Assembly (NCBI GenBank): GCA_016720685.1
Contig: JADKKC010000007.1
Span: 15,426 to 79,425 of the forward strand
Length of the DNA stretch: 64,000 nucleotides
Direction: 5' to 3'
From: Zoogloea sp.
GTDB taxonomy: Bacteria > Pseudomonadota > Gammaproteobacteria > Burkholderiales > Rhodocyclaceae
The translations under genes were made by a program, and so were the position numbers. Under the pieces are notes generated by a model. The model was not told where the DNA came from. It saw only the letters and a list, made by a program, of their open reading frames with translations, and made no database searches. Below, piece by piece: positions 1 through 64,000 of this stretch (its first letter is position 1; each line of letters starts with the position of its first letter).

Positions 1-307
1 CCACGGCATCGTTTTTCTGCACGCCCTGGAAGAAGGCCCGGCCAGCCAGAGCTACGGGATCGAAGTGGCCGCGCTGGCCGGCATCCCGGCGGCGGTGGTG
101 CGCGACGCCAAGCGCCGCCTGCGGGCGCTGGAAAACCGCGAAGTGAGCGCCGGCCCCCAGGCCGACCTGTTTGCCAGCTTGCCGCCGGACGAACCGGAAG
201 CCCCGTCGCACCCGGTGCTGGGCGCACTTTCCGGCATTGATCCTGACGCGCTGACCCCGCGCGAAGCGCTTGAAGCACTTTATGAACTAAAGCGTCTAAG
301 CAATTGA
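1..307 (+). CDS. mutS: DNA mismatch repair protein MutS, C-terminal fragment (5' end outside window)
   Basis: Frame of ORF 65..307 is open from position 2. Translation [29 protein letters not shown]...[13 protein letters not shown] matches the conserved MutS C-terminus. Confidence 0.85.
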
Positions 308-314
308 TTTTTTA

Positions 315-1274
315 ATGCTTAAAAACATCATCGTCTGCTCCACGGCCGTTCTGGCCCTCGTAGCTGTCGCGGCCCAGGCGGCGGAGCCGTTCAGCTTCGG
401 CGTCTTCGGCGACACGCCCTACAACGGCTTCGAGCGTCGCCACCTGCCGGCGCTCATCGCCGAAATGGACGCCGAGCCGCTGAAGGTGGTGATCCACGAC
501 GGCGATCTCAAGAGTGGCGGCGAGCGCTGCGACGACGCGCTCTTCGACGAGCGCCTGGCGGTGTTCCAGACCAGCCAGCATCCCTTTGTGTTCGTTCCCG
601 GTGACAACGACTGGACCGACTGCCACAGGAGCAGCAACGGCGCCTACGACCCGCTCGAACGGTTGGACCGACTGCGCAAGCTGTTCTTCGCCAAGCCGCG
701 GCAAACCCTGGGCCGCTACCCGCTGGCCGTCGAAACCCAGGCCGACGATCCGGCCTTTTCGGGCTGGCCCGAACACCAGCGCTGGCAGATCGGCCCGCTG
801 CTGTTCCTTACCCTCAACGTACCGGGCAGCAACAATAATTTTGGCAAGGGCCGCACGCCGGGCGAGGAGTTTTTGCAGCGCAGTGCAGCCGTCAAAGCCT
901 GGATCGCCGCCGCCTTCACGCGGGCCCGGGCGCTCAGGCTCGAAGGCATCGTGATAATCATGCAGGCCAACCCGGACATCGAGGATTTCAGCGCCGGGCG
1001 GCCGCGCCGGGGCTATTACGAACTGCTCACGCAACTGCTGACCGAAACGAAGCGCTTCGATGGTCAGGTGCTGCTGGTGCACGGCGACAGCCACTTCCAC
1101 CGCGTCGACACGCCCCTGCGCGAGCCTTCCGGCGGGCAGCGGGTGGCAAACTTCACCCGCCTTGAAACCTGGGGCTCACCCTTCATGGGCTGGGTGAAGG
1201 TGGAGGTGACGCCGGGCGAGAAACCGCTGTTCCGTTTCTGGCCCAGGGATTATTCGCCCCGGCAAGGCGATTGA
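315..1274 (+). CDS. secreted calcineurin-like metallophosphoesterase
   Basis: 319-aa ORF with an N-terminal signal peptide (AVLALVAVAAQA). It has the metallophosphoesterase motifs GDTPY, HDGDL and GDNDW. Confidence 0.75.
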   Translation: MLKNIIVCSTAVLALVAVAAQAAEPFSFGVFGDTPYNGFERRHLPALIAEMDAEPLKVVIHDGDLKSGGERCDDALFDERLAVFQTSQHPFVFVPGDNDWTDCHRSSNGAYDPLERLDRLRKLFFAKPRQTLGRYPLAVETQADDPAFSGWPEHQRWQIGPLLFLTLNVPGSNNNFGKGRTPGEEFLQRSAAVKAWIAAAFTRARALRLEGIVIIMQANPDIEDFSAGRPRRGYYELLTQLLTETKRFDGQVLLVHGDSHFHRVDTPLREPSGGQRVANFTRLETWGSPFMGWVKVEVTPGEKPLFRFWPRDYSPRQGD

Positions 1275-1282
1275 AACCGAAT

Positions 1283-1585
1283 TTATTGCTGCTTGGGACG
1301 CATGCGCTCACGCACGCTTTGCAGCGCCAGCCGAACGCTTTCGGCCGCAGCCTCGACACCGTCGGTGGCAACGGCTTCATGGACCACGTGGTAATGCAGC
1401 ACCAGCAGGCCACGCAGCTTTTCCCAGGCAATCGGATTGCTGGTGTGGCACAGGCTGCTGTCGCCGCGCAGCACCGCCTCGGCAACACCCGGCTCAAGCA
1501 TGTTGATACCGCACAATTGCGCCAGCCGGGCGATCTCCATATCGATGGAAGCCAGTTCCTGGTTGAAGTTCTCGAAGGTCGACAT
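1283..1585 (-). CDS. hypothetical small protein (100 aa)
   Basis: Only non-overlapping ORF filling the gap between two real genes. No motif recognised. Confidence 0.4.
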   Translation of the reverse strand: MSTFENFNQELASIDMEIARLAQLCGINMLEPGVAEAVLRGDSSLCHTSNPIAWEKLRGLLVLHYHVVHEAVATDGVEAAAESVRLALQSVRERMRPKQQ

Positions 1586-1673
1586 CGCTCTTTTCCTTGA
1601 AATTCACGTTTTTCATGCCGGGTTGCAGGCCTGAAAAATCCATTTATTGCATCGCAGCATACACCGTTACATC

Positions 1674-2426
1674 ATGACCACACCGATCGACATCAGCGAA
1701 GAATCCGGCGTCCGCTATCTGCATTTCGGGTCCGAATGGGTTCAGGGCGCCATGCGCATCAGGAAACCCGACGCCCTCGAACTCGACTACACCCGCGAGA
1801 TGATGGCGGGCCTCCTGCTGCGCGATGCGCCCTGGCCGCGCCGGGTGCTGTTGATCGGGCTGGGCGCCGGTTCGCTTACCAAGTTCGTCCATCGTCACCT
1901 GCCCGATGCACACACCACGGTCGTCGAGATTGCACCGGAAGTGCATGCTGTTGCCCACCAGTTCTTCAAGCTGCCCGACGAAGACGAGCGGCTCGAAATC
2001 GTGATTGGCGACGGCGCCGAGTTTATTGCTAACGACACCGCCCGCTGGGACTTGATCGCGGTGGACGGGTTTGATCGCAATGCCCGCGCCGGCGCACTCG
2101 CCAGCCAGGTCTTTTACGAAGCCTGCCGGGCTCGCCTGTCGGAACAGGGCCTGCTGGTGGCCAACCTGTTCGGCCAGTTGCGCGGCTACAAAACCCAGCT
2201 CCAGCGCCTCGGCAAGGCCTTCGACGGCCGGGTGCTGGCCCTGGCGCCGGTTGCCAGCGGCAACGTGGTGGCCTTTGCTGCGGCCGGCGAGCCGGTCGAG
2301 AGCAGCCTGATCGAACTGCGCCAACAGGCCGCGGCGCTGAAGGCTGCAACGGGGCTCGACCTTGCCCCGACGCTCAAGCGGCTGGAAAAAGCCGGCCTCG
2401 CGCCGGCCGGCAACATCAGGTTTTGA
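1674..2426 (+). CDS. spermidine synthase-like SAM-dependent methyltransferase
   Basis: ORF 1647..2426. ATG at 1674 gives MTTPIDISEESGVRYLHFGS.... The SAM-binding motif LLIGLGAGS and VVEIAPEV/IAVDGFD resemble spermine/spermidine synthase family proteins. Confidence 0.7.
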   Translation: MTTPIDISEESGVRYLHFGSEWVQGAMRIRKPDALELDYTREMMAGLLLRDAPWPRRVLLIGLGAGSLTKFVHRHLPDAHTTVVEIAPEVHAVAHQFFKLPDEDERLEIVIGDGAEFIANDTARWDLIAVDGFDRNARAGALASQVFYEACRARLSEQGLLVANLFGQLRGYKTQLQRLGKAFDGRVLALAPVASGNVVAFAAAGEPVESSLIELRQQAAALKAATGLDLAPTLKRLEKAGLAPAGNIRF

Positions 2427-2435
2427 AACGAAGCA

Positions 2436-3161
2436 TCAGCCGGCGGACGCCGGGGCCGGCTCTGGCGGCATCCACAGGCAATGGCCCTTGGTCGCCTTGG
2501 CAATCTCGCCGAGCACCTTGTCGTGGCCGGCCAGTTCATCGTCCGTCGCCCGCAGCACACGCAGCGGCGGGCGTTCGAGCATGGCGCCGCCTTCGCCGTC
2601 GTCCACCTGCGGCGCCGGCTCCTCGAGCAGCATCATGAGGCTCTCCTGGCCGCGGGTCATGGCCAGGTAAACATCGGCCAGCAGTTCCGCGTCCAGCAGC
2701 GCGCCGTGCAGCGTGCGGTGGGTGTTGTCGATCTCGTAGAACGAGCACAGCGCGTTGAGAGACGCCTTCTTGCCGGGGTTCTGTTCCTTGGCGAGCTTGA
2801 GCGTGTCGATCACGTTCGGGCAGATGGCCGAAAGCAGCGGCCGGCCCAGCAGGCCCAGCTCGTAATTCAGAAAACCCACGTCGAACGTTGCGTTGTGAAT
2901 CACCAGTTCGCCGTCGGCGACGAACTCTTCAAACTCCGCCGCCACGTCCTTGAACACGGGTTTATCCACCAGAAACTCGTTGGTGATGCCGTGCACCGCC
3001 ATGGCGCCCGGGTCGATGGCCCGCTGGGGATTGATGTAGACGTGGTAATGCCGGCCGGTGAGCTTGCGATCCACCAGTTCGACGCAACCGATTTCGATGA
3101 CCCGGTCGCCGCTCTTCCAGTCGAGGCCGGTGGTTTCGGTATCCAGAACGATCTGTCTCAT
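2436..3161 (-). CDS. dnaQ: DNA polymerase III epsilon subunit (3'-5' exonuclease)
   Basis: [13 protein letters not shown] (Exo I), [10 protein letters not shown] (Exo II) and [15 protein letters not shown] (Exo III). The internal ATG at 3161 overlaps the rnhA stop (ATGA). The upstream Arg-rich extension of ORF 2436..3326 is not credible. Confidence 0.9.
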
Positions 3162-3631
3162 GAATCTGCGTCTCCTGCCTCGACAACTTTGCCGGTTTTC
3201 TTGACCGCGTCCACGCCGCGCCGGGCCAGCGCGTCGGCCCGCTCGTTGTCCACGTGGCCGGCGTGCCCCTTTACCCACAGCCATTTGATCCGGTGACGCG
3301 CGGCCTCTGAATCGAGCGCCCGCCACAGGTCTTCATTCTTGACCGGGGCCTTGGAGGCGGTTTTCCAGCCACGCGCCTTCCAGCCGTGAATCCACTCGGA
3401 AATGCCCTTCTGTACGTACTGCGAGTCGGTGTGCACCCGCGCCGAGACCGGACGCTTGAGCGCCTCGAGGGCGCGGATCACGGCCAGCAGCTCCATGCGG
3501 TTGTTGGTGGTGGCCGGCTCGCCGCCCCACAGTTCTTTCTCGTGCGGGCCGGCGCGCAGGATCGCGCCCCAGCCGCCGGGCCCCGGATTGCCCGAGCAGG
3601 CACCGTCGGTAAAAATATCAATCTCGTCCAA
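3158..3631 (-). CDS. rnhA: ribonuclease HI
   Basis: [23 protein letters not shown]...TNNRMEL...HTDSQYV...[15 protein letters not shown] matches RNase HI throughout. The ORF is open to 3679, but that start would overlap the upstream gene by 62 nt. TTG at 3631 gives the usual length; the start is uncertain. Confidence 0.88.
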
Positions 3632-4391
3632 AATTTCTCTCGTCGCTTGTTTTCTGCGAGGGCCCCTTGGCCGGGCCACCCGTTTTCTGAATCAATGGTG
3701 CCAGCGACCGCGCCCTGGCCTTGCGATCCCATTTCGGCATGATCAGCCGCATGCTGTGCACCCGCTTGATGGCGTGGATGATGTAGACCCCGCCGCCAAT
3801 CGGCCACCAGCGCTCGCCTGCCTGGTCAAGACAGCCCAGGCGGTCGATCCAGGTTTGCTGCGCCAGCACCGGCACGAAACAGCCGGACGCCTGGCTAGCA
3901 GTATCAAAACTGAGCAGCGCCAGCCAGTCCTTGAGGCGGCGCGTGGACAGGTATTGACCGTGCCACGGATAGCCGCTGTCTTCGCCGGCCAGCATGCGCT
4001 TGAGGCCGAAAAGGCTCACCGGATTGAAACCGGCAATCACCACATGCCCCTCGGGCACCAGCACGCGCTCCACTTCACGCAAAACCTGATGGGGATTGGC
4101 CGCAAATTCCAGCACATGCGGCAGCACCACCAGATCGACGCTGCCCGCCGCAAAAGGCAAGGCCGCGTAATCGGCTTCGACCGACACGTCGCCCGTTCCG
4201 GCCCGAAAGCGGAACGGCATTCGGTTGGCCCGCAGGAGGTCGAGCTCCGGCACGCCCAGCTGCACCGCGTTGTAGCCAAAGATATCCGCCACCAGCACAT
4301 CGAAACGCGCCGCCTCCCAGTTCATCACGTAACGCCCCAGCGGCGTATCGAGCCAGGCATGGAGACCGGGAAAGGATTCGGGCTGGGTCAT
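3618..4391 (-). CDS. class I SAM-dependent methyltransferase (type 11 domain)
   Basis: 257-aa [38 protein letters not shown] is typical of Methyltransf_11 proteins. It sits in the conserved gloB / methyltransferase-rnhA-dnaQ neighbourhood. Confidence 0.75.
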
Positions 4392-4437
4392 CAGGAGAAA
4401 CGGGGGCGCAAGATGGCACTCGGGCTACAATTACCGG

Positions 4438-5199
4438 ATGACGATTATCCCTCTTCCCGCGTTTCGCGATAACTATATCTGGCTGCTGCGTGCCGGCACG
4501 TGTGCCGTGGTTGTAGACCCGGGCGAAGCCGCCCCGGTGCTGCGCTACCTCGCTGACGAAGGCCTGACGCTCGCCGCCATTCTCATCACCCATCACCACC
4601 CCGACCACGTCGGCGGCGTGGCCGAACTGCTGGCCCAGGCGCCGGTTCCGGTCCATGGCCCGGCGCTGGAGGCCATTGCCGGCATCGACCATCCGGTTGG
4701 CGAAGGCGATGTGGTGTGCCTGCCCGGGCTGGGCGTTGAACTCCGCGTGTTCGACATTCCCGGCCACACCGCCGGCCACGTCGGCTACTACGGCGATTCG
4801 GCGCTGTTTTGCGGTGACACCCTGTTTGCCGCCGGCTGCGGACGGCTCTTCGAGGGCACTCCGGCCCAGATGTTCGATTCGCTGCAAAAACTGGCGGCCC
4901 TGCCCGGCGACACGCGGGTGTATTGCACCCACGAGTACACGCTGTCGAACCTGGCCTTTGCCGCGGCGGTCGAACCCGCCAACGGGGCGATCAGCGAACG
5001 CATCGCCGCAAGCGAGGCCATGCGTGCGGCAAACCAGCCGACCGTGCCCTTTCCGCTGTCTGGCGAAATGCTGACCAATCCCTTCCTTCGCGTCCACGAG
5101 CCGGCCGTCATCTATCAGGCCGAAACCCAGGCCGGACGCGGCCTTGCGTCGCCCGTAGAGGTTTTTGCCGCGCTGCGCGAATGGAAAAACCGTTTCTGA
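4438..5199 (+). CDS. gloB: hydroxyacylglutathione hydrolase (glyoxalase II)
   Basis: MTIIPLPAFRDNYIWLL start, metallo-beta-lactamase motif ITHHHPDHVGG, and C-terminal NPFLR. Confidence 0.9.
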   Translation: MTIIPLPAFRDNYIWLLRAGTCAVVVDPGEAAPVLRYLADEGLTLAAILITHHHPDHVGGVAELLAQAPVPVHGPALEAIAGIDHPVGEGDVVCLPGLGVELRVFDIPGHTAGHVGYYGDSALFCGDTLFAAGCGRLFEGTPAQMFDSLQKLAALPGDTRVYCTHEYTLSNLAFAAAVEPANGAISERIAASEAMRAANQPTVPFPLSGEMLTNPFLRVHEPAVIYQAETQAGRGLASPVEVFAALREWKNRF

Positions 5200-6156
5200 T
5201 CAGTCGATTGCCGAAACCACCGCAGCCGCAATGCGGTTGCGCCCGGCTTGCTTGGCCCGATAGAGCGCATCGTCGGCGCGCTTGAGCAGGACGCTTGAAT
5301 CGGAGCCGCTGCGCAAAGGCGTTGTCGACGCCACGCCGATGCTGATCGTCACCACGTTGCCGCCTTTTGAATAGCTATGGGTGATGCTCAGCCCTTCCAC
5401 GGCTGAACGCATGGCCTCGGCAACCTGCAGGGCGCCGGTGATTTCGGTGTCCGGCAGGATGGCCGCGAACTCCTCGCCACCGTAGCGGGCCACCTGGTCG
5501 GCCGGGCGGCGCAGCGTGTCTTTCAGGGTGCGCGCCACGGCCTTGAGGCATTCATCGCCCACCTGGTGACCGTAGCTGTCATTGAACTGCTTGAAGCAAT
5601 CCACGTCACACAACAGCATCGACAGGGGCCGGCCCTGGCGGCCCAGGCGGCGCCACTCGCGCAACAGGGTTTCGTCGAACTGCCGGCGATTGGCAATGCC
5701 CGTCAGCCCGTCGAGGGAGGACAGGCGGATGAGTTCCTGGTTGGCATCGTCGAGCTTGCGGGTCAGCACCAGCAGCGAAAAACGCATCTGGGCGATGCGC
5801 TGCATGGCCCTCACCTTGGCAGCCAGCACGGTTCCGGAAACCGGCTTGATCAGGTAGTCGTCGCCACCCACGCTGATCGCCCTTTCGAGGTCGGCATCGC
5901 TGGTGCGGGCGGTCAGAAAGATGATCGGTGTCCATTCGCCAAACTGCTCCAGCTGACGAATGCGTCGGGCCACCTCAAAACCATCCATGCCGGGCATGAT
6001 GATGTCCAAAAGGATGAGGTCGGGGCGTTCCTGCTGGTAAAGCTCGATGCCCGTTTCACCGTTTCGGGCAACGATCGGCTCGATCCCGATCTTGCGCAGC
6101 TGATGAGACACCAGGGTGGCACTTGTCAGGGTGTCCTCTATCAGCAGTGCTTTCAC
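5200..6156 (-). CDS. response regulator receiver + GGDEF diguanylate cyclase
   Basis: N-terminal REC domain (LLDIIMPGMDG). C-terminal GGDEF domain with an intact RYGGEEF active site and an RxxD I-site (RPAD) 5 residues upstream. Confidence 0.9.
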   Translation of the reverse strand: MKALLIEDTLTSATLVSHQLRKIGIEPIVARNGETGIELYQQERPDLILLDIIMPGMDGFEVARRIRQLEQFGEWTPIIFLTARTSDADLERAISVGGDDYLIKPVSGTVLAAKVRAMQRIAQMRFSLLVLTRKLDDANQELIRLSSLDGLTGIANRRQFDETLLREWRRLGRQGRPLSMLLCDVDCFKQFNDSYGHQVGDECLKAVARTLKDTLRRPADQVARYGGEEFAAILPDTEITGALQVAEAMRSAVEGLSITHSYSKGGNVVTISIGVASTTPLRSGSDSSVLLKRADDALYRAKQAGRNRIAAAVVSAID

Positions 6157-6186
6157 GGAAGGGATCTCGAATGGTTTTCCTGGTTA

Positions 6187-6212
6187 CTCGGTGCAAACCC
6201 TCGGTGCAAACC
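6187..6212. repeat. perfect tandem direct repeat 2 x 13 bp (CTCGGTGCAAACC)
   Basis: Read directly at 6187..6199 and 6200..6212, in the divergent intergenic region between the REC-GGDEF gene and mltD. Confidence 0.8.
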
Positions 6213-6349
6213 TTTGCCCGGCGCGGGTGCCTTGTCGGCTCGGCGCGTACTTTAACGGATTCCGGCCATGTTTGTAGCATGGGTTTCATAGTTGGCCTGC
6301 ATGGTTGTACGTTTGACCCCTCCAGCTGCAGGCGGATAAAATCCCGCCT

Positions 6350-7855
6350 TTGCTTTTCGCGCGACCAAACCTGATGTTTCCGAGAGTTATCGCGCTGCTT
6401 CTGTCTCTTCTGGGCGCCAGCCCGCTGATGGCCCAGAGTCCCGACAGCCCTGCCGGCGAAGACACTGCGCCACGGCTCCTGCAAGCTAGCTCACTGTTCG
6501 ACGATCCTGCCGTTTCGCCGCCTCAGGCCTTCGAAATCAAGGAGCAGCATGTCAAGGTTCCCACCATCGACCTGACGATCGAGCCCGACGATCTGTGGGA
6601 ACGCATGCGGCGCGGCTTCTCGATGCCTGATCTGAACACCGACCTGGTCACCGACCGTCAGATTTATTACATCAACCGCCCCGGGGCCCTGCGGCAAATC
6701 TTCACCCGCGGCCAGCGCTACCTTTACCACATCGTCGAGGAGCTCGAGCGCCGCGGCATGCCCACCGAACTGGCCCTGCTGCCGATGGTCGAGAGCGCCT
6801 TCAATCCGATGGCCCTGTCCTCCGCGCAGGCGTCCGGCCTGTGGCAGTTCATTCCCTCCACCGGCAAGAGCTACCGCCTGGAGCAAAACTGGTGGGTGGA
6901 CGAGCGGCGCGACGTGATCGCCTCGACCAATGCGGCCCTCGATTACCTGCAGACCATCTACGAAATGCATGGCGACTGGCACCTGGCGCTGGCCTCCTAC
7001 AACTGGGGTGAAGGCGCGGTTGGCCGCGCGGTGGCCAAGAACCGCGCCGCCGGGCTGTCCGCCGAATACCAGCACCTCAACATGCCGGGCGAAACGCGCT
7101 ACTACGTGCCCAAGCTGCAGGCACTGAAAAACATCGTCGCCCAGCCCGAGCTTTTCGGCATCAATCTTCCGGCAATTCCCAACCGCCCCTATTTCGTCAC
7201 CGTCGAAAGCCGTACGCCCCTCGACCTGGCGACCGCAGCCCGACTGGCCGAAACAGCGGTGGAAGAAATCCTGGCGCTCAATCCTGGCTACAAGCGTCCC
7301 ATCCTGCCAAACGGCGGCTCCATGTCGCTGGTGATCCCGGCCGACAAGGTCGAGGCCTTCCTCATCAATCTGCAAAGACATGATCCGGCCAGCGCCAGCT
7401 GGAAAACCTACGAACTGCGCGAAGGCGAAGGGCTGGAAGGCGTGGCCGACCGCCTGGGCATTTCCGCCAGCCGGCTGCGTCAGGTGAACGGCCTGTCACC
7501 CCGGGCGCGCATCGGCACGGGCTACACGCTGATTGTGCCCTCCGAAAGCGAGGGCGAGCGTATCAGCCTGTCCAGCCTGATGCCCAGCCGGCCCCAGGCG
7601 GGCGCCGTCGAACCGCCCCCTCCTCCCCACCGTGCCCTGATCCAGCGCACCGTGGTTCGTGGCAAGGGCGGACGGCTGCATGTCGTCGAGCGCAAGCTGC
7701 CGGTCAGTGCCGCACCTGCGCCTGCTCGCGGCAAGGCTGCGGAAAAAGCGCCGGCAAAGACGCCAGCAAAGGCAACACCCAAGGCAGCACCAAGGCAAGG
7801 CAGCACCCAGCGCCCCAAGGAAACATCGCTGAAATTCAAAAAGAAGGCCGCTTAA
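6350..7855 (+). CDS. mltD: membrane-bound lytic murein transglycosylase D-like (SLT domain + LysM repeats)
   Basis: Signal peptide, then the SLT catalytic region LPMVESAFNPMALSSAQASGLWQFIPSTG and LysM-like repeats. The tail is low-complexity and Ala/Pro/Lys-rich. The start may instead be the ATG at 6374. Confidence 0.85.
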   Translation: MLFARPNLMFPRVIALLLSLLGASPLMAQSPDSPAGEDTAPRLLQASSLFDDPAVSPPQAFEIKEQHVKVPTIDLTIEPDDLWERMRRGFSMPDLNTDLVTDRQIYYINRPGALRQIFTRGQRYLYHIVEELERRGMPTELALLPMVESAFNPMALSSAQASGLWQFIPSTGKSYRLEQNWWVDERRDVIASTNAALDYLQTIYEMHGDWHLALASYNWGEGAVGRAVAKNRAAGLSAEYQHLNMPGETRYYVPKLQALKNIVAQPELFGINLPAIPNRPYFVTVESRTPLDLATAARLAETAVEEILALNPGYKRPILPNGGSMSLVIPADKVEAFLINLQRHDPASASWKTYELREGEGLEGVADRLGISASRLRQVNGLSPRARIGTGYTLIVPSESEGERISLSSLMPSRPQAGAVEPPPPPHRALIQRTVVRGKGGRLHVVERKLPVSAAPAPARGKAAEKAPAKTPAKATPKAAPRQGSTQRPKETSLKFKKKAA

Positions 7856-7869
7856 AAGGCGGCCTTCTT
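7841..7869 (+). terminator. hairpin overlapping the mltD stop (possible terminator)
   Basis: AAGAAGGCCGC-TTAAAA-GGCGGCCTTCTT. The T-tract after the stem is weak. Confidence 0.45.
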
Positions 7870-7890
7870 CATGAGTACCCGAGGTGTGAC

Positions 7891-9900
7891 TTAAACCAGA
7901 TGGCAGCGCACGACGCGAGTCGTCGACAAGCGCGTCTCGTCCGGATATTCAGTCCGGCACCGGTCTATCGCTTCGCTGCAACGCGGGTGAAAGTGGCAGC
8001 CGGGCGGCGGATTCAGGGGTGAAGGCATGTCCCCCCGGGTAACGCCTGCAACTTCGCCCTCAATTCTCATCGGAGATTTTGGCGCACCCGGCACATCAAC
8101 CCTCGGCACGGCCGCCAGCAGCATGCGCGTGTAGGGGTGGCGCGGGTTGCGTAGCACCTCCTCGACACTTCCCCGCTCGACGATTCGTCCCAGGTACATC
8201 ACCGCCACATGGTGGGCCAGGTAATCCACCACGGCCAGGTTGTGGGTGATGAACAGGTAAGACAGCCCGTACTCGGCCTGCAAATCACGCAGCAGGTTGA
8301 GGATCTGGGCCTGCACCGACACATCGAGGGCACTGGTCGGCTCGTCGCAGATGATCAGCTTGGGCGACACGGCCAGGGCGCGGGCGATGGCGATGCGCTG
8401 ACGCTGGCCGCCGGAGAACTCATGGGGAAAACGATTGCGCATCGCCAGATCGAGGCCCACCCGGCGCAGCAGGGTATCGATTTTTTCCGACCTGACAGCG
8501 GCGTTCGCCTCGACGGCGAGGGATAGCATGCCCTCCTCCAGGATTTCGCCGATCCGCATGCGCGGATTGAGCGAGCTGAAGGGATCCTGAAAAATCATCT
8601 GCAGATCGCGCCGCAGCGGCTGCCACTGGCGTGGCGACAGCGCCAGCAGTTCGTGATCGCCGTAACGGGCGCTGCCGCCGCTGGCCGGAACCAGATTGAG
8701 CAAGGCCTTGCCGGCGGTGGTCTTGCCGCAACCGGATTCGCCCACCAGGGCCAGAGTCTGGCCTGCCGGCACGTGGAGCGAAACGCCATCGACAGCCTTC
8801 ACATGCCCCACCACCCGGCGGAACAAGCCCTTGCGAACCGGAAAGTGGACTTCCAGGGCCTCGACATCGAGCGCGATGCCGCTGTTTGACTGGCGTGATT
8901 GGGGCGCGGACAGATTTGGCGGCGACACCACCCAGCCCATGCGCCCGGCCGGATCATAAATGTGGCAGCGGACGGCCTGATCCCCGACCTGGAACATGGC
9001 CGGTGCCGCGCTGCGACACACGTCCTGAACCTGCGGGCAGCGCTCGGCAAAGCGGCAACCGGCCTGCTGCGCGCCAAGGCGCGGAACCTGGCCGACCAGT
9101 GTTTCCAGCGCCCGGCCGCGCTGGGCGGAGGTGGGCAGCGCCGCAAAAAGCTTGCGGGAATACGGATGCAGGGGAGCACGGAAAAAATCTTCGCGCTCGC
9201 CGGTTTCGACCAGTTCGCCCGCGTACATCACGCCCACCCGGTGCGCCATGCGCGACACCACGCCAAGGTCGTGGGTGATCAGGAGCATGCCCATGCCGCG
9301 GCCGAGCTGGAGTTCGGCCAGCAAATCGAGCACCTGGGCCTGGATCGTCACGTCGAGGGCCGTGGTCGGCTCGTCGGCGATCAGCACCTTGGGGTCTCCG
9401 GCCAGGGCAATGGCAATCATCACCCGCTGCTTCATGCCGCCGGACAGCTGGAAAGGGTATTCGGACAAGCGGCGCAGCGGATCGGGAATGCCGACCGCGG
9501 CGAGCAGGCGCTCCGCTTCGTCCCAGGCCGGCTGACCGTGCAGGCCGCGGTGACGCACCAGCACCTCGCCGATCTGGTCGCCCACGGTCATCACGGGATT
9601 GAGGCTGCTGGCCGGCTCCTGGAAGATCATGGCCAGATCGTTGCCGCGAATCTCGCGCATGCGCGTTTCGGGCAGATCCTGCAGGGCCTCGCCACCCAGG
9701 GTGACCGAGCCGCCGGCAATGCGCCCTCCGGCCGGCAGCAAACGCATGCAGGCCAGAGCCGTCATCGACTTGCCGCAGCCCGACTCGCCCACCAGCGCAA
9801 GCGTGCGTCCGGCCGGAACCTCGAAGCTGATGCCATCGACGGGGCGCACGGACTTGCCGCGAGGCCCCAACTCCACCCGCAACTGCTCGACCTTAAGCAT
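7891..9900 (-). CDS. ABC transporter ATP-binding protein with duplicated ATPase domains (oligopeptide/dipeptide family, YejF/GsiA-like)
   Basis: Two Walker A motifs (GESGCGKS twice), two LSGG signatures, and the oligopeptide-type C-terminal tail (NPPPGCHFHPRC). The likely start is MLKVEQL at 9900 within ORF 7891..9951. Confidence 0.85.
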   Translation of the reverse strand: MLKVEQLRVELGPRGKSVRPVDGISFEVPAGRTLALVGESGCGKSMTALACMRLLPAGGRIAGGSVTLGGEALQDLPETRMREIRGNDLAMIFQEPASSLNPVMTVGDQIGEVLVRHRGLHGQPAWDEAERLLAAVGIPDPLRRLSEYPFQLSGGMKQRVMIAIALAGDPKVLIADEPTTALDVTIQAQVLDLLAELQLGRGMGMLLITHDLGVVSRMAHRVGVMYAGELVETGEREDFFRAPLHPYSRKLFAALPTSAQRGRALETLVGQVPRLGAQQAGCRFAERCPQVQDVCRSAAPAMFQVGDQAVRCHIYDPAGRMGWVVSPPNLSAPQSRQSNSGIALDVEALEVHFPVRKGLFRRVVGHVKAVDGVSLHVPAGQTLALVGESGCGKTTAGKALLNLVPASGGSARYGDHELLALSPRQWQPLRRDLQMIFQDPFSSLNPRMRIGEILEEGMLSLAVEANAAVRSEKIDTLLRRVGLDLAMRNRFPHEFSGGQRQRIAIARALAVSPKLIICDEPTSALDVSVQAQILNLLRDLQAEYGLSYLFITHNLAVVDYLAHHVAVMYLGRIVERGSVEEVLRNPRHPYTRMLLAAVPRVDVPGAPKSPMRIEGEVAGVTRGDMPSPLNPPPGCHFHPRCSEAIDRCRTEYPDETRLSTTRVVRCHLV

Positions 9901-9933
9901 TGCCGGGCCCTGCTTTTCCAGTCTGTTCATATC

Positions 9934-9960
9934 AAAGAAAACGGACCGCAATGCGGTCCG
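9934..9960 (-). terminator. rho-independent terminator downstream of slyD
   Basis: On the minus strand: CGGACCGC-ATT-GCGGTCCG followed by TTTTCTTT. Confidence 0.7.
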
Positions 9961-10104
9961 CTCAAGTCAGTGGCTTGGAGCGGCTGGTGAGCCAGCCTGC
10001 AAGCCGTCGAGAGCTTGTGAAGAAATCCTGGCAGGCGGGCCCGAACTCACAACAGAAAACAAGGTTGCACAATCGGGACGCGCAGCAGATTCATTCAAGC
10101 ACGC

Positions 10105-10584
10105 TCAGTGGTGATGACCGCCTGCGCCGTGCACGTGTCCATGGCCCACTTCTTCGGCACTGGCAGTGCGCACTTCCTTTACCGTGAGGTCGAAAATCAG
10201 CGCGGTACCGGCCAGGGGATGGTTGCCATCCACGACCACCTTGCCATCGGCAATGTCGGTGATGCGATAGACAATTTCCTCCTCGCCTTCTTCGGCGACG
10301 CGTTCGAAGGACATGCCCACTTCGATGTTGTCCGGGAACATCGAAGCATCTTCCACCAGCACCAACTCTTCGTCGAATTCACCGAAGGCATCTTCGGGAA
10401 GCAGCTTGACCTTGAGGTTGTCACCGACCTTCTTGCCCTGCAGCGCCTCTTCGATCACCGCGAAGATGCCGTCGTAGCCGCCATGCAGATACACCAGCGG
10501 ATGGTGGCCATCATCGATCAGGCTGCCCTCCGGATCCTTGACCGTGTAATCAAGCGTGACGACCGTGTTTTTGGTGATTTCCAT
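10105..10584 (-). CDS. slyD: FKBP-type peptidyl-prolyl cis-trans isomerase SlyD
   Basis: MEITKNTVVTLDYTVKD..., an IF-insert region and a His-rich metal-binding tail (GHGHVHGAGGHHH). Confidence 0.85.
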   Translation of the reverse strand: MEITKNTVVTLDYTVKDPEGSLIDDGHHPLVYLHGGYDGIFAVIEEALQGKKVGDNLKVKLLPEDAFGEFDEELVLVEDASMFPDNIEVGMSFERVAEEGEEEIVYRITDIADGKVVVDGNHPLAGTALIFDLTVKEVRTASAEEVGHGHVHGAGGHHH

Positions 10585-11137
10585 TTACATTCCTTGAGTT
10601 GAGTTGCTTTACCAGCTGAAATACTTCTGCGGCGTGGCCCCGCGGATTCACATCATGCATCACGTGCCGGAGCACACCGTCACGGGAAATGATGAAGGTC
10701 GAGCGGCGCACGCTGCGCTTCGTCACACCCTCCACCTGCCCCGACAGCCACACCCCGAACAGCTTGCACACATCGCCATCTTCGTCGGCGAGCAGCTCGA
10801 CCGACAGGCCGTGCTGATCACGAAACTCGGCGTGAGTCAGGCAATCGTCCGGGCTTATGCCGGCCACAATGCATTTTTCCTTTGCGAAATCGGCATCGTG
10901 ATCGGAAAAATCGATCGCCTGACGGGTGCAGGCGGGGGTGTTGTCACGGGGGTAGAAATACAGGACCACGTGGTGAGAACCCAGCACCGATGCCAGATCG
11001 AACATTTCCATGTCGGCATCGGGCAGGGAAAAGAGCGGGACGGACTGACCCTCGGAAAGGGCCAGCGCTTCGGCGGGGGATTCTAACCGAGCCGCTTTGA
11101 GAACTCTACCCGAAGCGTGTTGGGGGCTGACATGCAT
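10550..11137 (-). CDS. bcp: thioredoxin-dependent peroxiredoxin (Bcp-like)
   Basis: VVLYFYPRDNTPACT peroxidatic-Cys motif. ATG at 11137 (MHVS...) is used; the longer ORF to 11329 has an implausible N-terminus. The 3' end overlaps the slyD start by 35 nt. Confidence 0.78.
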   Translation of the reverse strand: MHVSPQHASGRVLKAARLESPAEALALSEGQSVPLFSLPDADMEMFDLASVLGSHHVVLYFYPRDNTPACTRQAIDFSDHDADFAKEKCIVAGISPDDCLTHAEFRDQHGLSVELLADEDGDVCKLFGVWLSGQVEGVTKRSVRRSTFIISRDGVLRHVMHDVNPRGHAAEVFQLVKQLNSRNVNGNHQKHGRHA

Positions 11138-11400
11138 GAAAAACTCCTCCGCGGGGTGTGGCTCCGAGCTACGAAACCAGACTGATTGGGCTATCACTCG
11201 TACTACGTGTTGTTCTTTTTTTATTTGTGCGCTGCTGCCTGCTTTGCTGCACGCCCCTGCCAGTGCAAAAAAGGGGCGCGCCCTTGAAGAAATAGTCCAC
11301 CGGAGACGGGCTCTCAAGTGTTTTGTCATCCCGACTTGACGTTTGTCACGACGCCCCGACTTCGCGCTGCGACAATCAGCAGCTTGCCAGACTCGATTGA

Positions 11401-11416
11401 CTGTATATAATTACAC
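11401..11416 (+). promoter_or_regulatory. LexA (SOS) box, one mismatch: CTGTATATAATTACAC
   Basis: Fits the CTGT-N8-ACAG pattern with the last base C. It lies 19 nt upstream of the lexA ATG, and an AAGGAG RBS lies between them. Confidence 0.75.
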
Positions 11417-11434
11417 AAGACTAAAGGAGTACTC

Positions 11435-12037
11435 ATGTCCGACCAGCTCACCGCCCGCCAGCAGGAAATCCTGCAACTCATCCGCGACACCGTCGAACAC
11501 GAAGGTCGTCCGCCCACCCGGGCCGAAATCTGTACTTTCTTCGGTTTTCGTTCCCCCAATGCAGCGGAAACCCACCTGCGCGCCCTCGCCGCCAAGGGCG
11601 TCATCACCCTTGAAGAAGGCCGGGCACGGGGCATCCGCCTGATGGAAGCCCTCGGCCTGCCGCTCATCGGCCGGGTTGCCGCCGGCAGCCCCATTCTTGC
11701 CGCCGAACACATGCAGGGCCGCTACCAGGTCGATCCTGGCCTGTTTTCTCCGCGGGCCGATTACCTGCTCAAGGTTCGCGGCCAAAGCATGCGCGACGCC
11801 GGCATCCTCGATGGCGACCTGCTCGCAGTGCATCGCACCACCGAAGTCCGCGACGGCCAGATCGTCGTCGCCCGCGTCGAGGACGACGTCACCGTCAAGC
11901 GCCTGTCGCGCAAGGGCCCCATCGTCGAACTGCTGCCCGCCAACCCCGACTTCAAGCCCATCGTGGTGGACACCCGCAATTCACCACTGGAAATCGAAGG
12001 CCTCGCTGTTGGCCTGATCCGCAGCGAAAGTCTTTGA
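11435..12037 (+). CDS. lexA: LexA repressor
   Basis: 200 aa with an N-terminal winged HTH. Ala-Gly cleavage site (VAAGSP), catalytic Ser (GQSM) and Lys (VKRL). Confidence 0.95.
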
Positions 12038-12060
12038 GGCCTGTCGAAGAGCACTACCGG

Positions 12061-12096
12061 CTCAAGACTCAACTCAAGGCTCAACTCAAGACTCTA
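12061..12096. repeat. 3 x 12-bp tandem repeat CTCAAG(A/G)CTCAA
   Basis: Read directly in the lexA-imuA spacer: ctcaagactcaa / ctcaaggctcaa / ctcaagactcta. Confidence 0.8.
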
Positions 12097-12134
12097 ATTT
12101 CCACCGCCCCCATTCTGTCCAACCGGGTCATCCC

Positions 12135-12905
12135 ATGGCAGCCCTGGCCACCCTTGCATCCCATGCCCCTTCCAGCCTCGATCACCTGATCTGGCGGGGT
12201 GACCGGCTGGCGACGGCCACTGCCCCCGGTCTGCCCACCGGCCACGCGCTACTCGATGCAGCCCTGCCCGGCGGCGGCTGGCCGGTCGGCGCACTCACCG
12301 AACTGCTCGTTCCCCATGCCGGCGTGGGCGAACTCGGCCTGCTCCTGCCGGTATTGGCCCGGACTCCTGCCGGGCGCTGGGCCGTCTGCATCGCGCCCCC
12401 CGGCCAGCCCTACGCACCAGCCCTGGCCGCCGCCGGCGTACCCCTCGAACGACTGCTCATGGTCCAGGCCGAAAGCCCTGCCCACGCCCGCTGGGCAGCC
12501 CGCCAGGCATTGAACTCGCACAGTTGCGGGGTCATCCTGCTATGGCTTGCCGACGCCGACATGGGCGCCCTGCGCCGCCTGCAACTGGCCGCAGAAGAAA
12601 GCGCCACCACCCTGATCCTGATTCGCCCCGCCAGTGCAGCCTCCCAGCCCTCACCGGCCGTGCTGCGCGTAGCCCTGGCTTCGTGCAGCGGCGGGCTTGA
12701 GCTGCGCATCCTGAAACGCCGCGGGCCGCAACTTGCCGGCCCACTCGGCATCGACCTGCCCTGGCCGGGTGGTGCGCCACGCCCCGGTCGCGCGACACAC
12801 CCGCCACGGCCGACCGCCGCTTCTCCCCAATCGTCCATCCATGCTCTGGTGCGCCCTCTACCTGCCCGACCTGGCCCTGCAAGTCTTCACGCGGGGGCGC
12901 AGTGA
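12135..12905 (+). CDS. imuA: translesion-synthesis cassette protein ImuA (RecA/SulA-like)
   Basis: LIWRGDRL...LPTGHALLDAALPGGGWPVGALTELL... matches the ImuA N-terminal signature. The gene sits between lexA and imuB. The 3' end overlaps imuB by 65 nt. Confidence 0.8.
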   Translation: MAALATLASHAPSSLDHLIWRGDRLATATAPGLPTGHALLDAALPGGGWPVGALTELLVPHAGVGELGLLLPVLARTPAGRWAVCIAPPGQPYAPALAAAGVPLERLLMVQAESPAHARWAARQALNSHSCGVILLWLADADMGALRRLQLAAEESATTLILIRPASAASQPSPAVLRVALASCSGGLELRILKRRGPQLAGPLGIDLPWPGGAPRPGRATHPPRPTAASPQSSIHALVRPLPARPGPASLHAGAQ

Positions 12906-14322
12906 CAGCCCGCCACTGGCCGTCCTCGGCCCCCGGCCGCGCCAACGGGTGGTGGCGGTGGATGCGGCGGCAATGGCGCGCGGCGTGGCGGCAGGGCACA
13001 GCCGCGCCGGTGCTCTGGCTTTAGCGCCTGATCTCTGCCTGATCGAGCGGGATCTCCGCCAGGAGCTCGCCACCCTCACCGATATCGCCAGCTGGGCGGG
13101 TTGTTTTACCCCCTCCATCAGCCTCGATCCACCTGACACCCTGCTGCTCGAAATCGAGGCCAGCCTGCGCCTTTTTGGCGGGCTGGCGCCCCTCTGCGAT
13201 GCCATCCGCGCCGGTCTCGACGAACTCGGCTTCACCGCGCAGCTGGCCGTCGCCCCCACGCCACTGGCAGCCCGCTGGCTGGCCCGCGGCGCCGCAGGCA
13301 GCTTGCTGCAAACCCCGGCCGGGCTGCCTGACGCCCTCGCCCCTTTGCCGCTCGGTCTCCTCGCTCACGAAAACACGGTGGGCGCCGACAGCCTCGAGCT
13401 GCTCGCCGGCATCGGAGCCCGCTGCATGGCAGACGTCCGCCGCCTGCCGCGCAGCGGGCTGGCCCGGCGTCAGGCCGGGGCCGTCATCACGCTGCTCGAC
13501 CGTGCCTATGGAGTGCTTCCCGACCCACGCCCCTGGTTCGTTCCGCCGGAGCACTACAGCAGCCGTCTTCCCCTGCCCGCGCCCAGCGACCAGACGGACA
13601 TCCTGCTGTTCGGCCTGCGCCGCCTCCTCGCCGGACTTTCCGGCTGGCTGGATGCCCGCCAGGCCGGTCTTGAACGCTTCACCCTGGTGCTGGAATTCGA
13701 GCGCCTCGGCAGCATCCACCGTGGCCATGAAGCGGAAAGCCGCATCGAGATCGTCCTCGGCGCCCTCTCCCAGGACATGGCTCGCTTCCAGCTGCTGACC
13801 CGCGAGCACCTGAGCCGCAAGGCGCTACCCGCGCCGGTGGAAGCCCTGCGCCTCGAGGCCGACGCCCCCCGGCCGATGGCGCCGCCGCGCACCGATTTCT
13901 TCGATGTCCAGGCCAGCGAAGACAACGATCCAGGCCTGCTCCTCGCCACCCTGCGCGCCCGCTTGGGCAACGCCGCCGTGCACTGCCTCGCCCCCCATCC
14001 GGATCACCGCCCCGAACACGCCTGGCGCCAGACCGATCCGCAAGCCTCCGCACTGCAGCCCGGCGCGGCGCTGCGCACTGCAGCCTTACCCAGCGCACCG
14101 CGCCCCCTGTGGCTTCTGCCCGAACCCCGCCCGATCGCCTGCCCCGCGCCGCAAAACATCCTCGCCGGCCCCGAGCGCATCGAATCCGGCTGGTGGGACG
14201 GCAACGACGGCGAGATCTGCCGCGACTACTTCGTCGCCAGACGCCAGGATCACAGCCTGGTATGGGTTTTTCGCGACTCGAAAGCGCCCCACGGCTGGTT
14301 TCTGCACGGCTATTTTTCATGA
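12841..14322 (+). CDS. imuB: Y-family polymerase-like protein ImuB
   Basis: Internal ATG at 12841 gives the canonical MLWCALYLPDLALQVF start. 493 aa, followed elsewhere in the window by dnaE2. Confidence 0.85.
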   Translation: MLWCALYLPDLALQVFTRGRSDSPPLAVLGPRPRQRVVAVDAAAMARGVAAGHSRAGALALAPDLCLIERDLRQELATLTDIASWAGCFTPSISLDPPDTLLLEIEASLRLFGGLAPLCDAIRAGLDELGFTAQLAVAPTPLAARWLARGAAGSLLQTPAGLPDALAPLPLGLLAHENTVGADSLELLAGIGARCMADVRRLPRSGLARRQAGAVITLLDRAYGVLPDPRPWFVPPEHYSSRLPLPAPSDQTDILLFGLRRLLAGLSGWLDARQAGLERFTLVLEFERLGSIHRGHEAESRIEIVLGALSQDMARFQLLTREHLSRKALPAPVEALRLEADAPRPMAPPRTDFFDVQASEDNDPGLLLATLRARLGNAAVHCLAPHPDHRPEHAWRQTDPQASALQPGAALRTAALPSAPRPLWLLPEPRPIACPAPQNILAGPERIESGWWDGNDGEICRDYFVARRQDHSLVWVFRDSKAPHGWFLHGYFS

Positions 14323-14347
14323 TGCCGCGCTACACTACGCCCCGCCC

Positions 14348-15718
14348 ATGAAGCCCCAGCCCCACGCCCAATCCCTCTCCCACCGCATCGTCGAACTCGC
14401 CTGGCCGGTACTCATCGCCCAGCTCTCGTCGATGACGCAAATGGTCAGCGACACGGTGCTCGCCGGCCGCTACGGCACGGAAGACCTGGCCGCGGTGGCC
14501 GTCGCCAGCGGCATCTACATTTCAATCGTGATGTTGATGGTCGGCATTCTGCAGGCAGTGGCACCCACCGTTGCCCACCACGTCGGCGCCGGCCGCACCA
14601 ATGAAATCGGCCCGTCCGTGCAGCAGGGTTTCTGGCTGGCCCTGGCCCTCACCGTTCCCGCCGTGCTCTTCATGCGCCAGCCCGACTGGCTGATGCAGCT
14701 CAGCGACATGAGCCCCGCCGTCGAAAACCGTGCCCGCGACTACCTCACCACCGTCGCCTGGGGCCTGCCGGCGGTACTGCTGTACCGCACCTTCTATGCC
14801 TTCACCAACGCCCTCGGGCGTACCCGCGTGCTGATGTTCATCAGCCTTGCGGCCACCGCGGTGCACATCCCCCTTTCGTGGGCCCTGATCAACGGCAAGC
14901 TCGGCTTCGCGCCTCTTGGCGGCACCGGCTGCGCGGTTTCCAGCGCGTGCATCGCCTGGCTGGCCTTTTTTGCCGCGCTGCTGCACGTAAGCCGAACACC
15001 GGCCTACGCGCCCTATCACCTGTTCTCCCGCTGGCAGCCTCCGCATTTCAAAACCCTTGCCGAATTGCTGCGCCTGGGTTTGCCGATGGGTTTTTCCAGC
15101 TTCGTCGAAATCACCGCCTTCACCCTCATCGCTCTGCTGGTGGCCCGGCTGGGCGCCGGCGTGGTGGCCGGACACCGCATCGTCGGCAATCTTTCGGCGC
15201 TGATCTACATGCTGCCGCTGGCCCTGGCCATCGCCACGCTGGTGCTGGTCGGGCAGGCCGTGGGCGGGCGCGACGGCCTGGGCGCCCGGCGTGCGGCCAA
15301 GGTCGGCATCGTGCTCGCCACGGGTTTATCGACGCTGGTCAGCATCGTCATGTGGTTTGCCCGCGATCCGGTCATGGCTGCCTACACTGCCGACCCGGCC
15401 GTGCGCGAGCTGGCCAGCTCGCTGGTGATCTACATCTGCCTGTACCAGTTCTTCGACGCCATCCAGACCGTTGCGGCCCACGCCCTGCGCGGCTACAAGA
15501 TCACCGTCGGGCCGATGCTCATCCACACCCTGTGCTTCTGGGGCATCGGCCTTGGCGGCGGCTACAGGCTGGCCTTTTCCGGAATGGGCGCGCTGCTGCC
15601 GCCGCAGGGCGTGGCCGGCTTCTGGCAGGCTGCGGTGCTCAGCAACATGGCCGCCGCCGCGCTGTTCGGCGGCTACCTGCACCTGGCCTCAAAAAAACAC
15701 GCGGCCAGGCCCGCCTGA
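14348..15718 (+). CDS. MATE family efflux transporter (DinF/NorM-like)
   Basis: ATG at 14348 (MKPQPHAQSLSHRIVELAWPVLIAQLSSM...). 12 predicted TM segments typical of MATE. It starts 26 nt after the imuB stop. The upstream part of ORF 13904..15718 is only an out-of-frame overlap with imuB. Confidence 0.85.
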   Translation: MKPQPHAQSLSHRIVELAWPVLIAQLSSMTQMVSDTVLAGRYGTEDLAAVAVASGIYISIVMLMVGILQAVAPTVAHHVGAGRTNEIGPSVQQGFWLALALTVPAVLFMRQPDWLMQLSDMSPAVENRARDYLTTVAWGLPAVLLYRTFYAFTNALGRTRVLMFISLAATAVHIPLSWALINGKLGFAPLGGTGCAVSSACIAWLAFFAALLHVSRTPAYAPYHLFSRWQPPHFKTLAELLRLGLPMGFSSFVEITAFTLIALLVARLGAGVVAGHRIVGNLSALIYMLPLALAIATLVLVGQAVGGRDGLGARRAAKVGIVLATGLSTLVSIVMWFARDPVMAAYTADPAVRELASSLVIYICLYQFFDAIQTVAAHALRGYKITVGPMLIHTLCFWGIGLGGGYRLAFSGMGALLPPQGVAGFWQAAVLSNMAAAALFGGYLHLASKKHAARPA

Positions 15719-15746
15719 CCAGCACAGCCCGCTCAAGGCACACGCA

Positions 15747-17528
15747 TCAGCCCTTCAGCCAGCCCTCGCGCAAGGCCAGTGCAGGCGCCGGGGCGTCCTC
15801 GGTGAAGCTCAGTCTGGCGGTGTCTTTTGGCGCGGCCTTGAGCTCCACGTCAAAGCGCATCAACTCGTCGCGGCGGAAGACGTGAATTTCCACGCTGTCG
15901 CCGGCAATGCGGCGGGCCAGCAGTTTGTCGAAATTGCCGGCGCCAAGCTTCAGCCCGTCCAGCGCCACCAGCACATCGCCCGCCGACAGCCCGGCCGCCT
16001 GGGCCGGGCCGCCGTCGTAAACGTTGGCCAGCTTCAGCACGTCGCCGTCGGCACTGGTGCGCACGCCCATTCCCGGCGCCTCGCCGGAGGCCTCCCACAC
16101 CAGGGCCATGCCGGCGCGTGCAAGCCCGCTTTCCAGCGGCAATTCGGCGGTTCCCTCGACAAGCTCGCGCAGCCAGCGGCCCACCTCCGCGCCGCCGATT
16201 TCGCTCGCCAGTTGAAAGATGCCGTCCTCCGCCACGCCAGCGCCACTGAGCCCGTGACGCTGCCACAGGGCGCGCATCAGATCGTCGAGGCTGGTGGCGC
16301 CCTTGCTCCCGGCCCGCAGGCGCAGGTCGAGCAGCAGCGCCACCAGCGCGCCCTTGGTGTAATAGCTGACGATGGCGTTGGGGCTGTTCTCGTCCTGGCG
16401 GTAATACTTGGTCCACGCCTCGAAGGATGATTCGGCCACGCTCTGCTTGTGGCGGCCGCTGCCCTTGTGAACCTGGCTGATGGTCTTGCCCAGCAGCGCC
16501 AGGTAATCCTTCTCGGTGATCCGGCCGGTGCGCAGCAGCATCAGGTCATCGTAATAGGACGTAAAGCCCTCGAAGGCCCACAGCAGCCGGGTGTAGTTTT
16601 CCTGCGTCAGGTCGTAGGGCACGAAGGCTGCGGGCTTGATGCGCTTGACGTTCCATGTATGGAAATACTCGTGGCTGCACAGGCCGAGAAACTGGCGATA
16701 GCCCTCCGACTGCGCCTCCATGCCGGCCCAGGGCAGGTCGGCGCGGCTGCACAACAACGCGGTGGACGCCCGGTGCTCCAGGCCACCGTAGCCATCGCCC
16801 ACCGCCATCACCAGAAACACGTAGCGATCCATCGGCGCCGGCTCGCCAAACAGGCGAATCTGCGCTTCGCAGACCGGCTTGAGGTCGTCCACCAGACGCG
16901 TCATGTCGCAATCGTGGCGACCGGTGATCGCCACCGCGTGGGGCACGCCGCAGGCATCGAACTCGGCCAGCGCAAAGTTGCCCATCTCAACCGGATGATC
17001 GATCAGCGCGTCGTAGTTTTGCGCCTGGTACAGCCCGAAACCATAGCGCTCCGCGGCGCCCTTCTCCCCCAGCGCCTCCGGCAGGCTCGTCGCCACGCGC
17101 CAGCCCGCGTCCTCCAGGCCTTCTGGCGGGCGGATGTCCACCCGCTGCGGCGCGTTTTCGTGGCCGTGGGCACACAGGAAAACGCTGGTTCCATTGAAGA
17201 AGCCGTGGGTCGGATCCAGGTGGGCGGTGCGCACCGACAAATCCCACGCGTACACCGTGTAGGTCAGGGTGAGCGGGCCTTCGATACCCGCCGGCAACTG
17301 CCAGCTGTGCTTGTCGCGCTTGGTCACCGGCACGGCCTTGCCACCGGCCCGGGCCGACAGGCTGACGATGTTCTTCGCAAACTCGCGAATCATGTAGCTG
17401 CCGGGAATCCACGCCGGCAGGCTGAACACCTGCCCGGCCGGATCCGGCCGGATCAAGCTCAGCGTCACTTCGAAAAGATGGGCGGCCGGCTGGGTGGCCT
17501 GGATGGTGTAGCGGACGGGAGCGGTCAT
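15747..17528 (-). CDS. M61 family glycyl aminopeptidase with C-terminal PDZ domain
   Basis: 593 aa with a zinc motif (HEYFHTWNVKR). The C-terminal PDZ-like region contains AQAAGLSAGDVLVALDG. Confidence 0.85.
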   Translation of the reverse strand: MTAPVRYTIQATQPAAHLFEVTLSLIRPDPAGQVFSLPAWIPGSYMIREFAKNIVSLSARAGGKAVPVTKRDKHSWQLPAGIEGPLTLTYTVYAWDLSVRTAHLDPTHGFFNGTSVFLCAHGHENAPQRVDIRPPEGLEDAGWRVATSLPEALGEKGAAERYGFGLYQAQNYDALIDHPVEMGNFALAEFDACGVPHAVAITGRHDCDMTRLVDDLKPVCEAQIRLFGEPAPMDRYVFLVMAVGDGYGGLEHRASTALLCSRADLPWAGMEAQSEGYRQFLGLCSHEYFHTWNVKRIKPAAFVPYDLTQENYTRLLWAFEGFTSYYDDLMLLRTGRITEKDYLALLGKTISQVHKGSGRHKQSVAESSFEAWTKYYRQDENSPNAIVSYYTKGALVALLLDLRLRAGSKGATSLDDLMRALWQRHGLSGAGVAEDGIFQLASEIGGAEVGRWLRELVEGTAELPLESGLARAGMALVWEASGEAPGMGVRTSADGDVLKLANVYDGGPAQAAGLSAGDVLVALDGLKLGAGNFDKLLARRIAGDSVEIHVFRRDELMRFDVELKAAPKDTARLSFTEDAPAPALALREGWLKG

Positions 17529-17648
17529 CAGGGCGGCGCGGGCAAATTGAAGAAGGCGCCGATTTTACTGCGCCGCCCAAAACACGGCCTGCCTCATTTT
17601 TAGGCAACAATAAAAAAGCCTTATGGCTTAGGGCCTTGTCGGCCAATC

Positions 17649-17960
17649 TCACAGTTTTTCCACACCTTTGCCCACCTGCGATGGGGAAAACTCGGACATT
17701 TCAACAGCTCAAAAAACCTGCACCATTTTGAGGCATCAATATTAATCTCTTTAATTTCATAAGCCTGAGAGCTTTCCACACAGCTTATCCACAGCTTATC
17801 CCCGGTTTTGTGTGCATAGACAAAAACTATTCAAAACCTCAAAACAACAACGTTGCTCTATTTTTAGGCAGCCGGAAAAAACCCTTTTGTTTCCGCGGCA
17901 TGACAGTGCCCCTCACAGTTTATCCACAGCCTTGCCCACCCTGAATGTGGGTTATCCAGG
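17649..17960 (+). promoter_or_regulatory. cluster of same-orientation DnaA boxes in an AT-rich intergenic region
   Basis: Perfect TTATCCACA at 17785..17793 and 17920..17928. Near-matches are TTTTCCACA 17656..17664, CTTTCCACA 17772..17780, TTATCCCCG 17796..17804 and TTATCCAGG 17952..17960. Two ~30-nt repeat modules (17649..17678 and 17913..17943) each carry one box. Confidence 0.6.
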
Positions 17961-17969
17961 GCCTGTGAA

Positions 17970-18896
17970 TCATGGAATGAAAGGCAGTTCTATCAGGTCG
18001 CTGCGCGCCACGCCGGCGGTCATCTTGCGGCACAGGGCGACGAACTCGCGCATGCCGGCCGTCACGTACTTGCGTCGGTGGGTCACAAACTGAAACTGGC
18101 GCCGCAGATCCAGATCCGGCGTGTGCACCTCGGCCAGGCTGCCCCGCCGAAAAGCCTCGCGCAGGGCAAGCCGCGAGATGCAGCCAATGCCAAGGCCGCT
18201 CTCCACCGCGCGCTTGATCGCCTCGGTGTGCTCCAGCTCGAGGCGTACCTTGAGATTGCCAGTGAAGTGGCGCAGGGCCTGATCGAAGGTTTCCCGCGTG
18301 CCTGAGCCCTGCTCGCGCAGGATCCAGTCCTGGCCGGCCAGCTCAAGCATGCTCACCGGCCTGCCGTGGGCCAGCGGGTGAGCCGGCGCGCAAAACACCA
18401 CCAGTTCGTCCTCGACCCACGGCTCGACGACCAGGTCCGGGTGACGGCAACTGCCTTCGATCAGCCCCAGGTCCAGCTCGTAATGAGTGAGCTGCTGGAC
18501 GATGGTGGCGGAATTGTGAACCGAAAGCCTCACTTGCGCGCTCGGATGAAGGCGCAGGAAATCGGCCGCAATCAGGGTGGCCAGATAGTTGCCCACGGTA
18601 AGGGTGGCGCCGATTTTCAGCGGGCCGAAGTCGGTCTTTCTGGCCAGCAGGGTCTCGATTTCACTGGCGTGCTCGATCAACTGCACCGCGTGGGGCTGCA
18701 AGACCTGCCCTAGTTCATTCAGGCGCAACGTCTTGCCGATGCGGTCGAAAAGCTGGGTGTCGAACTGGCGTTCGAGTTCGCCCAACGCCGTGCTGGTGGC
18801 CGACTGCGACAGGGCCAGCTCATCGGCGGCCCGCGAAACGCTCTCATGACGGGCCACGGCCACAAAGATTTCAAGCTGACGAAGGGTGTATTTCAT
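17970..18896 (-). CDS. LysR family transcriptional regulator (FinR-like, divergent from fpr)
   Basis: MKYTLRQLEIFVAVARHESVSRAADELALSQSATS HTH domain followed by a LysR substrate-binding domain. It is divergent from a ferredoxin-NADP reductase gene. Confidence 0.9.
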   Translation of the reverse strand: MKYTLRQLEIFVAVARHESVSRAADELALSQSATSTALGELERQFDTQLFDRIGKTLRLNELGQVLQPHAVQLIEHASEIETLLARKTDFGPLKIGATLTVGNYLATLIAADFLRLHPSAQVRLSVHNSATIVQQLTHYELDLGLIEGSCRHPDLVVEPWVEDELVVFCAPAHPLAHGRPVSMLELAGQDWILREQGSGTRETFDQALRHFTGNLKVRLELEHTEAIKRAVESGLGIGCISRLALREAFRRGSLAEVHTPDLDLRRQFQFVTHRRKYVTAGMREFVALCRKMTAGVARSDLIELPFIP

Positions 18897-18921
18897 AGGT
18901 GCGTATATCTAAAAAACAGAA

Positions 18922-18935
18922 TATTGATATCAATA
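18922..18935. promoter_or_regulatory. perfect 14-bp palindrome TATTGATATCAATA in the LysR/fpr divergent promoter region
   Basis: Read directly. It lies 26 nt upstream of the LysR-gene start and 70 nt upstream of fpr, so it is a candidate LysR operator. Confidence 0.5.
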
Positions 18936-19004
18936 CAATCCATTTTACAGATTTACTCTGCTCGCTAGAATTGCTGCAACACAACAAACGATACAGGCGC
19001 AGCC

Positions 19005-19781
19005 ATGAGCAAACTGAGTACGCAAACCGTCCTTGATGTCCGTCACTGGAACGACTCCCTGTTCAGCTTCAAGGTAACCCGCGATGCCGGGCTGCGCTTC
19101 GAGAATGGCCAGTTCGTGATGATCGGCCTGGAAGTGGACGGCCGCCCGCTGACCCGCGCCTACAGCATCGCCAGCCCCAACTACGAAGAACACCTGGAAT
19201 TCTTCAGCATCAAGGTGCAGAACGGCCCGCTCACCTCGCGCCTGCAACACCTGCAGCCGGGCGACCCGATCATCATCAGCAAGAAGCCCACCGGCACCCT
19301 GGTGCTGCACGACCTGCTGCCCGGCCGCAACCTCTACCTGTTTGCCACCGGCACCGGCCTGGCGCCGTTCATGAGCGTGATCCAGGATCCGGAAACCTAC
19401 GAGCGCTTCGAAAAGGTGGTGCTGCTCCACGGCGTGCGCTATGTGTCCGAACTGGCCTACAGCGAGTTCATCGAACAAGCCCTGCCCGGGAACGAGTTCT
19501 TTGGCGAGGACGTGGCGAACAAGCTGGTGTATTACCCCACCGTGACCCGCGAGGAATTCCGCAACCAGGGCCGCGTCACCGACCTGATCACCACCGGCAA
19601 GTTCTTCGCGGACACCGGCCTGCCGCCCCTCGATCCGGCGCGCGATCGGGCGATGATCTGCGGCAGCCCGGCCATGCTCGACGACACCTGCAAGATGCTC
19701 GATGCGCGCGGCTTCAAGATTTCACCGCATATCGGCGCCCCGGGCGACTACGTCATCGAACGGGCTTTTGTCGAGAAGTGA
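19005..19781 (+). CDS. fpr: ferredoxin-NADP+ reductase
   Basis: 258 aa with the RAYSIAS FAD-binding motif and GTGLAPF NADP-binding motif. The C-terminus matches the bacterial-type Fpr length. Confidence 0.9.
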   Translation: MSKLSTQTVLDVRHWNDSLFSFKVTRDAGLRFENGQFVMIGLEVDGRPLTRAYSIASPNYEEHLEFFSIKVQNGPLTSRLQHLQPGDPIIISKKPTGTLVLHDLLPGRNLYLFATGTGLAPFMSVIQDPETYERFEKVVLLHGVRYVSELAYSEFIEQALPGNEFFGEDVANKLVYYPTVTREEFRNQGRVTDLITTGKFFADTGLPPLDPARDRAMICGSPAMLDDTCKMLDARGFKISPHIGAPGDYVIERAFVEK

Positions 19782-19787
19782 ACGCCT

Positions 19788-19810
19788 GGCGAGGGGCAAG
19801 CCCCCTCGCC
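19788..19810. terminator. GC-rich hairpin between convergent fpr and esterase genes
   Basis: GGCGAGGGG-CAAGC-CCCCTCGCC. Confidence 0.5.
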
Positions 19811-19828
19811 CCGTACTCCCGCCCCTTT

Positions 19829-20875
19829 TTACTGCTCAAGCCCTTCGGCCAGCCGGGCGACCATCTTTCGCACCGCGACCATCTGCGGGGCGTTGCGGGT
19901 GGCGTAGTCCACCGCGCTGTAACCCCACCAGTCCCAACAGCCCTTGGGGTTGTAGATCCAGCGCATCGACCCCGCCGCCAGCCCGCTGCGCGCCACGGCC
20001 TGCGGATACAGCACGACCAGCCGGTTCGTTTCGGCCCAGGCGTTGTAGCCGGCACCTTCGACAAAGCGCCGGCCGACCTGGTCCTCGCCCTGCCTGCAGC
20101 CATGAAAGGCCACGTGCACCCGGCACCCCCCCGCCCTGCAGCTTGCCGGTATGTAGGCAAAGCCCTGCTCGTCCATGCTGATGTCCGCCGGCAGGCCGCC
20201 GGTAAAGGGCCGCTGATCGAAGGTGACAAGATGGCCCGGCTCGGGAACGGACTTCGGCTTGAGCTTGCCGAGCAGATGGCCGAGCAGCTCGCCGGGCGCA
20301 TCGAAATCGCCGCAGCGATTGATATACGGCGGCTCGGACGTATCGCAGGCGTTGGGCTTGGAATCGGCCACCGAAATCATCGCGTGGCCGGCGTCAGGCA
20401 GCGTCACCAGCCGGATCGATTCGGCCGGCACCCACGCCTTGTAGAAGCCCACCAGCGCATCCACCACCGGCCGCTCGACCGTGTGGTCGGCTCCGCCGGT
20501 GAGCACCCACACCTTGTCGTCGGCAAGCGCCGCCGGCGGGTCGATCAGATCGAGCCGCGCGCGGGATTCCATGCGCGCCTTGACGTCACCCGGCGCAGGA
20601 GGCGGCGCCCAGCGGGTTGGCGCCATGCAGTTGGACAGCGCTCGCACGGCGCTGCCCTCGGCGCAATCGTAGGGCCCTGCCGCGATGATTCCCGCGCCCT
20701 TGACCAGTTTTGAGTAGGCCACCTGAAACTGCACCGCCATGTAACCGCCCGACGAAATGCCGGAAACCGTTACCGCCGAGCTGTCCGACCCCAGCGCCGG
20801 CAAGGCTGGCGCCGCCAGTCCGATGGACGGGAGGCCTGCGCCAAGCACAACCCAAAGTACCCGCATCTTCATCAT
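19829..20875 (-). CDS. secreted esterase / short-chain-length PHA depolymerase, catalytic domain only (type-2 motif order)
   Basis: ATG at 20875 gives a signal peptide (MMKMRVLWVVLGAGLPSIGLAAPA). The lipase box GISSGG is near the N-terminus and the oxyanion HGCRQ is near the C-terminus. The upstream part of ORF 19829..21277 belongs to a different, frameshifted gene. Confidence 0.72.
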   Translation of the reverse strand: MMKMRVLWVVLGAGLPSIGLAAPALPALGSDSSAVTVSGISSGGYMAVQFQVAYSKLVKGAGIIAAGPYDCAEGSAVRALSNCMAPTRWAPPPAPGDVKARMESRARLDLIDPPAALADDKVWVLTGGADHTVERPVVDALVGFYKAWVPAESIRLVTLPDAGHAMISVADSKPNACDTSEPPYINRCGDFDAPGELLGHLLGKLKPKSVPEPGHLVTFDQRPFTGGLPADISMDEQGFAYIPASCRAGGCRVHVAFHGCRQGEDQVGRRFVEGAGYNAWAETNRLVVLYPQAVARSGLAAGSMRWIYNPKGCWDWWGYSAVDYATRNAPQMVAVRKMVARLAEGLEQ

Positions 20876-21277
20876 CACGCCCCCAGCAAACGCCACAGCA
20901 CGCCACCGCCCGCCGCCAGCCCCATGGCCCCGAAGGCCAGCGCGGCAAGCGTAAAACCCCGCTCCCGCAGCGCCGGCTCCTTTGCGTAAGCAATCGCATA
21001 CCAGACGCGCCCGACCAGCCACACGGCGCCCAGCCCGGCAGCGACGCCATCGCTCACGTAGGCCGCGCAAATCCACAGACAGGGCAGGCACATGGCCGCC
21101 CATTCGAGGGTGTTCATCTGCACCCGGTACAGGCGCTCGAAAGTCGGGTGGCCCCGTCACAGACGGCGCCTTGACGCCGTAGCGGTGGCGGCCCTTGCCC
21201 ACGGCAAAACAGGTGCCGAACATCAAAAGGACGATCAACAGCGTGACCCCGGCCGTCAGGGGAGAAGAAGACAGCAT
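20875..21277 (-). pseudogene. MAPEG family membrane protein, interrupted by a 1-nt frameshift
   Basis: The N-terminal part (MLSSSPLTAGVTLLIVLLMFGTCFAVGKGRHRYGVKAPSVTG) is in the frame of 21277. The C-terminal part (..QMNTLEWAAMCLPCLWICAAYV...) is in the frame of ORF 20875..21123. Removing one C from the run at 21152..21155 restores TGHPTFERLYRVQMNTLEW. Confidence 0.75.
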
Positions 21278-21366
21278 GGCGAGAGGATTTCCAGAAGACA
21301 GAAGCGCCTAGCTTACCGCCCCTCCCCCATACTTCGCATTACATCTCCCCACGGCCCGGCCACCCC

Positions 21367-23091
<1,725 letters not shown>

Positions 23092-23159
23092 ACACAACCC
23101 GCGCCCGCCAACTCGGGTAAAGTTGCGCCTTCGTTTTTTGCATCTCCGAAGGTACCCCG

Positions 23160-24824
<1,665 letters not shown>

Positions 24825-24852
24825 CTCCTGGCGCAAACGTGACTGCCCAATG

Positions 24853-24886
24853 AAAACGCCCCCCGGTTCACACCGGGGGGCGTTTT
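24853..24886. terminator. bidirectional rho-independent terminator between ettA and the porin gene
   Basis: AAAACGCCCCCCGG-TTCACA-CCGGGGGGCGTTTT, with A/T tracts on both sides. Confidence 0.85.
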
Positions 24887-24944
24887 CATTGATACGACAA
24901 ACCAGCTTACGGCAAGGCGACGATGTAGGTTGCGCCGAGGTAAG

Positions 24945-27191
24945 TCACGCGCTTTGACTTGGCCTGAGCGTAACCGTGGAGTTGTCGGAATACACAAACG
25001 GCGTTCCGTTGTAACCCCAGGTCCATTCGTTGAGTTTGGTTTGCTGGTGGATCAGGTCCATGCGCACCGCCGAGGTCTTGTCCAGAGCGTACCTGCCGAA
25101 CAGCTTCAGCGTGAATTGCTGGAAGGTGACGTCGGGAAGGCCGCCAAGACGGGACAAGAGCGTGCTGTTGGCCGTCGACCCACCTCTTTGCTTGTACTCG
25201 TCCCTGTCATCGATGAGCAGCAGATCGCCACCGACCTGGAGGCGACTCGTGGGCTTGCCGATCACACCGAACCCGTAACTGTCGCTGAGATTGCGCAGCG
25301 CGGCCAGGTAACCCGTGCTGTGATCCACGTGCATGGTCTGATCACCGCGAGACCAGTAGCCCGTGAGCTTCCAGTCTTCAGACAAGGCATAGGCGGCATC
25401 CACACCATAGAAGCCCATGTAGCTGCTTCTCAGGCCCTTGGTGCCCGGAGAGCTGAAATTATCCTGCCCCCACTCGGCCATGAACTGCAGCGACAGCTGG
25501 TCGGTGGCAGCCCAGTCGGCACTCATCTTGATCTTGTCCCGCTGCCGGTCAGTCATCGAAGAGGGGAAGATGCTATTGACCCCATAGATGCCGTTGTTGA
25601 AGGTGGCACATGCGGTGACCGAGGTCAGGGATGGATCTCCCACGATGACACCCCGGCCTGCGTCAGACAAGCCCCCCAGGCCGGTACAACTCAGGGACAG
25701 CGGCTTGAGCCAGGCCGATCCGCTGCGATGGCTGCTGGAATAGCCGATCGCACCGGTCAGGGTTTCGCTCATTGAACGGCGCAACTCCATTCTGTAGCCG
25801 GTTTCCTCACTCTTCTGGCGCAGGCCACTCAAACCGGCAACGGAGTTTGTGCTGACAAAAGTGCCACGATCAAGCGACTCGTAATTGAACCCCAGCGTCG
25901 CCCGATAGCCGTCAGGCAGCTGATAAGTGCCTTCAAGCTTGCCGTTCAGGCGCTTTGGTGAATAGTTGCCGTTGGTGAACGCTGTAGTCGCCGGATTGCC
26001 TTCGACGTTGTAGTAGGCGATAGGCGTCTTGTCGTTGCGGTCTTCGTAGCGGACATTGGCCAGCAGCGACAGCTTGGAGATCGGCCGCGACGTCAGGCCA
26101 AGCTGATACAGGCTGGTGTCGACCTTCGCGCCAAGATCGCTGCGGCCTCCGGGAGCCCCGCCGAACACGGAGAAATTGTCGGTCTGCGCGGCGTGGGTGT
26201 AGGCGTACTTGAAGTTGGCCTTGGTGGTCGGTGTGAACGCGTAATTGCCCGTCAGGTAAAACTGGTGCGCCTGACTATCCGGCGGCAGCGCAATGGGATT
26301 TTGCAACATGCCCCGCAAACCGGCGCCCAGCGCAGGCCCGTTGCCGGGGAGTCCCATCTGGTTTCCCAGCGGATTACTGAGCTCACCGTTGATGCTTGCT
26401 GCCATCGACTGATACTGGTTGCTGTAGAACGAGCCATAGTAGCCCCCCGACAGCATCAGCTTGTCGCTCGCGTAGTTGAGCTTCGCGTCGAACTGCTGGG
26501 TGCTCGAGTTGATCGGCTCGGGCAGCATGAGCTGCGCCCATTGGGTTACGCCGGTAGTACACAAGGGGGACGGCGCAGAGCCCGAGGGGCAGGCCATGCC
26601 GTTGCCGAACATCCGGGCACCGTTCTTGTCCTCGTTCCGGAAGCTGGCCTCGAACTGCAGCGAGGAACTCAGCCATTTTTCCAGGGCGATGGTGGTGTTC
26701 TTGCGCTTCAGCTCGAGGTTTACGTCAGAACCGCTACCTGCCGTAGCCAGCCGGGAGACCACCGGCGCGGTGCTGCCTGCGCCGACAAGGCTGGTGTTGA
26801 TGGTGCGCGGATCACGCCGGATCATCTCGTCGTATTCGAAGGAATACTTCCAGTCGCCCTGCTTTTGCTGGCCGAAGCGAATTTCCCGGGTGTCCAGCCC
26901 GAGGTTGCGCCCCTGGAGGGTGGTCCAGGTGCCGGTGGCGTCGTCGCGCTTGATGACGTCGAGGTCGAGCAGAAGATAGGCGTCCTGGCGGCGCAGGCCG
27001 TTGTATTGGCCAAAAATGCTGCGCTCGTTCTCGGCACCCGTCACCCCGGCAGCGCCGATGGAAACACTGCTGTCGGGACGGATCAGGGCGGCGATCTCGT
27101 CATCGGCCGCATGGGCCGAACCAAAGGCGGCAAGGAGGGCCAGCGCAACAATCTTGAGGCTGAAACCCGGGCGTGTTTGCAAGGTTCTCAT
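24945..27191 (-). CDS. mtoB: MtrB/PioB/MtoB family decahaem-associated outer-membrane beta-barrel protein
   Basis: 748 aa with a signal peptide (AAFGSAHA/AD). The sequence shows alternating beta-strand character, is rich in Y/G/N/S/T, and ends in an aromatic residue region. It lies immediately downstream of a decahaem cytochrome gene. Confidence 0.85.
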   Translation of the reverse strand: MRTLQTRPGFSLKIVALALLAAFGSAHAADDEIAALIRPDSSVSIGAAGVTGAENERSIFGQYNGLRRQDAYLLLDLDVIKRDDATGTWTTLQGRNLGLDTREIRFGQQKQGDWKYSFEYDEMIRRDPRTINTSLVGAGSTAPVVSRLATAGSGSDVNLELKRKNTTIALEKWLSSSLQFEASFRNEDKNGARMFGNGMACPSGSAPSPLCTTGVTQWAQLMLPEPINSSTQQFDAKLNYASDKLMLSGGYYGSFYSNQYQSMAASINGELSNPLGNQMGLPGNGPALGAGLRGMLQNPIALPPDSQAHQFYLTGNYAFTPTTKANFKYAYTHAAQTDNFSVFGGAPGGRSDLGAKVDTSLYQLGLTSRPISKLSLLANVRYEDRNDKTPIAYYNVEGNPATTAFTNGNYSPKRLNGKLEGTYQLPDGYRATLGFNYESLDRGTFVSTNSVAGLSGLRQKSEETGYRMELRRSMSETLTGAIGYSSSHRSGSAWLKPLSLSCTGLGGLSDAGRGVIVGDPSLTSVTACATFNNGIYGVNSIFPSSMTDRQRDKIKMSADWAATDQLSLQFMAEWGQDNFSSPGTKGLRSSYMGFYGVDAAYALSEDWKLTGYWSRGDQTMHVDHSTGYLAALRNLSDSYGFGVIGKPTSRLQVGGDLLLIDDRDEYKQRGGSTANSTLLSRLGGLPDVTFQQFTLKLFGRYALDKTSAVRMDLIHQQTKLNEWTWGYNGTPFVYSDNSTVTLRPSQSA

Positions 27192-27210
27192 GATGATTTC
27201 CCCTCGTCGA

Positions 27211-28203
27211 TCAACGCAGGTTGAACTGCGGAGTCGGATTCGTTGCGCTTGGGTTGTTGCTGCCGTGCACCTGGGTGTGGCAATTCACGCAACCCCGCGC
27301 CTGGGTGTAGTTGATGCCGGACTTGCCGCTCGAGTTGATGGTCGGCTGGGTCGGCAACTGGCCCCGCAACTGGGCGATCTGGCCACCATGCGGCGTGTGG
27401 CACTGATGGCACAGGAAGGGCGGCCGGGCTTTGAGCAGGCTTTCGGCAACGGTGCCGTGGGGGTTGTGGCAATTGCCGCAATCCTCGTTGACCGGCTCGT
27501 GGCTGTGTACGAAGGGGCCGCGCTTTTCCATGTGGCAGGTGTAGCAGGTCTCGACGACGCTATCGCGCTTGACCAGCTTGGGACCGATGGAGCCATGGGA
27601 GTTGTGGCAATCCGAGCAGGCAACCTTGCCTTCCATCACCGGGTGGTGGGAGGGCTTCATGACCTGGGCGCGCTGTTCCTTGTGGCAGGTGAAGCACACT
27701 TCGGGCTGGGTGCGCTTGTCGGCAACCTTGTCCTTGGCGGTGTGCAACTGGTGGCAGGAAGTGCAGGCCACGTCGGCACGCTGGTGGGCGCTGCCTTCCC
27801 AGTGCGAACGCTTGGCATCCTTCTTGTGGCAGGAGATGCAGGATTCGTTGCGGGCCTCGACCGGCGTTTTGGAGTTCTTGCCAAAACTGCGGTCGGTGGC
27901 CGGGCGCTCTTTGAGCTTGGCCGGATTGTTGGTGTGCAGGTCGCTGTCGCCGTGGCAATTGGTGCAGCTGGGCGTACGCCCGTCGGCCACGGTGCCATGC
28001 TTGGTCTTGCCGATGTGCAGGAGCTTGGGCTCGTCCGCCTCATCGTGGCAGGTGGTGCACTTGGCGTCGCCCTTGAGGACCAGATCCTTGGCGGGCGGCT
28101 TGGCGCCTGGCGAGGATGGGGCATCGGCAGCCACGGCGGCCGTGGTGCCGACTAGCGCCCCGAGCAAGGCGCACGAGGCCAACAACTGTCGCAGGAATTT
28201 CAT
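27211..28203 (-). CDS. mtoA: periplasmic decahaem c-type cytochrome, MtrA/PioA/MtoA (DmsE) family
   Basis: 330 aa with a signal peptide. There are exactly ten CXXCH motifs: CTTCH, CTNCH, CISCH, CTSCH, CFTCH, CSDCH, CYTCH, CGNCH, CHQCH and CVNCH. Confidence 0.9.
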   Translation of the reverse strand: MKFLRQLLASCALLGALVGTTAAVAADAPSSPGAKPPAKDLVLKGDAKCTTCHDEADEPKLLHIGKTKHGTVADGRTPSCTNCHGDSDLHTNNPAKLKERPATDRSFGKNSKTPVEARNESCISCHKKDAKRSHWEGSAHQRADVACTSCHQLHTAKDKVADKRTQPEVCFTCHKEQRAQVMKPSHHPVMEGKVACSDCHNSHGSIGPKLVKRDSVVETCYTCHMEKRGPFVHSHEPVNEDCGNCHNPHGTVAESLLKARPPFLCHQCHTPHGGQIAQLRGQLPTQPTINSSGKSGINYTQARGCVNCHTQVHGSNNPSATNPTPQFNLR

Positions 28204-28274
28204 TTTTTATCTCCCTTTTACTGACATCGCTTGTCGAAGCGCCCTGCAAGTCGGGCGCTCCGTTACTGAACGGC

Positions 28275-28625
28275 TTACTTGCCGAGGGACAGGATCCAGT
28301 CGGTCAGATTCTTGATCGCGGCCTTGTCCTTGGTCTTGATGACCTTGTGCTCCTCTTCCTTGCCGTCATCGAACTTCACCATTTCACCCGACGTGAGGTG
28401 ATGGAGCAGTTTGGCTTCGGCATCGGCCTTGCCCTTGAGCGACTTGGAAATCTCGGTCAGGGACTTGGCTTCCTTCTTCTTGTCCACGGCGTGGCACTTG
28501 AGGCAGCCTTCCTTCTTGGCCAGGGCCTGCGCTTCATCGGCGTCGAAGGCCAGCGCATTGGCGGACAGCAGCAGCCCTGAGGCACAGAGGCCGGAAATCA
28601 GGGGGGTAATCACGCGGAACTTCAT
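28275..28625 (-). CDS. secreted monohaem class I c-type cytochrome (MtoD-like position)
   Basis: 116 aa with a signal peptide and a single CLKCH motif. A Met candidate for the distal ligand is present (SGEMVKF). Confidence 0.75.
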   Translation of the reverse strand: MKFRVITPLISGLCASGLLLSANALAFDADEAQALAKKEGCLKCHAVDKKKEAKSLTEISKSLKGKADAEAKLLHHLTSGEMVKFDDGKEEEHKVIKTKDKAAIKNLTDWILSLGK

Positions 28626-28678
28626 GTGGGGTTTCTCCTTGAGGACAACGTACGACTTATTGGTTTGGGGAACGTGAA

Positions 28679-29292
28679 TCAGTGCTCGTACCAGCCGGTG
28701 AGCATCATCTTGAACAGGCTGGAAACCTTGGGCCCGACCGTGCCCAGGTAGATGTGGCTCACCATGAACAACAGGATCACCGCCGCGCCGATGTAATGCA
28801 GCATCGCGATGGGCAGGAGCCCGTCGAGCCCGAAGAGCTTGTCGGGGGCGAACTGGGGATAGAGGAAGACCAGCCCGGTCAGGATCACCACCGGAAGCAC
28901 CATGTACATGATCGACCAGTAAGTGAGAGCCTGCAGGACGTTGAAATTGACCTCGGGGTCGGCGGATAGGGCTCGGGCTCGCCCTTGAAGATGCCGCTGC
29001 CGTAGTACTTCATCTGCGTCAGGCAACGCTTGATGATGCCGGGCGGCTTCGGGATGTACTGCCACCAGTTGCCGGTGACGATGTTGCCGGTCATGAAGAC
29101 CACCCACAGCCCGGCGAGGATGACGCCGGCCACGTTATGGATGCGCGCCGCCAGCGAAAACTCCACCAGCGGAAGGTTCGGATCGGAAAAGTGCAGGCTG
29201 ATGCCGGTGATCGACAGGGCGATGATCGCCAGGGCATTGCCCCAGTGCCACAGCCTGATCCACAGGTGAAGGATGCAAACGCGATTAGTCAT
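28679..29292 (-). pseudogene. dihaem b-type cytochrome (HydC/FdnI/PhsC, cytochrome b561-like family), 1-nt frameshift
   Basis: The N-terminal half is ORF 28885..29292 (MTNRVCILHLWIRLWHWGNAL...RIHNVAG...). The C-terminal half is ORF 28679..29107 (...NFNVLQALTYW...MLHYIGA...VSHIYLG). The frames switch at about 28955..28965. There are four conserved His residues on four TM helices. Confidence 0.75.
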
Positions 29293-30255
29293 GGTTTTTA
29301 CTCCGGCGCAGACGGGTCATGATGACGCGCACGAGGCCGTGGCCGATCACGCCCGCCAGCGTGGCGACAAACAGGCCGATCAGGATCATGTCGAGGGTGG
29401 GGCTGCGGGTAGCACCCACCACATAGGAGTTGCTCAGGATCACGCTGTTGAGGAAGCCGTACTTGTTCTGCTCCTCGGTGGCCAGATGGCGATACAAGCG
29501 CGCATTGAGCGAGCTGTTGGCGCTGTGGCAGGTGGCGCACTTCTTCTCGGCCTTGTCCTTGTTCTGGATCTCGTGGGAGAGGGAGAGCTTGTCTTCGGTG
29601 GGCGTGTGGCACTCGATGCAGCGCACGGCCTTCCAGTGCAGGCGGGTGTTGGGCAGCCAGTCATGGATGTCGTCGATGGGCGGCCGCTTTTTCTTGTCCG
29701 GCGCCATCTTCGCAAAGGCCAGATCCGAATCGTGGCAATCGAGACAGATCTTGTTGTCCTGGGCCACGATCTTGTGCGGATCGCGCAACTTGGCGGCCAG
29801 GGTCATGGAGTGCGCGTCGTGGCAGGTGACGCAGGTGAAGGTTTCGCTGAGGTTCTCGGCGTGCACCGACTTGTCGAACTGGCGTTCGATGCGCATCGCC
29901 TTGCGGGCGTGGCAGTCCTGGCATTCACTCAGGCTGTCCTTGGCGTCGGCCTCGTGGGGGTGTTCGTCGTAGCCGTCGCCGTGGCACTTGGTACAGGCCA
30001 TCTGGCCGTGGTCGGACGCCGTGTAGGTGTCCAGATGAACCAGGTGGCTACGCAGCTTCTTGAGATCCAGCCCTTCCTTCGGGGGCTTCTTGAGCCCTGC
30101 TTCCGAGTGGCAGGCCAGGCATTTTCCGTTGGCTGCCTGGATTTTTACGAGTTCTTCGGGGACGGTGGGGGTTCGTCGGCGAAGGCCGGCGGCGCGGCCA
30201 TCAGGGCCAGCAGTGCCAACGCTCCACGCAGTTTTCTACTTATCTTGCTAAACAC
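29285..30255 (-). pseudogene. heptahaem c-type cytochrome with signal peptide and C-terminal membrane anchor, 1-nt frameshift after the signal peptide
   Basis: A GAGGAG RBS and GTG at 30255 give VFSKISRKLRGALALLALMAAPPAFADEPPPSP. The frame then shifts at the G-run 30158..30161 into ...EELVKIQAANGKCLACH...MACTKCH.... The 7 CXXCH motifs are CLACH, CTKCH, CQDCH, CVTCH, CLDCH, CIECH and CATCH. A TM helix (LDMILIGLFVATLAGVIGHGLV) is near the C-terminus. The stop overlaps the cytochrome b start by 8 nt. Confidence 0.75.
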
Positions 30256-30340
30256 ATCAACTCCTCGGGCTACTAACCCGGCGGATTATCGACTTCCCTC
30301 TTTATTTCCAAATGTATCAGTACCCAAAACTGACATTCTC

Positions 30341-30354
30341 TTGATCAAGATCAA
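30341..30354. promoter_or_regulatory. perfect FNR/Anr/Dnr-type box TTGATCAAGATCAA
   Basis: Matches TTGAT-N4-ATCAA exactly. Its centre lies ~92 nt upstream of the GTG start at 30255. A TACATT -10 candidate (30311..30316) would put the box near -42/-44 of a class II promoter. Confidence 0.65.
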
Positions 30355-30459
30355 CCAAAAATAGCCCTTGTGACGTTTTTCCGGAACACCGAAATGGCGG
30401 TTCCCGCCCCACCCGGGAAGTCAAGCAACACGCCACACCACAAAGGTAACTGACACCTT

Positions 30460-31260
30460 CTAAGACGCCAGCACCTCGACTTCCATCCCCACTCGCAGCT
30501 CCCCGACCCCTTCCGCAATCACGTTCTGCCCGAAAATCACCCCTTCCGGGGTCTTGCGGTATTTGGCGAGGGTGCGCAGGGGCTCCTGATCGAGACTCTT
30601 GCTGCCGGATTGCGGATCGACGGTGGTAAACACGCAGCGCTCGCAGGGCTTGGTGAGGCGAAAAGTGATGCCGCCGATGCGGATGCGCTTCCAGGCGTCT
30701 TCGGCAAAGGCCTCCGCGCCGGACACCACCAGGTTGGTACGGAAGCGCTCCATCGTCATCGGGCGGCCGATTCTGGCCGACAGGTCGTCCAGCGAGGCCT
30801 GCCCGATCAGAAGCAGCGGAAAGCCGTCGGCGAAGCCAAGAGGCACCGCGGGATCGGCCTTGACGCGGCGGGCCGTCTTGGCGCCGGTCCATAGAAACCT
30901 GAGGCGGGTGCCGATGCAGGCCGAAATCCAGGCGTCAGCTTCAAGGGCGCCCTCCCAGGCACAAAAAATGTCGCCCCACACCTTGGTTTCAAGGGGCCGG
31001 GTGAAGGCGCGGTTGGGCACGAAAAGTTCGGCACAGCCCGGGGCGGAGAGGCTGACGCCATCGGCAGAGGGCCTTGCGCTGATCGTGACCAGTTTTGGCC
31101 AGGTTCGACCGGTCACAAAATGGCCATTTGGATCAGCCACCATCCAGTCGCGGTCGAAAGGCAGGCCTTGCGGGCTCACCGGGCTCACGTCGAGACTCTG
31201 CCCATGCATGGATTTGACCGGGTAGCGATAGAGGGCGGACAGGACGGGCGGGGTGCGCAT
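30460..31260 (-). CDS. MOSC domain-containing protein (YcbX-like)
   Basis: ATG at 31260 gives MRTPPVLSALYRYPVKSMHGQSL.... It has a MOSC N-terminal beta-barrel plus a MOSC domain with the conserved Cys (KPCERC). The upstream part of ORF 30460..31815 is not credible. Confidence 0.85.
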   Translation of the reverse strand: MRTPPVLSALYRYPVKSMHGQSLDVSPVSPQGLPFDRDWMVADPNGHFVTGRTWPKLVTISARPSADGVSLSAPGCAELFVPNRAFTRPLETKVWGDIFCAWEGALEADAWISACIGTRLRFLWTGAKTARRVKADPAVPLGFADGFPLLLIGQASLDDLSARIGRPMTMERFRTNLVVSGAEAFAEDAWKRIRIGGITFRLTKPCERCVFTTVDPQSGSKSLDQEPLRTLAKYRKTPEGVIFGQNVIAEGVGELRVGMEVEVLAS

Positions 31261-31398
31261 TGGAGGCCTCGAAGGACGTAAACAAAGGGTTTGCAGAACG
31301 GCGGCAGAACGACTCGAGAAACGAAAGATCGCAAAAGCCATTATCCTTGCGACTTGAGAAGCGGGGCAAATCCGGCCCCGCATTGCACTGGATGCACC

Positions 31399-31647
31399 AT
31401 GACTTACGAAGAACACCTGGACGAAGTAACAACCCTGATTTTCGAGCGCTTCGGGCTGAGCGAAGCGGCGGCCATCAAGCTGGTGATGCGCGCCCAGGCC
31501 GACGGCTATTTCAGCGAACACGACGACGATCCCACCCTGTGCACCCAGCTGCGCGCCGAGCAGGACGCCAAACGGGTGTTCAAGCAGTACAGCAAGCCGG
31601 TCGATGAGGCACCCGCCAAGTCGCGCCGCCCCGGCCCGCCGCGCTGA
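31399..31647 (+). CDS. hypothetical small acidic protein (82 aa)
   Basis: ATG at 31399 (MTYEEHLDEVTTLIFERFGLSEAAAIKLV...). No family recognised. Confidence 0.45.
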   Translation: MTYEEHLDEVTTLIFERFGLSEAAAIKLVMRAQADGYFSEHDDDPTLCTQLRAEQDAKRVFKQYSKPVDEAPAKSRRPGPPR

Positions 31648-31660
31648 GCCCCCGCTCCCG

Positions 31661-31987
31661 ATGACAAAAACCGGCTGGCTGGCGCTCGTCGCAGCCGTGC
31701 TGCTCGGCGCCCCGGCCTGCGCCGGAACCGGGCAGCCGACGCACCCACTCCAGGTAATCATCGGCTTTGCCGACCCCACCGACGGCGCCGCGCCCGCCAC
31801 CCTCGCGGCGCTCAAAAAAACGAGCGGCGCCAGGGTGAACTTCGTATCGTCGATCTCCGAGCGCAGCCACGCCTACCAGCTGCTTTGTGCTGCCGGCGAC
31901 CCGGCCTGCAGCAAGGCCATTGCGGCGCTCAGGGCAGACCCTTCCATCCGGCAGCTGGATCTCGATCAAAAAAAGGATTTGCGATGA
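31661..31987 (+). CDS. small secreted protein, possible protease propeptide/inhibitor-like partner of the downstream subtilase
   Basis: ATG at 31661 gives a signal peptide (MTKTGWLALVAAVLLGAPACAG). The stop overlaps the ATG of the S8 gene (ATGA), implying translational coupling. The weak resemblance of VIIGFAD...ALKKTSGARVNFV to I9-type propeptides is inference. Confidence 0.5.
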   Translation: MTKTGWLALVAAVLLGAPACAGTGQPTHPLQVIIGFADPTDGAAPATLAALKKTSGARVNFVSSISERSHAYQLLCAAGDPACSKAIAALRADPSIRQLDLDQKKDLR

Positions 31988-33810
31988 AAACCGTTCTCAC
32001 ACTTTGCACAGCCCTGCTGGGGCTGGGCGCGCTGCTCGCCGGCCCTGCCGCAGCCGAGGAGGCCCCCGAGGCGCGGGTCATCGTCAAGCTCAAGCCAGGG
32101 TCACCGCTCAAGCAGATCCAGGCCACCAGCCGGATGAAAAGCCTGGGAGAACGCATCGGCATCACGGCAAAAATGCTCGGCCAGCCCTCGCCCGAACTCC
32201 AGGTGATGCGCGCCAGCGGCATCAGCTCCGAGGCCCTGGCAAGCAGGCTATCCAGAGAATACGACGTGGAATACGCGGTGCCCGACCGCATCAAGCGGAT
32301 CAAGGCCCTGCCCAATGATCCGCTGTTCAGCCACCAGTGGTACCTGCAGGCAGCCAGCCCCACCCAGCTCGCCGCCACCAACGCCCAGGCGGCGTGGGAC
32401 ATCACCTCCGGCACCAGCAACGTGGTGGTTGCGGTGGTGGATACCGGTGTGCGCTTCGAGCACGAGGACCTGACCGCCAAGCTCTTGCCAGGCTACGACT
32501 TCGTGCTCGACGACCTTAACTCCGGCGACGGCCAGCCCGGCCGTGACACCGACGCCTCGGACCCCGGCGACTACCTGTCCACCTCCGATGTCGCCAACGC
32601 CACCCTGCGCGCCATGTGCGGCGGCAGCTTTGCAACCCACAACAGCTCGTGGCACGGCACCCAGGTTGCCGGCATCGTCGCGGCAGAAGCCAACAATTCC
32701 CGCGGCATCGCCGGCATTGGCGGCGCCACCCGCATCCTGCCGATTCGCGCGCTCGGCAAATGTGGCGGCTACGACTCGGACATCATCGCCGGCATGCGCT
32801 GGGCCGCCGGCCTTGCGGTGCCGGGCCTCCCCGCCAACCCGAATCCAGCCCGGATCATCAACCTGAGCCTGGCCGGTGAAGGCACTTGCAGCTCCGCTTA
32901 CGCCAGCGTCGTCGCCGAAATCAGGGCGGTGGGCGCCTTGATCGTGGCGGCCGCCGGCAACGAAACCAGCCCGGTCGAAGAGCCCGCCAACTGCGCCGGC
33001 GTCCTCGGCGTGGCCGGCATCCGCCACATGGGCACCAAGGTGGGCTATTCGAGCTACGGCCCCGAAGTCGGCATCAGCGCCCCGGCCGGCAACTGCGTCA
33101 ACATTCTTACCGGCCAGCCCTGCCTGTTTCCCTTCGTCAATACCATCAACCTGGGCCTGAACGGCCCGCTCGGCAACGGCTACACCGGCGTCAACGACGT
33201 AACGATCGGCACCAGCTTTGCCGTGCCGCTGGTGTCGGGCACGGCCGCGCTGATGCTGGCGGCCAATCCCCTGCTCGGCGAATCCGAGCTGATGGCGCGC
33301 ATCAAGCGCGCAGCCACGGCCTTTCCCGTCGATGCCACCCTGCCCACCTGCCCCGCCGTAACGGCTGACGGCCAGTGCAACTGCACCACCACCACCTGCG
33401 GCGCCGGCATGCTCGATACCGCCGCCGCCGTGGCGCTGGCCCTCGAACCCACAGCCGGCATCACGGTATCCGCAGCGCCCGTCGTCAACACGGCAATCAC
33501 CCTGACCGCAGCCTCCAACGTGTCGCCCGTGAGCTGGCAATGGATCCAGATCAGCGGCCCAGCCACTGGCAGCTTCGGCTCGCCTGCGGCAGCAAGCACC
33601 ACCTTCACCGCCACGTCGGCCGGCAGCTACACGATCCGCCTGACGATCACAGACGCGATCGGGCGCACGACCAGCGCCGACGCCAGCCTCACCGTTGCAT
33701 CCGCCCCGTCCTCGGGCGGCGGCGGAGGGGGCGGCGCCACCGATCTCGCCAGCCTCACCGGCATCCTCGCGCTGGCGCTCTTCGCGGCAAACCGGCGCAA
33801 CCGGGCCTGA
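31984..33810 (+). CDS. secreted S8 family serine peptidase (subtilase) with N-terminal propeptide and GlyGly-CTERM-like tail
   Basis: ATG at 31984 gives a signal peptide, followed by a propeptide (RVIVKLKPG...). The catalytic triad contexts are VAVVDTGV, HGTQVAGIVAA and GTSFAVPLVSG. The C-terminus has a poly-Gly run, a hydrophobic helix (LTGILALALFAA) and a basic end (NRRNRA). Confidence 0.9.
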   Translation: MKTVLTLCTALLGLGALLAGPAAAEEAPEARVIVKLKPGSPLKQIQATSRMKSLGERIGITAKMLGQPSPELQVMRASGISSEALASRLSREYDVEYAVPDRIKRIKALPNDPLFSHQWYLQAASPTQLAATNAQAAWDITSGTSNVVVAVVDTGVRFEHEDLTAKLLPGYDFVLDDLNSGDGQPGRDTDASDPGDYLSTSDVANATLRAMCGGSFATHNSSWHGTQVAGIVAAEANNSRGIAGIGGATRILPIRALGKCGGYDSDIIAGMRWAAGLAVPGLPANPNPARIINLSLAGEGTCSSAYASVVAEIRAVGALIVAAAGNETSPVEEPANCAGVLGVAGIRHMGTKVGYSSYGPEVGISAPAGNCVNILTGQPCLFPFVNTINLGLNGPLGNGYTGVNDVTIGTSFAVPLVSGTAALMLAANPLLGESELMARIKRAATAFPVDATLPTCPAVTADGQCNCTTTTCGAGMLDTAAAVALALEPTAGITVSAAPVVNTAITLTAASNVSPVSWQWIQISGPATGSFGSPAAASTTFTATSAGSYTIRLTITDAIGRTTSADASLTVASAPSSGGGGGGGATDLASLTGILALALFAANRRNRA

Positions 33811-33900
33811 CCATCCGGCGCGGAGCACGCCACGCTCCGCGCCACACCCACTTTACTTTCCCCCTTCCACTTTCACCCTTCCGCGGGCTTGCCTGAAAGA

Positions 33901-33916
33901 CTGTTTATTTATACAG
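33901..33916 (+). promoter_or_regulatory. perfect LexA (SOS) box CTGTTTATTTATACAG
   Basis: Exact CTGT-N8-ACAG with an AT-rich spacer. It ends 7 nt before the dnaE2 ATG. A TTGCCT -35 candidate lies at 33889..33894. Confidence 0.85.
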
Positions 33917-33923
33917 TCAACGC

Positions 33924-36900
33924 ATGTCCGCTGATCCGCGTCCTCCTGCACCCGGTTTTGCCGAGCTCTACGCCCGATCCTGCTTCAGCTTTCTCACCGG
34001 CGCATCCCACCCGGAAGAACTGCTCGAGCAGGCGGCAAGCCTGGGCTACAGCGCCCTGGCCATTACCGACGAATGTTCGCTGGCCGGCGTGGTGCGGGCC
34101 TACGCGGCCTGGCGCCATACGCCGGACGCCCCAAAGCTGATCATCGGCAGCAGCATCCGGTTTGAAAACGGGCCAACGCTGGTGCTTCTAGCCACCGACC
34201 GCGCCGCCTACGGGCAGCTCTCAAGCCTCGTCACCCGCGGGCGGCGGGCGGCCGACAAGGGCAACTACCGCCTCACCCGCCTCGACCTCGCCCGTGGCCT
34301 GCCCGGCTGCCTGGCGCTGCTGGTGCCGCCGGATCTCATCGATCCCGATCCGCACACCCTCGCCACCGACGCCCGCTGGCTGGCCGAGCGCTTTCCCGAC
34401 GCCTGCTGGCTCGCCGCCCCGCTCCACCTGGGGCCGGACGACGCCACCCGGCGCCGCGGGATCAAAGCCGCGGCACAATCCGCCGGCATCCCGGTTGCCG
34501 CCACCTGCGCGCCGCTGATGCACACGGCCTCGCGCAGGCGCCTGGCCGATGTCCTCACCGCCCTGCGCCACCGGGTCACCCTCGACGAGGCCGGCTACCT
34601 GCTCGCCGCCAACGGCGAACAGCGCCTGCAGCCCCGCGAAATCCTCGCCCGTCGCCACCCGCCCGAATGGCTCGCCCAAACCCTCGCCATCGCCGAGCGC
34701 TGCCATTTCTCGCTGGCCGAGCTGCGCTACGAATACCCTCAGGAGATCGTGCCGCCCAAGGCCACGCCGGCCTCCCACCTGCGGGCACTGGTCGGCCACG
34801 GGCTGCGCCACCGTTATCCGCCCGGCCCCGACGGGCACCCGCAGGTGCCCTCAAGCGTCCTGACCCAGGTGGAAAAGGAACTCGCCCTGATTGCAGAGCT
34901 AGGCTACGAAGCCTTCTTCCTCACCGTCGAAGACATCGTCCGTTTTGCCCGCAGCCGGGGCATCCTGTGCCAGGGCCGCGGCTCGGCGGCCAACTCGGTG
35001 GTGTGCTATGCGCTGGGTGTAACGGAAGTCGACCCCGGCGAAGCCAGCCTGCTCTTCGAGCGCTTCATCTCCCGGGAGCGCAACGAGCCACCCGATATCG
35101 ACGTGGATTTCGAACACGACCGGCGCGAAGAAGTCATCCAGTACATCTACACCAAATACGGCCGCGACCGCGCCGCGCTGGCCGCCACGGTGATCCGCTA
35201 CCGCCCCAGGAGCGCCCTGCGCGACGTGGGCCGGGCGCTGGGCTTCGACGTCGGCCAGCTCGATCAGCTCACCCGGCGCCTCGCCTGGTGGGACGGCCGC
35301 CAGGTGGCCCCCGAGCGCGTCCGCGAAGCGGGCCTCGACCCGGACAGCCCGCGGGTGCGCCTGCTGCTTGAACTGGCCAACGAAATCGTCGGTTTTCCCC
35401 GCCATCTTTCCCAACACGTGGGCGGCTTTGTGATCTCACGCGGGCCGCTGGCCGAACTGGTGCCCGTCGAAAACGCCGCAATGGAAGGCCGCACGGTCAT
35501 CCAGTGGGACAAGGACGACATCGAAACCCTGGGCCTGCTCAAGGTGGACGTGCTGGCCCTCGGCATGCTGTCGGCGATCCGCCGCAGCCTGCAACTCGTC
35601 TCCCGCTGGCGCGGCCAGCCTTTCGCGGTGGCCGACATTCCCCGCGAAGTACCGGCGGTGTACGACATGCTCTGCGCCGCCGACGCGATGGGCGTCTTTC
35701 AGGTGGAATCCCGCGCCCAGATGAGCATGCTGCCGCGCCTCAGGCCGCGCTGCTATTACGATCTGGTGGTGGAGGTGGCCATCGTGCGACCGGGGCCGAT
35801 CCAGGGCGGCATGGTCCATCCCTACCTCGGCGCCCGCGAAAAAATCGCCCGCCACGAACCCATCGTCTATCCCCGCCCGGAGATCGAGCCCGTGCTGCGG
35901 CGCACCCACGGCGTGCCGATCTTCCAGGAACAGGTGATGCAGCTGGCCATGGTGGCCGCCGGCTTCAGCGCCGGCGAGGCCGACCAGTTGCGCCGTGCCA
36001 TGGGCGCCTGGGGCCGCAAGGGAGATTTGCTGCGCTACCAGGAAAAACTCACCGCCGGCATGCTCGATCGCGGCTACGAGCGGGATTTTGCCGAGGCCCT
36101 GTGCCGCCAGATCCAGGGTTTCGGCAGCTACGGATTTCCGGAATCCCACGCGGCCAGCTTTGCATTGCTGGTGTATGTGTCCGCCTGGCTCAAGTGCTTC
36201 GAGCCGGCGGCGTTTCTGTGCGGGCTGCTCAACAGCCAGCCGATGGGCTTTTACGGCCCGTCGCAACTCATCCAGGATGCCCGTCGCCACGGCGTCGATG
36301 TCTTGCCCGTGGACGTGCAGGCCAGCGACTGGGCCTGCGGGCTTACGCCCGCGCCAGCCGCTGCCGCTCGCCCCGCGGCCCGCCTCGGCCTGCGGCTGGT
36401 CAAGGGCTTCAACCCGCAGGCCGCCGAACGCATTGCCCAAGCGCGCCGGCATGGCCCCTTTGGGTCGGTCGATGAACTGGCCCGCCGCGCCGGGCTATCC
36501 ACCACCGAGCTGCGCGTGCTGGCCGTGGCCGGTGCGCTGTCCAGCCTGGCCGGGCACCGGCGCCAGGCCCTGTGGGCCGCAGCCGGCAGCCAGGCCGCGC
36601 CCGGCATGCTCCACGATGCGCCGATTCCCGACACGCCTCCGGCCCTTGCCGCGCCGGCCGAAACCCAGGATCTCCTTGCCGACTACGCCCGCCTGGGCTT
36701 CAGCCTCGGTCGGCATCCCCTCAGCTTTCTGCGCGGCCTGCTTGTGGCCGAACGTTTTTTGAGTGCGGCCGAGATTGCCGACTGCCCCGACCGCAAACTG
36801 GCCCGCTGTGCCGGCATCGTCACCTGCCGCCAGCGCCCCGGCACCGCCAAGGGCACAATGTTCGTCACCCTCGAAGATGAAACCGGCTGGGTCAACGTCA

Positions 36901-37076
36901 TCGTGCGGCCCGAACTCCTTGAAGCCGAACGACGCATCCTGCTTGGCGCCACCCTGCTCGGCATCTACGGCCAGATCACCCGCCAGGGCAGCGTGGTGCA
37001 CCTGCACGCCAAACGGGTGGTCGACCGCTCCGCCCTGCTCGGCCACCTCGCCACCCGCAGCCGGGATTTTCACTGA
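33924..37076 (+). CDS. dnaE2: error-prone DNA polymerase DnaE2 (ImuC)
   Basis: 1050 aa. The N-terminal PHP domain reads FAELYARSCFSFLTGASHPEELL. The length is typical of DnaE2 rather than DnaE1. It has its own SOS box, and imuA/imuB are in the same window. Confidence 0.95.
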   Translation: MSADPRPPAPGFAELYARSCFSFLTGASHPEELLEQAASLGYSALAITDECSLAGVVRAYAAWRHTPDAPKLIIGSSIRFENGPTLVLLATDRAAYGQLSSLVTRGRRAADKGNYRLTRLDLARGLPGCLALLVPPDLIDPDPHTLATDARWLAERFPDACWLAAPLHLGPDDATRRRGIKAAAQSAGIPVAATCAPLMHTASRRRLADVLTALRHRVTLDEAGYLLAANGEQRLQPREILARRHPPEWLAQTLAIAERCHFSLAELRYEYPQEIVPPKATPASHLRALVGHGLRHRYPPGPDGHPQVPSSVLTQVEKELALIAELGYEAFFLTVEDIVRFARSRGILCQGRGSAANSVVCYALGVTEVDPGEASLLFERFISRERNEPPDIDVDFEHDRREEVIQYIYTKYGRDRAALAATVIRYRPRSALRDVGRALGFDVGQLDQLTRRLAWWDGRQVAPERVREAGLDPDSPRVRLLLELANEIVGFPRHLSQHVGGFVISRGPLAELVPVENAAMEGRTVIQWDKDDIETLGLLKVDVLALGMLSAIRRSLQLVSRWRGQPFAVADIPREVPAVYDMLCAADAMGVFQVESRAQMSMLPRLRPRCYYDLVVEVAIVRPGPIQGGMVHPYLGAREKIARHEPIVYPRPEIEPVLRRTHGVPIFQEQVMQLAMVAAGFSAGEADQLRRAMGAWGRKGDLLRYQEKLTAGMLDRGYERDFAEALCRQIQGFGSYGFPESHAASFALLVYVSAWLKCFEPAAFLCGLLNSQPMGFYGPSQLIQDARRHGVDVLPVDVQASDWACGLTPAPAAAARPAARLGLRLVKGFNPQAAERIAQARRHGPFGSVDELARRAGLSTTELRVLAVAGALSSLAGHRRQALWAAAGSQAAPGMLHDAPIPDTPPALAAPAETQDLLADYARLGFSLGRHPLSFLRGLLVAERFLSAAEIADCPDRKLARCAGIVTCRQRPGTAKGTMFVTLEDETGWVNVIVRPELLEAERRILLGATLLGIYGQITRQGSVVHLHAKRVVDRSALLGHLATRSRDFH

Positions 37077-38488
37077 TCCATGCTCTTCGAAACCGGAATC
37101 CACATCTCGAAAACATTGCTCTGCACCCCGGCTCGCCCTTCGATGTCACCGCCGTGGGCCCGCGCAATCGAGCGGGTGATCGCAAGACCAAGCCCCGCAC
37201 CGTCACCGGAACTCCGGCGGGCTGCATCCACGCGGTAAAAGCGGTCGAAAAGCCGCGCAAGGTGGGCCGGCGGAATCGGCTCACCGGTGTTTTCAATGGA
37301 GAGGCGCGCCGTGGTGGCGCCCGCATCATCGTGAACAAGGCGGGCCGTCGCGACGATTTCGCCCCCTGCCGGCGTGTAGCGCAGCGCGTTGGACAGCAGG
37401 TTGCCGATGGCGCGGCGCAGCATGAGCCGGTCGGCCACCAGCGGCGCCGAACCCGCCTGGCGCAGGCTGACACCGTTTTCTTCGGCGAGCGCGCCATAAA
37501 AATCGAACAGGGCCGCCACCTCGTCGGCAAGATCGAAGCTTTCGCGGCCAGGCACGATCAGGCCGTTGTCGGCCTTGGCCAGAAAAAGCATGTCGGAAAT
37601 CATGCGCGACAAACGCTCGAATTCCTCGGCATTGGATTCGAGCACGTCACGGTAAGCCTCCGCCGTGCGGTTGCGGGAGAGCGCAACCTGGGTCTGGGTC
37701 ATCAGGTTGCTGACCGGCGTGCGCAGTTCGTGGGCCAGATCGGATGAAAAATCCGACAGCCGCCGGAAGGATTCCTCCAGCCGGGCCAGCATGTCGTTGA
37801 GCGATTCGGCCAGCTCGGCCAGCTCCACCGGTACGGCCTCCACCGACAGGCGCTGGTCGAGGCGCTGGGCGCTGACCTCGCCGGCCTTGCGGCGCATGTC
37901 GCGCAGCGGCGCCAGCCCCCGCCGGGCCACAAACCAGCCGAGCAGGCCGGTTGCCAGCGAGGCCGCCAGAACGACCAACCACAGCGTGCGCATGAACGCA
38001 TCCATGAAGCTGCGGTGGTGGGAAATGTCGATGGCCACCGCCACGAAGGCCGGCGGCGCGTTGGCCATGCCGGTGCGCGCCTCACCGACGATGCCGCGAA
38101 AATCCACGTTGTCGTCCGAACGCCACACCTGCGGCCGGCCGGCAGGCCCGGCCCGCTCGATCAGCGGTGGCGTAAACGACACCCCGTGGGCCGCGAACAG
38201 CATCTGGCCGTCCGGCCCGCGCACCGCAATCGCCATGCCGTGATGGCCGATCAGCGCATCGTCGAGCAGTTGCGGCAGCCCATCCCATTCGCCCGCCGAG
38301 CGAACACGCTCCAGCAGATGGCGGGTCAGCTCGAGCTTGCCGCCAAGCTCGGCCATGTCCTGCTCCTCGAAATGCCCCTCCACCGATCGGACGACTATCT
38401 GACCGAGGATCAGCAGCACCACCGTGGACGCCGCCGCAAACAGCAGCGTCAGCCGGAAGGTAAGCGACTGGCGGCGCACTAAGGACAC
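37070..38488 (-). CDS. cusS: heavy-metal sensor histidine kinase (CusS/CopS family)
   Basis: GTG at 38488 ([17 protein letters not shown]...). Two TM segments and a HAMP domain. H-box [14 protein letters not shown] box [10 protein letters not shown] and G box GAGLGLAI. The 3' end overlaps the dnaE2 3' end by 7 nt (convergent). Confidence 0.9.
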
Positions 38489-39162
38489 GCCGGATCCTCC
38501 AGCACATAGCCCATGCCCCGCACGGTGCGGATCAGGCGCGGCTCGAAGCCGTCGTCGATCTTGGCGCGCAGGCGCCGCACGGCCACTTCGATCACGTTGG
38601 TGTCGCTGTCGAAGTTCATGTCCCACACCTGGGATGCGATCAGCGAACGCGGCAGCACCTCGCCGTGCCGGCGCAGCAAGAGTTCAAGAAGGGCGAACTC
38701 CTTGGCCGTCAGGTCGATCCTCCGGCCGGCCCGGGTCACCCGTCGGCGCAGCAGGTCCAGCTCCAGATCGGCCACCTGCAGGGCATCCAGTTCCTTGCTC
38801 CGGGTGCCCCGGCGCAGCAGCGTGCGCACCCTGGCCAGCAGCTCCGAAAAGGCGAAGGGCTTGACGAGGTAATCGTCAGCGCCGAGTTCCAGCCCCTTGA
38901 CCCGGTCGTCCACGCTGTCCCTGGCGGTCAGGAACAGCACCGGCATCTCCTTGCCGGCCTTGCGCAGGGCCTGAAGCACGCGCCAGCCGTCGAGCCCCGG
39001 CAACATCACGTCGAGCACGATCAGATCGTAGGCTTCGGTCATGCCGAGATGCAGCCCGTCCATGCCATCACGCACAAGATCCACGCTGAAACCCGCCTCG
39101 ACGAGACCCTGCTTGAGGTAATCCCCGGTTTTGGGTTCGTCCTCGACAATCAAAATCTTCAT
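38479..39162 (-). CDS. cusR: heavy-metal response regulator (CusR/CopR, OmpR family)
   Basis: [16 protein letters not shown] start, a receiver Asp ([10 protein letters not shown]) and a winged-helix C-terminus ([11 protein letters not shown]). Confidence 0.9.
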
Positions 39163-39225
39163 CACGGCCTCTCTGCGCCCGGAATCACGGGCACAAGTGT
39201 CGCCCAAACCCTTCCCGCGCCCAAA

Positions 39226-39247
39226 AAGATTACAAAAAAGTAATCTT
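39226..39247. promoter_or_regulatory. perfect inverted repeat AAGATTAC-N6-GTAATCTT in the cusR / cusF divergent region
   Basis: Read directly, with a spacer of AAAAAA. The architecture resembles cop/cus boxes bound by CopR/CusR-type regulators (inference). Confidence 0.55.
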
Positions 39248-39423
39248 CACGACAGCTTCCTGTCGAGGGGCGACGGCCAGAATGGGCTATCCCGATCCAA
39301 CGAGGAGTCGCCACGAAGCTACGCCCCCTTGTCCTGACGTCCCTGCTGATCGGCGCCAACGGCTCCAGCAGCGTATTTGCCCGTCACTGAATCCCGATCA
39401 ATCCCTCCAGAAAGAGCACACTC

Positions 39424-39772
39424 ATGCGCGTCCCTCTCGCACCGGTTTTGGCCGCGATAATCGCCACCGTTTCCGCTTCCGCCTTTGCCGCCCGTTGCCG
39501 CCAACGACCACACCGGTCACGCTAAAACGCACGCAGCGCAGGGCGAAGCCTCCATGCAGATGGCCGACGGCATCGTCAAGAAGGTGGACAAGCCCACCGG
39601 CCGCATTACCGTCTCCCACGGCCCCCTGCCCAACGGAATGCCGGCGATGACCATGGCCTTCCGCGTCAAGGATGCAGCCTGGATCGACAAACTCAAGGAA
39701 GGCGACAAGATCCGCTTCATGGCTGAACAGATAAACGGTGCCATGACGCTGGTGCACATCGAACGCCCCTGA
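39424..39772 (+). pseudogene. cusF: periplasmic copper/silver chaperone CusF, signal peptide separated from mature part by a 1-nt frameshift
   Basis: ATG at 39424 encodes MRVPLAPVLAAIIATVSASAFA. The mature domain (HTGH...ITVSHGPLPNGMPAMTMAFRV..., a CusF Met/His site) is in the frame of ORF 39485..39772. Removing one C of the CCC at 39490..39492 joins them. Confidence 0.72.
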
Positions 39773-39802
39773 TCCGGGCATCACAGGCACGCGGGGTAAA
39801 TC

Positions 39803-41068
39803 ATGAAGAAATACCTGAAATGCGGAGCCCTGGCAGTGCTCGGAGCCTGGTGTGTGCTGGCCCGGGCCCAGGACCCGGCCCTTGGCGCAAACGTCGAATC
39901 GCTGCTCGATTACGCCCGCAGCCGCAACCCGGAATACGCCGCGATGCGCTTCGAGGCCGACGCCGCCGCCGAGCGCGTGGTGCCGGCCGGCGCCCTGCCC
40001 GACCCCAGGCTGCGCACCGAACTGCGCGACATCACGCGCATGGGCGAACAAAACGCCACCCTGCTGCCAGCCCGCGTGGGCAGCACCCGCTATCTCGTCA
40101 TGCAGGATCTGCCCTGGCTCGGCAAGCGCGAGCTGAAGCAGGAGATTGCCGAACTCGAAGCCCGCGGCGCCGAAGGCCGGGCCAGTGGAAGCTGGGCCGA
40201 ACTCGCCGCCCGCATCAAGGCCGCCCATGCCCGGTTCCAGTACGTTTACCGCAGCGAACAGCTGGCGCGGGAAATCCTCGACCTGATGGTGCGCCTCGAG
40301 AAAATCGCGCAGGTACGCTACGCCGGCGGCCTCGCGGCCCAGCAGGACGTGATCCGCGCCCAGGTGGAGCAAACCGGCATGCGCGGCGAACTCATCGCCC
40401 TCGACGCCGAAAGCCGGCAGTTGCAGGCACGCATCAACGCCCTCCTTGCCCGCCCTGCCGCCGCGCCCCTGGATGCACCAGGCCTGCTGCGCCCCCTGCC
40501 GGCGCCGGCCAGCCTCGAGCCCGCCGCACTGGAAGACCGGGTGCGCTCGCGTAACCCCCAGCTTTTCGCCGACGAGGCCCGCCTGCGTTCCGCCGAAAAA
40601 ACGCGCGAGCTGACTTACAAAAACCGCTACCCGGATTTCACCCTCGGCGTGTCGCCCATCCAGTACCAGGGCTCGGTAAAGGAATGGGAGCTGATGCTGG
40701 AACTCAACCTGCCGCTGCAGCAAGGCACCCGCCGGGCGCAGGAGCGCGAAGCGGAAGCCATGCTGTCGGCCGCCCGGTCCCGCCGCGATGCGACCGCCAA
40801 CCAGGTGCTGGGCGAGCTGTCCGGCAATCTCTCGGCCTTCAATGCGGCCCGACGCACCGAAACCCTTACCACCAGCAGCCTGCTCCCCCAGACCGAGCTT
40901 GCCTTCCGGGCGGCCCTCGCGGGCTACGAAACGGGCAAGGTCGATTTCGCCACCCTGCTCGACGCACAGCGTCAAATCCGCCTGGCGCGCCAGGCCAGCC
41001 TCAAGGCCCAGGCCGAAGCCCGGATGAGCCTGGCCGAAATCGAACGCATCCTCGGAGAAGACCTATGA
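39803..41068 (+). CDS. cusC: TolC-family outer-membrane efflux protein (CusC-like)
   Basis: 421 aa with a signal peptide and two OEP repeats. It sits directly upstream of cusB, with an ATGA overlap. Confidence 0.85.
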   Translation: MKKYLKCGALAVLGAWCVLARAQDPALGANVESLLDYARSRNPEYAAMRFEADAAAERVVPAGALPDPRLRTELRDITRMGEQNATLLPARVGSTRYLVMQDLPWLGKRELKQEIAELEARGAEGRASGSWAELAARIKAAHARFQYVYRSEQLAREILDLMVRLEKIAQVRYAGGLAAQQDVIRAQVEQTGMRGELIALDAESRQLQARINALLARPAAAPLDAPGLLRPLPAPASLEPAALEDRVRSRNPQLFADEARLRSAEKTRELTYKNRYPDFTLGVSPIQYQGSVKEWELMLELNLPLQQGTRRAQEREAEAMLSAARSRRDATANQVLGELSGNLSAFNAARRTETLTTSSLLPQTELAFRAALAGYETGKVDFATLLDAQRQIRLARQASLKAQAEARMSLAEIERILGEDL

Positions 41069-42618
41069 AACCCGCCGCAGCCCTGGCCGCCGGCCTTGCC
41101 CTCGCCGTGGCCGGCGCAGCCGGCGGATACTGGCTCGGCCAGCACCCGGCCCAGGAGCACACGGCTGCCACCACTCAGACCGATGGCGGCAAGCCGGCGC
41201 CCAAACTACTGTATTACCGCAACCCCATGGGCCTGGCGGATACATCGCCAACACCCAAGAAAGACCCGATGGGGATGGACTACATCCCGGTGTACGAAGG
41301 CGAAACCAGCGAAGAACCCGCGGCGGCCGGCACCTTGCGCATCAGCACCGAAAAAATCCAGAAACTCGGCGTGCGCACCGAAAAGGCCGAACTGCGCAGC
41401 CTCGACAAGCAGGTGCGCGCCACCGGCCGCGTCGAGCCCGACGAGCAGCGCATCTACACCATCACGCCCAAGTTCGAAGGCTATGTGGAACGCCTGCACG
41501 TGAACATCACCGGCCAGCCGGTTGCCAAAGGCCAGGCGCTGTTTGACGTTTACAGCCCGGAACTCGTCTCTGCCCAACGGGAATACGCGATCGCCGCCGA
41601 AGGCGTCGCCGCGCTTAAGAATGCCGGAAACGAGGCGCAGGCCGGCATGAAGCAACTCGCCGAATCCGCCCTGACGCGCCTTCGCAACTGGGATGTCCCG
41701 GAAGAACAGATCCGCGCACTGGCCAGGTCCGGGGCCACGCGACGCACGCTCGGCTTCCGCTCGCCGGTGGCCGGCATCGTGACCGAAAAGAAAGCCCTGC
41801 AAGGCATGCGCTTCATGCCCGGCGAAAGCCTTTACCAGATTGCCGACCTCTCCCGCGTGTGGGTTGTGGCGGATGTTGTCGAACAGGACATCGGCCTTGT
41901 GCACAGCGGCGCCACCGCCCGCGTGCGCATCGACGCCTATCCGGACAAGGTGTTCGAGGGCCGCATCGGCTATGTGTATCCCACCCTCAACGCCGAAACC
42001 CGCACGGTAGCGGTGCGCATCGAACTGGCCAATCCGGGCCTGCTGCTCAAGCCGGCGATGTTCGCCCGGGTCGACATTCCGGTGGGTGGCAAGGGGCAGG
42101 TGGTGACGGTGCCGACATCCGCAGTGATCGACAGCGGCACACGCCGGATCGTGCTCGTCGCGCTGGGCGAAGGCCGCTTCGCGCCGCGGGAGGTCAAGCT
42201 CGGCGCCCGCGACGACAATCACGTGCAAGTTCTCGAAGGCGTACAGGCCGGCGAGGACGTCGTCGTTACAGCCAACTTCCTGATCGACGCCGAGAGCAAT
42301 CTGAAAGCCGCGCTCGGCAGCTTCGAAGCTCCCGGCCAGACGCCTCCCGTGGCTAAAGGCGCCGGACACCGGGCGGACGCCACCGTCGAAAGTCTCGACA
42401 CCCAGGCCGGCACGGTGATGCTCGAACACGGCCCGGTAGCCAGCCTCAAATGGCCGGCCATGAGCATGGAGTTCAAGCTGGTCAACCCGGCCCAGCAAAG
42501 CAGCCTTGCGCCCGGCGCAAAGGTGACGGTGGAGTTCGTCGAGCGCCAGCCGGGCGAATGGGTCATCACCTCGGTCAGCCCGCGCAGCGCTGCACCCACG
42601 CCGCATGCCGGCCACTGA
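41065..42618 (+). CDS. cusB: efflux RND periplasmic adaptor CusB with fused C-terminal CusF-like domain
   Basis: ATG at 41065 (MKPAAALAAGLALAVAG...). The heavy-metal adaptor N-terminus reads YYRNPMGLADTSPTPKKDPMGMDYIPVY. The C-terminal ~90 aa (ATVESLDTQAGTVMLEHGPVASLKWPAMSMEFKL...) repeats the CusF fold motif. Confidence 0.9.
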   Translation: MKPAAALAAGLALAVAGAAGGYWLGQHPAQEHTAATTQTDGGKPAPKLLYYRNPMGLADTSPTPKKDPMGMDYIPVYEGETSEEPAAAGTLRISTEKIQKLGVRTEKAELRSLDKQVRATGRVEPDEQRIYTITPKFEGYVERLHVNITGQPVAKGQALFDVYSPELVSAQREYAIAAEGVAALKNAGNEAQAGMKQLAESALTRLRNWDVPEEQIRALARSGATRRTLGFRSPVAGIVTEKKALQGMRFMPGESLYQIADLSRVWVVADVVEQDIGLVHSGATARVRIDAYPDKVFEGRIGYVYPTLNAETRTVAVRIELANPGLLLKPAMFARVDIPVGGKGQVVTVPTSAVIDSGTRRIVLVALGEGRFAPREVKLGARDDNHVQVLEGVQAGEDVVVTANFLIDAESNLKAALGSFEAPGQTPPVAKGAGHRADATVESLDTQAGTVMLEHGPVASLKWPAMSMEFKLVNPAQQSSLAPGAKVTVEFVERQPGEWVITSVSPRSAAPTPHAGH

Positions 42619-42630
42619 CGGAGCACCGCA

Positions 42631-45600
42631 ATGCTCGCCAAGCTGATCGACTGGTCAGGCAGGAACCGCTTCCTTGTCCTGCTGGCCACCCTCTTCGTCA
42701 TCATCGCCGGCATCATCGCCGTGCTGCGCACCCCGATCGACGCGCTGCCGGATCTCTCCGACGTGCAGGTCATCGTCTACACCGAATACCCCGGCCAGGC
42801 GCCGCAGGTGGTGGAAGACCAGGTGACTTACCCGCTCACCACGGCGATGCTGGCGGTACCCAAATCCCGGGTGGTGCGCGGCTTCTCGTTTTTCGGCGCG
42901 TCCTTCGTCTATGTGATTTTCGAGGACGGAACAGACATCTACTGGGCCCGTTCGCGGGTGCTGGAATACCTCAACTTCGCCTCCGGCCGCATGCCCAAAG
43001 GCGTCACACCGCAGATCGGGCCGGACGCCACCGGCGTGGGCTGGGTGTACCAGTACGCCCTCATCGCCAAAGACAAAACCCTTGCCGAGCTGCGCACGCT
43101 CCAGGACTGGTACGTGCGCTACCCGCTCACCAAAACCCACGGCGTTGCCGAAGTGGCCTCCATCGGCGGCTTTGTCCAGACTTACCAGGTCACCGTCGAT
43201 CCGGCCAAGCTGCGCGCCTACGGCATTCCGCTGATGAAGGTCGCCCAGGTCATCCGCGACTCCAACCGCGACGTGGGCGGCCGCGTGGTGGAAATGGCCG
43301 AAACCGAATACATGGTGCGCGGCAAGGGCTACCTGCGCGGCCGGGACGACATCGAACTGCTGGTGGTGAAGGCCGAGCGCGGCACGCCGGTGCTGATACG
43401 CGACATCGCGCGGGTCGAGCTGGCGCCGGACGAGCGCCGCGGGCTGACCGAACTGAACGGAGAAGGCGAAGTGGTCTCCGGCATCGCCATGGCCCGCTAC
43501 GGCGAAAACGCACTGGAAGTCATCCACAAGCTCAAAACCCGGATCGAGGAAATCGGCCCCGGCCTGCCGCCGGGCGTCACGGTGCAAACGGTTTACGACC
43601 GCTCCGAACTCATCCACCGGGCCATCGAAACCCTCAAGGCCACCCTGATCGAAGAGTCGATCATCGTCGCGCTGGTGTGCGTGGTCTTTCTGATGCATGT
43701 GCGAAGCGCGCTGGTGGCGATCCTGATGCTGCCGGTCGGCGTCCTGATGGCGTTCATCGCCATGCGCCTGCTGGGCATGAGCTCCAACCTGATGAGCCTG
43801 GGCGGCATCGCGATCGCCATCGGCGCCATGATAGACGCCGCCATCGTGATGATAGAAAACGCCCACAAGCACCTCGAACGCCTGCCCGAGTCGCACTCAT
43901 CCGGGGATCGCCTGGACGCCATGCTGACCGCCTGCCGGGAAGTGGGCCCGGCGCTGTTCTTCTCGCTCCTGATCATCACCGTCTCCTTCATGCCGGTCTT
44001 TGCGCTCGAAGGCCAGGAAGGTCGCCTGTTCTCGCCGCTGGCCTGGACAAAAACCTTCTCCATGGCCGGCGCCGCGATCCTGTCGGTCACGCTGGTTCCG
44101 GTGCTGATGATGCTGTTCATCCGCGGCCGGATCATGCCGGAAGCCCGCAACCCGGTGAATCGCGTGCTGATCCGGCTCTACCGGCCCATCATCGCCGCGG
44201 TGATGCGCTGGAAAAAACTCACCATCATGCTGGCCGTGCTGGCGCTGCTCGCGTCGATCTACCCGGCCTCACGCCTGGGCTCGGAGTTCATGCCGACCCT
44301 CAACGAAGGCACCCTGCTCTACATGCCCACGTCCCTGCCCGGCATGTCGATGACCAAGGCGGCCGAACTGATGCAGACCCAGGACAAGATCATCAAGAGT
44401 TTCCCGGAAGTCGCATCGGTTCTGGGCAAGGCCGGCCGCGCCAACACGGCCACCGACCCGGCACCGACCGAGATGTTCGAAACCACCATCAACCTCAAGC
44501 CCCAAGAGGAATGGCGCCCGGGCATGACGACCGACACGCTCATCGCAGAACTCGACAAGGCACTGCAGTTTCCCGGCGTAGCCAACGCCTGGACGATGCC
44601 GATCAAGGCCCGCACCGACATGCTGTCCACCGGCATCCGCACACCGATCGGCATCAAGGTTTTCGGCAAGGATCTGGATGAGATGGAAAAACTTGCCCGG
44701 GAGATCGAAGCCGTCGTCAAAACGGTGCCGGGCACCAGCAGCGCCTTCGCCGAGCGCATCACCGGCGGCTTCTATCTGAACATCGAACCCGAGCGCAGCC
44801 AGCTGGCCCGCTACGGCCTGACGGTTGGCGAAGTTCAGGACGTGATCGGCAGCGCCCTCGGCGGCGAGATGGTGACCACCACCGTCCAAGGCCGCGAGCG
44901 CTTCGGCGTCAGCGTGCGCTACCCGCGCGAACTGCGCGCCAGCCCCGAACAGATCGCCCGCGAAGTGCTGGTGCCTGTCATGGGCGGCGCCATGCTGCCC
45001 CTTGGGCAACTGGCCAAGGTCGAGGTCGCCAAAGGCACGCCGGGCATCCGCACCGAGAACGCGCAGCTCGCAGCCTACATCTACGTGGATATCCGCGGCC
45101 GCGACATCGGCGGCTACGTGGCCGAAGCCAAAAAGGCAGTGGCCGATAAGGTGAAGTTTCCGCCGGGTTACTACGTGAGCTGGAGCGGCCAGTTCGAGTT
45201 CATGGAGCGCGCCGCTGCAAAGATGAAGATCGTCATCCCGATCACCCTGCTCACCATCTTCCTGCTGCTCTATCTCAATTTCCGGCGTCTCACCGAAACC
45301 CTGATCGTGATGCTCTCGGTGCCCTTTGCGCTGGTGGGCGGAATCTGGCTGATGTGGCTGCTGGACTACAACCTGTCGGTTGCGGTGGCGGTCGGCTTCA
45401 TCGCGCTGGCAGGCGTGGCGGCTGAAACCGGCGTGGTCATGCTGATTTATCTCGACCACGCCTGGGCCGCCACCAGGGCAAAGTGCCTGGCCAGCGGACG
45501 CGCGCCCGGCCCTGCCGATCTCTACCTGGCGGTGATGGAAGGCGCCGTCGAACGGGTCCGCCCGAAGATGATGACCGTCGTCGCAATCACCGCCGGACTG

Positions 45601-45774
45601 CTGCCCATCATGTGGGGAACCGGCACCGGCTCCGAAGTCATGAGCCGCATCGCCGCCCCGATGGTTGGCGGAATGATCTCGTCGACCCTCCTGACCCTCG
45701 CCGTCATCCCGGCGATCTACGCGCTGACCAAACAATGGCAACTGCAACGCAGCACAAAAGGCGGCACGGCCTGA
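42631..45774 (+). CDS. cusA: CusA/CzcA family heavy-metal efflux RND transporter
   Basis: 1047 aa. N-terminus MLAKLIDWSGRNRFLVLLATLFV. 12-TM RND architecture in the cusFCBA gene order. Confidence 0.95.
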   Translation: MLAKLIDWSGRNRFLVLLATLFVIIAGIIAVLRTPIDALPDLSDVQVIVYTEYPGQAPQVVEDQVTYPLTTAMLAVPKSRVVRGFSFFGASFVYVIFEDGTDIYWARSRVLEYLNFASGRMPKGVTPQIGPDATGVGWVYQYALIAKDKTLAELRTLQDWYVRYPLTKTHGVAEVASIGGFVQTYQVTVDPAKLRAYGIPLMKVAQVIRDSNRDVGGRVVEMAETEYMVRGKGYLRGRDDIELLVVKAERGTPVLIRDIARVELAPDERRGLTELNGEGEVVSGIAMARYGENALEVIHKLKTRIEEIGPGLPPGVTVQTVYDRSELIHRAIETLKATLIEESIIVALVCVVFLMHVRSALVAILMLPVGVLMAFIAMRLLGMSSNLMSLGGIAIAIGAMIDAAIVMIENAHKHLERLPESHSSGDRLDAMLTACREVGPALFFSLLIITVSFMPVFALEGQEGRLFSPLAWTKTFSMAGAAILSVTLVPVLMMLFIRGRIMPEARNPVNRVLIRLYRPIIAAVMRWKKLTIMLAVLALLASIYPASRLGSEFMPTLNEGTLLYMPTSLPGMSMTKAAELMQTQDKIIKSFPEVASVLGKAGRANTATDPAPTEMFETTINLKPQEEWRPGMTTDTLIAELDKALQFPGVANAWTMPIKARTDMLSTGIRTPIGIKVFGKDLDEMEKLAREIEAVVKTVPGTSSAFAERITGGFYLNIEPERSQLARYGLTVGEVQDVIGSALGGEMVTTTVQGRERFGVSVRYPRELRASPEQIAREVLVPVMGGAMLPLGQLAKVEVAKGTPGIRTENAQLAAYIYVDIRGRDIGGYVAEAKKAVADKVKFPPGYYVSWSGQFEFMERAAAKMKIVIPITLLTIFLLLYLNFRRLTETLIVMLSVPFALVGGIWLMWLLDYNLSVAVAVGFIALAGVAAETGVVMLIYLDHAWAATRAKCLASGRAPGPADLYLAVMEGAVERVRPKMMTVVAITAGLLPIMWGTGTGSEVMSRIAAPMVGGMISSTLLTLAVIPAIYALTKQWQLQRSTKGGTA

Positions 45775-46052
45775 AGCTGCGGACATCGTCACAAAGTGAC
45801 CGAAGCAAAGCCTTCAGGGCTTCAGCCAGCAACGTGTCGATACAGGATTTTTATACCCGGACGGCCTTGATGGTGACTCTGCGCCAGCCGCGAACCCCTG
45901 GACGCCGATGACGGAGGCATGAGCCCTGAGGGGATTCCGGCGATTGCCGGAATGGAAGGACCAACGGCAAGGCGCCGCTGAGTGTCACACGCCAACAGAA
46001 CCGGATCCTGACTGCCCGGCCACGCCGCTGCAACCAGGATCCGTACGCTGTC

Positions 46053-47760
46053 TTACTTGTCTTTCGAGACTTCAAGCGCCGCCGCATTCACCTTGACGTC
46101 GTAGCGCTTGCGCAGCATGGAGAGATATGCCGAGAAATCCTGCTCGGCGAGCACCCGCGTGTATTGCTGCTTGATCGCGCCCAGACGCGGATCGCCTTCC
46201 TTGGCAAGCGGGCGAGTCAGCTTCTCGATGCGGAACAGGCCATAGCCGCCACCCGGAATCCGCGCGCCGGCATAACTCGGCAACTTGTCTCCCGCAGCAC
46301 GGAAAACTGCGCGAACAGCCTCGCGCGGCAGGCTCTGGTCGCCGCGCTGCATCGAACGCGGCGCACTCCACGGCAGATTGACAGCCTCGCCCTTGACCAA
46401 CAGGGCCAGCTTGGCTTCGCCATCCTTTTCAGCAAGACTTACCGCTTCGTCAGTGACCAGGCCCTTTTCGATGACCGCCTTGACTTCCTCAAACGGGCGA
46501 AGCGTCGCCGGCTTGAATTCACTCACCCGCGCCGACACCAGTGTGCCGTTGCCAACGTCGATCGCAGCGGTATTGCGCTTGTTTTTTACGGCGTCGTCCG
46601 AAAACAGCTCGGAGACAAGCTTTTCATTGTCGAAAGGCGCGGGCGCCTTGCCGCTGCGGCCAGAGCTTGATGATGTGAAAACCGAAGTCGGACTGGATGA
46701 CATCGGAAACTTCGCCTTCCCGGGACAGACCGAAAGCCGTGTCTTCAAGCGCCTTGACCATCGCGCCACGCGGGAAAAAGCCAAGATCGCCCCCCTTCTC
46801 CGTAGAGCCCGGATCCTGCGAATTCTCCTTGGCCAGCTTCGCGAAATCGGCTGGGTTTGCCTTGATCTGCTTGAGAACCGCCTCCGCCTTTTCACGCGCA
46901 GATTTGATCACCGCATCTCCGGCACCCTTGTCGGCCTGGATCAGGATATGGCTCGCCCGCCGTTCCTCAGCCTGACGAAAGCGCTCCGGATGCGCGTCGT
47001 ACTCCTTGCGAATATCCGCGTCGCCCACCACAAGCTGATCGGCAACGGCCTCCTTGCTGAGAACAATGTACTCAGCACGAACCTGGGCCGGCAACTCGAA
47101 CCGCTTGCGATTCGTCTCGTAGTATTTCTGTGCGGCGTCGTCCGGCAGCTTCACGGCAGATGCAAACTGCTGCGCGGCCAGCTGGACTTCACTCACGACC
47201 CGCTCTTCGAACTGAACAGCGTAAACCTGCTCTACCGACGCACGTGGAACCATGACCCCCTCAGCGACCGCGCCAAGCACCTGCTGCAGCGCAAGATCGC
47301 GACGCAGGCTTGACTCAAAGACCTGGGGCACCATGCCTTGCGACTTGAGGACCGCCTCATAACGCGGCTGTGAAAAGTGGCCGTTGTCCTGGAAAGCAGG
47401 GATGCCAACGATCGTGTCACGGACGCGCTCGTCGGAAACCGCGAGGTGCATTTTGGAGGCGTCGATTGCAAGCAGGCGCTGGTTAACCAGGTTTTCGAGG
47501 ACAGCCCTCCGTGCCTCGGTGGTTTCCATCATCGCAGGGTTGAAGTTCTCCCCCAGCGAGCCGCGCAGCCTCTCCTGCTGCTCACGCAGCGCCTGTTGAA
47601 ATTCGGCCTGCTGAATCGGCGTGCCGGCGACAGTGGCAAGATCTTCACCTCCCGACATATTCTTGACGTACGAATCCACCCCCCAGAACGCGAAGGGAAG
47701 TGTGATCAATAGCAGGAATCCCTGGACGATCTTCTTGTTGTTGCGTACGGCGTCGAACAT
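46053..47760 (-). pseudogene. ppiD: periplasmic chaperone / peptidyl-prolyl isomerase PpiD, 1-nt frameshift
   Basis: The N-terminal 360+ aa (MFDAVRNNKKIVQGFLLLITLPFAFWG..., parvulin domain ...FGFHIIKL) are in ORF 46624..47760. The continuation (GRSGKAPAPFDNEKLVSELF...YDVKVNAAALEVSKDK) is in ORF 46053..46895. The frames switch at about 46660..46665. Confidence 0.85.
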
Positions 47761-47810
47761 GCTGAATCCTCAGTTGCTGCTGACAGGCTGGCGATTTACT
47801 GGTTGAAAAC

Positions 47811-47837
47811 GCAAAAAAGGCGAACTCTCGTTCGCCT
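47811..47837 (-). terminator. rho-independent terminator (minus strand) downstream of the tRNA genes
   Basis: On the minus strand: AGGCGAAC-GAGA-GTTCGCCT followed by TTTTTTGCGTTTT. Confidence 0.75.
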
Positions 47838-48025
47838 CTCGTCGTTTGCTAGTGTAAAGGCAAAGCTGAGCTCTGCGATACAGGCCGGATCAACTCGTTT
47901 GCGTTGCTCTAGCGGCTCGAATCAGATCAATGTAGACCCCACATCAGGCTCTTGGAAGTCTACATGCAGGAAAGGCTTGAAACAAGCCTTCCACACTCCA
48001 TCCGGACAGTAATGAACTTGTTCAA

Positions 48026-48056
48026 AACAAAAAAGCCACCGAAGTGGCTTTTTTTC
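48026..48056. terminator. bidirectional hairpin terminator
   Basis: AACAAAAAAGCCAC-CGAA-GTGGCTTTTTTT. A-tract and T-tract flank a 6-7 bp stem. Confidence 0.7.
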
Positions 48057-48085
48057 GTTGCAACTACCGATTCACAACGTAATGT

Positions 48086-48162
48086 TGGCGGAGTGGACGG
48101 GACTCGAACCCGCGACCCCCGGCGTGACAGGCCGGTATTCTAACCAACTGAACTACCACTCC
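48086..48162 (-). tRNA. tRNA-Asp (anticodon GTC)
   Basis: The reverse complement is GGAGTGGTAGTTCAGTTGGTTAGAATACCGGCCTGTCACGCCGGGGGTCGCGGGTTCGAGTCCCGTCCACTCCGCCA. It folds as a cloverleaf with anticodon loop CTGTCAC and an encoded CCA. Confidence 0.95.
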
Positions 48163-48188
48163 AAGGTACAGCTCACTTCTCACGGATG

Positions 48189-48264
48189 TGGTGGGTGCTG
48201 ACGGGGTCGAACCGCCGACATTCGCCTTGTAAGGGCGACGCTCTACCGACTGAGCTAAGCACCC
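48189..48264 (-). tRNA. tRNA-Val (anticodon TAC)
   Basis: The reverse complement is GGGTGCTTAGCTCAGTCGGTAGAGCGTCGCCCTTACAAGGCGAATGTCGGCGGTTCGACCCCGTCAGCACCCACCA. The anticodon loop is CTTACAA and CCA is encoded. Confidence 0.95.
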
Positions 48265-48301
48265 GTCCGATCGCTCGAAACACTACGCGATAAAGAGACA
48301 A

Positions 48302-48574
48302 TTAGTTTAGCGCATCTTTTAATGCTTTGCCAGGTCTAAATTTCGGAATCTTGGCTGACTTGATCTTGATCGCCGCGCCAGTCCTCGGGTTTCTGCCCGT
48401 TCGAGCTTCCCGCCTGCCCACATGGAATGTCCCAAAGCCAACCAATGTCACGCTGCCGCCACTCGTCAGAGTCTGCGTCACAGCAGAGATGGCCGCATCC
48501 AGCACCCTAACTGCAACAGTCTTGGAAATTTCAGCGTCAGCAGCTATATGGTCAATCAATTCAGATTTGTTCAC
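48302..48574 (-). CDS. hupB: HU family DNA-binding protein
   Basis: GTG at 48574 gives 90 aa: [12 protein letters not shown]...[26 protein letters not shown].... The upstream part of ORF 48302..48661 is not HU-like. Confidence 0.9.
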
Positions 48575-48900
48575 ACTCGCCCCCTCGTCACGGAAATTAA
48601 CAAACAGAAAATTCCGGCATCCAGCACTGGCGCGGCGGCATTTTGACAACTCTGCAGGCACCGCTACCTGTTAAATATATAACGCGCGAAAAATCGCAGT
48701 GTCAAGAAGGATTGACCGGCACATCTCGAAACCCGTCACGAAACAAGCTTGATTCATGTTGGCCAGCCCCAAACTCGATCAATGGGAAGGACTTAAGGCG
48801 ATCAAGCGTGAGGCAGTCGCCAAGCCACCAGGCCACTTCCCCTGCCACACCACCCGGCACATAGATCCGGGCTATAGACAAGCATGCCCATGCTCGCCAC

Positions 48901-48934
48901 AAAACAAAAAAGGACCGCAACGCGATCCTTTTTT
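48901..48934. terminator. hairpin terminator downstream of rpsT
   Basis: AAAAAAGGACCGC-AAC-GCGATCCTTTTTT (one mismatch in the stem), with A/T tracts on both sides. Confidence 0.65.
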
Positions 48935-48983
48935 AAACCAACGCAAGAGCTCTATCTGAGCTCCTTCGCCTGGTTAGTGCAAC

Positions 48984-49262
48984 TTAGGCAGCAACAGCTG
49001 CGCCCATCGCCTTGATAGCGGAGGACAGACGGCTCTTGTGGCGTGCGGCCTTGTTCTTGTGAATAATTTTCTTGTCAGCAATGCTGTCGATCGTGCGCTG
49101 AGAAGAGACAAACACCTGCTGAGCCACTTGCTTGTCACCAACGCCGATCGCCTTGCGGACGGCCTTGATGGCGGTACGCAGACGCGAACGCAGGCTCATG
49201 TTGAGGGCGCGGGCCTTAACAGCTTGACGGGCGCGCTTACGGGCTTGTGCCGAATTGGCCAT
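48984..49262 (-). CDS. rpsT: 30S ribosomal protein S20
   Basis: ATG at 49262 gives [39 protein letters not shown].... Confidence 0.95.
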
Positions 49263-49760
49263 CTTGTAGTAATCCTGAAATAAATGCAGTGAAGCCTTGG
49301 ATTGTATTGGAAAACACACCCACCTGGCAAGCCATTTATATGGTCTTCATCTCGCCATTCACGCGCGCTCAAATCCAGGCATCGACCCGGCATTACCGGC
49401 AGAGCCGCCGCCCCCGATGCATGTTCAAAACCATGCCGTAGCCTTATCACTGACCAGGGCAGCTTTTGAACCCTACCCGACACGCTCTACAGGAAATGCT
49501 CAACGCGCTATCGCCACAGCGCGGCCGTAGCGGTTCTGTCCCGATGCCCGCCTCCGTACTCACGTGCACATCCGGAGTTGCAGCAAGGCTTCGGGATCGT
49601 CAGCACCCAGCCCTTTCAGCCATCGTTAAACCCGAATGGCGCCAACCGGGCCGCAGCCGTTTGTATCCATCAAGAGGAGATCCCACGTCAGCGCACCCAG
49701 CCGGCCATCTGGCGGCCACGCGATCATCCGCGCAGCACTCAAACCCTCGACGAAAGACAT

Positions 49761-49790
49761 AAAAAAACCGGAACCTGTTTAGGGTTCCGG
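49761..49790 (-). terminator. rho-independent terminator downstream of the thiolase gene
   Basis: On the minus strand: CCGGAACC-CTAAACA-GGTTCCGG followed by TTTTTTT. Confidence 0.75.
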
Positions 49791-49874
49791 ATTCTTTAAC
49801 TGAGCACCAGGGCAGCAACGAAACCTTAAACGGACTTCGTTGCTGCCTTGGTGCGGATCTTTCATGCGAATGAA

Positions 49875-51059
49875 TCAGATGCGTTCGAAGATGGTTGCGA
49901 TGCCTTGCCCGCCACCAATACACATCGTCACCAAGGCATAACGACCGCCGGTGCGTTGCAACTCGTAAATAGCCTTGGTGGCAATGAACGCGCCCGAGCA
50001 ACCAACAGGATGGCCGAGAGCAATGGCCCCACCGTTCGTATTGGTCTTGGCCGGATCCAGGCCCAGAACCTTGGAAACCGTCAGAGCCTGGGATGCAAAT
50101 GCTTCGTTGGACTCGATCACATCGATTTGATCGAGGGTCAAACCAGCCTTTTTAAGGGCCAGGATCGTCGCCGGGATCGGACCTTCGCCCATGATCTCGT
50201 TAGGTACGCCGGCAATGGCGTACGAAACCAGACGAGCCATGGGCTTGTAGCCGGAATTCACGGCCGTTGTAGCGTCCGCCAACACGAAAAATGCCGCAGC
50301 ATCATTGATGCCGGAAGCATTTCCGGCGGTAACCGTACCATCCTTCTTGAAGGCCGGCTTCATCTTGGCCAGGGTCTCCATGGTCGTACCGCGCTTCACG
50401 TGCTCATCGGTGTCAAACACAACTTCGCCCTTGCGGGTCTGCTTGACGATCGGAACAATCTGGGACTTGAAGCGGCCTTCGTCGATGGCAACAGCTGCGC
50501 GGCGCTGAGACTCGACTGCTAAAGCATCCTGCTGTTCACGGGTAAAGCCGTGTTTGACAGCCAGATTTTCCGCAGTCATACCCATATGGCCAACGCCGAA
50601 CGGGTCAGTCAGAACGGCAACCATGCTGTCGATGGCCTTGGTGTCACCCATGCGGGCACCGTTGCGCAGCGAAGGCATCAAGTAGGCAGCCTTGGACATC
50701 ACCTCCACGCCACCGCCGATACCGTAGTCTGCGTCGCCCAACAGAATGTTTTGGGCCGTGGTCACGATAGCTTGAAGGCCGGATGAGCACAGACGGCTAA
50801 CCTGCATCGCTACGGACTCCATCGGCAGGCCGGCCTGAATGGACGCAACGCGGGACACATAGGCGTAGCGACCGTCAGTTGGCATACAGTTGCCGACGGT
50901 AACATAGTTGATCAACTGAGGATCGACGCCGGAACGGACAACCGACTCCTTCATCACGATCCCGGCCAGCTCACTGGCTTCGAAATCGGCCAGGGAGCCA
51001 CCAAAGGCACCGACAGCGGAACGAACTGCGCTCAAAACCACAACGTCACGACTAGCCAT
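49875..51059 (-). CDS. acetyl-CoA C-acetyltransferase (thiolase II)
   Basis: ATG at 51059 (MASRDVVVLSAVRSAVGAFGG). Active-site contexts are VSRLCSSGLQAI, GHPVGCSGA and CIGGGQG. Confidence 0.9.
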   Translation of the reverse strand: MASRDVVVLSAVRSAVGAFGGSLADFEASELAGIVMKESVVRSGVDPQLINYVTVGNCMPTDGRYAYVSRVASIQAGLPMESVAMQVSRLCSSGLQAIVTTAQNILLGDADYGIGGGVEVMSKAAYLMPSLRNGARMGDTKAIDSMVAVLTDPFGVGHMGMTAENLAVKHGFTREQQDALAVESQRRAAVAIDEGRFKSQIVPIVKQTRKGEVVFDTDEHVKRGTTMETLAKMKPAFKKDGTVTAGNASGINDAAAFFVLADATTAVNSGYKPMARLVSYAIAGVPNEIMGEGPIPATILALKKAGLTLDQIDVIESNEAFASQALTVSKVLGLDPAKTNTNGGAIALGHPVGCSGAFIATKAIYELQRTGGRYALVTMCIGGGQGIATIFERI

Positions 51060-51088
51060 CTGTATTCCTCCTCTCAATTGCTACGAAA

Positions 51089-52018
51089 TTACCGACCCCA
51101 CCCTGCTACACCGAACAGCGCCAGCAACATAAAAGCCAGCACAAGCGTACGCCAGACAAGGCCGATAGTGCTCTGCATAAAATCGGCATCAGCTTCATCG
51201 CCAACACCCATCTCAGGACGTTCAACCACTTCGCCCGATTCAAAAATCGGCATTCCGAGCTTTACGCCCAAGGCACCGCCACCACTGGCGAGCAGTATAC
51301 CGGAAGCCTTATCCTTCCATTGATTTGCCTGCGCACGCCAGCAATAAACACCGTCCTCAAAATCCCCGACGATCGAAAATGCTGCCGCCGTCAGGCGTAC
51401 AGGGATCCAATCCAGAGCGAAAAACGCCTTTTTAGCGAATGAACCGAAATCGCCAAAATCCGGCCTACCCGCCAGACGAACGCCCCACTCATCATCAAAG
51501 AAGCGGGCAAGCCGGTAGAGAACGGCACCGCTTGGCCCAGGCAACACAATGAACCAGAGAATAACTCCGAAGACGTTGCGATGTGCGGCTACCAAAGCCT
51601 CTTCGATGGCCAGCCGGGCAACTTCGCTGGAGCTGGAGTCCTCGTGGGAACGACCGCGCCATTCACCGATCAACTGACGGGCACGGGCAAGCTCGCCCAT
51701 CTGCAGCGCCAGCTGGATATCGGTAAAAAAATGACTCACCTGTCGAAATCCTGTGGTCAGGTAGAGCACAAGGATATTAAAGACCAGGGCAAAGGCGGGA
51801 TGGAGATGCCACAGTACAAAATAAATCAGAGCCGACACGAAGCAAGCCGACAGGATCGCCACCCACCAGGCGACTGCGCCGTGGCGCGCCTCGCCGTCAT
51901 TGAAGCGATCTTCGAGAAAACGCGCAAAGACGCGTAACGGCGCCTGGACGAAACGCTCAACGGGAAGCGGGCGAAGTTGCTCTATGAGCAGTGCGACGAT
52001 CAGCGAAAACAGGGTCAT
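51089..52018 (-). CDS. CobD/CbiB family membrane protein (AmpE-like)
   Basis: 309 aa. N-terminus MTLFSLIVALLIEQLRPLP, LDWIPVRLTA motif and several TM helices. The family call rests on resemblance to AmpE/CobD. Confidence 0.65.
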   Translation of the reverse strand: MTLFSLIVALLIEQLRPLPVERFVQAPLRVFARFLEDRFNDGEARHGAVAWWVAILSACFVSALIYFVLWHLHPAFALVFNILVLYLTTGFRQVSHFFTDIQLALQMGELARARQLIGEWRGRSHEDSSSSEVARLAIEEALVAAHRNVFGVILWFIVLPGPSGAVLYRLARFFDDEWGVRLAGRPDFGDFGSFAKKAFFALDWIPVRLTAAAFSIVGDFEDGVYCWRAQANQWKDKASGILLASGGGALGVKLGMPIFESGEVVERPEMGVGDEADADFMQSTIGLVWRTLVLAFMLLALFGVAGWGR

Positions 52019-52109
52019 GCGTCAGGGGGCTTTGGGAGCCCTCGTAGTTCAGGCCTATTGGGGACGGTCCAAGATACCACCAAACGGATCCAACACAAAT
52101 GGCGTTCGC

Positions 52110-52715
52110 TCAACGACACAGGAAGCGATGAAGACTGACCAGCATGCCCGCCGTTGCTCCCCATATAAAGTAGTCCCCGTAAGGCATTGCGTAATATTCC
52201 CGGCGGACTCCCTGCACATCCACGGAATGACGCTGGTGGTTCATGGTGTTGAGCAGAAATGAAAGCGGAACCTCAAACGCTTCCGCCACTTCGAACGCAT
52301 CCAGGGCAAGCTCGAATGGCGGAGTGACGAGACCGACTACCGGCGTGATCTCGAAGCCGGTAATGGTTCGATAGCAGGGGAGGCAGCCGAGAAGCTCAAT
52401 GTGACCGCGCCTGAGCGATATCTCCTCTTCCGTTTCCCGCAGCGCGGTCTCTACAGGCGAACGATCTTGCGCCTCGACCCGGCCACCCGGAAAGCTGACC
52501 TGCCCTGGATGATGGTGAAGATGATCCGTGCGCCGGGTTAATAGAACCGTAGGTTCGGGCTCGTGCAAAACAATCGGAACCAAGACAGCTGCCGGAATCA
52601 GCGGGCCGGCCGGAACGCCCTCCTCCTGCGGCGAGTCACCGACAGGCTGCGCAGCAAAGCGCTTTCTCAGCCATTCTGCAGTGGGAACCCTATATGTCGA
52701 AGCTGCAGTTTTCAT
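52110..52715 (-). CDS. NUDIX hydrolase, CoA pyrophosphatase-like
   Basis: The Nudix box is GGRVEAQDRSPVETALRETEEEISL. LLTRR...HPGQVSFPGG upstream of it is typical of the NudL family. Confidence 0.8.
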   Translation of the reverse strand: MKTAASTYRVPTAEWLRKRFAAQPVGDSPQEEGVPAGPLIPAAVLVPIVLHEPEPTVLLTRRTDHLHHHPGQVSFPGGRVEAQDRSPVETALRETEEEISLRRGHIELLGCLPCYRTITGFEITPVVGLVTPPFELALDAFEVAEAFEVPLSFLLNTMNHQRHSVDVQGVRREYYAMPYGDYFIWGATAGMLVSLHRFLCR

Positions 52716-52727
52716 GGATTTGATCTA

Positions 52728-53420
52728 TCAATAACGCTGCTTCAGCAGAAGGGATGAACCATCACGACGCATTTCCATACGATTGAGAAAGCTCATTCCG
52801 AGCAGTGCAATGGGCATGTCGTTGGCGTGAACAACTCCGTCGACATTGCGAAGAGTGACATCGCCGATCCGAACGGTGTCCAGCGAAACGCGCCAGGCGC
52901 GAACCACCCCGTTGGCTGTTTGCATCAAGGCCGGCTCGCCCTTCGTAAAATCGACCCCAGCCTTAAGCGCATCGCTGCGTCCGAGGGAAACGAAAGTCGC
53001 TCCCGTATCAACGAGGAAGAGCATTGATGCACCATTCACGGCGCCCGTTGATCTGTACTGACCGCGCCCATCAGACTGAATGGTAACCACGGGCGCGCCA
53101 CCTGTCGCCCCGGCGCTGCTGATGATGTTAACCGCACGCTCGCCGACAAAAAGCCTGTGACGGCGACCGTCGAAGTCGACCGTCGCGCCATCCCCTTCCA
53201 CGGCAACAATTCGAACGCCTTCCTGTGTTGTAGTTCCCACATTGACCGCCCGGGGTGCGCCACCGTTGACGACAATCAGCGCCTTCCCGGGAAAAACCCC
53301 TGCCAACGCGACATCGGTCGCCGCGGAGCCACCAGACAGGCAAGCCATTATCAAGCCGCAACAGCAGCGTTGAAAGGCAAGGTCTGAACGTTGAATCAAA
53401 CCGTGAAGTGAAGTCGCCAT
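52728..53420 (-). CDS. retropepsin-like (clan AA) aspartic protease
   Basis: FLVDTGATFVSL active-site motif and a C-terminal ALLGMSFL flap-like region. Confidence 0.72.
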   Translation of the reverse strand: MATSLHGLIQRSDLAFQRCCCGLIMACLSGGSAATDVALAGVFPGKALIVVNGGAPRAVNVGTTTQEGVRIVAVEGDGATVDFDGRRHRLFVGERAVNIISSAGATGGAPVVTIQSDGRGQYRSTGAVNGASMLFLVDTGATFVSLGRSDALKAGVDFTKGEPALMQTANGVVRAWRVSLDTVRIGDVTLRNVDGVVHANDMPIALLGMSFLNRMEMRRDGSSLLLKQRY

Positions 53421-53503
53421 TTGCCTGGACAGGTAGGAGGACGCTCACGTATTTTGCCATAGCCGGCCCTCTTCCCCGCCGCCCTCAGAATGAAGACGCG
53501 CAG

Positions 53504-53540
53504 CCATGAAAAAACCAGCCCTCGAGCTGGTTTTTCATGG
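53504..53540. terminator. hairpin terminator downstream of the yjfB-like gene
   Basis: CCATGAAAAAACCAGC-CCTCGA-GCTGGTTTTTCATGG. Confidence 0.7.
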
Positions 53541-53555
53541 CGAACAGAGACACGC

Positions 53556-53744
53556 TCAAGCGTAGGTATTGATCGTCCTGCCTACCGTCGCAGCGGGATC
53601 TGGCGTTTGTGCGGGCTGCGGGAGCCCAGCGATCATCTGCGCGGCGCTGGCCTGCTGCTGGTCCAGCACCTTGCGCAGCATTGCGACCGACACAGCATCC
53701 TTGGTGTGAACTTGGGATGTCGAAGCGACAGATGCGAGGTTCAT
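53556..53744 (-). CDS. YjfB-like putative motility protein (62 aa)
   Basis: MNLASVASTSQVHTKDAVSVAMLRKVLDQQQASAAQMI resembles the YjfB family signature. Confidence 0.6.
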   Translation of the reverse strand: MNLASVASTSQVHTKDAVSVAMLRKVLDQQQASAAQMIAGLPQPAQTPDPAATVGRTINTYA

Positions 53745-53753
53745 GGTCGGAAA

Positions 53754-54239
53754 TCAATCCCTGAAGTTGCCGTACTGCAAAGGATAGTCGGTGATTTCCT
53801 TGCGCACCAGGGCGATACAGTCTTGCAGGAGATCGCGCTTAGCACCGGTGACGCGCACGGCTTCACCCTGGATGCTGGCCTGAACCTTGAGCTTGCTGTC
53901 CTTGATGAGTTTGACGATTGCCTTGGACTGCTCCTGCTCGATACCGACACGCACCGTGAGTTCCTGCTTGACCTTGTTGCCGCCAACCTTCTGCACGTCG
54001 CCATGCTTGAGACAGCGCACATCGATCTTCTTGCCGGTCATCTCGGGCAGCAACAAGGCCAGCATCTGCTCAAGCTGAAAATCGCTGTCGCCGAAAAGGG
54101 TCAGCAACTTTTCGCTTTGGTCGACACGGGCGTCGCTACCCTTGAAGTCGTAGCGGCCGGCAATCTTGCGATTGGTGCCTTCAACAGCATTTCTCAGAGC
54201 AACCTGATCGACTTCGGAGGTGATATCGAAAGACGGCAT
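53754..54239 (-). CDS. yajQ: YajQ family nucleotide / cyclic-di-GMP-binding protein
   Basis: ATG at 54239 gives MPSFDITSEVDQVALRNAVEGTNRKIAGRYDFKGS... (161 aa). This matches YajQ end to end. Confidence 0.9.
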   Translation of the reverse strand: MPSFDITSEVDQVALRNAVEGTNRKIAGRYDFKGSDARVDQSEKLLTLFGDSDFQLEQMLALLLPEMTGKKIDVRCLKHGDVQKVGGNKVKQELTVRVGIEQEQSKAIVKLIKDSKLKVQASIQGEAVRVTGAKRDLLQDCIALVRKEITDYPLQYGNFRD

Positions 54240-54253
54240 CGCGCGGCTCCCGC

Positions 54254-54577
54254 TCAGCCGAAGTAACAGACGTAATGGTAGGGCTCGCCAATCACTTCGA
54301 TGTCGAAGCTGGAATTTCCCGGCACCTTGAAGCTCTCCCCGGCGGCCGAGGTTGTCCACTCGGTTTCACCCTTGAGGCGGTAGCGACAGGCGCCGGCGAC
54401 GGTTTCCATCACCTCAGGCTCCCCGGTATTGAAGGTCAGGCTAGCGGGCAGGACGACACCAATGGTCTTCTTGCTGCCATCGGCAAACAGCACGGTGTGA
54501 CTGACGCACTTGCCATCGAAGTAAACGTTGGCTTGCTTGACGACGGACACGCCGTCGAATTGGGTCGATTGGGTCAT
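54254..54577 (-). CDS. ppnP: pyrimidine/purine nucleoside phosphorylase PpnP (DUF1255)
   Basis: [29 protein letters not shown]...YVCYFG. An alternative TTG start lies at 54595. Confidence 0.85.
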
Positions 54578-54598
54578 TTTTTCAGTTCTGGTCAAAAG

Positions 54599-54832
54599 TC
54601 ATTCGATGCCAAGCAGTCTCTGGATGATGCTTTTGGCCGCGAAGCCGATGAACCCGACTCCAAGACCAACAAACATCCAGATTGCGCCGTACTTGCCCGC
54701 CTTGGACTCAAAGGCGAGCTGGCCAATGATGAAAATCATGTAAGCGATCAACCCTCCCACGCAGAGCTTGAGGGAAATGTCCTCGAACTCTGCGACGGTA
54801 AGCCCGAAGAGCAGCGGTGCGCTGGGATCCAT
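54599..54832 (-). CDS. small membrane protein (DUF2788-like)
   Basis: 77 aa with two or three hydrophobic helices. It fills the gap between ppnP and argG. Confidence 0.55.
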   Translation of the reverse strand: MDPSAPLLFGLTVAEFEDISLKLCVGGLIAYMIFIIGQLAFESKAGKYGAIWMFVGLGVGFIGFAAKSIIQRLLGIE

Positions 54833-54843
54833 AATTTCCTGGA

Positions 54844-55716
54844 TCAGCCCCGTTTGGATTTCGCGTTGGAGGCGATGCGCATGCGCAGCGCGTTCAGCCG
54901 GATGAAGCCGTGAGCATCCTTCTGGTTGTAGGCGCCTTGGTCGTCTTCGAAGGTAGCGATAGTCGGATCGAACAGGGAGTCGGTCTTTTCATCTTCGTGC
55001 CGTTGATGGACACGAGATCACCCTTCTCGAACTCCAGGTCCAGGTATTCAGCAGCATCCGGCGCCGCTTCGGGCGACACGGTCCAGCGCCACATGGACTC
55101 CTCGGCTTCGGCCGACGGGTCTTCCAGGTGACGGCCTTCCAAAGGAGATATGGAGCAGATTGGCGTCCATGGAGTACGGAGATCCGCCCTGCTTGTGCTT
55201 CATTTCGATGGGGATGCCGTTCTTCTCTGCGTAAGCCAGCAGTTTTTCGCGGGACAGCAGATCCCACTCGCGCCACGGGGCAATCACCTTGACGCCCGGC
55301 ATCAGCGCGTAGTAACCGAGTTCGAAGCGAACCTGGTCGTTGCCCTTGCCCGTAGCGCCGTGGGAAACCGCTTCGGCGCCGGTGGCACGGGCGATTTCGA
55401 TCTGGCGCTTGGCAATCAGCGGGCGTGCAATGGAGGTGCCGAGCAGGTACTCGCCCTCATAAACCGTGTTGCAGCGGAACATCGGGAACACGAAATCACG
55501 GACGAACTCTTCGCGGAGATCGTCGATGAAGATGTTTTCCGGCTTGATACCGAACTGCAGAGCCTTGGCACGGGCCGGCTCCAGCTCTTCGCCCTGACCG
55601 AGGTCGGCCGTGAAGGTAACCACTTCACATTGATAGGTATCCTGCAGCCACTTGAGGATAACCGACGTATCCAGCCCGCCCGAGTACGCCAGTACAACCT
55701 TATTTACTTCGCTCAT
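54844..55716 (-). pseudogene. argG: argininosuccinate synthase, disrupted (1-nt insertion plus internal out-of-frame deletion of roughly 115-120 codons)
   Basis: The N-terminus [25 protein letters not shown]...[10 protein letters not shown] is in ORF 55048..55716. The frame shifts at CC 55139..55140 into (Y)[24 protein letters not shown]...VSINGTKM (ORF 54894..55142). Around 54985..54996 it then jumps directly into the conserved C-terminus [41 protein letters not shown] (stop 54844). The whole span is 873 nt, against ~1.2 kb for a type I ArgG. Confidence 0.88.
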
Positions 55717-55766
55717 GTCCTGCTTTCTGCTAATGAGTAGATGAGTCTTGAATTGATTGCTGCGCC

Positions 55767-56699
55767 TCAGGCGCAGTCACCTTCGATCTTGCCAATCAGG
55801 AGAAATTCCATCAGCGCCTTCTGCGCGTGCAGACGGTTTTCCGCCTCGTCCCACACCACCGATTGAGGGCCGTCGATCACTTCCGCGGAAACCTCTTCAC
55901 CCCGGTGAGCGGGCAGACAATGCATGAAGACGGCGCCAGGATTGGCAACCTTCATCATGTCCTCGTCCACTTGCCAATCGGCAAAGTCGCGCATCCGCTC
56001 TTCGTTCTCCGCTTCGAAACCCATGCTGGTCCATACATCGGTAGTCACCAGGTCTGCCCCCCGACAGGCTTCCATCGGATCGTCGAAATGGGCGAAGTGT
56101 CCCGTACCGATCAGCCCTGCCCGCTCGGGCTCGACTTCGTAGCCTGGCGGAGTTGACACGCGCACCTGGAAATCCAGCACTTCGGCGGCTTGCAGCCAGG
56201 TGTTGCAGACATTGTTGGAATCCCCGACCCACGCCACCGTCTTGCCCTGGATCGGGCCGCGGTGTTCGATAAAGGTGAAGATGTCCGCCAGGATCTGGCA
56301 CGGGTGGTATTCGTTCGTCAGGCCATTGATCACCGGCACGCGGGAATATTCGGCGAAACGCTCGATGATCGACTGCTCGAAGGTGCGGATCATCACAATG
56401 TCGCTCATCCGGGAGATCACCTGGGCGGCATCCTCGACGGGCTCACCGCGCCCGAGCTGCGAGTCGCGGGTATTCAGGTAGATGGCCGAGCCACCCAACT
56501 GCTGCATGCCTGCCTCGAAAGAAAGGCGCGTCCGCGTGCTCGCCTTCTCGAAAATCATCACCAGCGTACGGTCGAACAACGGGTGATGAGGCTCGTACCG
56601 CTTGAACCTGTCCTTGATCCACCGCGTGCGGGAAAAAAGGTAGTCGTACTCGGCGCGAGAAAAATCTTTGAACTGTAAGTAGTGTCTCGGTGCGTTCAT
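55767..56699 (-). CDS. argF: ornithine carbamoyltransferase
   Basis: 310 aa with the [13 protein letters not shown] (STRTR) and [11 protein letters not shown] motifs. Confidence 0.9.
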
Positions 56700-57293
56700 G
56701 GCACTCGTTCTTGGTTATGGTTCTGTCGGACCCGATGAGGCCTGGTCTGACATACCGCGCGCCACGCCCGGAACTCGAAAAGCCCCGTCGGCAAAAAGGC
56801 GAAACGGCAGCTCACGCCGCCGTTTTAGATCCCGTATTAGACGCATGATCCTAATTCAAAACAGGCCTCTTGTACAGTCGTAGCCCGCTCGGCACGGGAG
56901 GCAGGTGAAGCGCCGGCGACGGCAACCCTTGCGGAGCATACGGCAGCACTTCAGCGGTCACTGAAGTAATTCACAAATGTGGTTACATGACCGTGCCAAC
57001 ATCATGATCATTTGCTACCCTTCGCGGGCCCTCAAAATGGGGCTCGCGGGACGTATTTTGCGCGCTTGCTGTATCCGGCGGCAATGTATTCAGCCCTTAA
57101 CCAAGTCGGCTCAAGATACCTCGCCAGCCTGGCAGATCGTTTCCGGCAAACAACCGCCCGCGCGCCGACAATTATGTCCGCGCCGGCGTTTTCTGGAGCG
57201 ACTACCCTTGTCCGAACCTCAATCAACACGCCGGACGCGGCATCAGCTTTTTCCGATCGCTCGGCCCAACTCCTCCGAAGGCGCTGCATACCC

Positions 57294-59093
57294 ATGATTC
57301 GCGGCTTTATTGATTTCGACAATCTCGACCGGACCCTGGTCTTCGATCGCCTCCCCCTGGATCAGGGCATCTCGCTGCCCGGGCTCAAGCTTGAACTGGG
57401 CGGCACCGGTATCGGTGTGTTTGCCCGCAACCATCAGGCCCTGCTCGTCCTGGGCCAGCCCCGCATCCGTGATGCAGGCCTCGCCGGCCTCGTGGAACGC
57501 GACGGCTGGGCCGCGTCGATTCCGCAGCTGTGCGACGCCCCCGATGAATTCCTCGGCAAGCTCGCAGGACGTTTTGCCCTGCTCTGGCTGGATACGGCAA
57601 AGGGAAAGATCGGCTTTGCTTCCGACCGCTTCAATACTTACGGCTTCTGCTATGCAAGCGAAGGCCGCCGCCTCAGCTTTGCCGACAGGGCCAACGAAGT
57701 GCCAGCCCTTGAGCGGGAACTCGACCCCCAAAGTATTTTCGACTACCTCTACTTCCACACCATTCCAGCGCCCGGCACCATTTTCAAGGGTGTGTTCCGG
57801 CTGGAGCCGGGCGCGCGCCTGGTGGCCGACCGGGAGCGCACCCAGCTTGCGGCGTGGTGGCAGCCGCGCTTCGACGAGCCTTCCGACGCCGACTTCAAGA
57901 CCAGCGTCGACTCGTTCAAGAGTCTGATCAAGACGGCCATCGAACGCGAGCTGGATGGCACCCCGGTGGGCGCCTTCCTCTCCGGCGGCACCGACAGCTC
58001 CACCGTCGTCGGCATGCTCAGCCGCAGCGGCAACCCTGTCACCGCCTATTCGATCGGCTTTGAAGCCGAAGGCTACGACGAGATGGAGTTCGCCCGGATC
58101 GCCGCCAAGCATTTCGGCGTCACGCACCGACCCTATTACATTACTTCGGACGACCTCGTCGCCAACATTCCGGCAGTCGCCGCGTCCTACGACCAGCCTT
58201 TCGGCAACTCGTCGGTACTTCCGGCCTACCTGTGCGCCAAGCTCGCCCACGACGACGGCTTTGGAAAAATGTTTGCCGGTGACGGCGGCGACGAACTGTT
58301 CGGCGGCAACACCCGCTACGCCAAGCAGCGCGTGTTCGGGTACTACGAAAAGGTACCCGGCCTTATCAAGGGCGGCCTGCTTGAACCGGTCATCATGCAG
58401 ACGCCGCTGGGCAAGCTGCCCCTGATGCGCAAGGCCGCCAGCTACATCGAGCAGGCCAACACCCCGCTTCCCGACCGAACCGCACAGTACAACCTGCTCT
58501 ACCGATTGGGCATTGAAAACATTTTTCCCGCCACGCTGCTTGCGGGCGTGGATACCGAAGCACCGATCCGTCTCCAGCGACGCGTCTGGCAGGGTGTCAA
58601 TGCCCACGCACTCGTCAACAAGATGCTCGGCTTCGACTGGCGCTTCACGCTGGCCGACAACGATCTTCCCAAGGTCATCGGCAGCGCCCGACTCGCCGGC
58701 ATCAACGCCATCTTCCCGCTGATCGACGACGACCTCCTGGATTTCTCGCTCAAGCTGCCGCCGGAATACAAGCTCAAGGGTCTGCAGCTACGCTGGTTCT
58801 TCAAGGAAGCGCTGAAGGATTTCCTGCCGCCGGAAATCATCACCAAGAAGAAACAGGGCTTCGGCCTGCCCTTCGGGCACTGGGTATTGAAGAATCCGGC
58901 CCTCGAAAAGCTCGCACGCGAATCCGTCGACATTCTGGTCGAGCGCAACATTCTGCGCAGGGAGTTCGTTTCCGAGCTATTCACCACTCACCTGCCGGCC
59001 TTCCCGGGTTATTACGGCGAAATGGTGTGGATTTCGATGATGCTGGGGCAGTGGCTGTCCCAGCACGCGCCTTCCGCAAAGGCATCATCCTGA
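57294..59093 (+). CDS. asparagine synthetase B family protein lacking the N-terminal Cys nucleophile
   Basis: PP-loop FLSGGTDSS and the asparagine-synthase C-terminal domain. The most plausible start, MIRGFIDFDN (57294), has no Met-Cys. The frame is open upstream to 57012, so the start is uncertain. Confidence 0.75.
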   Translation: MIRGFIDFDNLDRTLVFDRLPLDQGISLPGLKLELGGTGIGVFARNHQALLVLGQPRIRDAGLAGLVERDGWAASIPQLCDAPDEFLGKLAGRFALLWLDTAKGKIGFASDRFNTYGFCYASEGRRLSFADRANEVPALERELDPQSIFDYLYFHTIPAPGTIFKGVFRLEPGARLVADRERTQLAAWWQPRFDEPSDADFKTSVDSFKSLIKTAIERELDGTPVGAFLSGGTDSSTVVGMLSRSGNPVTAYSIGFEAEGYDEMEFARIAAKHFGVTHRPYYITSDDLVANIPAVAASYDQPFGNSSVLPAYLCAKLAHDDGFGKMFAGDGGDELFGGNTRYAKQRVFGYYEKVPGLIKGGLLEPVIMQTPLGKLPLMRKAASYIEQANTPLPDRTAQYNLLYRLGIENIFPATLLAGVDTEAPIRLQRRVWQGVNAHALVNKMLGFDWRFTLADNDLPKVIGSARLAGINAIFPLIDDDLLDFSLKLPPEYKLKGLQLRWFFKEALKDFLPPEIITKKKQGFGLPFGHWVLKNPALEKLARESVDILVERNILRREFVSELFTTHLPAFPGYYGEMVWISMMLGQWLSQHAPSAKASS

Positions 59094-59097
59094 CAGA

Positions 59098-59134
59098 CGA
59101 GCTTGCCGCGAGCGCAGATGCCGCGGCAAGCTCG
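59098..59134. terminator. 13-bp-stem hairpin between convergent genes
   Basis: CGAGCTTGCCGCG-N11-CGCGGCAAGCTCG. Confidence 0.65.
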
Positions 59135-59145
59135 CGTCGTGCATT

Positions 59146-60189
59146 TCAGGCCATCTGTTTCTTCAGCGCCGCAAGCTCCACCAGCGTCTCGGCAAGCGCC
59201 GATTCGGCCCGCTGGGCGCGAGCGGTTTCGGCAAGACGAACTTCCTCCACGGCGCGGGCCCGCGCCTCGGCCGCGGCAACGGCAGACTCCTTGCCGTGGG
59301 CAGCCTCGCTGGCCGTCTTCAACTGAACCTGCAGACGTTCGATGCGCCCCTCGGCGGCGGCGAGCGAGGTCTCGATCTGGCGCGTACGGGACACCGCTTC
59401 GCGCAAGGCCGCACGTGCCTCCTCGGTTTGCTCGCGCTGGCGAGTCTCCCGCTCTTCCCGGTTGGCCAGTTGCTGGCGCATGGCGATGATGTCGGACAGT
59501 TTCTCCTGGCGCGCCAGGTCAACCTGCTTCAGCAACATTTCGCGTTCCTGGGCGCTACGGTCCTGCTCCTCTTTCAAGGATGCACCGTAGCGATCGCGGT
59601 CGGTTTGCAGGAGCCGGGTCAGCCGCTCGGATTCCGCTGCAAATTTCTGCTCGCGCACTTCGGCCGCGTCTTCAAGCTGCTTGAGCCGGTTCTCCAGCCC
59701 CTCCAGCTGACGCAGAAACTCCAGCGCCTGGCTGCGCAAGTCGGCGATGGTGCTGTCGCGGCTGAGCACAGCCTGCTCGAAGGATTTGACCTGCTGTGAG
59801 GCAGCGCCCGCCTCCACCTCAAGCTGCAGGATTCGATCCTGAGCCTGCCTGAGCTGGGCGCGAAAAGCTTCACGCTCCTGCTCCAGATCCTGACGCTGGG
59901 TCGCAAATATTTGATCGGCGTGCTGCAGCGACAGGGACCACACCTTGCCCATGAAGACATCCGCAGCCGAAACCAGCTCGTCCGGCATGCCCGGAATGCT
60001 CCGCTGGCGAAAGAAGGCCTCGCCGGTTTCGCGACGCCACTGATCGATGTAGCGCTGGACGATCTCGCTCGAGCCCTTGTTGCCAAGCTCGGCGTACACA
60101 AGGTTGAACGAAGGATTCTCTCCCTGGGAGAGCAACTGGAAGCAAATCTGCTCGACCGCCTCGAAAGAAACACTGCTGCTGCGCGCCAT
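59146..60189 (-). CDS. KfrA-like DNA-binding protein with long coiled coil
   Basis: 347 aa. The N-terminal ~90 aa (VSFEAVEQICFQLLSQGENPSFNLVYAELGNKGSSEIVQRYIDQWRRE) resemble the KfrA N-terminal DNA-binding domain. The rest is E/R/Q/A/L-rich heptad coiled coil. Confidence 0.65.
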   Translation of the reverse strand: MARSSSVSFEAVEQICFQLLSQGENPSFNLVYAELGNKGSSEIVQRYIDQWRRETGEAFFRQRSIPGMPDELVSAADVFMGKVWSLSLQHADQIFATQRQDLEQEREAFRAQLRQAQDRILQLEVEAGAASQQVKSFEQAVLSRDSTIADLRSQALEFLRQLEGLENRLKQLEDAAEVREQKFAAESERLTRLLQTDRDRYGASLKEEQDRSAQEREMLLKQVDLARQEKLSDIIAMRQQLANREERETRQREQTEEARAALREAVSRTRQIETSLAAAEGRIERLQVQLKTASEAAHGKESAVAAAEARARAVEEVRLAETARAQRAESALAETLVELAALKKQMA

Positions 60190-60329
60190 GATGCGATCCT
60201 CTGTTACACAATTGCAAAATACTGCAACATGAGGACATTAACATACGTATACGCCCGGAAAACGTAATATTCATGACGTTTTGTCGATTCCTTGGTCTTT
60301 CCGGAAATATGTCTTGAAAACAGGGCGGC

Positions 60330-61560
60330 TTACTTTTGCCCAACCCACGGGAGGCGCTGCTTTTGCGCTTCGTCGTGCCAGCGTTCTTCTTCTTCGTGGA
60401 TATAACGTTGAGTCGTGCGAGCATCGGTATGCCGCGCATCCTTCTGCACAAAGCGCTCGTCAATACCGCTGTCGAGCTTGGCAGTGATGCCAGTGTGACG
60501 CCCCCAGTGGGCTGACGCCGCGCGCAGCTTTTCCTTCTTGTGTTCCGCGTCCGGCGGCAACAAATCAGCGGCCGCGCTAAAAATTTTCTTGAGAATCTGG
60601 TTCAGCCGGCGGGCCGTGATCGGGCTGCCATCCTTTACCGAAACAAGAATGGGCGTCGTGTCGTCACGCCGGGGCACAGCGCTAAGGCCAAGGTATTTAC
60701 GGTAGCGGATCAGCGCCTGCAGCATGTCATCGGCGACCGGCACCTTTGCCTTCTTGCCACCTTTGCCCACCACGTGCCACCACCACAGCCCCCGCTCTTC
60801 GCGAAAGCTGTTCATGCGGTGAGTCTCCAGCTCGCCGGCGCGGGGCGCCAGCATGTAGAGCGTTGCAGCAAGGAAGCGCGCCCGCTCGTATTCGTCGCGC
60901 CCCCGTTCGGCATCACGCGGCATGGCCTCAATGGCGGAGGTCACGGCATCCCACATCTGCTGGTCGAGAAAACGCTCGATCTTGTCGACTTCATCAGTGC
61001 TGACCACGGCGCGCAATGCCCCGGACGCCTCGGCAGACATCTTGCGGCGACGCTGACGGATCAGCCCGAGGGGATTGCCGAGCAGGTAGCCCGCATCCAC
61101 GAGATAGCGCATCAACGAATTGATCGCCGCCATGGCGGTCAATACGGCGCTCTCCACTCAGCGGCCCCACAAAGGGGCGCCACCTTTCGGTCGCCCTCTC
61201 GGCCTTGGGGCCGCACCACAGTGCAGCCGGCTGGGGGTCGGCAAGAAAGTTGAGATAACCCTCGAAATCCTGGCGGTTGAGACTGGAAAAGGGTTTGCCG
61301 CAGTCGATCAAAGACCACAGCAGAAGGCGCTCGCACTCCCGCTGGTAAATGCGCAAGGTACCGGGTGAGCGGTCGTACTCGACGAGAAAACAACGGATCG
61401 CATCGACGTCGCAGACGGCGGCAATCTGCAGCCGGGCAGGATCAGCCCGATTGTCACCGGCGCGCCCATCGAGTTCCGGTGGAATCGTCAACTCGTCAAG
61501 GGGCCGCAGGGGAACAGGCATTGCAACACGGGTTTGCGGAATGGCAGGCGACGTTTTCAT
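60330..61560 (-). pseudogene. tyrosine site-specific recombinase / integrase, 1-nt-class frameshift
   Basis: The N-terminal SAM-like domain (MKTSPAIPQ...DAIRCFLVEYDRSPGTLRIYQRECERLLLWS...WRPFVGPLS) is in ORF 60994..61689, starting from the ATG at 61560. The catalytic domain (…AHWGRHTGITAKL…ARHTDARTTQRYIH, with HxxR and Tyr) is in ORF 60330..61157. The frames switch at about 61150..61162. Confidence 0.8.
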
Positions 61561-61642
61561 GGCGCTGAGTTTACCCCGGCAGCCGCGAACGACAGCTGAC
61601 GGCCGCAGCTTGTCCGACGAAGATCTTGCATCCGGGTGAATA

Positions 61643-61658
61643 CTGTATATAATAACAG
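61643..61658. promoter_or_regulatory. perfect LexA (SOS) box CTGTATATAATAACAG overlapping two divergent -10 elements
   Basis: Exact CTGT-N8-ACAG. The rightward promoter is TTGCAT (61626..61631)-N16-TATAAT (61648..61653). The leftward promoter is TTGCGT (61673..61668)-N16-TATATA (61651..61646). Confidence 0.8.
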
Positions 61659-61755
61659 CTATCGAGAACGCAATGACAGCATCGGCCACCGGCCAACATC
61701 ATGAGGCGTTCAGTCTTCTGCCCTGCCGGGCACCAACACCTTTGCGAAGGAGTCG

Positions 61756-61962
61756 ATGATGGAAACCCTGATCTGCCGGATGCTGATGTTGAGTGGAGTG
61801 CTTGTGGGCGTGTTGCTGGCCAGCGACCAGGGTGAGCAATCCCTGGTGCCGGCGCTACTGGCGCTGGTCGGCGCCGCCGTACTGCGCCAGGTAGCGCCCT
61901 CGCTCCCGTGGCGCCTCAGTCATGGCAATGGCCGCTACGGCTCCCGCTATCCGCGCTATTGA
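61756..61962 (+). CDS. hypothetical small membrane protein (67-68 aa) downstream of an SOS-box promoter
   Basis: An AAGGAG RBS (61747..61752) precedes ATGATG. There are two hydrophobic segments (LMLSGVLVGVLLA and LVPALLALVGAAVL) and a basic tail. No homology recognised. Confidence 0.4.
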   Translation: MMETLICRMLMLSGVLVGVLLASDQGEQSLVPALLALVGAAVLRQVAPSLPWRLSHGNGRYGSRYPRY

Positions 61963-62652
61963 TTACCGCCGGGCAGCACGCGCCTTGCGCTCGGCCTGGA
62001 TCATTCCGGCAATGTCGGTGTTGCGGTATTTAACGGCCCAGCTTTCGGCGGTTTCTTTCTGATCGTTTGCCAGATCAAGGTTTGCACCGGCCTTGAGCAG
62101 GCGTGCCACCACCTCGCCATGTCCGTTGCGCGCGGCGAACATCAGCGGAGTGCTCCTGTTGGGAGCCAGCGTATCGATGTTTGCGCCCTTGTCGAGCAAG
62201 AGGCCGACAATCGCCGCGCGCCCTTCGAAGGCAGCGTAGAGCAGCGGGTTCCAGCCCTCATGGTCAAAGGCGGCACCAGCTTTCAGCAGTTGATCGACGA
62301 CTCCGGCATGGCCCCGCAAGCTGGCCAGCATCAGGGCGCTGTCGCCCGCAGCGTTTCGGGCATCCAGCTTGATGCCGCGCTGCTTCACCAGCTCGGCCAC
62401 CACCGCGGGCTGATCTTCCCGGGCAGCCAGAATCAGCAGCGTGTTGCCGCTCTGGTCGGTGGAGTTCGGATCCATGCCGCGAGCGACCAGCTGAGCCACT
62501 TCAGCGGAATCGCCAAGCTTGGCTGCATTAAGCAGATCATCCAGCGAGACGGCTGCAGCAGGCAGAGCCAGATGCAGGCTGACAAGCGCCACGGCGAGGG
62601 CACGCACAGAAACAGCAGGAAAGACGGAGCGAATGCGAGCGACAGGTTTCAT
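61963..62652 (-). CDS. secreted ankyrin-repeat protein
   Basis: Signal peptide followed by 4-5 ANK repeats (GNTLLILAA..., GDSALMLASLRGHAGVVDQLLKAGA, NPLLYAAFEGRAAIVGLLLDKGA, STPLMFAARNGHGEVVARLLKAGA). Confidence 0.85.
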   Translation of the reverse strand: MKPVARIRSVFPAVSVRALAVALVSLHLALPAAAVSLDDLLNAAKLGDSAEVAQLVARGMDPNSTDQSGNTLLILAAREDQPAVVAELVKQRGIKLDARNAAGDSALMLASLRGHAGVVDQLLKAGAAFDHEGWNPLLYAAFEGRAAIVGLLLDKGANIDTLAPNRSTPLMFAARNGHGEVVARLLKAGANLDLANDQKETAESWAVKYRNTDIAGMIQAERKARAARR

Positions 62653-63422
62653 GACGGTTTTGCGTCCTTGAAAAGCTGGAAGAAATTGCGGGTGGTGATC
62701 TCGGCGATCGCCTCGAGGCTTTCGCCGCGGGCATTGGCCACCGCTTCGGCTACATGGCGAACATAGGCCGGCTGGTTGGTTTTTCCTCGAAAAGGCACGG
62801 GGGTCAGATAAGGCGCGTCCGTTTCCACAAGCAAGCGATCGGCAGGTACAAAACGGGCTACCTCTCGCAGGGATTCAGCTGTTTTGAAGCTGACGATACC
62901 CGAGAAAGAGATGTAGAAGCCCAGGTCAAGGGCCTGCTCGGCGACCTCTCGGGTCTCGGTGAAACAGTGCATCACGCCGCCCGGCTCTCCCGCCCCCTCC
63001 TCGCGCATCAGGCGCAGGGTGTCAGCGGCGGAGTCGCGGGTATGGATGATCAGCGGCTTGCGGCAACGACGGGCAGCACGAATGTGGGTGCGAAAGCGCG
63101 CCCGCTGCCACTCCGGAGCATCCTTGTGCCAGTAGTAGTCGAGCCCGGTTTCGCCAATGGCCACAACCTTGGGGTGAGCCGCCAGTTCAAGCAGACGGGC
63201 TTCGTCGGGCTCTTCGCAGTCGGCGTTGTCCGGATGAACGCCCACTGAAGCAAACAGGTTCGCATGGCGCTCGGCAAGACCGATGATGCCGGGCAATGTT
63301 TCGAGCTTCACACTCACGCACAGCGCGTGGGTGACGCCTTTGTCGGCCATGAGGGCCAGCACGGCGGCTTCGTTTTCGATCAGCTCTGGAAAATCCAGAT
63401 GGCAGTGGGAGTCGACAAGCAT
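62649..63422 (-). CDS. tatD: TatD family metal-dependent hydrolase/DNase
   Basis: ATG at 63422 gives MLVDSHCHLDFPE.... Other motifs are IGETGLDYYW and the HTRD/HCF motifs. The stop overlaps the ankyrin gene start. Confidence 0.9.
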   Translation of the reverse strand: MLVDSHCHLDFPELIENEAAVLALMADKGVTHALCVSVKLETLPGIIGLAERHANLFASVGVHPDNADCEEPDEARLLELAAHPKVVAIGETGLDYYWHKDAPEWQRARFRTHIRAARRCRKPLIIHTRDSAADTLRLMREEGAGEPGGVMHCFTETREVAEQALDLGFYISFSGIVSFKTAESLREVARFVPADRLLVETDAPYLTPVPFRGKTNQPAYVRHVAEAVANARGESLEAIAEITTRNFFQLFKDAKPS

Positions 63423-63482
63423 TGCGGGCTTACGAGGCAAGGAAAGACTTTTGACGTTCGGGCGCAAGCCGCAGATCAAGGG

Positions 63483-63851
63483 TCAAAGGGTGTGGGTGGG
63501 ACGGGATGAGCCAAGATGGCCGGCCAGAATCTGCTCGATACGATTGCGCAATACCTGGCCAGCGTCGTCCCCGGCAAACTGGACACCGATGCCCTGGGTT
63601 TTGTTCCCCTGGGCACCGGGCGGCGTAATCCACGCGATGGTGCCGGCCACCGGATGCTTGGTCGGGTCGTCCATGATCTGCAACAACATGAAAATCTCGT
63701 CACCCAGCTTGTAATCGCGGCTGGTCGGCAGAAAGATTCCGCCATTCTTGAGAAAGGGCATGTAGGCCGCGTAGAGCGCCGACTTGGAGCTGATGTTGAG
63801 CGACAGGACACTTGGCCGTGCCTGTACGGGGCGCTTAATGGAATCGTTCAT
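63483..63851 (-). CDS. pilZ: PilZ domain protein (type IV pilus assembly PilZ-like)
   Basis: 122 aa (LSLNISSKSALYAAYMPFLKNGGIFLPT...GIGVQF) in the conserved holB-pilZ-tatD order. Confidence 0.85.
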   Translation of the reverse strand: MNDSIKRPVQARPSVLSLNISSKSALYAAYMPFLKNGGIFLPTSRDYKLGDEIFMLLQIMDDPTKHPVAGTIAWITPPGAQGNKTQGIGVQFAGDDAGQVLRNRIEQILAGHLGSSRPTHTL

Positions 63852-64000
63852 TTACGCATCGCCGGGGCAGTGGCCTGGAGACATCGGGCATACCGCAAAA
63901 GCATGTCCTCGAGAAAAAGCCGCGCGTTGAGCGGATGCTGCGAAACCCGGCGCGACTGGGTCATTTCATTGTAGCAGCCGAGTGCAGCATCGACAGACAG
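63848..64000 (-). CDS. holB: DNA polymerase III delta' subunit, C-terminal fragment (5' end outside window)
   Basis: An open frame runs from the window edge and ends ...HPLNARLFLEDMLLRYARCLQATAPAMRK. Its TGA overlaps the pilZ ATG. The assignment rests mainly on synteny. Confidence 0.55.
   Translation of the reverse strand: MSVDAALGCYNEMTQSRRVSQHPLNARLFLEDMLLRYARCLQATAPAMRK

What the first reader, a model, noticed from the sequence alone, without database searches (positions are those of the whole stretch)
17590..17965. Dense same-orientation DnaA-box array with AT-rich tracts and two 30-nt repeat modules: candidate oriC or DnaA-titration/reactivation site away from dnaA
This ~380-bp intergenic region is much more AT-rich than its surroundings. 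It carries two perfect TTATCCACA boxes (17785, 17920). At least four one- or two-mismatch boxes are also present (17656, 17772, 17796, 17952). All are on the same strand. Two further degenerate boxes lie on the opposite strand (TGTGCATAG at ~17810 and TGTGGGTTA at ~17946). Two modules of TCACAGTTT(T/A)TCCACA..TTGCCCACC(C)TG (17649..17678 and 17913..17943) bracket the array. AT-rich stretches (CAATATTAATCTCTTTAATTTCATAA at ~17737; AAAAACTATTCAAAACCTCAAAACAACAA at ~17822) could act as unwinding elements. No dnaA, dnaN, rpmH or gidA gene is nearby. If functional, this is either an origin uncoupled from dnaA (as in enterobacteria) or a datA/DARS-like regulatory locus, which is barely described outside E. 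coli. It could also merely be DnaA control of the flanking M61 peptidase promoter.
Basis: partly seen in the sequence, partly recalled or inferred. Interest (0 to 1): 0.65.

Follow-up and report, generated by a model that had tools for sequence, protein, structure and literature searches.

The report
Triple DARS-like DnaA-box module, not origin
The gap between a LysR-type regulator gene and an M61 peptidase gene in this Zoogloea-like genome holds three tandem copies of a conserved DNA module that binds the replication initiator DnaA; its sites are laid out like the E. coli "DARS" elements that recharge DnaA, it does not look like a replication origin, and its activity is untested.

Summary
The 441-bp gap (17529-17969, 47% GC against about 65% around it) holds 10 DnaA-box-like 9-mers, two of them perfect. 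That is far more than chance gives.

The boxes form three tandem units of 129 and 135 bp. Each unit has one box on the M61-sense strand facing three boxes on the other strand. An A/T-centred palindrome, TGCCTMAAAATRNNGCA, starts 84 nt after box I.

In units A and B the gaps are I-5 bp-II-3 bp-III. I read the same orientation and gaps in E. coli DARS1 and DARS2.

Twelve Zoogloea gaps (69% mean identity) align without a single indel, and the invariant columns are concentrated in the boxes and palindromes. The same roughly 105-nt unit occurs upstream of M61 in Aromatoleum-like genomes (1-2 copies). It also occurs between a hybrid histidine kinase gene and an RluA-type gene elsewhere.

An origin is unlikely. 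GC skew does not switch, the AT-rich tract is not conserved, and no dnaA, dnaN or gidA lies in the 64 kb.

Best reading: a non-origin DnaA control element of DARS type.

The parts
17529..17969 (.). Whole intergenic region between the M61 peptidase start (17528, - strand) and the LysR-type regulator stop (17970, - strand); 441 bp, 47% GC
17854..17954 (-). Unit B (next to LysR): box I, 5 bp, box II, 3 bp, box III, 2 bp, box III', spacer, palindrome
17946..17954 (-). Unit B box I, TAACCCACA (2 mismatches), opposed to boxes II-III
17932..17940 (+). Unit B box II, TTGCCCACC (3 mismatches to the E. coli consensus); 7 of 9 columns invariant in 12 Zoogloea sequences
17920..17928 (+). Unit B box III, perfect TTATCCACA
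17909..17917 (+). Unit B box III', CCCCTCACA, weak site 2 bp from box III
17854..17870 (-). Unit B palindrome TGCCTAAAAATAGAGCA (Fis-type by consensus only)
17719..17819 (-). Unit M (middle): box I, 6 bp, box II, 2 bp, box III, then III' and palindrome; same distance from box I to box III (26 nt) as units A and B
17811..17819 (-). Unit M box I, CTATGCACA; overlaps a conserved inverted repeat GAATAG-N7-CTATTC (17814-17832, one mismatch in the window)
17796..17804 (+). Unit M box II, TTATCCCCG
17785..17793 (+). Unit M box III, perfect TTATCCACA
17772..17782 (+). Unit M box III', read as CTTTCCACA (17772-17780) or TTCCACACA (17774-17782)
17719..17735 (-). Unit M palindrome TGCCTCAAAATGGTGCA
17590..17690 (-). 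Unit A (next to M61): box I, 5 bp, box II, 3 bp, box III, 2 bp, box III', spacer, palindrome
17682..17690 (-).
17668..17676 (+). Unit A box II, TTGCCCACC
17656..17664 (+). Unit A box III, TTTTCCACA (1 mismatch)
17645..17653 (+). Unit A box III', AATCTCACA
17590..17606 (-). Unit A palindrome TGCCTAAAAATGAGGCA
17952..17972 (.). Extra box pair at the LysR stop: TTATCCAGG (+, 17952-17960) and TGATTCACA (-, 17964-17972)
17562..17567 (-). TAAAAT, the -10-like element of M61 (TAGAAT in relatives). It stays with M61 in L003 and in genomes that lack the module. Not part of the module.
15747..17528 (-). M61 glycyl aminopeptidase with PDZ domain (flanking gene)
17970..18896 (-). LysR-type transcription regulator (flanking gene)

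Best explanation
The gap is a non-origin, non-coding platform for the replication initiator DnaA. It is built from three tandem copies (129 and 135 bp apart) of a conserved unit of about 105 nt.

**Layout of a unit.** One DnaA box (I) faces an array of three boxes in the opposite orientation: a weak but invariant box II, a strong box III and a weak box III'. An A/T-centred palindrome starts 84 nt after the start of box I. In units A and B the order, orientation and gaps (I-5 bp-II-3 bp-III) equal those of the E. coli DnaA-reactivating sequences DARS1 and DARS2.

**Proposed mechanism (inferred).**
1. DnaA binds the strong box III.
2. It recruits further DnaA molecules head-to-tail onto boxes II and III'.
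3. It recruits one molecule onto the opposed box I.
4. The head-to-head contact between the molecules on boxes I and II loosens bound ADP. The nucleotide-free DnaA leaves, rebinds ATP and is active again for initiation.
5. The palindrome probably binds a DNA-bending protein of the Fis or IHF type that shapes or times the complex.
6. Three copies raise capacity or allow cooperation between units.

**Shown:** the sites, their geometry, their conservation and rigid spacing, occurrence in other contexts, and the absence of origin signatures.

**Inferred:** DnaA binding itself, nucleotide release, and the identity of the palindrome-binding protein.
For: - **DnaA-box content beyond chance**.
- **Same geometry as DARS.** I read TTATCCACT-5-TGTGGATAA-3-TGTGTATTA in MG1655 DARS1 and TTATTCACC-5-TGTGGATAG-3-TGTGAAGAA in DARS2. 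PMC6868365 states that boxes I and II are opposed with a 5-bp space and that II and III point the same way. Window unit B is TAACCCACA-5-GGTGGGCAA-3-TGTGGATAA, and unit A is TTTTCCCCA-5-GGTGGGCAA-3-TGTGGAAAA.
- **The geometry is rare.** With at most 6 summed mismatches it occurs twice in the window, both times here. It occurs 0 times in 917 kb of other betaproteobacterial loci.
- **Fixed spacing across contexts.** 37 units from several gene contexts align without gaps over about 105 nt.
- **Box I varies the way a DnaA box would.** It differs between contexts yet stays DnaA-box-like: TTATCCCCA, TTGCCCACA, TTGTCCACA, TTATCCACC.
- **Box III varies only at position 3** (A, T or G), the known tolerant position of the DnaA box consensus.
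- **The box II variant is used in a real origin.** TGTGGGCAA sits in phase inside a canonical dnaA-dnaN origin array of another organism (L128).
- **Footprint in Zoogloea.** 12 Zoogloea gaps have 0 gap columns. 111 of 159 columns in boxes and palindromes are invariant, against 50 of 217 elsewhere.
- **Independent of the M61 promoter**.
- **Not an origin**.
Against: - No experiment supports it, and DnaA binding is inferred from sequence alone.
- In E. coli the consensus box is box II. Here box II is the weakest to the E. coli consensus (3 mismatches) and box III is the strongest.
- The middle unit has gaps of 6 and 2 bp, not 5 and 3.
- There is no detectable sequence homology to E. coli DARS1 or DARS2 beyond the boxes.
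- Geometry cannot tell reactivation from inactivation or titration.
- The unit is upstream of M61 in two lineages, so a transcriptional role cannot be excluded.
Confidence: 0.45

Rival explanations
1. datA-like or titration element. The array binds many DnaA molecules and lowers initiation potential. It would do so by promoting hydrolysis of DnaA-bound ATP with a bending protein at the palindromes, or simply by soaking up DnaA, as the DnaA-box clusters of Bacillus and Streptomyces are reported to do.
For: - Three strong same-orientation boxes lie 129 and 135 bp apart, with a bend-type palindrome roughly midway between them. This recalls E. coli datA, where I read boxes 2 and 3 in the same orientation 162 bp apart with the IHF site between them.
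- There are about 12 sites in 400 bp.
- PMC5742627 cites datA-analogous clusters in B. subtilis and S. coelicolor.
Against: - The conserved unit works as a single copy in Aromatoleum-like genomes, so cooperation between units is not essential.
- The opposed box I at exactly 5 bp is the DARS hallmark, not the datA one.
- No conserved IHF consensus was found.
Confidence: 0.2
2. DnaA acts here only as a transcription factor. The boxes couple M61 peptidase expression, or termination and read-through from the LysR gene, to DnaA level, with no feedback on DnaA itself.
For: - The unit lies upstream of M61 in both Zoogloea and Aromatoleum-like genomes, although the gene on the other side differs.
- Unit A ends 22 nt from the -10-like TAAAAT in the window.
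- E. coli DARS1 also lies in the uvrB upstream region.
Against: - In L003 a gene is inserted between the array and M61, and the array is kept next to the LysR 3' end, between convergent genes.
- The distance from array to -10 varies from 22 to 43 nt, while the array has no indels.
- The same unit lies between a hybrid histidine kinase and an RluA-type gene, in the opposite orientation to the downstream gene.
- Three units of 12 sites are far more than an operator needs.
Confidence: 0.12
3. The motifs are operators of another regulator that binds direct repeats in 11-12-bp phase, for example a response regulator of the OmpR/PhoB/CreB type. The likeness to DnaA boxes would then be coincidental.
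For: - TGTGG cores recur at 11-12-bp phase.
- CTCAC-N6-TCCAC resembles the cre tag TTCAC-N6-TTCAC (from my own knowledge, not tested).
- In one context the unit follows a hybrid histidine kinase gene.
Against: - The window has two perfect 9-mers.
- All nine positions of box III are conserved, with variation only at the DnaA-tolerant position 3.
- Box I stays DnaA-box-like while differing between contexts.
- No DNA-binding response regulator gene lies next to any copy; the neighbours are a pseudouridine synthase, M61 and LysR-type genes.
Confidence: 0.08
4. Chromosomal replication origin (oriC) uncoupled from dnaA, or the origin of a secondary replicon.
For: - A dense box array with weak sites in 11-12-bp phase, as in origin DnaA-oligomerisation regions.
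- A local AT-rich tract in the window.
Against: - GC skew is negative on both sides.
- Strand-corrected third-position skew is -0.10, -0.11 and -0.10 in the three segments.
- The AT-rich tract 17737-17765 is GC-rich in relative L001 and only partly A/T-rich in the others.
- No origin-linked genes lie in the 64 kb.
- Single GC-rich copies of the unit occur in short gaps elsewhere.
- There is no similarity to plasmids.
- A genuine dnaA-dnaN origin array fetched by chance (L128) looks different: many same-orientation boxes and no opposed trio.
Confidence: 0.04

Closest known systems
E. coli DARS1 (bioD-uvrB gap) and DARS2 (rppH/ygdT-mutH gap), the DnaA-reactivating sequences
   Same: - Non-coding.
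- Three DnaA boxes, with box I opposed to II and III.
- A 5-bp gap between I and II and a 3-bp gap between II and III.
- A further weak box after box III.
- Rigid spacing to flanking protein-site-like motifs.
- Located in a gene's upstream region away from origin genes.
   Different: - The strongest box is III, not II.
- Box II is the high-GC variant TTGCCCACC.
- There are three tandem units, and the middle one has gaps of 6 and 2 bp.
- The palindrome starts 84 nt from the start of box I, which does not match the DARS2 distances to its IHF and Fis sites.
- No sequence homology or shared neighbours.
- The published record limits the DARS2 core to gamma-proteobacteria related to E. coli (PMC4245941).
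- Activity is untested.
E. coli datA (DnaA-ATP hydrolysis locus)
   Same: A cluster of DnaA boxes in a non-coding region, with same-orientation strong boxes 130-160 bp apart and an A/T-rich bend-type site between them.
   Different: - In datA the essential boxes flank one IHF site, and its convergent pair (boxes 3 and 4) has a 3-bp gap.
- Here the unit is an opposed trio with a 5-bp gap.
- The unit also occurs singly.
DnaA-box clusters of Bacillus subtilis and Streptomyces coelicolor (titration sites cited in PMC5742627)
   Same: Non-origin clusters of DnaA boxes thought to modulate initiation.
   Different: Those are described as titrating clusters without the opposed-trio geometry (from my own knowledge, not tested here).
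oriC DnaA-oligomerisation regions, for example the dnaA-dnaN array in L128
   Same: Weak and strong boxes in 11-12-bp phase, and use of the TTGCCCACA variant.
   Different: No skew switch, no conserved unwinding element and no origin-linked genes.

Membership tests
DARS (DnaA-reactivating sequence) | Core of three DnaA boxes, with box I opposite in orientation to boxes II and III | tested here: met
   All three units have one box on the M61-sense strand facing 2-3 boxes on the other strand. The definition comes from PMC6868365.
DARS (DnaA-reactivating sequence) | 5-bp space between boxes I and II, and 3 bp between II and III (as read in MG1655 DARS1 and DARS2) | tested here: met
   Units A and B, and the Aromatoleum-type and kinase/RluA-type units, have gaps of 5 and 3 bp. 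The middle unit has 6 and 2 bp, with the same total distance from I to III.
DARS (DnaA-reactivating sequence) | Box II carries the full consensus and nucleates assembly | tested here: not met
   Box II is TTGCCCACC (3 mismatches). Box III is the consensus or near-consensus box.
DARS (DnaA-reactivating sequence) | Sequence homology or shared genomic position with E. coli DARS1 or DARS2 | tested here: not met
   An nhmmer profile of 37 units finds nothing in the DARS1 and DARS2 regions. The neighbours are LysR and M61, not bioD/uvrB or rppH/mutH.
DARS (DnaA-reactivating sequence) | Promotes release of ADP from DnaA and raises ATP-DnaA and initiation in vivo | not testable with these tools
   Needs a biochemical ADP-dissociation assay and flow cytometry or marker-frequency analysis.
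DARS2 subtype | IHF and Fis sites at fixed, functionally required distances from the core | tested here: inconclusive
   A palindrome with 4-5 of the 6 key Fis-consensus positions starts 84 nt after the start of box I in every unit. No conserved IHF consensus was found, and the distances differ from DARS2.
datA | Essential same-orientation boxes flanking a single IHF site; stimulates DnaA-ATP hydrolysis | tested here: inconclusive
   The box IIIs of successive units are 129 and 135 bp apart with a palindrome between them, against 162 bp in datA. But single-unit versions exist, and hydrolysis is not testable.
oriC | Lies at the switch of replication-associated GC skew | tested here: not met
   Skew is negative on both sides. 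Strand-corrected GC3 skew is about -0.10 in all three segments.
oriC | Conserved AT-rich unwinding element next to the boxes | tested here: not met
   The window's AT-rich tract 17737-17765 is GC-rich in L001 and only partly A/T-rich in other relatives. It is among the least conserved parts of the gap.
oriC | Linkage to dnaA, dnaN, rpmH or gidA, or autonomous replication of the fragment | tested here: not met
   tblastn with the E. coli proteins finds none of these genes in the window. Autonomous replication is not testable here.
Known RNA families or structured RNA | Match to an Rfam model, or a fold more stable than shuffles | tested here: not met
   No Rfam hit in the gap. Fold z-score is -1.5.

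The most novel reading that the evidence does not exclude
The unit is one lineage form of an old, modular DnaA nucleotide-state control element of Beta- and Gammaproteobacteria: an opposed DnaA-box trio plus a bending-protein site at a fixed distance. E. coli DARS1 and DARS2 would then be only the enterobacterial versions. In Zoogloea the unit has been amplified to three in-register copies that act together as a high-capacity recharge hub, or as a switch that combines datA-like and DARS-like action depending on the bending protein. If so, DARS-type reactivation is a general feature of replication control, not an E. coli speciality.
Probability: 0.3. Interest if true: 0.8.

Novelty: new variant of a known kind. 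Interest (0 to 1): 0.6.

Why it matters
How bacteria other than E. coli bring DnaA back to its active ATP form before each round of replication is an open question. Published work limits the DARS core to gamma-proteobacteria related to E. coli (PMC4245941).

This locus gives a sharply defined unit of about 105 bp, with conserved box geometry and rigid spacing, in Rhodocyclales. These are wastewater floc formers and aromatic-compound degraders. The unit can be tested directly with standard DnaA binding and ADP-release assays, and by deletion in culturable Zoogloea or Aromatoleum strains.

It also guards against annotating this dense DnaA-box cluster as an origin.

Tried and rejected
- **Whole-genome placement.** No genome-wide skew, no dnaA locus and no second-copy search in the window's own genome were possible.
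- **Exact-protein look-ups.** M61 is not on record. The LysR look-up found only metagenome or MAG contigs of at most 33 kb, so the locus could not be placed on a chromosome.
- **Earlier notes of this scan.** None exist for this genome or for look-alike stretches.
- **Literature.** Searches for a Zoogloea or Rhodocyclales origin found nothing usable.
- **RNA evidence.** Three wastewater metatranscriptome runs laid no reads. This says nothing either way.
- **Rfam, tRNA and RNA fold.** Nothing lies in the gap, so the sRNA or riboswitch reading was dropped. The two terminator-like hairpins are not conserved as hairpins in Aromatoleum-type units.
- **Plasmid origin.** There is no similarity to 72,556 plasmids.
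- **Homology to E. coli DARS by profile.** There is no hit, so the likeness is one of geometry only.
- **IHF consensus WATCARNNNNTTR.** Read by eye, only a partial, non-conserved match appears in the middle unit of some relatives. I did not count it.
- **Response-regulator operator reading.** I considered it because of the 11-12-bp phased TGTGG cores and the kinase neighbour. No DNA-binding regulator gene lies beside any copy.
Full report
**What is there**

The flagged stretch is the whole 441-bp gap (17529-17969). It lies between the start of an M61 glycyl-aminopeptidase gene with a PDZ domain (15747-17528, - strand) and the stop of a LysR-type regulator gene (17970-18896, - strand). Its GC content is 47%, against about 65% around it.

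Two more lie on the opposite strand, TTTTCCCCA at 17682 and TGATTCACA at 17964.

The cluster is well beyond chance:
- The window has 10 hits with at most one mismatch, against 3.9 expected; no shuffle of 100 reaches 10.
- 10 of the window's 95 hits with at most two mismatches fall in this one stretch. The next densest stretch has 5.

**Anatomy**

The gap is a tandem array of three units, not a loose cluster.
- An 81-nt direct repeat recurs after 264 nt.
- The 17-mer TGCCTMAAAATRNNGCA occurs exactly three times in the 64 kb, at 17590, 17719 and 17854.
- That is the same 129 and 135 nt period as the three best boxes at 17656, 17785 and 17920.

Read on the M61-sense (-) strand, each unit contains, in order:
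1. Box I in 'forward' orientation.
2. A short gap.
3. Three 'reverse' 9-mers: box II (GGTGGGCAA, or CGGGGATAA in the middle unit), box III (TGTGGATAA or TGTGGAAAA, the strongest) and box III' (TGTGAGG-like).
4. A spacer of about 38-40 nt.
5. The palindrome.

In units A (17590-17690) and B (17854-17954) the gaps are 5, 3 and 2 bp. In the middle unit they are 6, 2 and 2 bp (4 bp if III' is read as CTTTCCACA). The distance from box I to box III (26 nt) and from box I to the palindrome (84 nt) is the same in all three units.

**Relatives**

The M61 protein places the window with Zoogloea. The best loci are 78-83% identical. The exact strain is seen only on short metagenome and MAG contigs.

Conservation within Zoogloea:
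- Twelve Zoogloea gaps with 69% mean pairwise identity (62% minimum) align with no gap column between 17585 and 17960.
- 111 of 159 columns in boxes and palindromes are invariant, against 50 of 217 elsewhere (Fisher P about 6e-20).
- I defined the palindrome partly from its conservation, so that part of the test is somewhat circular. The boxes were defined by match to the DnaA consensus.
- Box III varies only at its third position (A, T or G), the position the DnaA-box consensus TTWTNCACA tolerates.

The unit also occurs outside Zoogloea:
- A profile of the Zoogloea gap finds the same unit upstream of M61 in Aromatoleum, one copy in L006 and two in L009. The gene on the other side differs there. 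It does not find the unit in Thauera, Azoarcus or Accumulibacter loci.
- A pattern scan of metagenome contigs recovers it in further M61-linked contigs.
- The scan also recovers it in a second conserved context, between the 3' end of a CHASE8 hybrid histidine kinase gene and an RluA-type pseudouridine synthase gene. The kinase is 65-90% identical among those contigs.
- One more copy lies between a LysR-type gene and arsD (L130).

Thirty-seven units from these contexts align without gaps over about 105 nt. Across contexts box I changes sequence but stays DnaA-box-like (TTATCCCCA, TTGCCCACA, TTGTCCACA, TTATCCACC, TTTTCCCCA). That is what selection for DnaA binding predicts.

**Is it an origin? 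Unlikely.**
- GC skew is negative on both sides.
- When the coding-strand effect is averaged out, third-position skew is about -0.10 left of the site, -0.11 in 18-40 kb and -0.10 in 40-64 kb. The same strand therefore appears to be the lagging one throughout.
- The AT-rich tract that might serve as an unwinding element (17737-17765) is GC-rich in L001 and poorly conserved overall.
- No homologue of DnaA, DnaN, GyrB, RecF, RpmH, MnmG or RsmG lies in the window.
- A single, GC-rich copy of the unit fills a gap of about 215 bp in Aromatoleum.
- There is no similarity to plasmids.
- By luck the pattern scan also fetched a canonical rpmH-dnaA-[array]-dnaN-recF-gyrB region of another organism (L094/L128). 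Its origin array is a run of many same-orientation boxes with no opposed trio. It does contain TGTGGGCAA in phase, which supports reading box II as a genuine DnaA-box variant.

**Is it just the M61 operator? Weakened.**
- In Zoogloea L003 an extra gene is inserted between the array and M61. The array stays intact beside the LysR 3' end, between convergent genes, and the -10-like TAGAAT stays with M61.
- That -10 element is found upstream of M61 even in genomes without the unit.
- The distance from unit A's palindrome to the -10 varies from 22 to 43 nt among Zoogloea, while the array itself tolerates no indel.
- In the kinase/RluA context the unit has the opposite orientation relative to the downstream gene.

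**What it most resembles**

PMC6868365 defines the DARS core as DnaA boxes I-III. Boxes I and II are opposed and 5 bp apart, and boxes II and III point the same way. An optional box III' may follow.

I read the E. coli MG1655 sequences directly:
- DARS1 is TTATCCACT-5-TGTGGATAA-3-TGTGTATTA.
- The DARS2 core is TTATTCACC-5-TGTGGATAG-3-TGTGAAGAA.

Units A and B, and the Aromatoleum-type and kinase/RluA-type units, have the same convergent orientation and the same 5-bp and 3-bp gaps. Scanning for this geometry with at most six summed mismatches finds two sites in the window, both here. It finds none in 917 kb (both strands) of other betaproteobacterial loci.

Differences from E. coli DARS:
- The consensus box is III, not II.
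- The middle unit has gaps of 6 and 2 bp.
- A profile of the units finds nothing in the E. coli DARS regions, so the likeness is architectural and is not demonstrable homology.
- The palindrome's distance from the core differs from the IHF and Fis sites of DARS2.

The palindrome matches 4-5 of the six key positions of the Fis consensus quoted in PMC11724364. That is only a consensus match.

E. coli datA, which I also read, has same-orientation boxes 162 bp apart around an IHF site. The 129 and 135 bp spacing of the box IIIs, with a palindrome between them, faintly recalls this. A datA-like or titrating role therefore remains the main rival.

**Mechanism proposed**

Shown:
- A rigidly spaced, conserved, multi-site DnaA-box module with DARS core geometry.
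- It is separable from the adjacent promoter.
- It lacks origin signatures.

Inferred:
1. DnaA fills box III first.
2. It extends head-to-tail onto boxes II and III'.
3. A DnaA molecule on the opposed box I makes the head-to-head contact with the one on box II that, in E. coli, drives ADP release. This yields nucleotide-free DnaA that rebinds ATP.
4. A bending protein at the palindrome shapes or times the complex.
5. Three copies multiply capacity.

I put about 0.85 on 'non-origin DnaA-binding control element' and about 0.45 on the DARS-type reactivation mechanism specifically.

**Relation to the literature and to earlier notes**

PMC4245941 states that the DARS2 core is conserved among gamma-proteobacteria related to E. 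coli. [quoted passage not shown] No DARS has been characterised in Rhodocyclales as far as these searches show.

I had already derived the geometry when I found that earlier, unchecked AI notes of this scan report DARS-like trios at other loci in Beta- and Gammaproteobacteria. One of these lies next to truC. They agree with this reading and with the RluA-family context seen here, but they are not independent evidence.

**What led nowhere**
- Metatranscriptome reads.
- Rfam, tRNA search and RNA folding.
- The plasmid search.
- Literature on Zoogloea origins.
- Exact-protein look-up of M61.

**Verdict**

This is a new variant of a known kind, it is untested experimentally, and the tests are simple.

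Noticed in passing
L128 2961-6022 (also L094): The pattern scan fetched a canonical rpmH-dnaA-[box array]-dnaN-recF-gyrB region of another, unnamed organism. Its dnaA-dnaN gap holds a run of same-orientation boxes in 10-12-bp phase (TGTGGACAT, TGTGGGCAA, TGTGGATAA twice, TGTGGATAG twice, TGTGGACAA). It served as a positive control for what an origin array looks like.
   Followed up: partly
L088 3451-3487 (NC_000913.3 about 2,969,450-2,969,486): The E. coli rppH/ygdT-mutH gap holds a second trio with DARS geometry (TTATCCCAG-5-TGTGGATAA-3-GGTGTAAGA). It lies about 315 bp from the DARS2 core trio at L088 3136-3170. I did not check whether it lies within the published 455-bp DARS2 fragment or has been studied.
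   Followed up: no
L139 4923-7704; L127, L100, L104, L133/L112: The same DnaA-box unit has a second conserved home: after a TonB-dependent receptor / YfiR-like / CHASE8 hybrid histidine kinase operon and before an RluA-type pseudouridine synthase gene. The organism or organisms are unknown.
   Followed up: partly
L003 5130-5898: In one Zoogloea MAG a gene with no Pfam match (ORF as listed: 5130-6008, 292 aa, minus strand) is inserted between the array and M61.
   Followed up: partly
window 17814-17832: An inverted repeat GAATAG-N7-CTATTC (GCATAG in the window) overlaps box I of the middle unit and is conserved in most Zoogloea. It may be a site for a further protein.
   Followed up: no
window 24900-30100: A cluster on the - strand encodes an MtrB/PioB-type outer-membrane porin, multihaem cytochromes c and a cytochrome b. 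It is a candidate extracellular electron-transfer module, and it coincides with the only stretch of positive GC skew in the window.
   Followed up: no
window 11400-15720: LexA, a 256-aa protein and an ImuB-like (IMS family) protein lie next to a MatE transporter, downstream of M61. This is an SOS mutagenesis cassette apparently without an adjacent dnaE2.
   Followed up: no
window 47000-57000: GC falls to 52-59% beside tRNA-Asp and tRNA-Val (48086-48264). This may be a genomic island.
   Followed up: no
window 2850-3300: The second-densest stretch of DnaA-box-like 9-mers (5 with at most 2 mismatches, including TTATCCACC at 2962 and TTACCCACA at 3271) lies largely inside a predicted ORF (2436-3326, - strand). 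It is probably chance.
   Followed up: no

Follow-up and report, generated by a model that had tools for sequence, protein, structure and literature searches.

A probable mtoABCD-type porin-cytochrome conduit in Zoogloea with an inner-membrane module split into heptahaem cytochrome c and cytochrome b

Which electron transfer pathway is encoded by a compact cluster of cytochrome and porin genes in Zoogloea, and is it of a type that has been described before? The cluster occupies positions 24945-30354 of the 64,000-nt stretch of DNA analyzed here (the window). The initial annotation had interpreted it as an MtoA/MtoB pair joined to a Cbc-like quinone module in place of CymA or a HiPIP, and had regarded this composition as undescribed. 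The conduit reading is supported by our analysis, the claim of novelty is not.

As originally proposed, five co-directional genes reside on the minus strand at the positions given, in the 5' to 3' order c7, b, mtoD, mtoA and mtoB. The first two overlap by 8 nt (ATGACTAA), followed by gaps of 53, 71 and 19 nt, in agreement with the short spacing claimed before. An intergenic scan revealed no terminator-like sites between the five genes, including the region before 28625, where according to the initial annotation a terminator would speak against a common operon. The cluster is flanked by genes for MOSC, ABC-F, ABC exporter and peptidase S8 proteins, and a molybdoenzyme gene is present neither in the cluster nor in its flanks in Zoogloea. 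Chance is not an issue because the same gene set is found again in dozens of genomes, and we infer that the five genes are co-transcribed as one operon. A putative, palindromic binding box for an FNR/CRP-family regulator (TTGATCTTGATCAA, 30341..30354) is centred 93 nt upstream of the c7 start codon and constitutes the only perfect TTGAT-N4-ATCAA in the 64-kb window. Its half-sites are kept, with variable spacer and at a distance of 90-102 nt (mostly 93), in 20 of the 21 Zoogloea-type loci compared (L009-L029), the exception being L010, a locus without upstream DNA. A conserved box of this kind occurs upstream of c7 only. TACATT at about 30316-30311, read by eye, is a possible -10 element, which would correspond to class II geometry, and the operon probably responds to oxygen limitation.

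Profile-HMM searches yielded matches above cut-off for the MtrB_PioB, DmsE and PF01292 families. The product of the fourth gene (27211..28203, minus strand) is a periplasmic decahaem cytochrome of the MtoA/MtrA type (DmsE family): it has a signal peptide, exactly ten CXXCH motifs, as counted earlier, and a length in the family's range of about 300-350 aa, scores 281.1 bits with TIGR03508 (cut-off 192.2) and matches the MtrA chain of 6R2Q with an E value of 3.8e-64. An identical MtoA protein is encoded on at least 23 metagenome contigs. Directly downstream, separated by the 19-nt gap, mtoB (24945..27191, minus strand) specifies an outer-membrane beta-barrel porin of the MtoB/PioB type (PF11854, 412.3 bits, cut-off 23; TIGR03509, 341.4 bits, cut-off 240.05). 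The assignment as a porin stands, while the 748 residues originally reported represent a truncated form that lacks the C-terminal strand end; relatives have 760 aa and end in ...VTYLGATYIVALP. Profile matches and adjacency identify the two proteins as a porin-cytochrome pair of the MtoAB/PioAB type, without MtrC.

The third gene (28275..28625, minus strand) encodes a secreted class I monohaem cytochrome c with a single CXXCH motif (CLKCH). By homology to Sideroxydans MtoD (PDB 4XXL, E 1.2e-30 over residues 9-114) and by its position in the cluster, it qualifies as a true MtoD homologue, in line with the original proposal. It is 44% identical to the product of an MtoD-like gene that adjoins an MtoC-like gene in an Oxalobacteraceae locus (L089). 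Its role as a shuttle between MtoA and the inner-membrane partner appears doubtful by analogy, since MtoD of Sideroxydans ES-1 (+155 mV) made no contact in vitro with MtoA or the CymA-like ImoA (PMC13390432).

The second gene (28679..29292, minus strand) codes for a four-helix dihaem cytochrome b of the FdnI/HyaC type, which in relatives is intact and comprises 204 aa; here it is FRAMESHIFTED through the loss of 1 nt from the C run 28955-28958. The protein matches PF01292 with 81 bits (cut-off 30.1), His16, 34, 52, 166 and 180 are invariant in 71 sequences, and an AF2 model (pLDDT 81) has FdnI (1KQF_C, TM 0.68) as its top fold match, with HyaC and CybB as further matches. The claimed four-helix b-type cytochrome with conserved histidines, similar to HydC/FdnI/PhsC, is therefore borne out by profile and fold as FdnI/HyaC-like. 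Sequence and model place it in the PF01292 family with predicted ligands for two b haems, and it is the predicted quinone-binding subunit. Assignment as thiosulfate reductase subunit PhsC was rejected (NF011582, 156.7 bits, cut-off 204), and neither molybdopterin nor Fe-S subunit genes of the phsAB type adjoin it in the Zoogloea locus.

The first gene (29285..30255, minus strand) encodes the heptahaem c-type cytochrome c7 and starts with GTG at 30255, preceded by a ribosome-binding site (GAGGAG, 30266-30261); it is likewise disrupted, as 1 nt is missing from the C run 30158-30161. Signal peptide (ending AFA-DE), seven CXXCH motifs and a C-terminal transmembrane helix (residues 291-309) were all seen as claimed. 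In assemblies that are 99% identical the protein has its full length of 323 aa, all seven CXXCH motifs and seven further histidines are invariant among 17 homologues, and multihaem Pfam families match it in profile searches. A protein of the NapC/NirT type (CymA, ImoA) was rejected on the basis of scores far below cut-off with TIGR02161 (16.8 vs. 310.6 bits) and also below it with PF03264 (17 vs. 24.1 bits); in addition, the anchor of c7 is C-terminal, unlike the N-terminal one of NapC/NirT proteins. As no other CXXCH-containing ORF is present elsewhere in the 64-kb window, the reported absence of CymA holds. The same is true for the HiPIP: pioC is found neither among the five products, all of which belong to other families, nor among the listed flanking genes, and a PioABC-type system was rejected on these grounds.

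Adjacency, tight junctions and fusions argue that c7 and cytochrome b work as one functional unit. Wherever a GTDB locus extends far enough downstream of c7, the two genes are neighbours; they overlap by 8 nt or are separated by a few nucleotides, and fused proteins of about 500-550 aa are common (P0095, P0101, P0105 and many other representatives). When a profile of fused c7-b proteins, shallow with its three sequences, was compared by hhalign with a 681-aa protein of the MtoC/MtrH type from L089, homology was indicated across both the c and b domains (probability 98.1%, E 6.9e-14, 441 colinear columns), in what is a single profile comparison. This target, with nine haem sites and six transmembrane helices, was assigned to the MtoC family by architecture and by a haem spacing that fits the published MtoC table, not by name. 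Typical proteins of the CbcL/MtoC/MtrH type are single polypeptides with about nine haems and six helices; here, two genes provide seven CXXCH motifs and one plus four helices. Sequence comparison thus suggests that the pair is a short, split and remote relative of MtoC, c7 corresponding to the c domain and first transmembrane helix of an MtoC/CbcL-like protein.

Clustering with mtoAB/mtrAB and mtoD, typical of this group, was found in the window and in related loci. The neighborhood comparison showed that c7+b adjoins mtoAB in 36 of 80 species-level genomes, assigned to Zoogloea, Uliginosibacterium, Propionivibrio, Niveibacterium and Rhodocyclaceae MAGs, and most of these loci also contain an MtoD homologue. 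Four gene orders occur: c7-b-D-A-B, A-B-c7-b-D, one with a 3-kb insert and a convergent one. Together with the MtoC homology, this conserved linkage lends support to the Cbc-like quinone module proposed initially. At other loci, ArrA-like molybdoenzymes follow c7+b, and their alpha subunit matches ArrA (6CZ7) with an E value of 1.4e-271; these partners may alternatively be ArxA, i.e., arsenite oxidase.

On this basis, the cluster probably represents the Zoogloea version of an mtoABCD-type porin-cytochrome conduit encoded in one operon. Electrons would be exchanged between the quinone pool and the dihaem cytochrome b with its FdnI/HyaC fold and would pass from there across the inner membrane to the membrane-anchored periplasmic c7, such that the pair, as a split and shortened relative of the fused CbcL/MtoC/MtrH proteins, would do the job of CymA in Shewanella. 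The periplasm would be crossed directly or via the MtoD-type monohaem cytochrome, and decahaem MtoA, threaded through the MtoB barrel, would expose haems at the cell surface. The scheme draws on the five protein identities, the c7-b fusion in relatives, the mtoAB linkage and the FNR-type box; protein-protein contacts, the role of MtoD and the direction of flow are those we infer.

With respect to direction, flow from quinol to an extracellular acceptor is somewhat more likely in Zoogloea, and the system may be reversible. A Zoogloea MAG with the cluster rose 720-fold on a +400 mV, i.e., electron-accepting, anode (PMC8258643), an enrichment that constitutes a community-level correlation. Furthermore, c7+b also occurs with ArrA-like enzymes in lineages reported as arsenate respirers, and arsenate respiration with this module would call for a quinol dehydrogenase, although the ArxA alternative applies to these enzymes. 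It is conceivable, albeit with lower probability, that the same machinery works in the opposite direction. MtoAB would then oxidize Fe(II), a cathode or a reduced mineral, and electrons would travel via MtoD and c7 to cytochrome b, where quinone would be reduced, or would leave MtoD for a terminal oxidase or denitrification enzyme of high potential. Gallionellaceae, with their Mto systems, and Dechloromonas have been proposed to take up electrons in this way, Fe(II) oxidizers possess MtoC-type modules, and modules of the CbcL/MtoC type are thought to be reversible. An MtrC-like surface cytochrome is absent from the window, and the cluster therefore fits the uptake systems MtoAB and PioAB better than Mtr reducers. 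A close homologue of the high-potential MtoD of strain ES-1 (+155 mV; PMC13390432) is present, and an FNR box would suit nitrate-dependent Fe(II) oxidation.

The copy in the window poses a question of its own, as three of its five genes are disrupted and it is either mis-sequenced or non-functional. The initial annotation had overlooked three frame-disrupting indels, in c7, b and mtoB, and the coordinates it gave for c7 and cytochrome b as whole genes span two frameshifts, their lengths of 971 and 614 nt not being divisible by 3. In both cases a run of five C is read as four. The deposited window therefore holds only fragments of these two genes, namely a 36-codon piece plus a 238-aa ORF for c7 and ORFs of 135 and 142 aa for cytochrome b. 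In mtoB, a 2-nt CG insertion (24948-24952) leads to a premature TGA and removes the last 13 residues, so that MtoB ends in ...SQSA instead of the ...SQSVTYLGATYIVALP of all other cluster members, all of 760 aa; without the insertion, the frame continues to about 24907 and gives 760 aa. All genes are intact in assemblies that are 99.4% identical and in 20 other Zoogloea genomes.

It is possible, though less likely than not, that the indels are real slipped-strand mutations and the operon is a decaying pseudogene cluster in the source strain, in which c7, cytochrome b and the final beta-strand of MtoB are inactivated. All three coding indels lie inside the 5.3-kb cluster and none in flanking coding DNA (13 kb compared with the 99.4%-identical assemblies). 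Only 2 of 35 homopolymer runs of at least 5 nt differ, and there is therefore no sign of wholesale homopolymer error. Moreover, no record apart from the entry of the window itself contains the truncated products, among them c7 of 238 aa and MtoB of 748 aa. On the other hand, shortening of C5 to C4 and expansion of GCG to GCGCG are typical of sequencing or assembly mistakes as well. For four indels in 13 kb, simple estimates put the clustering at about 0.07-0.2, which does not make a compelling statistical case. Neither stop codons nor large deletions nor other marks of decay are present, and MtoA and MtoD are 100% identical to their intact relatives.

Very improbably, c7+b serves another periplasmic enzyme (thiosulfate, arsenate or similar reductase) next to mtoD-A-B by accident: although JGI labels the b subunit 'thiosulfate reductase cytochrome b subunit', PhsC is its best NCBIfam match and the pair adjoins Mo enzymes in other genomes, the PhsC score of 157 stays below the cut-off of 204, the Zoogloea cluster and flanks lack a molybdoenzyme gene, mtoAB adjacency is kept in 36 genomes despite rearrangements, the cluster has no internal terminator and its sole conserved regulatory box upstream of c7, and published work has established an analogous linkage of MtoC with mtoABD.

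Beyond the mtoABCD-type conduit, the c7+b family comprises about 1,100 representatives, split and fused (E<1e-3), and literature searches retrieved no experiments on any member. A broader reading, for and against which we see equal grounds, is that these proteins are widespread, uncharacterized quinol:cytochrome c oxidoreductases of the inner membrane, related to CbcL/MtoC but more compact, and act as a portable CymA-like hub in Rhodocyclales and relatives, coupled repeatedly to differing modules and, judging from the conserved box, under FNR-type control in Zoogloea. Partners would be two divergent MtoAB types, ArrA/ArxA-like arsenic enzymes, for which an EB_dh haem-b protein or MtoD-like cytochrome would provide the connection, and another Mo enzyme. 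If this is true, Zoogloea, abundant floc formers in activated sludge, would have a route for anaerobic extracellular electron transfer.

The composition of the cluster is not new. A five-gene cluster for extracellular electron transfer has already been reported for a Zoogloea MAG, consisting of MtrB/PioB, a DmsE-like decahaem, one b-type cytochrome plus two of the c type, of which one has seven CXXCH motifs (Ouboter 2021, Biofilm 3:100054; PMC8258643). Genus and five genes, the other c-type cytochrome being a monohaem one, are shared with the window, as far as the published gene description allows comparison; homologues for the three small genes and a comparative analysis were not given, and the window copy differs by its three indels. 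Clusters of mtoAB and mtoD with a CbcL-like b+c module, MtoC, have been in the literature since 2012 and 2018, and mtoA-mtoB-mtoD with the CbcL homologues MtoC or MtrH instead of CymA is documented for Dechloromonas aromatica RCB, Gallionella ES-2, Rhodoferax and seven further species (PMC6295460, PMC5566968), while Zoogloea, Uliginosibacterium and Propionivibrio do not appear in the survey list of Zhong and Shi 2018. These systems likewise combine decahaem MtoA, porin MtoB and monohaem MtoD, without CymA, with an inner-membrane multihaem c and FdnI/HydC-like b protein in which c domain, transmembrane helix and b domain are colinear with c7+b. However, MtoC consists of a single chain of about 655-680 aa that has nine haem sites and six helices (nine and six in Daro_1404 and Galf_2006), whereas the window's module is made up of 323 plus 204 aa and its likeness is apparent only by profile methods. 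CbcL of Geobacter sulfurreducens, likened by description only, also unites a multihaem c with a HydC/FdnI-like dihaem b part and serves extracellular electron transfer as a quinol oxidoreductase of the inner membrane, but is fused, has nine haems and six helices, and is partnered with Pcc-type rather than Mtr-type conduits. Escherichia coli FdnI/HyaC share fold, four helices and the histidine pattern for two b haems, including HX13H in helix 4, at ~16-19% identity with the cytochrome b described here, yet their partner is the Fe-S subunit of formate dehydrogenase or hydrogenase instead of a membrane-anchored multihaem c. Shewanella CymA and Sideroxydans ImoA occupy an equivalent functional position between the quinone pool and periplasmic or outer-membrane partners. 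Just as CymA serves MtrCAB and ArrAB, the latter established for Shewanella ANA-3 (PMC2762525), c7+b occurs with MtoAB or ArrA-like enzymes, although the architecture of CymA, a tetrahaem c with N-terminal anchor and without b subunit, is unrelated. To the known systems, the present analysis adds the c7+b pairing, the four arrangements in which the pair adjoins mtoAB in 36 of 80 genomes, the ArrA-like partnership and the conserved FNR-type box.

With regard to gene content, the minus strand of the window carries, between 24945 and 30255, five consecutive genes that encode a heptahaem c-type cytochrome (c7, 29285..30255), a cytochrome b (28679..29292), a monohaem cytochrome (28275..28625), a decahaem cytochrome (27211..28203) and a beta-barrel protein (24945..27191), in this order. 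The c7 gene begins with a GTG at 30255, with the ribosome binding site GAGGAG ahead of it, and its product combines a signal peptide (…AFA/DE) and seven CXXCH motifs with a C-terminal transmembrane helix and, behind it, a basic tail. With its final 8 nt (ATGACTAA) the c7 gene reaches into the start of the gene for the four-helix cytochrome b, and gaps of 53, 71 and 19 nt precede the genes for the monohaem (116 aa, CLKCH), decahaem (330 aa, exactly ten CXXCH) and barrel (748 aa) proteins, respectively. In profile searches, the barrel scored 412 bits with the MtrB/PioB family PF11854 (cut-off 23) and 341 bits with TIGR03509 (cut-off 240), the decahaem protein 281 bits with the DmsE family TIGR03508 (cut-off 192) and cytochrome b 81 bits with PF01292 (cut-off 30.1). 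Only generic multihaem families matched c7, which stayed under the cut-off of the NapC/NirT models, in agreement with the absence of a CymA-type partner from the cluster stated in the initial annotation. The monohaem protein is related to Sideroxydans MtoD (crystal structure 4XXL, E 1.2e-30) and the decahaem protein to the MtrA chain in Shewanella MtrCAB (structure 6R2Q, E 3.8e-64), and the last three genes are here called mtoD, mtoA and mtoB; a phmmer search of the PDB with MtoB found no relative. For cytochrome b, a sequence search of the PDB returned spurious antibody matches only, and fold comparison was used instead: the AlphaFold model (pLDDT 81) superimposed best on FdnI (1KQF_C, TM 0.68), followed by HyaC and CybB. 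Residues His16, 34, 52, 166 and 180 are invariant across 71 sequences, and two of them form an HX13H pair in helix 4. Cytochrome b as part of a thiosulfate reductase was ruled out, since its score with the PhsC equivalog NF011582 (157 bits) does not reach the cut-off of 204 and phsAB are missing. An ORF scan for CXXCH over the 64-kb window retrieved c7, mtoD and mtoA and no others, and thus no MtrC-type surface cytochrome.

The five-gene arrangement recognized earlier is real, but its description was incomplete: in the window copy, three of the five genes carry disruptions. The spans assigned to c7 and cytochrome b measure 971 and 614 nt, neither a multiple of three, and each contains one frameshift. 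Compared with five independent metagenome assemblies (99.2-99.5% identity across as much as 13 kb) and a GTDB Zoogloea metagenome-assembled genome (MAG), C5 runs are short by 1 nt at 30158-30161 in c7 and at 28955-28958 in the cytochrome b gene, while a CG insertion at 24948-24952 in mtoB leads to a stop 12 codons early, such that the window protein ends with …SQSA vs. …SQSVTYLGATYIVALP in relatives (760 aa). The only record of the truncated products is the NCBI contig of the window itself (103,526 bp). Only two of the 35 homopolymer runs of at least 5 nt in the shared 13 kb differ. The one remaining and sole non-coding indel in this stretch is a single-base difference at 23138, in the A-rich spacer between the ABC exporter and ABC-F genes. 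That all three coding indels fall inside the operon is suggestive, although the clustering is not significant. They represent either assembly errors or a genuine slipped-strand inactivation. Exact-protein look-ups with two flanking window proteins gave no match by which the comparison with near-identical assemblies could be widened, so this question is judged on the 13 kb, and a GC3 frame-switch heuristic for the frameshift rate over the 64-kb window was too noisy for use. The GTDB Zoogloea MAG (locus L009) carries a 1-nt indel of its own within mtoA (window ~27995 vs. L009:~11250), with residues 71-330 alone aligning; frame errors thus occur in the comparison assemblies, too. Either way, an intact conduit is encoded by the sequences of close relatives but not by the one deposited here.

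In wastewater treatment, the dominant floc formers include Zoogloea species, which are also found on bioelectrochemical anodes. The whole locus is common to Z. oleivorans, Z. oryzae, Z. dura and many Zoogloea MAGs, one of which contains a c7 98% identical to that of the window. A scan with one genome for each GTDB species returned 80 loci, which we screened by tblastn with the five products. The genes for c7 and cytochrome b are adjacent in every locus with enough DNA and lie beside mtoA and mtoB in 36 of the 80, in four arrangements: c7-b-mtoD-mtoA-mtoB in Zoogloea, mtoA-mtoB-c7-b-mtoD in Propionivibrio, Uliginosibacterium and Rhodocyclaceae MAGs, c7-b-mtoD separated from mtoA-mtoB by a 3-kb insert in two Uliginosibacterium, and a convergent order in Niveibacterium-like organisms. 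That the linkage has outlasted such rearrangement speaks for a partnership in function. Within Zoogloea, the c7-b-mtoD genes are 74-91% identical to those of the window, while the same locus position is occupied either by MtoA of ~85-100% and MtoB of 66-99% identity or by MtoA of ~65% and MtoB of only ~30% identity (loci L013-L017, L019-L021, L023-L026, L028 and L029 vs. L009-L012, L018, L022 and L027). Judged from these identities, it seems that one outer-membrane module has been traded for another while the inner-membrane module stayed constant.

As to regulation, a perfect FNR/CRP-family palindrome, TTGATCTTGATCAA, is located at 30341-30354, upstream of c7 with its centre 93 nt from the start codon, and constitutes the single perfect site in the 64 kb. 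An FNR-type box occurs in 20 of 21 Zoogloea-type loci at a distance of 90-102 nt (93 in most), and its half-sites are kept while the 4-nt spacer varies; together with the steady distance this is the signature of a selected, albeit predicted, binding site. It implies that the operon may be regulated by oxygen or NO. A sigma-70 promoter scan of the region gave no match, and the promoter is proposed from the FNR box only; a TACATT hexamer, read by eye where the -10 element of a class II FNR promoter would lie, may serve as that element. No terminator-like hairpin was present on the coding strand of the three intergenic gaps. From this and the conserved box we propose that c7-b-mtoD-mtoA-mtoB would form one transcript induced under anaerobic or microoxic conditions. 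An FNR-like site with one mismatch, TGGATCTCGATCAA, lies at 31956-31969, just inside the start of the longest peptidase S8 ORF (31885..33810) and also upstream of the likely shorter start of that gene.

The initial annotation had taken the cluster for a self-contained electron conduit with a Cbc-like quinone module, which is supported by the profile matches, the conserved mtoAB linkage and homology to MtoC, an inner-membrane quinone protein in which multihaem c and b-type parts are fused. MtoC-type proteins form one chain, are ~655-680 aa long and contain nine haem sites and six transmembrane helices, whereas the Zoogloea module consists of two genes (323 + 204 aa) with seven haems and 1+4 transmembrane helices. 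Fused c7-b proteins of the Zoogloea type do exist: three of ~530 aa emerged from a first search, and an exhaustive HMMER search yielded 1,140 matches at E<1e-3, including many representatives of 500-550 aa that aligned full-length. Via the closest MtoA relatives (Oxalobacteraceae, 68% identity) we reached an Oxalobacteraceae protein of the MtoC architecture, which was used for comparison in place of CbcL, Daro_1404 and Galf_2006. It is encoded in the order mtrA-mtrB, 681-aa protein (nine haem sites, six transmembrane helices), MtoD-like gene, and its haem spacing matches the published MtoC table. In a profile comparison, the fused c7-b alignment matched this protein along 441 colinear columns (probability 98.1%, E 6.9e-14), beginning at the first haem, passing the anchor helix and reaching into the b domain. 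We conclude from these alignments that c7+b is a compact, split and remote relative of the CbcL/MtoC/MtrH family and no unrelated invention. The chromosomal region of the comparator (CP176528.1, L089:1-15046) is a dense island of several conduits: besides the MtoC-type protein and the MtoD-like gene it contains three MtrB_PioB porin genes, two genes for decahaem proteins and, beside one porin-cytochrome pair, an EB_dh protein of 441 aa.

The further claim of an undescribed hybrid does not hold. Exactly this five-gene cluster, encoding an MtrB/PioB protein, a DmsE-like decahaem cytochrome, one cytochrome of the b type and two of the c type, of which one has seven CXXCH motifs, was published for a Zoogloea MAG whose abundance increased 720-fold on an anode at +400 mV, and the authors found no characterized homologues for its b-type and two c-type cytochromes (Ouboter et al., 2021; PMC8258643). 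CbcL homologues in mtoAB(D) clusters are likewise known as MtoC of Dechloromonas aromatica RCB (Daro_1404) and Gallionella ES-2 (Galf_2006), as MtrH of Rhodoferax and from seven further species (He, 2017; Zhong and Shi, 2018; Baker, 2022), although the published survey of the MtoC/CbcL family does not comprise Zoogloea, Uliginosibacterium and Propionivibrio. MtoAB and MtoD with a Cbc-like b+c inner-membrane module replacing CymA is thus an established idea, and the operon is a split, seven-haem variant of the known mtoABCD theme with a four-helix cytochrome b, already pictured for Zoogloea.

In most loci outside the mtoAB-linked 36, c7+b is followed by an EB_dh-type (PF09459) haem b protein. 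Eight loci (L052, L062, L065, L070, L075, L079, L086, L088) also contain an ArrA-like molybdoenzyme with its Fe-S subunit and, wherever the contig is long enough, a gene for a TorD-like chaperone. Its alpha subunit is similar to ArrA 6CZ7 (E 1.4e-271) and reaches 1019 bits on the ArrA model NF041714, below the cut-off of 1600. In L086 and L088 the place of the EB_dh gene is taken by an MtoD-like one, which in L088 sits directly between the genes for cytochrome b and the alpha subunit. Such ArrA/ArxA-clade operons headed by c7+b are found in other Rhodocyclales and Burkholderiales (e.g., L062:8950-15886). PhnD-like/histidine-kinase/sigma-54 regulator genes nearby had at first led us to read the enzyme as the arsenite oxidase ArxA; this was dropped in favor of an ArrA/ArxA-clade assignment. 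According to the literature, there are sensors of the ArrX type as well, and Sulfuritalea counts as an arrA organism. In four other loci (L076, L081, L082, L083; e.g., L083:4432-10502), one from Candidatus Accumulibacter sp. 66-26, a different, unassigned Psr/Phs/Arr-clade molybdoenzyme with Fe-S subunit and chaperone is encoded directly upstream of c7+b; its best NCBIfam match, PhsA (267 bits), is far under the cut-off. Three-gene units c7-b-EB_dh (L044, L049, L050, L057, L058, L061, L063, L064, L067, L071-L074, L078) occur in hosts including Dechloromonas sp. H13, Sulfuritalea and Magnetospirillum; tblastn detected no molybdoenzyme in their fetched flanks, and upstream of most of them, though not of the two from Magnetospirillum, lie two-component sensor genes, either for a dCache kinase and a sigma-54 regulator or of the PhnD-like/HAMP-kinase/sigma-54 kind. 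As CymA feeds both ArrAB and the Mtr system in Shewanella ANA-3 (PMC2762525), c7+b may, by analogy, behave like a CymA-type hub.

In the best-supported model, quinol or quinone would react at the dihaem cytochrome b, which would exchange electrons with the seven-haem periplasmic domain of c7 anchored beside it; the periplasm would be crossed, possibly through MtoD, and MtoA inside MtoB would carry electrons to or from the cell surface. In Sideroxydans ES-1 neither an MtoD-MtoA nor an MtoD-ImoA interaction was found (PMC13390432), and the shuttle role of the MtoD homologue is therefore putative and unproven. Outward flow from the quinone pool to the cell surface is favored by the enrichment of Zoogloea on an anode (PMC8258643) and by the pairing of c7+b with ArrA-like enzymes in lineages considered to respire arsenate, inward flow by the lack of MtrC, the cluster's Mto ancestry and the high potential of ES-1 MtoD. 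The earlier view that the direction cannot be read from the sequence stands.

What is new here is modest: the homology to MtoC, the split and fused forms of the family and its breadth, its recurrence beside arsenic-type molybdoenzymes, the swapping of MtoAB types among Zoogloea and the conserved FNR-type box. A defined, probably oxygen-regulated Mto-type conduit would account for Zoogloea on anodes and offer a genetic handle. Reused with porin-cytochromes as well as with arsenic-type molybdoenzymes, split c7+b looks like a third widely used link between quinone pool and periplasm, beside CymA/NapC and fused CbcL/MtoC, which does not overturn current models and extends the known modularity of Mtr/Mto systems.

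Follow-up and report, generated by a model that had tools for sequence, protein, structure and literature searches.

Organization of the locus

The window analyzed here, that is, the entire 64,000-nucleotide stretch of Zoogloea sp. DNA, carries a tyrosine recombinase gene and a small open reading frame (ORF) that diverge from a short intergenic region. The recombinase gene (60330..61560, minus strand) is followed by its downstream partner, a gene for a KfrA-like DNA-binding coiled-coil protein with a KfrA_N match (59146..60189, minus strand), while the small ORF (61759..61962, plus strand) encodes a predicted two-helix membrane protein of 67 amino acids (aa). Between the two divergent genes lies the palindrome CTGTATATAATAACAG (61643..61658, no strand), a candidate LexA (SOS) box. 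An earlier note on this DNA had proposed that this single box encloses the -10 hexamers of two back-to-back promoters and places an integrase and a small membrane peptide under common SOS control. The palindrome was confirmed at its position, with the pattern CTGT-N8-ACAG and with both proposed -10 hexamers inside it.

A candidate LexA operator and its conservation

The pattern CTGT-N8-ACAG occurs at two sites in the 64-kb window, compared with 0.48 expected, and both sites are intergenic and have AT-rich spacers, as is typical of LexA operators of the Beta/Gammaproteobacterial type. The second site (33901..33916, no strand), assigned by motif match, is located 8 nt upstream of the start of a dnaE2-like gene (1050 aa) for an SOS polymerase, placing the same motif before a canonical SOS gene of the same genome. 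This site serves as an in-window positive control for the LexA motif.

The box between recombinase and small ORF holds its position in 32 loci of the Zoogloea type, the window included; it is perfect in 29 (28 fetched loci and the window itself) and carries one change in the other three. Its distance to the ATG of the small ORF is steady at 87-106 nt. In an alignment of the spacer from 31 loci, conservation is limited to the -35 core, the box together with the -10 inside it, a TATCGA block, the ribosome-binding site (RBS) and the start codon, and the remainder of the region between small ORF and recombinase varies freely. One clade (L014 and L018) has an extra perfect CTGT-N8-ACAG covering the -35. 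The triad of box, small ORF and integrase, which the earlier note had suggested seeking in related genomes, was found throughout Zoogloea, and in the lineage of L030 and L078 the trio and its promoter are retained in a second genomic context. Upstream of recombinase orthologs outside the Zoogloea group, no box was found in any of 43 loci. Matches to CTGT-N8-ACAG in the loci L021, L072, L037 and L047 were discounted on account of GC-rich spacers and the lack of promoter context.

Genes of the SRAP family are SOS-associated. In locus L079, two tandem boxes, each with one mismatch, precede a distant homolog of the small ORF; this homolog diverges from an SRAP gene and has no integrase beside it, and the box thus appears to travel with the small gene. 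The conservation of box, promoter and ORF across approximately 30 Zoogloea species supports the proposal that the palindrome acts as a LexA operator, and on this comparative evidence its placement over the small-ORF promoter is strongly supported.

Promoter, leader and transcripts of the small ORF

The elements of the rightward promoter lie where they had been proposed, with TTGCAT (61626-61631) and TATAAT (61648..61653, plus strand) separated by a 16-nt spacer, and AAGGAG (61747..61752, plus strand) and the downstream ORF of 67/68 aa are likewise present. Among the aligned loci, the -35 (cTTGCAT, 61625..61631, plus strand) keeps its core CTTGC in 30 of 31, the -10 inside the box keeps a constant spacing to it, and a conserved TATCGA block (61660..61665, plus strand) covers the predicted +1 at approximately 61660-61661. 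The core GGAG of the RBS is identical in every aligned sequence. The box consequently overlaps the -10 and the predicted start site of a conserved, predicted promoter, CTTGC-N17-TATAAT, directed at the small ORF. A generic promoter and terminator scan called no terminator and neither of the two proposed promoters, the latter owing to -35 hexamers that each agree with TTGACA in only three of six positions.

In the leader, RNAalifold detected no consensus structure across 19 sequences, the single-sequence fold was not significant (z = -0.81), and Rfam gave no match. A candidate hairpin, GCCC...GGGC, was dropped as it could not be aligned consistently across leaders.

Metatranscriptome data were available as unstranded assembler contigs, in which strand and exact 5' ends are unreadable; with this reservation, the starts of 10 small-ORF-side contigs fall within 61632-61803, and those of eight within 61663-61713. 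Abundant contigs from two species end 3-65 nt within the predicted start and leave the box uncrossed, and two contigs of low depth reach 12-28 nt beyond that start on its upstream side. Apparent expression on this side is not low in untreated sludge, which is a poor fit to a tightly repressed SOS gene. Part of the RNA over the small ORF may be antisense read-through from the converging ank-tatD operon.

A two-helix membrane protein restricted to Zoogloea-like Rhodocyclales

The small ORF had been described as encoding a peptide with two hydrophobic helices, and its conservation, its substitution pattern and two predicted helices support a real membrane protein gene. It spans 61756/61759-61962 (68/67 aa), the conserved start being the second ATG and 61756 an alternative start in some species only. 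Of 31 loci, 30 keep the frame intact; the median dN/dS of 0.16 indicates purifying selection, and variation is concentrated at third codon positions (132, versus 50 at first and 34 at second positions). Family members are 53-68 aa long. The AF2 model, of moderate confidence (pLDDT 64), predicts helices at residues 2-22 and 30-48, joined by a short Gly/Gln-rich loop, with GxxxG in the first transmembrane helix (TM1) and, after TM2, an invariant APSLPWR motif and a basic tail; both ends are predicted to lie inside. The GxxxG and APSLPWR motifs suggest a protein partner.

The family is an orphan, with 10 matches among 1.84 billion representative proteins, no match in PHROGs, Pfam or NCBIfam, and no homology to TisB or DinQ. 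Judging from the matches obtained, it is confined to Zoogloea-like Rhodocyclales. A divergent small hydrophobic ORF in Methyloversatilis was rejected as a member, because it forms the N-terminal part of an Mrp antiporter subunit of 937 aa.

A plasmid-type recombinase on the chromosome

The assignment of the minus-strand gene starting at 61560 to the tyrosine recombinases was borne out by a PF00589 match (46.5 bits against a cut-off of 27.1), and the catalytic residues R, K, H, R, H and Y, aligned with XerD, are invariant in 13 orthologs. The frame itself is interrupted in the window by a one-base insertion at 61154, which the earlier note had overlooked; intact orthologs encode 402-425 aa. The extra base is missing from all six other assemblies covering the site, a comparison by which the frameshift is private to this assembly.

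Pairwise distances of the recombinase correlate with those of TatD, PilZ and Ank (r = 0.70-0.83), and its mean pairwise distance is 0.112, compared with 0.135 for TatD. By these measures, the recombinase has diverged in step with the core genes that flank it, and its rate of evolution is as low as that of TatD. It is not an IntI, scoring 24.9 bits against the TIGR02249 cut-off of 265, and no attI/attC cassettes were found at the locus, where the single ORF is followed by a convergent ankyrin gene and no repeat structure is present. A 17-nt direct repeat (59061 and 61974) that brackets kfrA, the recombinase and the small ORF was rejected as marking element ends; it is regarded as a chance match because 24 related loci lack it, among them L001, which is 97% identical.

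The kfrA-like gene is syntenic in most Zoogloea loci, and plasmid homologs of the recombinase are likewise paired with KfrA_N proteins. The closest parallels are modules of Burkholderiaceae plasmids and megaplasmids (for example, P. phymatum pBPHY02 and C. basilensis pRK1-2), in which a KfrA_N DNA-binding coiled-coil protein adjoins a recombinase with 38-40% identity over the full length. In contrast to these pairs, the Zoogloea recombinase is chromosomal, has diverged together with its core neighbors and is co-directional with kfrA. The upstream regions also differ, Zoogloea having a LexA box and a small ORF where the plasmids have a palindrome built on GACATTAT: no LexA box precedes any of 10 plasmid homologs, which carry another palindromic operator, GACATTAT...ATAATGTC, at the same relative position. 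A 38%-identical paralog in Z. oleivorans (L003, 10281-11468) with CTGTCGAAATATACAG upstream was not counted as a second boxed integrase, because this match derives from a palindrome, GACATTAT...ATAcTGTC, that is characteristic of plasmid int-kfrA modules. Comparison thus identifies the recombinase as a plasmid-type, KfrA-associated enzyme that has been kept as a slow-evolving chromosomal gene.

Relationship to known SOS-controlled systems

The LexA-controlled type I toxins of E. coli, TisB (with IstR-1) and DinQ (with AgrB), are peptides of 27-29 aa with one helix. The Zoogloea gene resembles them in that a LexA box lies on its promoter, its product is a small hydrophobic protein of the inner membrane, and its leader measures approximately 100 nt. 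This product, however, is longer (53-68 aa), has two helices and shows no similarity to either, and neither an antisense RNA gene nor a structured leader was detected. The gene does not conform to the type I toxin-antitoxin class, which calls for a peptide of no more than about 50 aa with a single transmembrane helix and for an antitoxin RNA acting in antisense or in trans.

Small membrane-bound division inhibitors induced by the SOS response include SidA of Caulobacter, SosA of S. aureus and YneA of B. subtilis, whereas DidA is damage-induced yet SOS-independent (PMC6851548, PMC13396833, PMC4211646, PMC6051672). The Zoogloea protein shares with SidA, SosA and YneA its small size, membrane location, lineage restriction and lack of an enzyme domain, as well as a predicted promoter with a LexA operator, and it accords with this class in being a small membrane protein behind a predicted LexA-controlled promoter. 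It differs from the three in lacking sequence similarity and in its predicted topology: it has two helices and both of its ends lie inside, whereas the three have a single transmembrane helix and a domain on the outside.

A LexA box is also carried by the promoter of the integron integrase gene intI (Cambray et al. 2011, PMC3108266). As in integrons, a tyrosine recombinase diverges here from a neighboring promoter region that holds a LexA box. Unlike integrons, the Zoogloea locus has a non-IntI recombinase and no attI/attC cassettes, and its conserved promoter points away from the recombinase.

Alternative explanations

According to the dual-control reading of the earlier note, a single LexA dimer would repress two back-to-back promoters, and DNA damage would induce recombinase and membrane protein jointly. 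The proposed leftward promoter (61646..61673, minus strand) is present in sequence, with TTGCGT (61673-61668), a 16-nt spacer and TATATA (61651-61646), and the geometry fits: with this TATATA, or with an extended -10 (TGnTATTAT) likewise inside the box, transcription would start at approximately 61639-61642 and the leader would measure about 80 nt. However, other species do not keep the leftward -35, and the stretch from the box to the recombinase ATG differs among loci in length and sequence. Retention of the trio in two genomic contexts is consistent with joint control, for which LexA-regulated integron integrases provide a precedent (PMC3108266), but the recombinase orthologs in the 43 other loci and the 10 plasmid homologs have no box, and the small-ORF homolog of L079 keeps its boxes without an integrase. 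A conserved -10-like element directly beside the recombinase ATG also argues against it. This hexamer, TAAACT (61568..61573, minus strand), lies 7 nt before the ATG and would belong to a promoter for a leaderless mRNA. Of 74 orthologous loci, 39 have a TAnnnT hexamer at a distance of 6-8 nt from the ATG, compared with a background frequency of 0.4% per position; the hexamer is not accompanied by a conserved -35. RNA contigs on the recombinase side end at 61522-61563 in six of seven runs, and one, unstranded, reaches 61635, as joint control would allow. Locus L016, of the Z. ramigera type, has two recombinase-side contigs of low depth that extend to the box, but they start upstream of any start possible from a -10 within it. 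These comparisons suggest a separate proximal promoter and a leaderless mRNA for the recombinase, which would then not be primarily under the box. The claim of one box for both genes therefore stands for the small ORF and is unsupported by comparison for the recombinase, given the unconserved -35 and the boxless orthologs. From sequence comparison, dual LexA control is only partly supported; the recombinase falls under the same switch only doubtfully, and joint repression by a single dimer is rather unlikely.

Two further explanations bear on the box and the small ORF themselves. The palindrome could be kept only for the TATAAT that it contains, or as the operator of another protein, such as the recombinase or KfrA, rather than for LexA. 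An AT-rich -10 needs conservation in any case, and plasmid recombinase homologs bear their different palindrome in the equivalent place. Yet the outer arms CTGT and ACAG, dispensable for a -10, are conserved as well; the identical motif type precedes dnaE2 in the window; the clade of L014 and L018 has a second perfect site on the -35; and L079 pairs a small-ORF homolog with an SRAP gene and two near-consensus boxes. This explanation is considered highly improbable. The small ORF might also be a relic lysis or toxin gene of the mobile element that brought the recombinase, such as a class II holin/pinholin-like protein or a type I toxin, with no host function. Its layout is holin-like, with a length of about 60-68 aa, a pair of transmembrane helices and a basic tail at the C-terminus; it adjoins a recombinase of mobile-element type, and the two genes occur together in two genomic contexts. 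The topology is compatible with a class II holin or pinholin, but the lysis context is absent, with ank, tatD, pilZ, int and kfrA as neighbors and no endolysin or phage genes nearby, and PHROGs, Pfam and NCBIfam contain no match. For a type I toxin, an Rfam match, a significant leader structure and signs of an antisense RNA gene are all missing. Strong purifying selection and co-divergence with core genes over approximately 30 species also speak against a relic, which is judged very unlikely.

Proposed model and biological significance

The preferred explanation, a LexA-switched small membrane protein next to a separate recombinase with its own promoter, is regarded as reasonably likely as a whole. 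The box covers the -10 and the predicted start site of a promoter of the sigma70 type, and LexA bound there would block RNA polymerase; upon DNA damage, RecA-stimulated self-cleavage of LexA would free the rightward promoter. The resulting transcript, with a leader of approximately 98 nt and a strong AAGGAG, would encode the 67-aa inner-membrane protein, which may act at the membrane as an SOS effector. By analogy, the protein is most likely a damage-checkpoint factor of the SidA/SosA/YneA kind that would delay division through a membrane partner, the alternative being a membrane-depolarizing toxin or holin-like protein. The recombinase would be a separate entity, most probably transcribed from TAAACT 7 nt before its ATG as a leaderless mRNA. 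A more far-reaching version, in which the protein is an SOS checkpoint effector of Zoogloea-like Rhodocyclales, unrelated to SulA, SidA, YneA or SosA, and is functionally coupled to a co-inherited, domesticated plasmid-type recombinase through the shared LexA-controlled divergent region, is unlikely; if true, DNA damage would trigger site-specific recombination along with an arrest at the membrane level.

Zoogloea is a key floc-forming bacterium of activated sludge, and to our knowledge its DNA-damage response has not been studied. LexA-controlled small membrane proteins have repeatedly proved to be division inhibitors or persistence toxins, a track record that makes the 67-aa protein a good candidate for the missing effector of this lineage. 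The locus would encode a previously undescribed SOS-regulated small membrane protein whose switch appears conserved genus-wide in Zoogloea. The SOS regulon gains a candidate member in this orphan two-helix membrane protein, which is under selection in approximately 30 species, and the retention of a plasmid-type, KfrA-associated recombinase raises the question of what role a domesticated recombinase may play on the chromosome.

Box, promoters and phylogenetic footprint

All sequence elements named in the earlier note were recovered when positions 60000-64000 were read. The LexA-type palindrome CTGTATATAATAACAG (61643-61658) contains the -10 hexamers of two divergent promoter-like sequences, TTGCAT (61626-61631), a 16-nt spacer and TATAAT (61648-61653) on the plus strand, and TTGCGT (61673-61668), a 16-nt spacer and TATATA (61651-61646) on the minus strand. 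Rightward, an AAGGAG ribosome-binding site (61747-61752) precedes a small ORF called at 61756/61759-61962 (+); leftward, a recombinase gene begins at 61560 (-) and has a Phage_integrase (PF00589) match in its C-terminal part. Neither promoter was called by a generic scan of the window, because each -35 fits the consensus at just three of six positions. Only two CTGT-N8-ACAG sites are present in the window, where 0.48 would be expected, and the second copy, CTGTTTATTTATACAG (33901-33916), lies 8 nt 5' of the start codon of a 1050-aa dnaE2-type polymerase gene. dnaE2 is a classical SOS gene, and this box serves as an internal control for motif use in the host organism. The error-prone polymerase gene occupies 33901-37076 including its own box; the upstream subtilase gene ends at 33810, and neither imuA nor imuB was found upstream of dnaE2 in the window. 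In Z. ramigera, dnaE2 lies only ~3 kb past kfrA.

The triad of box, small ORF and integrase, for which a search of related genomes had been proposed, was found across Zoogloea-type loci. Among 75 loci collected by scanning one genome per species for recombinase orthologues, the order pilZ-tatD-ank-small ORF-recombinase is kept in 30, all from Zoogloea and close relatives; kfrA follows the recombinase in most of these, with variable content beyond it. A perfect CTGT-N8-ACAG upstream of the recombinase is present at 28 loci, nearly always as the sole such site in the 13-kb locus, and three further loci carry the same box with one end base changed. None of the 43 remaining loci, which include Methyloversatilis, Sterolibacterium, Georgfuchsia, Sulfurisoma, Burkholderiaceae and Variovorax, has a box at this position.

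In a 31-locus alignment of the spacer, the conserved blocks on the small-ORF side are CTTGC (the -35 core), the box including TATAAT, TATCGA directly 3' of the box in the predicted +1 region, AAGGAG and ATGGAA. The 16 nt separating CTTGC and TATAAT vary freely in sequence at constant length, a hallmark of a genuine promoter directed toward the small ORF, and the distance from box to small-ORF ATG is 87-106 nt in all aligned loci. At the recombinase end, the only conserved block is AGTTTA, separated by 6-7 nt from the CAT of that gene; read along the minus strand, it is TAAACT-N7-ATG. No other block was detected in the alignment. The stretch from box to recombinase start varies in both sequence and length. 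In one Zoogloea clade (loci L014 and L018), a second perfect box, CTGTACTTGCGTACAG, covers the small-ORF -35, ~23 nt away from the main box, and three clade relatives (L015, L017, L024) carry this sequence with one base changed.

The small-ORF family

The earlier note had described the small ORF as encoding two hydrophobic helices; comparison shows it to be a genuine gene. The reading frame is preserved in 30 of 31 loci (the L019 copy is truncated), with lengths of 53-68 aa that differ only in the C-terminal tail, a median pairwise dN/dS of 0.16, and 50, 34 and 132 extra states at codon positions 1, 2 and 3. The second ATG (61759) is the only conserved start and is properly spaced from the ribosome-binding site; invariant residues include E2, C6, R7, G13, G17, P31, R43, P47 and P50. 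An AlphaFold2 model built on 28 sequences predicts two helices (2-22 and 30-48) ahead of a disordered basic tail (mean pLDDT 64). The family is an orphan: no meaningful match was obtained in Pfam, NCBIfam or PHROGs, and relatives numbered 11 by word-based search and 10 by profile search of 1.84 billion representative proteins.

Two distant homologues place the gene in other surroundings. At the locus of P0136 and its genome-level counterpart (L078 and L030), a recombinase of 76% identity with TAAACT-N7-ATG is followed by TTGCTA-N16-TATACT carrying the box CTGTATATACTTACAG, a ribosome-binding site and the small ORF, flanked by a DinG-like helicase and ApbE, without kfrA or ank-tatD. P0137, a 47-aa homologue on a metagenome contig (L079, 1269-1654), lies 51 nt 3' of a tandem pair of one-mismatch boxes, CTGTCTATTTTTTCAG and CTGTATATCTGTACAT; it diverges from a SOS response-associated peptidase (SRAP) gene and is itself followed by tRNA-Thr, and no recombinase is present at this locus. 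What all three contexts share is the small ORF with LexA-type boxes; the box tracks the small gene.

The recombinase and its start

In the window, the recombinase gene is split into two pieces (61560-c.61150 and 61157-60330). Intact orthologues (402-425 aa, up to 98% identical) read ...FVGPLSESAVLT... over the junction, and the window therefore contains one extra base, one C of the plus-strand 'cc' at 61154. It is missing in all six other public assemblies covering the site (four DNA or cDNA metagenome runs and two metatranscriptomes, each ~99% identical to the window), so the frameshift is private to this assembly and reflects either a mistake in assembly or an uncommon allele. The catalytic residues (Arg, Lys, His-x-x-Arg, His and Tyr) match those of XerD in alignment and do not vary among orthologues. 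Within Zoogloea, pairwise recombinase distances are correlated with the TatD, PilZ and Ank distances (r = 0.70-0.83) as highly as these genes are among themselves, and the mean distance is 0.112 against 0.135 for TatD; the recombinase has thus diverged in step with the core genes on its flanks and is strongly constrained. The 410-aa protein retains 70-90% identity across Rhodocyclales and Burkholderiales, and between Zoogloea and Sterolibacterium it is 80% identical, compared to 64% for TatD. It occurs as a solo gene in contexts that differ between genera and are stable within a genus, and looks domesticated. In Methyloversatilis, it is flanked by an Mrp antiporter gene and a MbnB/DUF692-type RiPP operon.

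Plasmid relatives at 38-40% identity are common (1921 matching records). On all six plasmids examined (five Burkholderiaceae, one Aquicella), the relative is paired with an annotated DNA-binding protein gene, and all three products tested match KfrA_N; the int-kfrA pair of Zoogloea therefore descends from a plasmid module and now resides on the chromosome. No LexA box was found at the plasmid copies. Upstream of these modules (L080-L085, and L003 at 10190-11468), the palindrome GACATTAT-N4-6-ATAATGTC is probably their own operator, and an apparent LexA box at the Z. oleivorans paralogue (L003) was rejected as a mimic built by a copy of this palindrome. No conserved direct repeats mark element ends; a 17-nt repeat (59061-59077 and 61974-61990, 16/17 identical) around kfrA, int and the small ORF was dismissed as a chance match because it is missing from all related loci.

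A TAnnnT hexamer stands 6-8 nt 5' of an in-frame N-terminal ATG of the recombinase in 39 of 74 loci (background 0.4% per position), at 61568-61573 on the recombinase strand in the window. It reads TAAACT or TACACT in Zoogloea-type loci, and TAAGAT, TAGAAT, TAATAT, TAACAT, TAAAAT or TACAAT in other genera. Neither a Shine-Dalgarno sequence before the ATG at hexamer-bearing loci nor a conserved -35 for this proximal promoter was found. As the spacing sets the transcription start on the ATG, it suggests a leaderless recombinase mRNA conserved across genera.

RNA evidence, graded weak, comes from unstranded assembler contigs of metatranscriptomes. On the small-ORF side of the window (10 runs), contigs begin at 61632, 61648, 61663, 61674, 61685 (three runs), 61703, 61713 and 61803; on the recombinase side (seven runs), they end at 61522, 61525, 61541, 61544, 61546 and 61563, with one at 61635. 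At the Z. ramigera-type locus (L016), contigs end 31-65 nt inside the predicted start on the small-ORF side, and on the recombinase side begin 13-20 nt past the ATG (two runs) or at the box (two runs, depth ~3.5). Contigs from two further libraries cover the entire window region. Contigs on the small-ORF side are 4-12 times deeper than their recombinase-side counterparts (e.g., 54.9 vs 4-6, 42.5 vs 3.4, 39.7 vs 3.5). Such a distribution agrees with divergent promoters separated by a gap, with starts near 61660 and, for the recombinase, near 61560. Part of the RNA over the small ORF could be antisense from the convergent ank-tatD operon.

Interpretation

The best-supported reading of these comparisons is a LexA-repressed promoter that would serve a new small two-helix membrane protein. 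The central idea of the earlier note, that the same box also represses the recombinase, has a parallel in integrons (PMC3108266), and a distal recombinase transcript would be compatible with the few contigs that reach the box. Of this shared control, the conserved promoter and box facing the small ORF stand, but the proposed leftward -35 is not conserved, recombinase orthologues elsewhere lack the box, and the box centre, ~90 bp upstream of the inferred recombinase start, is too far for simple occlusion. Co-repression gains no support from comparison and is considered rather improbable.

For the product of the small ORF, the favoured role is that of a checkpoint effector acting via a membrane partner, on the model of SidA, SosA, YneA and related proteins (PMC6851548, PMC13396833, PMC4211646, PMC6051672), and its conserved GxxxG and proline-rich post-TM2 motifs point in the same direction. 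A depolarising toxin or holin-like protein would be the alternative.

Small membrane proteins under LexA control form an established class; what is new here is the small-ORF family, restricted to one lineage. Its stop codon abuts that of the convergent ankyrin gene (61962/61963) with no terminator predicted between them, and SOS-induced transcription would therefore enter the ank-tatD-pilZ operon antisense. A side finding of some value is the domesticated recombinase of plasmid type, whose mRNA may be leaderless.
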